Assembly: GCA_019057795.1 (NCBI GenBank)
Contig: JAHLWS010000012.1
Location: 1-24,344, forward strand
Source: Promethearchaeota archaeon
GTDB lineage: Archaea > Asgardarchaeota > Lokiarchaeia > Sigyniarchaeales > SOKP01
Length of the DNA stretch: 24,344 nt
Direction: 5' to 3'
Translations under genes and position numbers: made by a program
Notes under the pieces: generated by a model
What the model was told of the DNA's origin: nothing
The model's input: the letters and a program-made list of their open reading frames with translations, nothing else
The model's database searches: none
In this document: positions 1-24,344 of the stretch, one piece after another
Layout of the letters: each line of letters opens with the position of its first letter
Numbering within the stretch: position 1 is the stretch's first letter

Positions 1-264
1 CTCAGGCGCCGATATAACGATGTGTTGTGAAAAAGCACCTTTACTGCCCATCCGAACATGACAGAGTAGGTTCCTTAATAAGAAAAAAAATATAAAAGAG
101 TTGTTGGAATATGTTCGTTTAATAAATGGGACACATGTTAATGTTAAATAATTCGCTAACTTTTCTAAATTTTCATAATCTCTACGAGTAGATTTTGTAA
201 TTTGAAATATAAAACTATAAAGCCTGACCCTGAAAGAAGTGAGGGGTTGTAATAGGAGGAAATT

Positions 265-1476
265 ATGACGATCTATTCTCATTCTCGCCTGGAAACCTTT
301 AAGAGCTGTCCTTTAAAATACAAGTTTAACTATATCGATAAGATTGAAAGAGAAGAAGAGGGCATCGAGGCTTTTTTAGGTTCTCGCTTTCATGAGGTAA
401 TGGAAAAAATTTATAAAAACCTCCCCTTTAGGAAACACAGTTTGGATGAACTGCTGGATTTTTATAAGGATGATTGGAATAAGAATTATCATGATAAGAT
501 AATTATTGCCGACAATGAAAGAAAAGCTAAGGATTATAAAGAAATAGGGAAGAAGTTTATAGAAGATTATTATCAGCGGTATTATCCTTTTAACCAGGGG
601 AAAGTTTTAGGTACTGAACGTTGGGTAATTATAAATTTAGATGATAAGGGAGAATATAAATTAAGGGGAATTATAGACCGTTTAAACCAGACAAAAGATG
701 GAACTTATGAAATACATGATTATAAGACCTCCAAATCTCTCCCGGAGCAGAGCAGGATGGATGAAGACCGCCAGCTGGCTCTCTATCAGATAGGGGTTCA
801 GAGTATGTGGAACGATGTTTGTAATGTAGAGCTGGTGTGGCATTATGTAGCCTTTGATAAAGAGATAAGGTCAAAAAGGACGGAAGAAGAGTTAGATGAA
901 TTAAAAAAAGATACCATTGATTTGATAAAGAAGATTGAAGCTACCCGGGAATTTTTACCTAATGAGAGCATTTTATGCGGATGGTGTTATTATAAAGATA
1001 TCTGTCCTTTGCATAAACATGAATATATGGTTGGGAATCTGCCGGTAAATAAATATCTAAAAGATAGTGGGGTTAAATTGGTTAATGAATTTGCCAAATT
1101 GGATGATAAAAAGAAGAGTTATAAAGTAAAGATTAAAGAGATCGATGAAGAGCTGGAAGAGATAAAAGAAGCTGTTATTCAATATGCCGGAAATATAGGG
1201 GTAGAAGTGGTGATAGGGAGTGACCATAAGTTAAAGATTACCTCAAGTGAAAAAATCAATGTGCCGGGCAAAGGGACCAAGGAGAGAGAATCTTTGATAG
1301 AGTTGTTAAGCCAATTAAATAGATTGGAAGAAGTATCAGTCTTTGATGTCGCTGAGTTGAAAAAGGCAATTAAAGAGGAAAAATGGGATTCGGCTATTTT
1401 AGATGAGATAAAAAAGTTCGTAGAGGTTGAAACAGTGAAATCAGTCCGCTTATCAAAAAGCAAGAGAGAAGACTAA
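265..1476 (+). CDS. PD-(D/E)XK nuclease (RecB/AddB/Cas4-like) with probable 4Fe-4S cluster and ~150-aa C-terminal extension
   Basis: N-terminal YSHSRLETFKSCP; catalytic motifs RGIIDRL, IHDYKTS and QLALY; C-terminal CGWCYYKDIC completes a 1+3 Cys pattern; RBS AGGAGG just upstream of the ATG. Confidence 0.88.
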   Translation: MTIYSHSRLETFKSCPLKYKFNYIDKIEREEEGIEAFLGSRFHEVMEKIYKNLPFRKHSLDELLDFYKDDWNKNYHDKIIIADNERKAKDYKEIGKKFIEDYYQRYYPFNQGKVLGTERWVIINLDDKGEYKLRGIIDRLNQTKDGTYEIHDYKTSKSLPEQSRMDEDRQLALYQIGVQSMWNDVCNVELVWHYVAFDKEIRSKRTEEELDELKKDTIDLIKKIEATREFLPNESILCGWCYYKDICPLHKHEYMVGNLPVNKYLKDSGVKLVNEFAKLDDKKKSYKVKIKEIDEELEEIKEAVIQYAGNIGVEVVIGSDHKLKITSSEKINVPGKGTKERESLIELLSQLNRLEEVSVFDVAELKKAIKEEKWDSAILDEIKKFVEVETVKSVRLSKSKRED

Positions 1477-1478
1477 AG

Positions 1479-1574
1479 TGACAGGGGACGGGGGATTGTC
1501 GTAGATGTCAAAGGGACGGTCTAATGACAATATCATATCAAAGTAGCATGACAGGGAATGGGGAAGGTGTGCCA
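1479..1574. repeat. Cluster of degenerate short REP-like palindromes (TGACA/TGTCA arms around a GGGACGG core)
   Basis: tgacaggggacgggggattgtc (1479-1500), tgtcaaagggacggtctaatgaca (1506-1529) and a weaker copy at 1549-1574; a reverse-oriented relative lies at 24007-24029. Confidence 0.55.
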
Positions 1575-1581
1575 AGTCAAT

Positions 1582-1729
1582 AATTCGGTCACTTTTTGCG
1601 GAAAACCTATAGGATATGGGGAGTTTCTTAACCGGATGATAAGGCTTTAGGTATTATTATAGATAGATGTCTTAAAGCAAAACCTCGTGTAAGGGGAACT
1701 AAATCATAGAAAAAATAGGTCCCTATTTT
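1582..1729 (+). pseudogene. C-terminal remnant of a REP-associated tyrosine transposase (RAYT-type) followed by a short palindrome
   Basis: Frameshifted translation TFCGKPIGYGEFLNRMI/ALGIIIDRCLKAKPR resembles the RAYT C-terminal 'TGRPLG..EF...L...LG......GRP' pattern; palindrome aaaatagg-tc-cctatttt at 1712-1729. Confidence 0.5.
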
Positions 1730-1815
1730 CTAATTCTTTTCGAAGATTTAATTATAGATCCCTTAATACATTTCTAGACTAAAATACAATTTGTAAAAAC
1801 TCAGGAGATATTTTA

Positions 1816-2880
1816 ATGGGAAAGATTGATTTTAACGCAAAATTACTGGAAAAGAACAAACAAAGCGAAATTTGTTCTATTTATTCTGCTGCAGACGGAA
1901 TCGAAAGATCGCTTGAGAAAAATAAAGACTTGATCAAAAAATTGGCAATAGAAATGTATAAATATAACCCTGAACAAATTCTATTTGTGGGAAGCGGCGC
2001 TTCATATTGTACTTTATATACAGGCTACTATTTTTTAAGAACAAATTCATCCATATGGACAGTGCATTCTTTTGGTCCTGAAATTATATCTGATAATCCT
2101 TTATTTTTAGAGAAGTTACGTACTTTAGCAATACTTTCATCTTATTCAGGCAAAACAGAAGACACGCTTTTAGCAAGTAGCTTTTTAAAGAAAAAAAATA
2201 TTCCCATATTAGCGTTAACAAAAAGTGAAGATAATCCACTTGCTCAATCTGCTGATTTTGTTTTAGCTTACCACGATAAATGTTTGTATACATCGGCTAT
2301 GGCAAACCTTTTAATGCTGCTCTCACACTATATGATACTAAATGGTGAGCCAGATAATGCGATTAACTTGCAGAATGCATTATTAAAAGTTCCAGATGAC
2401 ATGCGTCACATTCAAGCGCTTAGTGAAGAGAAAGCATTGGTTGCTTTGGATAAAGTAAAGGAAGACAATTTCTTTTATGTTTTAGGCGATGGTGCCTTAT
2501 GGGCACTTGCTTACCAATTTGGTTATACAAATCTCATGGAGTATTCACGCGTACATGCTGCTTGTTTAAGAAATTGTGAATGGCGCCATGGACCTCTGGA
2601 AGTATTATCCAAAAAACCGGCAATTATAATGTTTATTGGAAATGATGCATCAAGGCCGTGGGCTATAGTTACAAAGAATTACTGTGAAAAAAACGGTGCA
2701 AATATTGTAACGTTTGATGTGAAGGATTATGTAAACACCAATCCAGTTTTAGCGCCGTTTATTCTCCATCAGGTAAGTCAGTTTTTCTTCCTATACCAAA
2801 GTACACAGCGAGGGATTGACATGGACGATTATTTAGAGATGCATGTAAAACCGTACAAGCCAGGAGAAAGTTATTTCTGA
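1816..2880 (+). CDS. SIS-domain protein, fructosamine/glucosamine-6-phosphate deglycase family (FrlB-like)
   Basis: Two SIS domains; FVGSGASY, SYSGKTEDT, LMEY and EWRHGPLEV (FrlB-type EFxHGPxE); RBS CAGGAG. Confidence 0.8.
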   Translation: MGKIDFNAKLLEKNKQSEICSIYSAADGIERSLEKNKDLIKKLAIEMYKYNPEQILFVGSGASYCTLYTGYYFLRTNSSIWTVHSFGPEIISDNPLFLEKLRTLAILSSYSGKTEDTLLASSFLKKKNIPILALTKSEDNPLAQSADFVLAYHDKCLYTSAMANLLMLLSHYMILNGEPDNAINLQNALLKVPDDMRHIQALSEEKALVALDKVKEDNFFYVLGDGALWALAYQFGYTNLMEYSRVHAACLRNCEWRHGPLEVLSKKPAIIMFIGNDASRPWAIVTKNYCEKNGANIVTFDVKDYVNTNPVLAPFILHQVSQFFFLYQSTQRGIDMDDYLEMHVKPYKPGESYF

Positions 2881-2952
2881 TAAATAGAACTCTATATGCG
2901 TTATTCTAAATAATAATATTTAAAAATCTTATTTTTTAAAGGGTCTAGTACA

Positions 2953-3270
2953 ATGAATGCTGTTATTTTATATGGACCTGGTAATATAGAAGTAAAAGAA
3001 GTTCCAAATGTAAAACCAAAAGAAAATGAAGTCTTAATAAAAGTAAAGAATTGTGGTGTATGTGGTATCGACATTTCTCTATTTAAAGGTAACTATCCTG
3101 CAAATTATCCGGTAATAATTGGACATGAATTTTCAGGTGAGGTTACTCAAGTTGGAAAAGACGTTTCCAATATTAGTATAGTTGAACATGTTACAGTAGA
3201 TCCAAATTTTGTTTGTCATTCCTGTTTTTTTATCTTTCCTTTAAAATCTCCCATTAATCAGTCGAATTAA
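2953..3270 (+). pseudogene. Truncated Zn-dependent medium-chain (sugar/polyol) dehydrogenase, GroES-like N-terminal domain only
   Basis: EVLIKVKNCGVCGID, IIGHEFSGEV and DPNFVCHSC; similarity stops at ~3225 inside the structural Zn lobe, with no NAD-binding domain; decayed motifs (VEHV for GDRV). Confidence 0.85.
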
Positions 3271-3393
3271 TTATTGCTCCTTCAGAGGACATATACGGCA
3301 GGAAACGCGCCAGGGGATGTCAGTTCTTAGATTTAATAAATGTTGTATGCTATTTCCGCGGAAACAGGAGAGGAATCTATTTTATAAATAAAT

Positions 3394-3422
3394 TTGACAC
3401 CGGACGAGAAATATTTTATTAT
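3394..3422 (+). promoter_or_regulatory. Sigma70-type promoter of the ROK/ABC operon
   Basis: TTGACA (3394-3399), 17-nt spacer, TATTAT (3417-3422). Confidence 0.7.
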
Positions 3423-3424
3423 AC

Positions 3425-3449
3425 ACTTAGTTAGTAAAGTTAATAAAGA
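3425..3449. promoter_or_regulatory. Candidate ROK-family operator overlapping the predicted transcription start
   Basis: ACTTAGTTAGTAAAGTTAATAAAGA = ACTT-N17-AAGA, a 25-bp imperfect palindrome shaped like XylR-type ROK operators, immediately after the -10 box. Confidence 0.45.
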
Positions 3450-3550
3450 AAGAATATTTAAGAACAAAATTAATATAAAAGTATGATAAAAAGCATTATA
3501 AAGAGAACCTGCTTTCTATCTAAAGAAAATAAAAGGAAAATAATTATTTA

Positions 3551-4693
3551 ATGGAAATAAGAAATATAAATAAAGGTTTAGTTTTAAGAACTATTGAGAA
3601 AAATGGTTCAATTTCAAGAGCAGATGTTGGTAAGATAGTAGGATTAGCCCCTCCCACCGTCTCTGCTATTGTTAAGGATTTAATTGAAAGAGATATAGTT
3701 CAGGAAATTGGAAAAGGAGATTCTTCGGGTGGAAAAAAGCCAATATTATTAAAAATAAATTCAAAAATAGCTTATATGATTGCAGTGGACTTAGGAGGAG
3801 AAAATGGAATAAGAGTAGCCTTGATGGATTTATCTTACAATATTGTTAACCAGAAGCTTGGACCAAAGATAGGGTCTTTAAATAGTCAAAAATTAAAAAA
3901 TTCACTTAGTGTTATATTAAAAGATTTTATAAAAGAGATAAATATTTCAAAAGAAAAAATATTGAGTATATGTATTGGTGTACCAGGGATTATAGACTTT
4001 AAATTAGAAAAAGTGACTGTAGCTCCTTATTTAAATTGGGAAATATCTTTGGAGGATTTGAAATTTAAAGGAATTAGAATACCAATCGTTCTTGAAAACG
4101 ATGTTAACCTAATGGCTTTGGGAGAGAAAACTAAAGGGAAAGCCCAAAAAATTAACAACTTTGTTTTTGTGGGAGAAAGAACCGGAATAGGTGTGGGTAT
4201 TATAATTAATGGCAAGCTTTATAAGGGAGCGAACAATGCTGCCGGTGAGGTAGGATATCTATTGATTGATCCCAAGTATGCCCCTAAAAACAGTAGAGAT
4301 TATGGTTGTTTAGAAAAATTAGCCAGTTATAAAATTATTATAGAGAAAACGAAAAAAAAGACAGGTAAGAACATTAAAGTTATAGATGTATTTAAAATGG
4401 CTGCCGAGGGAGATAATGTTGCCCTGAGAATTGTAAAAGAAGCATTAAAGTTTCTTGCTTATGGTATTGGAAATATATACTGTGTACTTGATCCGGAATT
4501 AGTAATAATCGGAGGGGGAATTTCAATTTTACCACCAAGATTTTTAGAGGAAATAAAGAAGAATATCAGGGAAATAACTCCTTTTGTTCCTAAGATAGAA
4601 TTTTCTAAGTTAGAAGAGGACGGAGTTTTAATTGGTGCAGCAGTAAAGGTGCTCGAGCCTTTGAAGAGAAGAGGACTAGCGCTTATTAAGTAG
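3551..4693 (+). CDS. ROK family transcriptional repressor (NagC/XylR-like)
   Basis: wHTH ISRADVGKIVGLAPPTVSAIVKDL, linker SSGGKKP, ROK motifs VPG, ENDVN, AGEVG and GCLE. The CxCGxxGC Zn motif is absent. Confidence 0.92.
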   Translation: MEIRNINKGLVLRTIEKNGSISRADVGKIVGLAPPTVSAIVKDLIERDIVQEIGKGDSSGGKKPILLKINSKIAYMIAVDLGGENGIRVALMDLSYNIVNQKLGPKIGSLNSQKLKNSLSVILKDFIKEINISKEKILSICIGVPGIIDFKLEKVTVAPYLNWEISLEDLKFKGIRIPIVLENDVNLMALGEKTKGKAQKINNFVFVGERTGIGVGIIINGKLYKGANNAAGEVGYLLIDPKYAPKNSRDYGCLEKLASYKIIIEKTKKKTGKNIKVIDVFKMAAEGDNVALRIVKEALKFLAYGIGNIYCVLDPELVIIGGGISILPPRFLEEIKKNIREITPFVPKIEFSKLEEDGVLIGAAVKVLEPLKRRGLALIK

Positions 4694-4903
4694 TAAGAGT
4701 TTTTTTATAGAAAAAGCTTAAAGACTGAGGTATATTTTAACGCACTTGAGAAGTCTAAGCGAAAAAAGGAGGTGATTTTTATAAATTTAGCGATAATCTT
4801 GTATTTGTTAACTAGAATGTCTATAAAGGAATACGTTAATAAGATCATTGAGATTCGTTCAAGGAAGAAAATTAAAATTATTTTTATTAGGAGGATTTTA
4901 GTT

Positions 4904-6190
4904 ATGAAAATGTTACTACCATTACCATTAATCAAAAAAATCTTACCACTAATGTTAGTATTTGTTTTTGTATTAGCTTTTGTTGTAATGGCGAGTGCTG
5001 AGAAAGTTGAGATTACTTACTGGCAGTATTTTTATCAGACCAAACAAGAGACAATTGATGTACTCATCGACCTCTTCGAAAAAGAAAATCCTGATATTAT
5101 AGTTGAGCATATAACTTTCCCTTATGAAAATTATAATGTCAAGGTTGCAGCTTCGGTACCTGCGAGGGTAGGGCCTAATGTAATTAATCTTTATTATGGT
5201 TGGTTACCACTATATATTGGTGCGGGTTACTTACAAGCATTGCCTGAAGATGTTTTTAATCCTGAGATGATTGAAAAAGATTTTTTCCCATTGGTTTCCG
5301 CAGCAAAAGTTGATGGTAAATATTATGCCTTACCAACAGCAGTAAGGTCTCTTGCTTTGATCTGGAATAAGGATCTATTTAAAGAGGCTGGTTTAGATCC
5401 AGAAATTCCTCCCAAAACTCTGGATGAATTAGTAGAATATGCACAAAAATTAACCAAATATGATAAGGCCGGCAATATCATACAGGCAGGTTTAACAACT
5501 GAGTTAAGGGGTCAATTGCATCATTGGGTAAGAGAGGTATTAATTCGTCAATTTGGTGGTAAACCTTATTCTGATGATAATCGTAAGGTAACCTATAATG
5601 ATCAGAGCGGTTACGATGCTTTTACATTCTTTACAGATTTAACAGAAAAATATAAAGTCGGTCAAGTAGGTTTTTTAACTGATGATGTTACTGCCTTTAA
5701 AGCAGGGAAAGCGGCAATGACTATTGATGGGTCTTTCAGAATTGGCACACTTGATAAGGTGAAAAACCTTAATTATGGTGTGGCTGAGGTACCTTCTCAT
5801 AATGGTGTTAAATCTAATTTTGCTTCTTTCTGGGCTAATGGTATTACCAGCTTCACTGAAGGTAAAAAATTGGAAGCTTCAATAAAATTTCTAAAATTTT
5901 TAACATCTGATAAGACTATGGAACTCTGGCTTAAGAATATTGGAGAGTTACCTGCCAAACCATCTGTAGCTTTCAAAGAAGAGAATATAAATAATCCTAA
6001 ATACGGACCCTTTATTAAAGGATTAGAATATGCCCATGCAACATACTTTGTTGATGAAATGCCTCAGAGACAGGTCTGGACAGATGCCTATGATATGATA
6101 ACATTGGAGGGTAAGACAGTCAAAGAAGCAGTCGATATAGCCGCTGAAACCGAACAGAATGTATTAGATAAATTTTATTCTGACAAATAG
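4904..6190 (+). CDS. Carbohydrate ABC transporter (CUT1) substrate-binding protein 1
   Basis: Start moved from 4772 to ATG 4904 (RBS AGGAGG at 4889-4894); hydrophobic signal peptide ending ASA; DGKYYALP, WNKDLFKEAGLD, PKTLDEL and FKAGKAAM motifs. Confidence 0.92.
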   Translation: MKMLLPLPLIKKILPLMLVFVFVLAFVVMASAEKVEITYWQYFYQTKQETIDVLIDLFEKENPDIIVEHITFPYENYNVKVAASVPARVGPNVINLYYGWLPLYIGAGYLQALPEDVFNPEMIEKDFFPLVSAAKVDGKYYALPTAVRSLALIWNKDLFKEAGLDPEIPPKTLDELVEYAQKLTKYDKAGNIIQAGLTTELRGQLHHWVREVLIRQFGGKPYSDDNRKVTYNDQSGYDAFTFFTDLTEKYKVGQVGFLTDDVTAFKAGKAAMTIDGSFRIGTLDKVKNLNYGVAEVPSHNGVKSNFASFWANGITSFTEGKKLEASIKFLKFLTSDKTMELWLKNIGELPAKPSVAFKEENINNPKYGPFIKGLEYAHATYFVDEMPQRQVWTDAYDMITLEGKTVKEAVDIAAETEQNVLDKFYSDK

Positions 6191-6203
6191 TATTTATATT
6201 CAG

Positions 6204-6233
6204 TAAAGGAGGGAGGAAACCCTCCCTCCTTTA
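6204..6233 (+). terminator. Intercistronic stem-loop after the SBP gene (partial terminator or mRNA stabiliser)
   Basis: Perfect 13-bp stem taaaggagggagg / cctccctccttta with a 4-nt loop. Confidence 0.75.
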
Positions 6234-6252
6234 GTTAAAGAGAGGTTTATTT

Positions 6253-7152
6253 TTGAAAATAAGATTTAATAAACTATCTATTGAACAAAAAAAGGCAGTC
6301 TGGGCCTATATTTTTTTATTTGTACCCTTAACATTTTATCTAGTAATAAGAATCTACCCGACCTTTAGTTCCTTTTATATTTCTTTTACTGACTGGGATA
6401 TAGTTTCTTCTGAAAAGCAGTTTATAGGATTAGAAAATTATCAAAAAATGGTTAATGACCCAGTATTTTTGAAAACTTTAGTTAACACCTTTAGGTACGT
6501 TATCTTTGGCCTACCTGTTAACTTGGTTTTAAGTTTTATAATAGCTTATAATTTAAATAAAATAAAACGTGGATTGGGATTATATAGAACATTGTACTTC
6601 ATACCTTATATGACATCATTGGTTGCAGTTTCCTGGGTCTGGAGATGGTTATATCAACCATTACCACTTGGCTTTTTTAATAATCTTTTAAGCTTTTTCG
6701 GTTTGGCACAACAGCCTTTTTTACAATCAACCAGTCAGGCCTTACCCTCAATTTTAGCACCGACCATATGGGCTGAGATAGGTTTCCAAGTTATTATATT
6801 TTTAGCTGGGTTAAAAGGAATTCCTGAATTATTATATGAGGCGGCAGATATTGATGGGGCAGATAATAGGCAAAAATTATTTAAGATTACGATTCCACTT
6901 TTAAGACCAACGATTATTTTTTTAGTTGTAATGGGTACAATTAAATATTTGCGTATTTTTACCCAGGTTTATACTATGACTTATCAGGGTGAGGGCGGTC
7001 CTTTAAATTCTACCAAACCCCTTGTTCTTTATATTTATAATAATGCTTTTAGAAGTTTTGATATGGGTTATGCCTCTGCTATGACAGTTGTTTTATTTGT
7101 ATTAATTTTATGTATAACTCTAATTCAGTTAAAAGTGTTGGAGGAAAAATGA
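6253..7152 (+). CDS. Carbohydrate ABC transporter permease (MalF/UgpA-like)
   Basis: FIGLENY; EAA loop IPELLYEAADIDGA; ITIPLLRP, GGP and GYASA; multiple TM segments; TTG start with RBS GAGG. Confidence 0.93.
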   Translation: MKIRFNKLSIEQKKAVWAYIFLFVPLTFYLVIRIYPTFSSFYISFTDWDIVSSEKQFIGLENYQKMVNDPVFLKTLVNTFRYVIFGLPVNLVLSFIIAYNLNKIKRGLGLYRTLYFIPYMTSLVAVSWVWRWLYQPLPLGFFNNLLSFFGLAQQPFLQSTSQALPSILAPTIWAEIGFQVIIFLAGLKGIPELLYEAADIDGADNRQKLFKITIPLLRPTIIFLVVMGTIKYLRIFTQVYTMTYQGEGGPLNSTKPLVLYIYNNAFRSFDMGYASAMTVVLFVLILCITLIQLKVLEEK

Positions 7153-7988
7153 ATAAAGAAAAAAATAATAAAGGAAAATTAAAAAGAACAAATCCAACTG
7201 TCTATGTTTTATTGGCACTTGGTGGAATTATTATGATCTTTCCCTTTGTCTGGATGATTGCGACATCATTTAAACAACCTTGGGATGTTTATAATCTGTC
7301 CATTATTCCACCAGAGGCAACTTTTAATAATTATATAAGGTTATTTGAGAGAAGCAATTTTCCCAGATGGTTTTTAAATTCTTTTGTGGTTGGTTTATTA
7401 GTTACTTTCTCTGTTTTGTTTTTTGATTCATTGGCTGGCTATACTTTGTGTAAGTTTAATTTTAAAGGGAAAAAAATAATTTTTATTTTAATTCTTTCTA
7501 CAATGATGATTCCAACTGAAATGTTAGTTATTCCCTGGTATATAATGTCGAATAAATGGGGCTGGGTTGATTCTTATTGGGGTATAATGTTCCCGGGAAT
7601 TATGACAGGTTTTGGTACTTTTTTAATGAGACAGTTTTTCCAGGGTGTACCTGATGAACTGTTAGATGCAGCTAGGATTGATGGATTAAATGAATTTCAG
7701 ATCTGGTGGAAGATCGCGATGCCTTTAGTTAAGCCTGCTATTTCTGCCCTCTCTATCTTTACTTTTCTCGGGAATTGGAATGCTTTTTTATGGCCATTAA
7801 TTGTTATCAGCAAGACTGAGTTATACACATTGCCCGTAGGTCTTGCTTTTTTCTCGGGTGAGTTCCAGACCGAATGGGAGATGGTTATGACTGGTGCTTC
7901 TGTGGCAACTATTCCTGTCTTAATAGTTTTTTTAATTTTCCAGAAACAAATAATTAAAGGTATTGCCTTATCAGGCTTGAAAGGATAG
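7149..7988 (+). CDS. Carbohydrate ABC transporter permease (MalG/UgpE-like)
   Basis: Start moved to ATG 7149 (ATGA overlap with the previous stop, RBS GGAGG); VPDELLDAARIDG, WNAFLWP, TLPVGL, FQKQIIKG. Confidence 0.93.
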   Translation: MNKEKNNKGKLKRTNPTVYVLLALGGIIMIFPFVWMIATSFKQPWDVYNLSIIPPEATFNNYIRLFERSNFPRWFLNSFVVGLLVTFSVLFFDSLAGYTLCKFNFKGKKIIFILILSTMMIPTEMLVIPWYIMSNKWGWVDSYWGIMFPGIMTGFGTFLMRQFFQGVPDELLDAARIDGLNEFQIWWKIAMPLVKPAISALSIFTFLGNWNAFLWPLIVISKTELYTLPVGLAFFSGEFQTEWEMVMTGASVATIPVLIVFLIFQKQIIKGIALSGLKG

Positions 7989-8932
7989 TGGTAAAGGTGT
8001 ATTCAGGATTAAAAATAATTGATTCACATTCTCATTTTCCAGTAAATGAGCCAATTATTAAAACAATGATGAGTGAAGGAAGATTTAATGAATTTAAACG
8101 AATAGCTGATAAACAACAAATCTCAAAAACTCAGGAAAAATGGAGAAAGGCATGGGGATTTGCAAAACCAGATGAGATTGTATTAACTGATGAAGAATTG
8201 GTTCAAAAATGGGTAGAGGAAATGGATAGAAGAGGGATTGATAAAATAGTCTGGGTAACTGGTGGAGGTAATGATCGCCTTGCCAGGATTATTAAAATGG
8301 CTCCTGATCGTTTTATCGGTTATGCCCATCATAATTTATTTGCGAAAGATGCAGCCTTAGAATTGGAGAACGCTATTGTTAAACTAGGTTTAAAGGGTTA
8401 TAAAATGTTAGCCCCTATTTTAGATAAATTAATAATCGATAAATCAGCTTATCCTGTCTGGGAGGTTTGTGTTAAATATAATCTGCCTGTATTAATTCAC
8501 TTTGGTATTATGGGAGCCGGTGGTGGTATTGCTTACAATGAAAATATAAATCCAGCTATTATGGAGAGTGTTGCTAAAGATTTTCCGGAGCTCAATTTTA
8601 TTATACCTCATTTTGGTTGTGGATACCTTAAAGAACTTTTGTTTTTAGGTTGGGTCTGTGAGAATATTTATGTAGATACTTCTGGGTCTAATCAATGGAT
8701 GCGCTGGATGCCATATCCAGTTAATTTGGAGTCGAGTTTTGAAAAATTTTATAAGACTTTTGGCCCGGAGAGGATTCTCTTTGGTACAGATTCATCATAT
8801 TTCCCCAGAGGTTATGCTATAGATTATTTAAAAGAGCAGAATAGGATTGTGCGGTTCTTAAATATTCCTGAGAATGAGGTACAAATGATTTTCGGGGGTA
8901 ACATAGCTAAATTATTAAATATAGAACTTTAG
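7988..8932 (+). CDS. Amidohydrolase_2 family metal-dependent hydrolase
   Basis: IIDSHSH metal motif, LPVLIHFG, IIPHFG, YVDTSG, RILFGTDS, IFGGN; GTG start overlaps the permease stop. Confidence 0.88.
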   Translation: MVKVYSGLKIIDSHSHFPVNEPIIKTMMSEGRFNEFKRIADKQQISKTQEKWRKAWGFAKPDEIVLTDEELVQKWVEEMDRRGIDKIVWVTGGGNDRLARIIKMAPDRFIGYAHHNLFAKDAALELENAIVKLGLKGYKMLAPILDKLIIDKSAYPVWEVCVKYNLPVLIHFGIMGAGGGIAYNENINPAIMESVAKDFPELNFIIPHFGCGYLKELLFLGWVCENIYVDTSGSNQWMRWMPYPVNLESSFEKFYKTFGPERILFGTDSSYFPRGYAIDYLKEQNRIVRFLNIPENEVQMIFGGNIAKLLNIEL

Positions 8933-8956
8933 AGTATTTTTCGTGGAGGTGAAATC

Positions 8957-10444
8957 GTGGAAAGGGATAATTATAAATTTCCGGCTACTAGCTATAAGGA
9001 TATGGTTTTGGAACCCCTTTTTGAAAGCTTTAAAGAGCATTTTTACCAACAATTGATGGCTATAAACTATGCCCATACAGTTATGCTTGCAGAACAAAAT
9101 ATTATTACTGTCGGGGAAGCTAAAGAGATTATTCAGGGCTTGTATGAAATAGATAAGGAGATAGATCTTACCTCTCTTAAATATACCGGAGAATTTGAGG
9201 ATGTATATTTTTATGTAGAACAGAAATTAATCAAGAAGATTGGTATAGAAATAGCAGGTAAGATGCATACAGGCAGAAGTCGTAATGATATGGATGTAAC
9301 CATATATAAGATGAAGATTAAGCTTTATTTATCTTCTCTAATAAACCATTTAGTAAAGTTAATTGATTCACTAATAAAAGTAGCGGAGGAAAATAAAGCA
9401 GCGATTGTCATTGCATATACCCATGGTCAACCCGCTCAGCCGACAACATTTGGTCATTATCTTGGGGCTTTAATTGAAATATTAGAACGTGATCTGGATC
9501 GCTTGTTCCAAGCCTATCGGGTTGTTGATAAGAGTAGTATGGGAGCAGCGGCAATTGCTACCTCCGGATTTAATTTAAACAGGGAAAGGATGGCTGAACT
9601 TTTAGGTTTTTCTGAAGTTCAGGAAAATTCTTATGGTTGTATTGCTGCGGTTGATTACTTAACAGAGGTTTATTCTAATTTAAAGATTTTATTTATTAAC
9701 CTGGGTCGTTTTATCCAAGACCTTGGGCAATGGACCAGTTTTGAGCTTTCTCATCTTTATGTTCCTGATGAGTTTGTTCAAATCAGTTCAATTATGCCCC
9801 AAAAAAGAAATCCGGTTCCCATTGAACATATGAGGATATTATCTTCAATTATGATCGGGCATTGTGATACCGTGGTTAATTCTATGCATAATACTCCATT
9901 TACTGATATGAATGATGCAGAGGACTCAATCCAGGTGATAGGATTTAAAGCTTTTTTCACTGGTGAAAGGGTTTTGAAGTTGTTGACAGATTTTATGTTA
10001 AACTTAAATGTTAATAAAGAAAAAATAAAAGAGCATATTGGAGAAACATATGTATCTATAACAGAGTTAGCTGATTCACTGGTAAGGGAAGAAGGGATAT
10101 CTTTTCGTCAGGCCCATGAAATTGCTTCTCAGATAGTTAAAACATTAATTAAGGAAAAGAAGCCGCTGGGGGATATTAAATACGAGTTATTTAGGTCTAT
10201 TTTTACTGAAACCATAAAGAGAGAACCTGATATTAGTGAAACCAAATTAAAGAAATTTGTTGACCCTGAGTATTTTATATCTGTTAGGGAGCAGTTAGGT
10301 GGTCCGGGGCCTCAAGCCTTAAGACGAAGTTTAAGCAACTATAAGGATAAACTTAATAATTTACAGAAAAATAATAAGAAAATAAAAGAATTCGAAGAAG
10401 CCGCTATCAATAAATTAAAAAGTGTGGTTAGGGAATATATGTAA
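8957..10444 (+). CDS. Argininosuccinate-lyase-like C-N lyase (fumarase/aspartase superfamily), non-canonical ArgH paralogue
   Basis: MHTGRSRND, AYTHGQPAQP, SSIMPQKRNP, TELADSLV and FRQAH; lacks the N-terminal WGGRF typical of biosynthetic ArgH; RBS GGAGGTG. Confidence 0.88.
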   Translation: MERDNYKFPATSYKDMVLEPLFESFKEHFYQQLMAINYAHTVMLAEQNIITVGEAKEIIQGLYEIDKEIDLTSLKYTGEFEDVYFYVEQKLIKKIGIEIAGKMHTGRSRNDMDVTIYKMKIKLYLSSLINHLVKLIDSLIKVAEENKAAIVIAYTHGQPAQPTTFGHYLGALIEILERDLDRLFQAYRVVDKSSMGAAAIATSGFNLNRERMAELLGFSEVQENSYGCIAAVDYLTEVYSNLKILFINLGRFIQDLGQWTSFELSHLYVPDEFVQISSIMPQKRNPVPIEHMRILSSIMIGHCDTVVNSMHNTPFTDMNDAEDSIQVIGFKAFFTGERVLKLLTDFMLNLNVNKEKIKEHIGETYVSITELADSLVREEGISFRQAHEIASQIVKTLIKEKKPLGDIKYELFRSIFTETIKREPDISETKLKKFVDPEYFISVREQLGGPGPQALRRSLSNYKDKLNNLQKNNKKIKEFEEAAINKLKSVVREYM

Positions 10445-10455
10445 GGGTAATTATT

Positions 10456-10497
10456 TTGGATTACTTTGTTTGTATTGATGGTAGAGATACTAAAACA
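10456..10497 (+). pseudogene. N-terminal relic of a BadF/BadG/BcrA/BcrD-type sugar (GlcNAc/GlcN) kinase
   Basis: TTG GAT TAC TTT GTT TGT ATT GAT GGT AGA GAT ACT AAA ACA = (M)DYFVCIDGRDTKT, a decayed 'YxxGIDGGGTKT' phosphate-1 motif, 11 nt after the lyase stop. Confidence 0.6.
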
Positions 10498-10624
10498 TGG
10501 GACATTCCCAATATTTTGTATTTTAAAATTCATTTTTATTAAGAGAAATTAAACTAATATGAAATATTATAATATTAAGTCCAAGCATAAGTTAATTTTA
10601 TCTAAAAACCTAATGGAGTAGTTT

Positions 10625-11824
10625 ATGAAAGGGAATGCAATTATAGGGCAATCTGGGGGTCCTACCTCGGTTATTAATTCGAGTCTTTGTGGTTTGGTCA
10701 AAGAAGGTCTTAAATCAAAAAAAATTGAAAAGGTCCTTGGTATGAGATTTGGGATCCAAGGATTTATGGAAGATGAGATTTTTGACTTGGGTAAAGAAAA
10801 TCCTCAAGTAATTGAAGGGTTACGTCAAACCCCTTCCTCTGCTTTGGGCTCATGCAGATATATATTAAAAGATGAAGATTCCCCACTTATAATGAAACAA
10901 CTTAAAAAGTATAATATACGTTATTTTTTTCTTATTGGAGGCAATGACACAATGGATACAATTAATCGTATAGAAAAATATTGCAGAGAGGATAATTATG
11001 AATTAAGAGCAATTGGAGTCCCTAAAACAGTAGATAATGATCTTTGTGGTACTGATCATACTCCAGGATTTGCCTCTGCTGCAAGATATGTTTGTCTTTC
11101 GGTCCAACAAGCTGGTCGACTTGCTCGAGATATGCAGAGAGTCGATAAATATGTTATTTTGCAAACTGTCGGCAGAGATACCGGATGGCTGGCAGCATCA
11201 GCGGTATTGGCAAAAAAAGGGGAATCTGACGCTCCTCATCTTATTTATATGCCTGAAAGGCCTTTATCAAAAGAAAAATATATATCAGATATCAAAAAGT
11301 GTATTGAAAAAAATGGATGGGTTTCAATAGTATGTGGTGAGGGTATCCGCTGGGAAGATGGAACACTTATAGCATCTACTCAAGCACAGGATGAGTTTTT
11401 AAATATTGAATTCGGAGCAATGGGTGGTGTTAGTGCAGCATTAAATTTACATAGGTTAATTAATCAAGAAACTAAATATAGGGGAGAGTTTCAAATAACC
11501 GAATCTCTTTCCATGTGTGCGATAGATAGAGCCAGTAAAGTTGATCTTGAAGAGGCTTATGATTGTGGAGTCAAGGCAATAAAATTAGCCGAAGAAGGTG
11601 CTTCGGGGATTATGGTTTCAATCCATCGGGTTAGTTCCTCTCCCTACAAAGTTAAATTAAAAACCGTTTCTCTTGATGAAGTTGCCTTACATACAAAAAC
11701 GATGGATGATAAATATATAAATACTCAAGGGAATTTTGTAACTGACGAATATATAAAATATATCAAACCATTAGTTGAAGAACTCCCCAGCTATAGTGAA
11801 TTAAATTTTATAAAAAATAAATAA
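10625..11824 (+). CDS. Phosphofructokinase A family, probable PPi-dependent type
   Basis: GQSGGPTSVIN, LGSCR, GGNDTMD (Asp of the PPi-type signature), PKTVDND, TDHTPGF and GEG; the usual ExMGR motif reads QTVGR. Confidence 0.88.
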   Translation: MKGNAIIGQSGGPTSVINSSLCGLVKEGLKSKKIEKVLGMRFGIQGFMEDEIFDLGKENPQVIEGLRQTPSSALGSCRYILKDEDSPLIMKQLKKYNIRYFFLIGGNDTMDTINRIEKYCREDNYELRAIGVPKTVDNDLCGTDHTPGFASAARYVCLSVQQAGRLARDMQRVDKYVILQTVGRDTGWLAASAVLAKKGESDAPHLIYMPERPLSKEKYISDIKKCIEKNGWVSIVCGEGIRWEDGTLIASTQAQDEFLNIEFGAMGGVSAALNLHRLINQETKYRGEFQITESLSMCAIDRASKVDLEEAYDCGVKAIKLAEEGASGIMVSIHRVSSSPYKVKLKTVSLDEVALHTKTMDDKYINTQGNFVTDEYIKYIKPLVEELPSYSELNFIKNK

Positions 11825-11895
11825 TCGTTATTTAGTAATAGGAGATTAGAGATGAATTTACAGGATAATAGATAAAATAAGGAGGGTTAAAAGAT

Positions 11896-12894
11896 ATGCA
11901 TGGTCGAAAGATATGGCCCGTACCAGTGCAAAAAATTATGCCCTATGAGGCAATTGAGGAAAAACGGCCTGTGGCATTAGTGACTAGTGGACCAGCATGG
12001 GAAGCCGTAAAATGTAAATTGAATCTTCCAATTGTTTGGCGAACTAATGTCAAAATGGCAATGGCTGATTACTGGGACAGTTTGATGGAAAATTTTAAGG
12101 GAGAAGTAATCTATGCTGTTGGTGGTGGGTTAGTAGTAGATGCAGCTAAGTACATAGCTATGAAACAAGGTTTGGAAATAGTCTGCCTTCCAACTGCACT
12201 TTCAGTTGATGCAATTACAGCGTGGTCTTCAGCTATTCGTGTAGATGGTTGTGTGGAATATATCCCTACAAAGATTGTAGATGAACTTTTGATTGATTTT
12301 GAAGTAATTGCCCAGGCTCCTTCCTTTATTCGCGCAGCAGCTATATGTGATCTTCTTTCTATTGCAACAGGACGTTGGGATTGGAAGTTTGCCGAAGAAA
12401 AAGGAAAAAATACCCCAGAAACAAAATTTATTCCCTATATTGATCATATGGCCGCATCTATTCTAGAAGGAGCAATTGATTGTGCTGAAGCAGCTGGTAG
12501 GGGTGATCAAGAAGGACTTAAGCAGTTATTGGATTGTATCATTTTGGAAACCCAAATGTTGAATCAAATAGGACATGCCCGACCCGAAGAAGGTAGTGAG
12601 CATTACTTTGCATATTTGGCGGAAAACTTAGTTGGATCGGGAAAACCTCATGCGAATCTAGTTTGCCCTGGTATTCTGATTATAGCTACTATCCAGGGGC
12701 AGGATATTGTACCATTGAAACGTGCAATGCGGTACTGCAATATTCCATTAAATGCGATTTTAAATGATTTCATTGAGGAAATTTTGAAACAGTTACCTAA
12801 ATATTGTACTGAACATGGATTATTGTATGGTGTTGCTCATGAGCTAAAGAAAGACGACTGGGAAAAGTTATCTTTTAAAAAAATTCTGAATTAA
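11896..12894 (+). CDS. Glycerol-1-phosphate dehydrogenase-like (EgsA/AraM; DHQS/Fe-ADH fold) polyol(-phosphate) dehydrogenase
   Basis: AVGGGLVVDAAKY, LPTALSVD, DLLS, GSEHYF and a second His (KPHA); RBS AAGGAGG. Confidence 0.8.
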   Translation: MHGRKIWPVPVQKIMPYEAIEEKRPVALVTSGPAWEAVKCKLNLPIVWRTNVKMAMADYWDSLMENFKGEVIYAVGGGLVVDAAKYIAMKQGLEIVCLPTALSVDAITAWSSAIRVDGCVEYIPTKIVDELLIDFEVIAQAPSFIRAAAICDLLSIATGRWDWKFAEEKGKNTPETKFIPYIDHMAASILEGAIDCAEAAGRGDQEGLKQLLDCIILETQMLNQIGHARPEEGSEHYFAYLAENLVGSGKPHANLVCPGILIIATIQGQDIVPLKRAMRYCNIPLNAILNDFIEEILKQLPKYCTEHGLLYGVAHELKKDDWEKLSFKKILN

Positions 12895-12901
12895 TAGAAA
12901 A

Positions 12902-13110
12902 ATTAACTTTGCTGTAAGGAGTAGAAGTAAAAATGGTATAAAAATTATTTGTAGTGCAGGCTCTAACCTTTTTGGTATAAATGAAGAAGACATGCAAGTA
13001 AAGGTTAATACTTGGGACTATATATTGCAAGATGAAGGAAGCGGATATGAGATTAGTATAAAAGCATTAAGGGTTTTAGTGAGAGTATAGGATGGTATGG
13101 GTGGTGTTAC
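12902..13110 (+). pseudogene. Internal relic of a BadF/BadG/BcrA/BcrD-type N-acetylglucosamine/glucosamine kinase
   Basis: Reads KNGIKIICSAGSNLFGINEEDMQVKVNTWDYILQDEGSGYEISIKALRVLVRV*DGMG, matching the family pattern GIVxIAGTGS..GGWGYLLGDEGSGY.IG..AL.....DGRG, with an in-frame stop and no start. Confidence 0.8.
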
Positions 13111-13206
13111 TATACAAAACAATAACGGAAGATTTAAATATTGTTGTATGCCACATTAACAAATGATTGTTTTAAAATATCAAATTTAAAGAAAGAGGAC
13201 AATATT

Positions 13207-14481
13207 ATGAACAAACTTGCTATTAATGGAGGAAAAAGTATAAGAAAAAAATCCTGGCCAGGGTGGCCTATTGTAGGAAAAGAAGAATTGGAACTTATGA
13301 GTGAAGTTATAAGTTCAGGTGTGTGGTCTTATAATGGTCCAAAAGAGAAAGAGTTTATAAGAAAATTTAGAGATTACATAGGAACTAAATATGCAGTATG
13401 TGCTGCCAACGGAACGGTTACTCTTCAAATAGCTCTTGAAGCTTTGGATATCGGTTACGGAGATGAAGTTATTGTTCCTGGTCTTACTTGGCAAGCTACC
13501 GCATCTTGCTGTGTTGATGTAAATGCAATGCCTGTTTTGGTCGATGTTGAGGAGGATAGCTGGTGCATTGATCCTGTAAAAATAGAAGAGGCTATTACTC
13601 CAAAAACAAAAGCTCTAATAATTGTTCATCTTTATGGTTCTAATCCAAAAATTGATGAAATAATTAAAATAGCTAAAGAGAATAACCTTTGCCTTATTGA
13701 AGATGCTGCCCATCAGTATGGTACTGTTATTAATGGTAAAAAGCCAGGTTCGTTTGGAGATATAGGTTCTTTTTCATTTCAGCAGTCAAAAGGACTAACA
13801 TCAGGTGAAGGAGGGGCTTTGACTACTAATAAAAAAGATTTAGCTGAAAAGCTTGATGCCCTCAGAAATTGTGGAAGAAGAGTTGTTTCATTAAATAGTA
13901 ATGTAAAGGAAGAAGAGAAAGGAAAGGGTTATTATAAGGAAGAAGGGAATTTTATACATTCTGGCAATTATAGAATTACTGAATTTCAGGCAGCTATACT
14001 TTTGTGTCAGTTACAAAGATTAGATGGGCAATTAAAGAAAAAAGATGAAAATGCTACTTATTTGAATAAAAAACTTAAGGAAATTGATGGCATTATCCCT
14101 ATGCGGAGGGAGAAAGAAACTCAGATACAAGCATATTTCAATTTCGCATTTAGATATGAAAAAAAATATTTTAAGAATCTTCATGTAAGTAAATTTAGAA
14201 AAGCATTATCGGCAGAGCTTGGTCTAGATATCCAACCTTGTTACGAACCATTAAATAACTGTCAATTTTATAGACCGCTTACTAAAAAAAGATATAACAT
14301 AAATCCAGAGTATTTTAAGAAAATCAACCCTTTAAGATTTTTACTGCCAGTATGTGAGAATGCTTTTAAAAACGAAAGTATAACATTCCACCACTCAGTT
14401 CTATTAGCAAAAAAGGAAGACATGAATGATATCCTGAAGGCCATAGTTAAAATAAAAGAAAATGTAGATGAACTGCTTTGA
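13207..14481 (+). CDS. DegT/DnrJ/EryC1/StrS PLP aminotransferase, StsC/BtrR/RifK-like subfamily
   Basis: Start moved to ATG 13207 (RBS GAGGA); LAINGG..WPGWP, NGT, GDEVIVPGLTW, IEDAAH, SFQQSKGLTSGEGG (PLP Lys), GNYRITEFQAA. Confidence 0.9.
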   Translation: MNKLAINGGKSIRKKSWPGWPIVGKEELELMSEVISSGVWSYNGPKEKEFIRKFRDYIGTKYAVCAANGTVTLQIALEALDIGYGDEVIVPGLTWQATASCCVDVNAMPVLVDVEEDSWCIDPVKIEEAITPKTKALIIVHLYGSNPKIDEIIKIAKENNLCLIEDAAHQYGTVINGKKPGSFGDIGSFSFQQSKGLTSGEGGALTTNKKDLAEKLDALRNCGRRVVSLNSNVKEEEKGKGYYKEEGNFIHSGNYRITEFQAAILLCQLQRLDGQLKKKDENATYLNKKLKEIDGIIPMRREKETQIQAYFNFAFRYEKKYFKNLHVSKFRKALSAELGLDIQPCYEPLNNCQFYRPLTKKRYNINPEYFKKINPLRFLLPVCENAFKNESITFHHSVLLAKKEDMNDILKAIVKIKENVDELL

Positions 14482-14522
14482 GTATAGATATAATGAATAT
14501 TAATAAAAAGGGAACATTTTAA

Positions 14523-15605
14523 ATGAAAACTTTAAATAAAAAAATAAAAGTTGGAATTGTCGGTTCAGGTTTTATATCAGGTATACATGTTCGTAGTTTA
14601 AAATCGGTATCTGATGCTGAGGTAATGGCTTGTTCCTCTATTGATGAAGAGGGTCTTAAAAAATTTACAAAGAAATACGAAATACCTTATTCTTTTATAG
14701 ATTATAGAAAAATGTTAGAAATGGATGAAATAGATGTAGTATGTTTAGGGGTTCCAAATAATTTACATCTTCAAATGACATTGGATTGCGCAACTGCAGG
14801 AAAACATATTATATGTGAAAAGCCATTGTGTAATAATTTGAGGGATGCAGATTCAATGATTAATACCTGCAAAGAAGCTGGGGTAAAATTAATGTATGTT
14901 GAACAATGTTGTTTTGCTCCTAAGTATATAAAATTAAAGGAACTTTACCAATCTGGATCGCTAGGGAAAATTTATTTTATAAAACACTCACAAAAACATG
15001 ATGGCCCTCATTCTACATGGTTTTGGGATGTTGAAAAAGTAGGAGGGGGAGTGGTTATGGATATGGGATGTCACACTTTTGGCTTTTTAAGGTGGTTAAC
15101 AGATAATGCAGAAGTTGAGGATATTTATTCCGAAATGGGGACTTATATGCATAAGGATAAAACAAGGGGAGAGGATACCGCAATAACTATAATAAAATTT
15201 AAGGGTGGTGTAACAGGGGTCTCAGAAGTTAGCTGGGCAAAGAAAGGTGGTTATGATGATAGAGCCGAAGTATATGGGTTAAAAGGAATTAGTTTTGCTG
15301 ATATGAGTTCTTCTCTTAGAACATATAGCGAAATTGGTTTTGAATATGTTTCTGAAAAGGCTCCAATATCTCTTGGATGGTCTTATCCCATATTTGAGGA
15401 GGAATGGCAGAGTGGTTTCCCCCAAATGTTTTCACATTTTATTGATTGTGTAAAAAATAATAAAATACCTATTATAACAGGCGAAGATGGGAAGGCAATA
15501 TTAGAAATGGTATTTGCTGCTTATAAGTCAGCTAAAGAGGGTAAAAAAGTAAAGTTACCATTTAAATCATATGCTGCCAAACCAATTGATCTTTGGATAA
15601 GTTAG
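14523..15605 (+). CDS. Gfo/Idh/MocA family NAD(P)-dependent oxidoreductase
   Basis: VGIVGSGFI, HIICEKP, GGGVVMDMGCH, GEDTA. Confidence 0.92.
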   Translation: MKTLNKKIKVGIVGSGFISGIHVRSLKSVSDAEVMACSSIDEEGLKKFTKKYEIPYSFIDYRKMLEMDEIDVVCLGVPNNLHLQMTLDCATAGKHIICEKPLCNNLRDADSMINTCKEAGVKLMYVEQCCFAPKYIKLKELYQSGSLGKIYFIKHSQKHDGPHSTWFWDVEKVGGGVVMDMGCHTFGFLRWLTDNAEVEDIYSEMGTYMHKDKTRGEDTAITIIKFKGGVTGVSEVSWAKKGGYDDRAEVYGLKGISFADMSSSLRTYSEIGFEYVSEKAPISLGWSYPIFEEEWQSGFPQMFSHFIDCVKNNKIPIITGEDGKAILEMVFAAYKSAKEGKKVKLPFKSYAAKPIDLWIS

Positions 15606-15702
15606 TTTGTTAATTTCAAAGTGTACTAATTTCGAGAAGTGTTTACACTTAGCTTAAAATAAATCGATCATGCGTGTGGTCTTTTCTATAGAATATTAAT
15701 AA

Positions 15703-16077
15703 CCAAAAATATTAATCCAAATTAAAGAATATGAAAAATTAGTCTTAATCACTGATACCATGAGGGCAGTAGACCTTAAAGAGGGAACTTATGATTTGGG
15801 TGGACAAGAAGTTATTGTGACTAAAGGACAAGTGAGTTTAAAAGACGAAACTTTAGCCGGTAGTGTATCAACTATGCATAAAGCAGTTAAAAACATGGTA
15901 AACAAAGTAGGTATTTCCTTACCAAAAGAGATTCAAATGACAAGCTTTAACCCGGCGAAATCTGTAGGAATAGATGATAAAAAAGGTAGTTTGGAGTCTG
16001 GTAAAGATGCCGATATAGTTATTTTAAACAAAAACTTGGAAACCGAACTAACTGTGGTAGCTGGAAAGGTAGTTTAA
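15703..16077 (+). pseudogene. nagA: 5'-truncated N-acetylglucosamine-6-phosphate deacetylase (C-terminal third only)
   Basis: The frame extends upstream of the listed ORF as KILIQIKEYEKLVLITDTMRA, then LAGS, NPAK and KGSLESGKDADIV. The N-terminal metal-binding region is missing and there is an in-frame TAA at 15700-15702. Directly upstream of nagB. Confidence 0.88.
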
Positions 16078-16092
16078 AGGAGGAATAAGGAA

Positions 16093-16824
16093 ATGAATAT
16101 TATAGTAGTGAAAGATTATAATGAGATGAGTTACCAGGCTGCCCAGCTAATTGCTGAACAAATTACAAAAAAAAGAAATTCGGTTTTAGGGTTAGCTACA
16201 GGTAGTACACCTGAGGGAATGTACAAAGAATTAATTAATTTAAATCAGGAGGATAAAGTGGATTTTTCAGAAGTAATTACCTTTAACCTGGATGAATACT
16301 ATGGCTTATCTCCAGAAAATCCGCAGAGTTATTGTTTTTTTATGTGGAATAAATTTTTTAAGCATGTTAACATTAAAAAAGAAAATATACACTTATTAAA
16401 TGGAATTACGGAAAATGTAAATAAGGAATGTAAACAATATGAAGATTTAATAAAAAAAAGTGATAGGATAGATTTACAAGTTTTAGGAATTGGTGACAAT
16501 GGTCATATAGGTTTTAATGAACCGGATATTAGTTTAAATACCCAAACTCATTTAGTAAACCTAACTACTAAGACGATTAAGGCAAATTCTCGTTTTTTTA
16601 ATAATGTTCAAGAAATTCCTAAACAAGCTATTACTATGGGAATAGGGACTATCATGCGGGCAAGAAAAATTATTTTATTAGCTAACGGTAAAAGAAAAGC
16701 CAGGGTTATTGAAAGAACAATAAATAGTCCTATTACTACTAAAGTACCGGCAAGCGTTCTTCAACTTCATAATGATGTAACCATAATTGCCGACCAGGAA
16801 GCGGCTTCTAAATTTATAAGTTGA
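16093..16824 (+). CDS. nagB: Glucosamine-6-phosphate deaminase
   Basis: LGLATGSTP, TFNLDEYYGL, LGIGDNGHIGFNEP, NSRFF, ITMGIGTI, PASVLQLH; RBS AAGGAGG. Confidence 0.96.
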   Translation: MNIIVVKDYNEMSYQAAQLIAEQITKKRNSVLGLATGSTPEGMYKELINLNQEDKVDFSEVITFNLDEYYGLSPENPQSYCFFMWNKFFKHVNIKKENIHLLNGITENVNKECKQYEDLIKKSDRIDLQVLGIGDNGHIGFNEPDISLNTQTHLVNLTTKTIKANSRFFNNVQEIPKQAITMGIGTIMRARKIILLANGKRKARVIERTINSPITTKVPASVLQLHNDVTIIADQEAASKFIS

Positions 16825-16868
16825 CAATAATTAGGACAGGGAACTTAAGAAATTGTAAAAACATATAG

Positions 16869-17270
16869 TGCTGTGTTAATAGAAAAGAATATTTTTTACC
16901 GAGATATCGGAGAAAAATCTTTACAAAAGGAGTAAAGGAATATACGGAGAAAATACTTTCGCACATCCCAGAATTTTATTCCGATATCGAGGTAGTAAAG
17001 CCTAATGTACAAGAGGATTATATTCATATGGTAGTCGTGATACCTCCAAGAATTGGAGTTGCCGATGCAATTCGGTTTATTAAAACACAGTTGGCAAAAA
17101 AGCTGAAAGCGAAATTTCCTTTTATGCAAAAAAGCTATGCAAGGGAAGGCGGCATCTGGTCTATAGGATACTGTGTATCGTGTATAGACTTGAATGAAAA
17201 GGAAATCCTCCCCTACGTAGAGCATCAAGAAAAAGAAGATAAAGGGCAACTGCAATTAACATTGTCATAG
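16869..17270 (+). mobile_element. tnpA: Degenerate IS200/IS605 family Y1 transposase (tnpA pseudogene)
   Basis: Continuous frame PRYRRKIF...NVQEDYIHMVVVIPPR...IKT...IWSIGYCVS...YVEHQE; HUH motif DHIH mutated to DYIH; 5' end decayed with no start; probable decayed right-end sequence at ~17278-17306. Confidence 0.85.
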
Positions 17271-17311
17271 GTTTAAGATACTTCAAGATCCTGCTGGGGG
17301 AGTTTCGCTAA

Positions 17312-17510
17312 CACTGAATGAGTTTGTAAGAAAGGAGGTCTTGCTTATACGATACTCTACGAAAAAGTGCTATCGATAATACAACAGGCGAGGATAGACA
17401 TTCGACCGAAGAGTCTTGGTGTTACCTGGAAAGAAATAAAGCAAACTTTATTTGCACTGAATGAGTTTGTAAGAAAGGAGGTCTTGCTTATACGATACTC
17501 TATGAAAAAG
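17312..17510 (+). repeat. 56-bp direct repeat, two copies (17312-17367 and 17455-17510)
   Basis: cactgaatgagtttgtaagaaaggaggtcttgcttatacgatactcta(c/t)gaaaaag; 55/56 identical. Confidence 0.95.
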
Positions 17511-17557
17511 ATATATCGGAAGATATATTTAATACTATTAAGGGAAAATTATTATAA
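17367..17557 (+). pseudogene. Frameshifted C-terminal relic of a second G1PDH-like dehydrogenase, formerly the gene upstream of SBP 2
   Basis: IDIRPKSLGVTWKEIKQTLFALNEFVRKE/GLAYTILYEKDISEDIFNTIKGKLL*. LFALNEFVRKEGLAYTILYE aligns by eye with LKQLPKYCTEHGLLYGVAHE at the C-terminus of 11896..12894. The stop lies just before the RBS of 17578. Confidence 0.5.
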
Positions 17558-17577
17558 TTTTAAAGGAGGAATTTATC

Positions 17578-18927
17578 ATGAGAAAAGTATTATTAGTGAT
17601 AGCGGTGTTCTGTCTGCTTATGACAGCAACGCTGCTGGTAGCAGCAGAACAAAAATATGCAGGAGTTACTATACGGGTTATCGCTGAGCAACAGAATCCC
17701 ACCTTGGCGATGCAAAAACAAATACCAAAGTTTGAGGAAATAACAGGAATAAAAGTTGAGCTTGAAATTGGACCTATGGACAATGTGGTTGGTAAGGAAA
17801 TCCTGGCCTTAGAAAGCGGCACTGGTGCGTATGATCTCATTTCAATACCTTATCAATTCCTGGGGCAGTTAGAGGAGAATGGATATCTGCAGCCGTTGGA
17901 TCCTTTTTTAAATCGGGAAGATCTTAAACTTGAAGATTTTGACAAAAGTGATTTGATTTCGGGAATGGTGTCCGCTTCAGGGGAGTGGAAAGGTGTGAGT
18001 TACGGTATTACATCAAATTCGTGCATAATGATCATGTTTTATAGAAAGGATATCCTTGAAAACCCTGAAGAAAAGGCCGCTTTTAAAGCAAAGTACGGGT
18101 ATGAGCTAAAGTTACCGGTAAACTGGATTCAGTATCGCGATTTGGCTGAATTTTTTACCAGGAAATCGGGTGATAATCTAATGGGAGAAACCCTTAAGCA
18201 AAGTTTTTATGGTACAAGTATTGCAGGAAAACGACATGACGCTATGACCTGTGAATGGCTTAATTATGCATGGTCTTTCGGTGGCGGTATATTTGATGAA
18301 AAGGGTAATCTAATCATCGATAATCCAAAAAATGTTGAAGCTCTTGATTATTTCAAAGGTCTTGCGAAATTTTCTCCTCCAGGAGTAAGTAATAATACAT
18401 GGGATGAGTTAACTACCCAAATGCAGCAAGGCATTGTTGCAATGCAGATTCAATGGAATGATTGTGCTCCTTCTATAGAAGATCCTGAAACTTCAAAGGT
18501 AGTAGGGAAAGTCGGATATGCCTTAATACCTAAGGGCGAGGTACCCGTTGCCCACTTTGGTGCATGGACCTATTTTATTCCCGTTGATGCACCTAATCCC
18601 GAGGCAGCTTGGTTGTTTCTTCAATGGGTCAATACCTATAAAGTTCAGAAAGCAATTGCTCTCGAGGGAGGATTTCCATGTCTTACATCTGTGTATAATG
18701 ATCCAGAACTTAGTGAGAAATTGCCGTATTGGAAAGCAAGTCTAGATGCCTATGAGATAAGTACAACACGCCCACGTATCCCAGAATGGAATATCATGAA
18801 CAACGAAATGATGCTGGAACTCTCCATGGTTATAAGTGGAGAACAGACCTCAGCACAAGCTCTTGCAAATTTACAGAAGAAATACAATGATATATTGAAA
18901 GGGAAGCTGCCTGTTACTTATCAATAG
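17578..18927 (+). CDS. Carbohydrate ABC transporter (CUT1) substrate-binding protein 2
   Basis: Signal peptide; FEEITGIKV, YRKDIL, PVNWIQYRDLAEFF, GKVGYA, EAAWLFLQW, RPRIPEW; RBS AAGGAGG. Confidence 0.92.
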   Translation: MRKVLLVIAVFCLLMTATLLVAAEQKYAGVTIRVIAEQQNPTLAMQKQIPKFEEITGIKVELEIGPMDNVVGKEILALESGTGAYDLISIPYQFLGQLEENGYLQPLDPFLNREDLKLEDFDKSDLISGMVSASGEWKGVSYGITSNSCIMIMFYRKDILENPEEKAAFKAKYGYELKLPVNWIQYRDLAEFFTRKSGDNLMGETLKQSFYGTSIAGKRHDAMTCEWLNYAWSFGGGIFDEKGNLIIDNPKNVEALDYFKGLAKFSPPGVSNNTWDELTTQMQQGIVAMQIQWNDCAPSIEDPETSKVVGKVGYALIPKGEVPVAHFGAWTYFIPVDAPNPEAAWLFLQWVNTYKVQKAIALEGGFPCLTSVYNDPELSEKLPYWKASLDAYEISTTRPRIPEWNIMNNEMMLELSMVISGEQTSAQALANLQKKYNDILKGKLPVTYQ

Positions 18928-18945
18928 TATAATTTGAAATGTTAT

Positions 18946-18984
18946 TAATCAACTGGCTGACCAGATTGGTCAGCCAGTTGATTA
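18946..18984 (+). terminator. Intercistronic stem-loop after SBP 2
   Basis: Perfect 18-bp stem taatcaactggctgacca / tggtcagccagttgatta with a 3-nt loop and no U-tract. Confidence 0.75.
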
Positions 18985-19000
18985 CAACTAGGAGAATATT

Positions 19001-19894
19001 GTGAGTTTAAAAGTAGATTCCAAACAGAGAACAGCATTTATGTTCCATATACCGGCAATTGTTCTATTGACACTAATAACTATGGTTCCGCTGATCTACA
19101 ACTTAAGAATTAGTTTTTATGATTTTAGTTTAACTAGAGCAGGAAGTAGGGATATATTTGTTGGTCTGGAAAACTATAAAATGATTTTATCTGATCATGA
19201 ATTTTGGAATTCTATGTGGGTCACAGCAAAGTTTGTCATTGCTTCAACATTTATACAACTTGTGTTGGGAGTAATTATTGCTCTTATGCTGAACTACTAT
19301 AGTGGTTCCCTGAATCGATTGCTTACATCACTGGTAATGATACCCATGATGGTTGCTCCTTTGGTTGTCGGGCTTATGTATAGTTTCATTCTTAATCCGC
19401 AGTTTGGTTTGTACTCGTTTCTTGTTGATTTATTTCATCTAAATCTTTCCAAAACACCATTAAGTGCAGGAGGATCGGCTCTTTTTGTTCTTATTTTAAC
19501 TGATGTTTGGGAATGGACCCCATTTATGGCACTAATGACTCTTGCTGCATTAAAAGCTGCACCGATTGAACCCTATGAAGCTGCTCTTATCGACGGAGCT
19601 AATAGCTCCCAAATTTTTTTCAGAATTACAATTCCGCTCATCAGACCAGTTATTGCTGTTTCCATCATTCTGCGGGGTGTAGAAGCGTGTAAGGTATTCG
19701 ATAAGGCTTTTATCCTGACTGGAGGTGGTCCGGGCAACAGTACCGAAGTGATTGATCTGTTTACTTATAGAGAAGCTTTCGTAAAATATAATTTTAGCTA
19801 TGCTGCTGCGCTTTGTGTCGTGCTTTTTATTATTATGCTGATTTTTGGGATTTTGTACTGGAATTTTGTTATAGGGAAGCAGAGCAATGACTAA
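19001..19894 (+). CDS. Carbohydrate ABC transporter permease
   Basis: FVGLENY, DVWEWTPF, YEAALIDGA, ITIPLIRP, LTGGGPG. Confidence 0.93.
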   Translation: MSLKVDSKQRTAFMFHIPAIVLLTLITMVPLIYNLRISFYDFSLTRAGSRDIFVGLENYKMILSDHEFWNSMWVTAKFVIASTFIQLVLGVIIALMLNYYSGSLNRLLTSLVMIPMMVAPLVVGLMYSFILNPQFGLYSFLVDLFHLNLSKTPLSAGGSALFVLILTDVWEWTPFMALMTLAALKAAPIEPYEAALIDGANSSQIFFRITIPLIRPVIAVSIILRGVEACKVFDKAFILTGGGPGNSTEVIDLFTYREAFVKYNFSYAAALCVVLFIIMLIFGILYWNFVIGKQSND

Positions 19895-20711
19895 AAAAAC
19901 TTTAGCAATAAGAAGAACAGTTTTGATTATTTTTATACTATTTATACTTATGTATCTAATTCCTTACTTCTGGCTTATATCAACATCATTTAAAACACGA
20001 GTCGAGGCATTTTCCATTCCACCAAAACTTATTTTCAAAGCGACAATTAAAAACTATAGAATGGTATTTATAGAGAAAAATTTCGGTAAAAACCTACTGA
20101 ATAGTATGATTGTTGCTTTTTTTGTTACATCTATCTCCCTAATTGTCGGCTTACCATCAGCCTATGCATTCTCTAGATTTCGTATGAAAGGAGACAAGAT
20201 ATTATTTTTTTATTTACTCGGAACACGATTTACGCCGGTAATTGTTCTGTCACTGCCACTCTATTTCATCATGGCCGATCTCAGGTTACTGAATAGTTTC
20301 ATAGGAATCATTTTAGCACATTCAGCTTTCAATATTGCTTTTGTTGTTTGGATGATGAAAGGTTTTTTCGACACTATTCCAAAGGAGATAGACGAATCAG
20401 CAAGAGTGGATGGATGTTCCTGGTTTGGAAGTTTCTTCCGAATAGCAATTCCTTTGACTGCTCACGGGATTGCAGCAACATCAATATTTTGTGCTATCAA
20501 TTCATGGAATGAGTTTCTCATGGCATTTATTCTTACAGGGTATAAAACCGCAACATTGCCAGTAGCGCTTCCGGGATTGATGACGCCGCAAGGAACATTC
20601 TGGGGCCAGATTGCCGCAGTTGGTTCGGTGATTACCATTCCTGTACTAATTTTTGCGTTCATTGTCCAGAAATATATGGTTCAGGGCATGAGTGCGGGAG
20701 CAATAAAATAA
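19887..20711 (+). CDS. Carbohydrate ABC transporter permease
   Basis: STSFK, AYAFSRF, FFDTIPKEIDESARVDG, SWNEF, QKYMVQG. Confidence 0.93.
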   Translation: MTKKTLAIRRTVLIIFILFILMYLIPYFWLISTSFKTRVEAFSIPPKLIFKATIKNYRMVFIEKNFGKNLLNSMIVAFFVTSISLIVGLPSAYAFSRFRMKGDKILFFYLLGTRFTPVIVLSLPLYFIMADLRLLNSFIGIILAHSAFNIAFVVWMMKGFFDTIPKEIDESARVDGCSWFGSFFRIAIPLTAHGIAATSIFCAINSWNEFLMAFILTGYKTATLPVALPGLMTPQGTFWGQIAAVGSVITIPVLIFAFIVQKYMVQGMSAGAIK

Positions 20712-20749
20712 TGTATTAGAATAAAATAATCTATTAGGAGGAATGCAAA

Positions 20750-22051
20750 ATGACTAAAAAAACTTTAAATGAATGGCAGCGTGAAGCATCTGTGTATATA
20801 ACAGGAGGAATGTCTTCCAGCTTTAGAGCAAATCAGTTTACTGGTGTCCCCATGTACGCGGAGAAAGCGGATGGGGCTAGGTTTATCGACCTGGCCGGTA
20901 AGGAGTATATTGATTTTTTCATGTGCCATGGCGCGGTACTGTTAGGACATAATTGTCCTGAGGTAAAACGCGCTCTCATTCTTTCCATTGAGAAAGGGTT
21001 TTTTGCTGGGATGGATTCTCCGGAAACAGTTACTTTTGCGGAAAAGTTATGTCGGGCAGTTCCTGCAGCCGAGGAGATTCGATTTGTAAATTCAGGCAGC
21101 GAGGGTACTCTACTAGCTCTGAGGCTTGCCCGTGGATATACAGGAAAGGATAAGATCATTAGAATCGATGGTCATTTTCATGGTGTACACGATTATTTGC
21201 TCGCTAATAACTTAGTTAGTAAAGTGGATTATGAGAATGATGGTAACCGGGCATCAAGGACAATCGGCAGAACTGCTGGTATACCATATATTATAGATCA
21301 GGTTGTTATTCCTATCCCCTGGAATAATATTGAAATCATGGAAAGAATACTAAAAGAGCAGGATGATGAAATTGGTGGAATTATCATGAATGTTATTGAT
21401 TACAATAACGGATGTTTCCTGACGACATCAAAATATCTGCAGCAGGTACGCATGTTGGCTGATAAGTATAACGTAGTACTAATATTTGATGAGATACTAT
21501 CTGGTTTCAAAACAGGAGTTTCCTGTGGCCATGGATATTATGGAGTTGTACCAGATATCTGTACCTTGGGAAAAGCGCTTACTAATGATGTGCCTATGGG
21601 AATTGTTGTTGGAAAAAAGGAGATCATGAGCAAGATCATGGACCCCGTGAATCCTGTTATTGCTGGAGGCACTTTTTCTGGAAATCAGCTTGGTATAGCT
21701 GCGGGTAATGCTGTTATGGATATTCTATGCAGGCCGGGATTCTATAGGGAATACTTACCTCGAGTTGAAAAATTCTATGAAGAATTGAAAAAACTCTTCA
21801 ATTCTTATGGATTTCCTGCTGTAGTTCAGGGACTAGGGGCAGGTTTTTATATCTATATTGGTACAGACAAACCTCTTGAGACTTATAGCGATCTTAAACG
21901 AACAAACAAACCCCTTGCTAAAGATTTTTTTACATCATGTATTCGGCATGGACTGTACTTTCATACTGATTTTACGGTCTCAGCGGCACATGACCAGGGC
22001 ACTTTAGATGAAGCCCTTTCCAGGTTTGAGGATGTGCTAAAGGAATTTTAG
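20750..22051 (+). CDS. Class III PLP aminotransferase, glutamate-1-semialdehyde aminomutase (HemL)-like paralogue
   Basis: GGMSSSFR, EYIDF, LLGH, RFVNSGSEG, GHFHGVHD, LIFDEILSGF, LGKAL, GGTFSGN; no tetrapyrrole genes nearby. Confidence 0.88.
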   Translation: MTKKTLNEWQREASVYITGGMSSSFRANQFTGVPMYAEKADGARFIDLAGKEYIDFFMCHGAVLLGHNCPEVKRALILSIEKGFFAGMDSPETVTFAEKLCRAVPAAEEIRFVNSGSEGTLLALRLARGYTGKDKIIRIDGHFHGVHDYLLANNLVSKVDYENDGNRASRTIGRTAGIPYIIDQVVIPIPWNNIEIMERILKEQDDEIGGIIMNVIDYNNGCFLTTSKYLQQVRMLADKYNVVLIFDEILSGFKTGVSCGHGYYGVVPDICTLGKALTNDVPMGIVVGKKEIMSKIMDPVNPVIAGGTFSGNQLGIAAGNAVMDILCRPGFYREYLPRVEKFYEELKKLFNSYGFPAVVQGLGAGFYIYIGTDKPLETYSDLKRTNKPLAKDFFTSCIRHGLYFHTDFTVSAAHDQGTLDEALSRFEDVLKEF

Positions 22052-22061
22052 GAGGAAGGTA

Positions 22062-23390
22062 ATGAAAATGCAAGATTATCTGATCCTGGATAATCAGATT
22101 GTGTCTCAAGTGTATGCACGTGATCCTTTAGTTATTTCAGGTGGGGAAGGAGTGTTCCTATATGATATCGATGGAAAGAAATACTATGATTTTTCAGCCC
22201 ATTATTCATCGTCTAGCCTTGGACACAATCATCCAGAATTAATTAAGGGAATAATTAAACAATTATCAACCTTGGTATCAGTATCAGTACAGTTTGCTAC
22301 TAGAGAACGTGTTGCTTTGGCTAAGCGTTTGCTATTATTGAGCGGTGAGAATTACAAAAAGGTTCTATTTGGGGTTACTGGTTCTGATGCGATTGAATTT
22401 GCACTGAAAGCAGCAAAATACTGTAAAAAGGGGGGTGTGATTGTCTCTTTTTGGCGGGGGTATCATGGAGCGACAGCTGGTTCTGCCGCAGCTACTGGAA
22501 AAGCAGAAACGATCCAGATTGATCCAAGCATCACGTCCTTATTGCCAAGTGGGTTTGTACATGTATCTCCACCATACTGTTACCGTTGTGACTACAAAAA
22601 GGAGTATCCCTCATGCGATTTATTCTGTATTGATTTTATTAAAAAGAGGATTATTAATGATGGATACGATAATATTGCGGCAATAATTACTGAACCGATT
22701 CAGGCCGCAGGTGGTGTAATTGTTCCACCACCTGGGTATTTAAAGGCTCTTAAAAAACTATGCAGAGAACTGGATGCCCTTCTAATCTTTGATGAAGTGG
22801 TTACTGGTTTTGGTAGAACAGGTTCATTCTTTGCATCTCAGCATTGGGATGTGTATCCGGATATAATGGTAGTTGGAAAGGCTTTAACGGGTGGATATAT
22901 ACCCGGTTCAGCAGTTCTGATGACCTCTGAGGTTGGAGAAGCAATGGATAAGCTTACGTTGCATGGGCATACTCATTCTGCATACCCTCTAATGTGTGCT
23001 TCGGCGCTAACAAACCTGGATATCATAGAAAACGAGAGACTTCCTGATAATGCCAAGAGAGTAGGCAATATAATTATTAAAAGACTACAAAAAATGATGG
23101 GAAAGTATTCCTTTATTGGAGATATACGTGGTGTGGGACTTCTTATTGCTATTGAGATCGTTCAAGATCGTGATTCCCGCCAGGCAGATTATCAAATGGC
23201 AGATAAACTGTATTCTAAATTGCGTGAAGCCGGGATTATAACTGAATTAGAGAGTTCTCCCAGATTGGAAAGCAGCGTTATTGTGCTACATCCACCGCTT
23301 ATTTTGTCTGAAAAAGAAGCATGCGAAGCCCTTGATATTATAGAAAGAGTATTTAATGAAATAAAAGGAGTATGTGGGGTCAGGTCTTGA
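22062..23390 (+). CDS. Class III PLP aminotransferase (GabT/omega-amine transaminase-like)
   Basis: DGKKYYDF, LGHNHP, GSDAIE, GYHG, EPIQAAGG, FDEVVTGFGRTG, GKALTGG, DIRGVGL; the last codons (GVRS*) come from the inverted repeat at 23376-23395. Confidence 0.92.
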   Translation: MKMQDYLILDNQIVSQVYARDPLVISGGEGVFLYDIDGKKYYDFSAHYSSSSLGHNHPELIKGIIKQLSTLVSVSVQFATRERVALAKRLLLLSGENYKKVLFGVTGSDAIEFALKAAKYCKKGGVIVSFWRGYHGATAGSAAATGKAETIQIDPSITSLLPSGFVHVSPPYCYRCDYKKEYPSCDLFCIDFIKKRIINDGYDNIAAIITEPIQAAGGVIVPPPGYLKALKKLCRELDALLIFDEVVTGFGRTGSFFASQHWDVYPDIMVVGKALTGGYIPGSAVLMTSEVGEAMDKLTLHGHTHSAYPLMCASALTNLDIIENERLPDNAKRVGNIIIKRLQKMMGKYSFIGDIRGVGLLIAIEIVQDRDSRQADYQMADKLYSKLREAGIITELESSPRLESSVIVLHPPLILSEKEACEALDIIERVFNEIKGVCGVRS

Positions 23391-23560
23391 AATATAATAA
23401 AAGCTATATTATCTTTGCAGCATGACCGGGGCATTACGGATATAATTTTCAGGAGCAATTTATTACATCACTTCCAGAAGAAATACTGTACAAACGATCT
23501 TTCTTGATATTAAAAAAATTGAGGGGGAAGATGAAAAGTGATATTGCAAGAACTGACCCC
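23376..23560 (+). mobile_element. 185-bp internally deleted RAYT-type (Y1 transposase) mini-element with 20-bp terminal inverted repeats
   Basis: Left GGGGTCAGGTCTTGAAATAT (23376-23395) and right ATATTGCAAGAACTGACCCC (23541-23560) are 18/20 complementary. The interior 23422-23541 reads MTGALRI*FSGAIYYITSRRNTVQTIFLD-IKKIEGEDEK*, a decayed RAYT N-terminus (MARxLRIxxPGAxYHITSRGN....IF.D) joined to a short tail. Confidence 0.8.
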
Positions 23561-23565
23561 CTAAT

Positions 23566-23724
23566 CTTTCTGATGACCTAGATGAAATTTTATCACTCGC
23601 TGATCGAATTGCAGTTATTTACGAGGGTGAGATTATGGGAGTGGTAAAGCGAAATGAAGTTAGTGTTGAGGAACTGGGTCTACTGATGGGAGGGGCGCAC
23701 AGACATAATACAAGTAAAATTTGA
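23566..23724 (+). pseudogene. C-terminal relic of a CUT2-type (nucleoside/monosaccharide) ABC transporter ATPase
   Basis: LSDDLDEILSLADRIAVIYEGEIMGVVKRNEVSVEELGLLMGG; begins right after the mini-element's right inverted repeat and has no start codon. Confidence 0.85.
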
Positions 23725-23749
23725 CAGAAACAGAAGGATATGCTAATAT
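23721..23749 (+). promoter_or_regulatory. Sigma70-type promoter for the leader peptide and DAHP synthase
   Basis: TTGACA (23721-23726), 17-nt spacer ending TGC (extended -10), TAATAT (23744-23749). Confidence 0.7.
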
Positions 23750-23776
23750 TTTGAAAAATGTTAAGGAGTAGATAAG

Positions 23777-23869
23777 GTGGTTTCAAAAAGAGAATTTACT
23801 AAATTAATAAATTCCTTTAATTATTTTTCCTTCTATTTTACCACCGATGTTTATGCCTTAACATCTTAG
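23777..23869 (+). CDS. Phe/Tyr-rich attenuator leader peptide, 30 aa (MVSKREFTKLINSFNYFSFYFTTDVYALTS)
   Basis: RBS AAGGAG (23763-23768) 8 nt before GTG; 6 of 8 consecutive codons (FNYFSFYF, 23816-23839) are Phe or Tyr; upstream of DAHP synthase and overlapping the first pairing segment. Confidence 0.78.
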   Translation: MVSKREFTKLINSFNYFSFYFTTDVYALTS

Positions 23870-23987
23870 AGGTTTAAAACAAGATATTATAGGCATAGAC
23901 ATCGGTTTTATGCCTATGATATCTTTATATAATATATTTATGTATAAATAAAAGTCATAGGTTTTTTAAATTCCTATGGCTTTTTTT
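23843..23987 (+). promoter_or_regulatory. Transcription attenuator with mutually exclusive hairpins A:B, B:C, C:D and D:E
   Basis: A accgatgtttatgcct (23843-23858) pairs with B aggcatagacatcggt (23891-23906). B gatattataggcata (23883-23897) pairs with C tatgcctatgatatc (23909-23923). C cctatgat pairs with D gtcatagg (23954-23961). D pairs with E cctatggc (23973-23980). Each pairing is complete allowing one G-U. Confidence 0.8.
23951..23987 (+). terminator. Rho-independent terminator (D:E hairpin of the attenuator)
   Basis: agtcatagg ... cctatggct stem followed by T7 (23981-23987). Confidence 0.85.
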
Positions 23988-24006
23988 ATTTTATAAGAGA
24001 AAATGG

Positions 24007-24029
24007 TGTCAAAGAACCGTCCCTTAACA
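24007..24029. repeat. REP-like palindrome, reverse-oriented relative of 1506-1529
   Basis: tgtcaaagaaccgtcccttaaca; its reverse complement tgttaagggacggttctttgaca resembles tgtcaaagggacggtctaatgaca. Confidence 0.55.
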
Positions 24030-24105
24030 CGTATTTAAGGGGATCAAAAATATTAAGAAAAGATTTATTTAAAGAAACTTCAAACCAAAAGGAGGGTGAA
24101 TTCAA

Positions 24106-24344
24106 GTGATTATTGTGATGAACGGCAAGACTGATGATGCTGATGTAGAAAAAATAGTAAAGAAATTGAATGAAATGGGACACGAGGTACATATCATTAG
24201 AGGTGAAAGACGAATTGTTTTAGGAGTAATCGGAGATGTAGAAAATTTAGCTTCTGTACCCTTTTATGCCTTTAAGGGAGTAGAAGAGATTATCCGTATC
24301 ATGAAACCTTATAAATTGGCCAGCAGAGAATTTAAGGATTTTGA
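24106..24344 (+). CDS. aroF: 3-deoxy-7-phosphoheptulonate (DAHP) synthase, type I-beta with N-terminal ferredoxin-like regulatory domain (partial, runs off the window)
   Basis: GTG start after RBS AGGAGGGTG; MIIVMNGKTDDADVEKIVKKLNEMGHEVHIIRGERRIVLGVIGD...GVEEIIRIMKPYKLASREF matches the Thermotoga-type DAHP synthase N-terminus. Confidence 0.93.
   Translation, partial: MIIVMNGKTDDADVEKIVKKLNEMGHEVHIIRGERRIVLGVIGDVENLASVPFYAFKGVEEIIRIMKPYKLASREFKDF

Follow-up and report, generated by a model that had tools for sequence, protein, structure and literature searches.

A ROK-regulated operon with an ArgH-like lyase in a Promethearchaeota archaeon: a possible uptake-and-cleavage route for an amino-sugar–dicarboxylate conjugate

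Results

A 24,344-nucleotide stretch of a Promethearchaeota archaeon genome (assembly GCA_019057795.1, contig JAHLWS010000012.1; referred to here as the window) carries what appears to be a ROK-regulated operon for the uptake and cleavage of an amino-sugar–dicarboxylate conjugate. The solute is most likely bacillithiol-derived glucosaminyl-L-malate, and we put the probability of this reading at about one half. The central enzyme is an ArgH-like lyase of a family distinct from ArgH, and it is the genes neighbouring this family across genomes that point to the substrate.

Organization of the operon

The promoter, regulator, transporter and enzyme genes up to the lyase are as follows.

3394..3422, + strand: promoter-like site TTGACA-17-TATTAT preceding the ROK gene (11/12 matches, top score in the region; a consensus match only)
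3551..4693, + strand: ROK-family regulator, NagC/Mlc-like, with N-terminal winged helix (ROK 152 bits; HTH_24 at residues 5-50)
4772..6190, + strand: CUT1-type extracellular solute-binding protein (SBP_bac_8 and SBP_bac_1)
6253..7152, + strand: ABC permease 1 (BPD_transp_1)
7110..7988, + strand: ABC permease 2 (BPD_transp_1)
7988..8932, + strand: Amidohydro_2 metal hydrolase, cytoplasmic (PF04909, 121 bits; cut-off 26.4)
8957..10444, + strand: ArgH-like lyase of a distinct family (TIGR00838, 345.4 bits; PF00206, 148 bits; PF14698, 53 bits)

The promoter-like site begins at 3394, the position at which the region treated in a preliminary description also starts. The ROK regulator scored 161 bits with the NagC model, far under its cut-off. 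The true start of the binding protein is probably an ATG near 4904, with the signal peptide after that internal methionine; the solved structures nearest to it belong to generic sugar binders (GacH) and are uninformative on the ligand. The GTG start of the hydrolase gene and the TAG stop of permease 2 overlap by 1 nt, and the lyase gene has the ribosome-binding site GGAGGTG.

Downstream of the lyase, intact genes alternate with relics.

10456..10510, + strand: remnant of the N-terminal end of a BadF-type kinase (10456-10500), closed by a small hairpin (10498-10510); identified by sequence reading and too short to score
10625-11824, + strand: PPi-phosphofructokinase (PRK14072, 430 bits)
11896-12894, + strand: G1PDH-like Fe-ADH_2 gene (G1P dehydrogenase model 93 bits, under cut-off)
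12920..13156, + strand: pseudogene relic of a BadF/NagK-type sugar kinase, middle part (tblastn)
13141-14481, + strand: DegT-family aminotransferase (family match)
14523-15605, + strand: GFO/IolG-like oxidoreductase (family match)
15688..16077, + strand: C-terminal relic of nagA (final ~105-125 codons, model positions 254-380; 2 stops upstream)
16093..16824, + strand: intact nagB, glucosamine-6-phosphate deaminase (TIGR00502, 326 bits; cut-off 237)

Every gene listed between 3394 and 16824 lies on the + strand. All the genes named in the preliminary description, from the ROK regulator to nagB and including the overlapping hydrolase start, were recovered. Its sugar-kinase relic is real: tblastn with 11 BadF kinases of related loci led to 12920-13156 (best E 4e-8), matching kinase residues about 120-240. 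Between the two kinase relics sit the phosphofructokinase and G1PDH-like genes, which are common only to the closest relatives (L101 and L102); the phosphofructokinase is missing from a further locus, L104, where a different gene is found, and from every more distant one. The DegT and GFO/IolG-like genes had a counterpart in 0 of 80 related loci. These four genes are not conserved parts of the lyase system. Intact nagA is absent from the whole window genome.

The lyase is distinct from argininosuccinate lyase

Database annotation would label this protein argininosuccinate lyase. It has the Lyase_1 and ASL_C2 domains, the catalytic Ser loop and the conserved His and Lys of the fumarase/aspartase (Lyase_1) superfamily, and it exceeds the ArgH equivalog cut-off (345.4 versus 279.5 bits with TIGR00838). 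With ArgH/delta-crystallin (EC 4.3.2.1; T. thermophilus 2E9F, E. coli 1TJ7) it shares the superfamily fold, the length, all three conserved regions, the SSIMPQKRNP Ser loop, the TH-motif His, the Lys and the Glu and, presumably, fumarate on the product side. The motifs HTGRSRND, AYTHGQPAQP and QISSIMPQKRNP are present, and the residues for fumarate binding and catalysis are retained (S108, R109, N110, T155, H156, S277, S278, K283, N285 and E290). WGGRF is missing, so that both parts of the earlier motif assignment are borne out by motif reading and alignment. Family-wide, neither WGGRF nor the ArgH loop LAYxKDLQEDK is retained, and in place of the loop stands HNTP[FY]xDxxDxED; the window lyase reads HNTPFTDMNDAED at this position, and this is conserved across the family. 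From delta-crystallin/ASL structures we take WGGRF and the L-A-Y-x-K-D-L-Q-E-D-K loop to be the elements that bind the arginine moiety. The replacement loop is acidic and would suit an ammonium group.

In a quick maximum-likelihood tree of 86 rows, 78 of them from the lyase family and EDDS lyase not among them, the family is a clade of its own (SH-aLRT 98) and canonical ArgH another (SH-aLRT 99), which agrees with the proposal that the lyase is a non-ArgH paralogue. Canonical ArgH is additionally present in five carriers from four phyla, scoring 600-706 bits with TIGR00838 in all but Pseudothermotoga, whose short copy reaches 297 bits; the lyase paralogues score 294-328 bits. The window lyase has half the ArgH-model score of true ArgH. 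A check for a separate canonical argH therefore turned out positive in these other carriers and negative in the window genome, where the complete list of Lyase_1 genes comprises a fumC/aspA-like gene, purB and the ArgH-like lyase. No argG match was found in that genome, rated 100% complete.

That the enzyme is nonetheless a genuine, divergent argininosuccinate lyase for arginine synthesis or for arginine/citrulline salvage is very improbable. The TIGR00838 score, the naming of homologues as argH in RefSeq and its standing as the only ArgH-like gene of its genome speak for such a role, but argG is missing, the clade is separate, the arginine-binding motifs are lost, other carriers retain canonical ArgH, and across phyla the lyase is embedded in sugar-importer operons with amino-sugar genes.

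A search of the PDB gave as best match EDDS lyase (192 bits; entries 6G3D and 6RX8, labelled 'argininosuccinate lyase' in the match table, which we take to be the enzyme of Chelativorans sp. BNC1), no closer than T. thermophilus ArgH (181 bits). EDDS lyase is likewise an ArgH-like enzyme recruited to the catabolism of a non-arginine 2-substituted succinate, but its substrate is an aminopolycarboxylate, it has no sugar context and, in the alignment, it is without the THxQPAQP and HNTPF motifs of the lyase family. The XcbC model scored 229 bits, far from its cut-off of 575. We found no paper describing the family. The lyase belongs to a separate family that is not ArgH, and is predicted to release fumarate from the imported conjugate.

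The lyase is linked to sugar-type importers and amino-sugar genes

In Alphaproteobacteria, Chloroflexota, Thermotogota, Deinococcota and Bacillota the order binding protein–permease–permease–lyase is found again and again, and Acidobacteriota likewise have loci that link the lyase to a transporter. Orthologues of the binding protein (42-62% identical) adjoin the lyase in five phyla; permease 1 orthologues are 49-59% identical in related loci, those of permease 2 (55-72%) stand immediately before the lyase or the hydrolase, and a ROK gene lies alongside the lyase in 22 related loci. The linkage of lyase and importer proposed earlier is thus conserved in multiple phyla.

Partners were counted over 80 genome loci: a PIG-L protein of 800 aa in 29, Amidohydro_2 in 10 (11 including the window) and a BadF/NagK-like kinase in 11, with BadF kinases intact 3' of the lyase in 11 Bacillota loci. 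PIG-L (BshB/Mca-like) amidases work on GlcNAc/GlcN glycosides. Further partners are PfkB kinase, Glk, and GlmS-type SIS or NagB deaminases. The recurring kinases and GlcN-6-P deaminases agree with fumarate and an amino sugar as products; the PPi-PFK step of the suggested entry into glycolysis, shared only with L101 and L102, is not upheld. In Bacillus cereus-group members the lyase sits instead with a nucleoside hydrolase and a GNAT protein, and the family may therefore have more than one substrate.

The preliminary description took the solute to be an N-(sugar)-aspartate or asparagine (Amadori, Heyns or opine-like), which a C-N lyase would split into fumarate and glucosamine or fructosamine as an alternative to the FraB/FrlB deglycases. 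We regard this as improbable. EDDS lyase and ArgH, the nearest solved relatives, are indeed C-N lyases, PfkB kinases and GlmS/FrlB-type SIS proteins occur near the lyase in Alphaproteobacteria and Acidobacteriota, and a Heyns-type N-(glucos-2-yl)-aspartate would likewise give GlcN and fumarate. The window itself has an upstream SIS gene, but this is weakly FrlB-like (97 bits; cut-off 430) and has no counterpart in related loci, the closest included. The SIS partner tested is far nearer to GlmS (isomerase domain, 361 bits) than to FrlB (29 bits), no asparaginase-type gene is present, and the recurrent PIG-L amidases and bshA/bshB1/bshC neighbourhoods are left unexplained. FraBDE and FrlBD also serve the uptake of sugar–amino-acid conjugates, and some lyase loci share their PfkB kinase and SIS partners. 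However, these systems consist of a kinase and an SIS deglycase, whereas the conserved core here has a lyase and no deglycase; its SIS partners look like GlcN-6-P deaminases, unlike FraB/FrlB, and PIG-L proteins have no role in Amadori catabolism.

Bacillithiol genes adjoin the lyase in some Acidobacteriota

In one Acidobacteriota locus (L059), bshB1 (255 bits; cut-off 182), bshA (520 bits; cut-off 274) and the lyase follow one another with overlapping ends, and bshC is convergent. A second (L071) combines the lyase with bshB1, bshA and bshC, and a third (L048) reads bshC–TonB receptor–APC permease–PIG-L–lyase–glucokinase; in four more (L045, L051, L083 and L184) bshC lies ≤10 kb from the lyase. 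The bshB1, bshA and bshC genes of these clusters exceed curated cut-offs. Such adjacency is found in 7 of about 95 loci, in Acidobacteriota only, and may represent two or three independent arrangements. In addition, Paenibacillus lyase loci terminate in a BshB2-like PIG-L gene. BshB and Bca are PIG-L proteins acting on GlcNAc-Mal and BS-conjugates, with GlcN-Mal as product (PMC5790435). The recurring PIG-L partners of the lyase resemble them. BshA, BshB1, BshB2/Bca and BshC make or recycle bacillithiol, whereas the proposed lyase would split GlcN-malate; the literature searched describes no enzyme cleaving that bond.

The window is without a bsh gene and the operon without a PIG-L gene. Neither BshA nor BshC was found above cut-off in the window genome, which points to no bacillithiol synthesis and fits scavenging through the importer. 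CUT1 binders typically take up neutral sugars, which counts against a malate conjugate as solute.

It is possible, though we think it unlikely, that the solute is some other, as yet unknown conjugate of an amino sugar with a 2-substituted succinate and that the bsh neighbourhoods are coincidental or stem from a side activity. Adjacency to bsh is confined to a small, related set of loci, many carriers lack bacillithiol synthesis (Alphaproteobacteria, Chloroflexota, Thermotogota and the window genome), and a larger, glycan-derived substrate could be the reason for the TonB receptors and for the secreted PIG-L proteins that bear NPCBM-associated domains. Against this, the family signature motif is conserved between bsh-linked and importer-linked lyases, the lyase is associated with three bsh genes as well as a BshB2-like one, and we are aware of no further natural GlcN/GlcNAc compound with a malate- or aspartate-type group.

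The Amidohydro_2 hydrolase

In Chloroflexota, Thermotogota, Deinococcota and Bacillota, orthologues of the hydrolase (43-91% identical) are neighbours of the lyase or of its transporter. DxHxH, H114, H171, H208, D230 and D268 are invariant among them, the metal ligands (DxHxH, H171, H208 and D268) having been judged over 15 orthologues. The predicted model (pLDDT 85.5) matches LigW, LigJ, BB4693 and ACMSD at a TM of about 0.6, and a close characterised relative was not found. Amidohydro_2 and PIG-L were never found together in a lyase locus, an exclusivity that is not significant after allowing for relatedness. We regard the hydrolase as a dedicated partner of the lyase and predict it to be an N-deacylase; the latter role is a guess, because the Amidohydro_2 enzymes characterised to date include decarboxylases, hydratases and lactonases but no amidases. 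The protein is not of the asparaginase type.

Proposed pathway

In the proposed scheme the solute (GlcNAc-Mal, Cys-GlcN-Mal or a conjugate) would be taken up by the CUT1 importer, the ATPase gene lying elsewhere. The cytoplasmic Amidohydro_2 enzyme would remove the N-acyl group, a place held in other phyla by the 800-aa PIG-L amidase. The lyase would then release fumarate and the amino sugar by beta-elimination, and the sugar would reach fructose-6-phosphate by way of glucosamine-6-phosphate and NagB. The presence of nagB without intact nagA fits deacylation preceding sugar release. No glycosidase is present, and the lyase is therefore the sole candidate for sugar release.

Since the lyase partners are PIG-L proteins and bsh clusters, an O-linkage as in glucosaminyl-malate, and hence C-O rather than C-N cleavage, is favoured; nothing points to the N-(sugar)-aspartate proposed before, and O-linked glucosaminyl-L-malate appears to fit better. 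The lyase would then act as a C-O lyase, converting (2S)-2-(glucosaminyloxy)succinate to glucosamine and fumarate. Fumarase and XcbC (the bacterial coenzyme M enzyme, which eliminates phosphate) carry out C-O eliminations within the same superfamily, as does carboxymethyloxysuccinate lyase (EC 4.2.99.12), for which we know of no sequence. These reactions make beta-elimination of an O-linked group from a 2-substituted succinate chemically feasible, but none of the three enzymes uses a glycoside.

As the operon kinase and nagA are relics, the route, if it works in this archaeon, would depend on another kinase and run via GlcN, not GlcNAc; with both genes broken, it may be partly decayed. For the family as a whole, we tentatively suggest, at somewhat less than even odds, an ArgH-derived glucosaminyl-malate lyase that opens a glycosidic bond through elimination of the sugar oxygen from malate. 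With its importer and a deacylase, either PIG-L or the Amidohydro_2 of this operon, it would make up the first route to become known for the catabolism or salvage of bacillithiol. If so, bacillithiol, a thiol very widespread among bacteria, would supply carbon, nitrogen and cysteine sulphur to producers and non-producers alike.

Relationship of the lyase to ArgH

In a profile search, the ArgH-like lyase of the window scores above the ArgH equivalog cut-off (345 versus 279.5 bits), and its homologues carry the RefSeq label argH and the GO term 'arginine biosynthesis'. A maximum-likelihood tree places the lyase family (78 rows) apart from canonical ArgH, with SH-aLRT values of 98 and 99 for the two groups. 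In the alignment, the family conserves the residues of all three catalytic regions; family-wide differences from ArgH include the loss of WGGRF and of the loop LAYxKDLQEDK. In all subclades the latter is replaced by HNTP[FY]xDxxDxED, an acidic loop whose composition would suit an ammonium group. The window genome, rated 100% complete, encodes three Lyase_1 proteins (a fumC/aspA-like gene, purB and this lyase), and argG was not found in it. Since the lyase belongs to a separate clade, lacks WGGRF and the arginine-type loop and occurs without argG, we reject its assignment as a true ArgH, in agreement with the preliminary description.

The window genome has no separate canonical argH. Five carriers from other phyla possess a second, ArgH-type gene besides the family paralogue. 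This second gene scores 600-706 bits in four of the five (the Pseudothermotoga copy is short, at 297 bits), and the paralogues in the same carriers score 294-328 bits. In a PDB sequence search the best solved relative of the lyase, which we take to be EDDS lyase, reached 192 bits, barely above Thermus thermophilus ArgH (181 bits). One Asticcacaulis locus (L090), picked up by the peptide patterns used in the genome scan, encodes a canonical ArgH that falls in the canonical clade and is not a family member.

Organization of the lyase operon

The operon and the genes downstream of it are arranged as follows.

Features of the lyase operon and its downstream region in the window
3394-3422, + strand: promoter-like site, best of the region
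3551-4693, + strand: ROK-family regulator with an N-terminal winged helix
4772-6190, + strand: CUT1 solute-binding protein
6253-7152, + strand: permease 1
7110-7988, + strand: permease 2
7988-8932, + strand: Amidohydro_2 protein; GTG start, one base shared with the permease stop
8957-10444, + strand: ArgH-like lyase, preceded by the ribosome-binding site GGAGGTG
10625-11824, + strand: PPi-phosphofructokinase (PFK)
11896-12894, + strand: glycerol-1-phosphate-dehydrogenase-like (G1PDH-like) Fe-ADH_2 gene
13141-14481, + strand: DegT aminotransferase
14523-15605, + strand: GFO/IolG-like oxidoreductase
before nagB, + strand: nagA relic, last ~105 codons only
16093-16824, + strand: nagB, intact

The true start of the binding protein probably lies near 4904, ahead of the signal peptide; its matches in a PDB sequence search are generic sugar binders only. 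No ABC ATPase gene is present among the operon genes of the window.

The sugar-kinase relic noticed in the preliminary description is real: tblastn with kinases of related loci detected a BadF/NagK-type remnant at 12920-13156 (best E 4e-8), and a short N-terminal kinase scrap lies right after the lyase stop. The region 10456-16077 resembles a lyase-BadF kinase-nagA-nagB order interrupted twice: PFK and the G1PDH-like gene separate the two kinase scraps, and DegT and GFO separate the kinase relic from that of nagA. Among the closest relatives (93-99% lyase identity), the ROK-SBP-permeases-Amidohydro_2-lyase order is common to all and the genes 3' of the lyase differ, which places PFK, the G1PDH-like gene, DegT and GFO outside the conserved system. 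None of the four is linked to the lyase beyond these relatives, and we rejected them as pathway members, including PPi-PFK, which had been assigned to the pathway earlier. In one 93%-identical relative (L104, 6163-6657), a 164-aa Cys-rich protein replaces PFK after the lyase.

At the nucleotide level, identity to metagenome contig L102 is 99-100% in the lyase stretch (8971-10570), only 79-93% in the flanks and 96-98% in the binding-protein stretch. This uneven identity suggests recent recombination or transfer of operon parts. The lyase gene is absent from most genomes of the same genus.

Elsewhere in the window, a SIS protein (1816-2880) is weakly FrlB/NagB-II-like, and a 105-aa fragment (2953-3270), corresponding only to the GroES-like N-terminal domain of an alcohol dehydrogenase, is probably another gene relic. 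A second CUT1-type ABC operon (17578-23390; binding protein and two permeases, likewise without an ATPase gene) is followed by two class-III aminotransferases.

Conserved neighbourhoods of the lyase family

When 185,579 genomes, one per species, were scanned with a two-peptide pattern, at least 599 stretches matched, and at least 593 of these encode a lyase relative; 80 loci were kept, a metagenome scan added 69, and neighbourhoods were compared by tblastn and ORF clustering. In Alphaproteobacteria the order is SBP-permease-permease-lyase; a divergent ROK gene and a PIG-L protein of 800 aa are usual companions, and MalK/UgpC and a PfkB kinase follow downstream. The same importer occurs with an Amidohydro_2 gene in Chloroflexota, Pseudothermotoga, Trueperaceae and some Bacillota, so that the importer-lyase linkage proposed from the window alone recurs in all these groups. 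In Paenibacillus and Bacillaceae the ABC importer is another one, and the lyase is joined by PIG-L, a creatininase-family protein and a BadF kinase. In Acidobacteriota and one Woeseiaceae MAG, a TonB-type receptor and an SSF or APC transporter accompany PIG-L and the lyase; the Acidobacteriota arrangement was seen again in a fresh sample of 151 genomes. Recurrent partners are kinases (BadF, PfkB, Glk) and GlcN-6-P deaminases (GlmS-type SIS, NagB).

Three Bacillus cereus-group loci (L061, L073, L088) have an SSF transporter, a nucleoside hydrolase, a beta-lactamase-like protein, the lyase and a GNAT protein, a setting that may reflect another substrate within the family. An EamA/DMT-family transporter (L015, L016, L020, L084, L193 and L034, L040, L057) recurs beside the system in Alphaproteobacteria and, with GNAT, in Bacillaceae-type loci; it could conceivably export cysteine or mercapturate-type products.

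Two hydrolases associated with the lyase

The PIG-L protein retains the zinc motifs AHPDDE and HGHH, and Mca is the closest match of its PIG-L domain. A signal peptide is present in Acidobacteriota and Paenibacillus and lacking in Alphaproteobacteria; an Atlas search with the C-terminal 590 residues returned only their own unnamed kin. Amidohydro_2 and PIG-L were found together in none of 76 loci, and the Amidohydro_2 link requires at least nine changes on the lyase tree. Since replacement of PIG-L by Amidohydro_2 was not significant in a phylogenetic sign test of low power (9 independent pairs, b differing in 0-5), this exclusivity is kept as an observation only.

Amidohydro_2 orthologues conserve DxHxH, three His and two Asp. 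An AlphaFold model (pLDDT 85.5) matched LigW, LigJ, BB4693 and ACMSD alike in Foldseek (TM about 0.6); this comparison and a PDB sequence search gave a fold family but no function, and an NCBIfam scan gave no match. NagA, an N-deacetylase, is a member of the wider amidohydrolase superfamily. From the analogous place that it takes in the operon, we propose that Amidohydro_2 is an N-deacylase; the 'opening' role suggested earlier, taken in the FraE sense, found no support.

Association with bacillithiol genes

In Acidobacteriota, bshC, bshA and bshB1 are recurrent neighbours of the lyase, all scoring above curated cut-offs. In locus L059, bshB1, bshA and the lyase are read in the same direction and overlap at their ends, and bshC is convergent; L071 has the lyase, bshB1, bshA and bshC together; L048 reads bshC-TonB receptor-APC permease-PIG-L-lyase-glucokinase; and in L045, L051, L083 and L184 bshC lies <10 kb from the lyase. 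In Paenibacillus the last gene of the loci encodes a BshB2-like PIG-L. The PIG-L enzymes BshB and Bca use GlcNAc-Mal and bacillithiol conjugates as substrates and form glucosaminyl-malate (GlcN-Mal) (PMC5790435).

Bacillithiol-producing carriers include three Acidobacteriota, Paenibacillus, Bacillus and Trueperaceae; among the non-producers are Microvirga, Pseudothermotoga, two MAGs (one of Chloroflexia, one gammaproteobacterial) and the window genome, in which, at its rated 100% completeness, bshA and bshC were not found. The lyase adjoins an importer in every non-producer examined. Five small PIG-L genes lie outside the operon in the window genome.

A proposed route for glucosaminyl-malate

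Enzymes of the ArgH/fumarase superfamily remove the C2 substituent of a succinate by elimination. Given the bsh neighbourhoods, and as the lyase operons contain no glycosidase, we propose glucosaminyl-L-malate as the substrate, which the lyase would split into glucosamine and fumarate. The reaction would be a C-O elimination, as catalysed by fumarase and XcbC. The bsh adjacency is confined to one phylum, with perhaps two or three independent arrangements, and the substrate is for this reason put forward at the level of inference. Fumarate and an amino sugar, the products named in the preliminary description, are likely; its N-(sugar)-aspartate or asparagine substrate is unsupported. A lactyl-ether (MurNAc-type) substrate was rejected because it lacks the second carboxylate, beta to the leaving group, that the superfamily mechanism requires.

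In the proposed route, the importer would take in N-acylated glucosaminyl-malate (GlcNAc-Mal, bacillithiol or a conjugate), cytoplasmic Amidohydro_2 would remove the acyl group, the lyase would release GlcN and fumarate, and GlcN would be phosphorylated and then deaminated by NagB. Because an intact nagA is missing from the window genome (rated 100% complete) and only a relic of the operon's BadF kinase is left, the route cannot lead through GlcNAc-6-P, and either its kinase is encoded elsewhere or the pathway has partly decayed. Candidate compounds for a fumarate-release readout at 240 nm have published syntheses (PMC5790435). Full-text searches, with most subscription journals outside their coverage, returned no paper on the lyase family, a GlcN-Mal lyase or bacillithiol breakdown.

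The lyase gene occurs in hundreds of species, and its argH label distorts metabolic reconstructions and auxotrophy predictions; under that label the window genome would appear to have one half of the arginine pathway. Should the substrate reading be correct, the family would represent a new type of reaction in the fumarase/ArgH superfamily, a non-hydrolytic glycoside cleavage, and would provide the degradation arm that is missing from bacillithiol metabolism. A major bacterial thiol would then serve as a traded nutrient in communities of soil, marine and thermal habitats.
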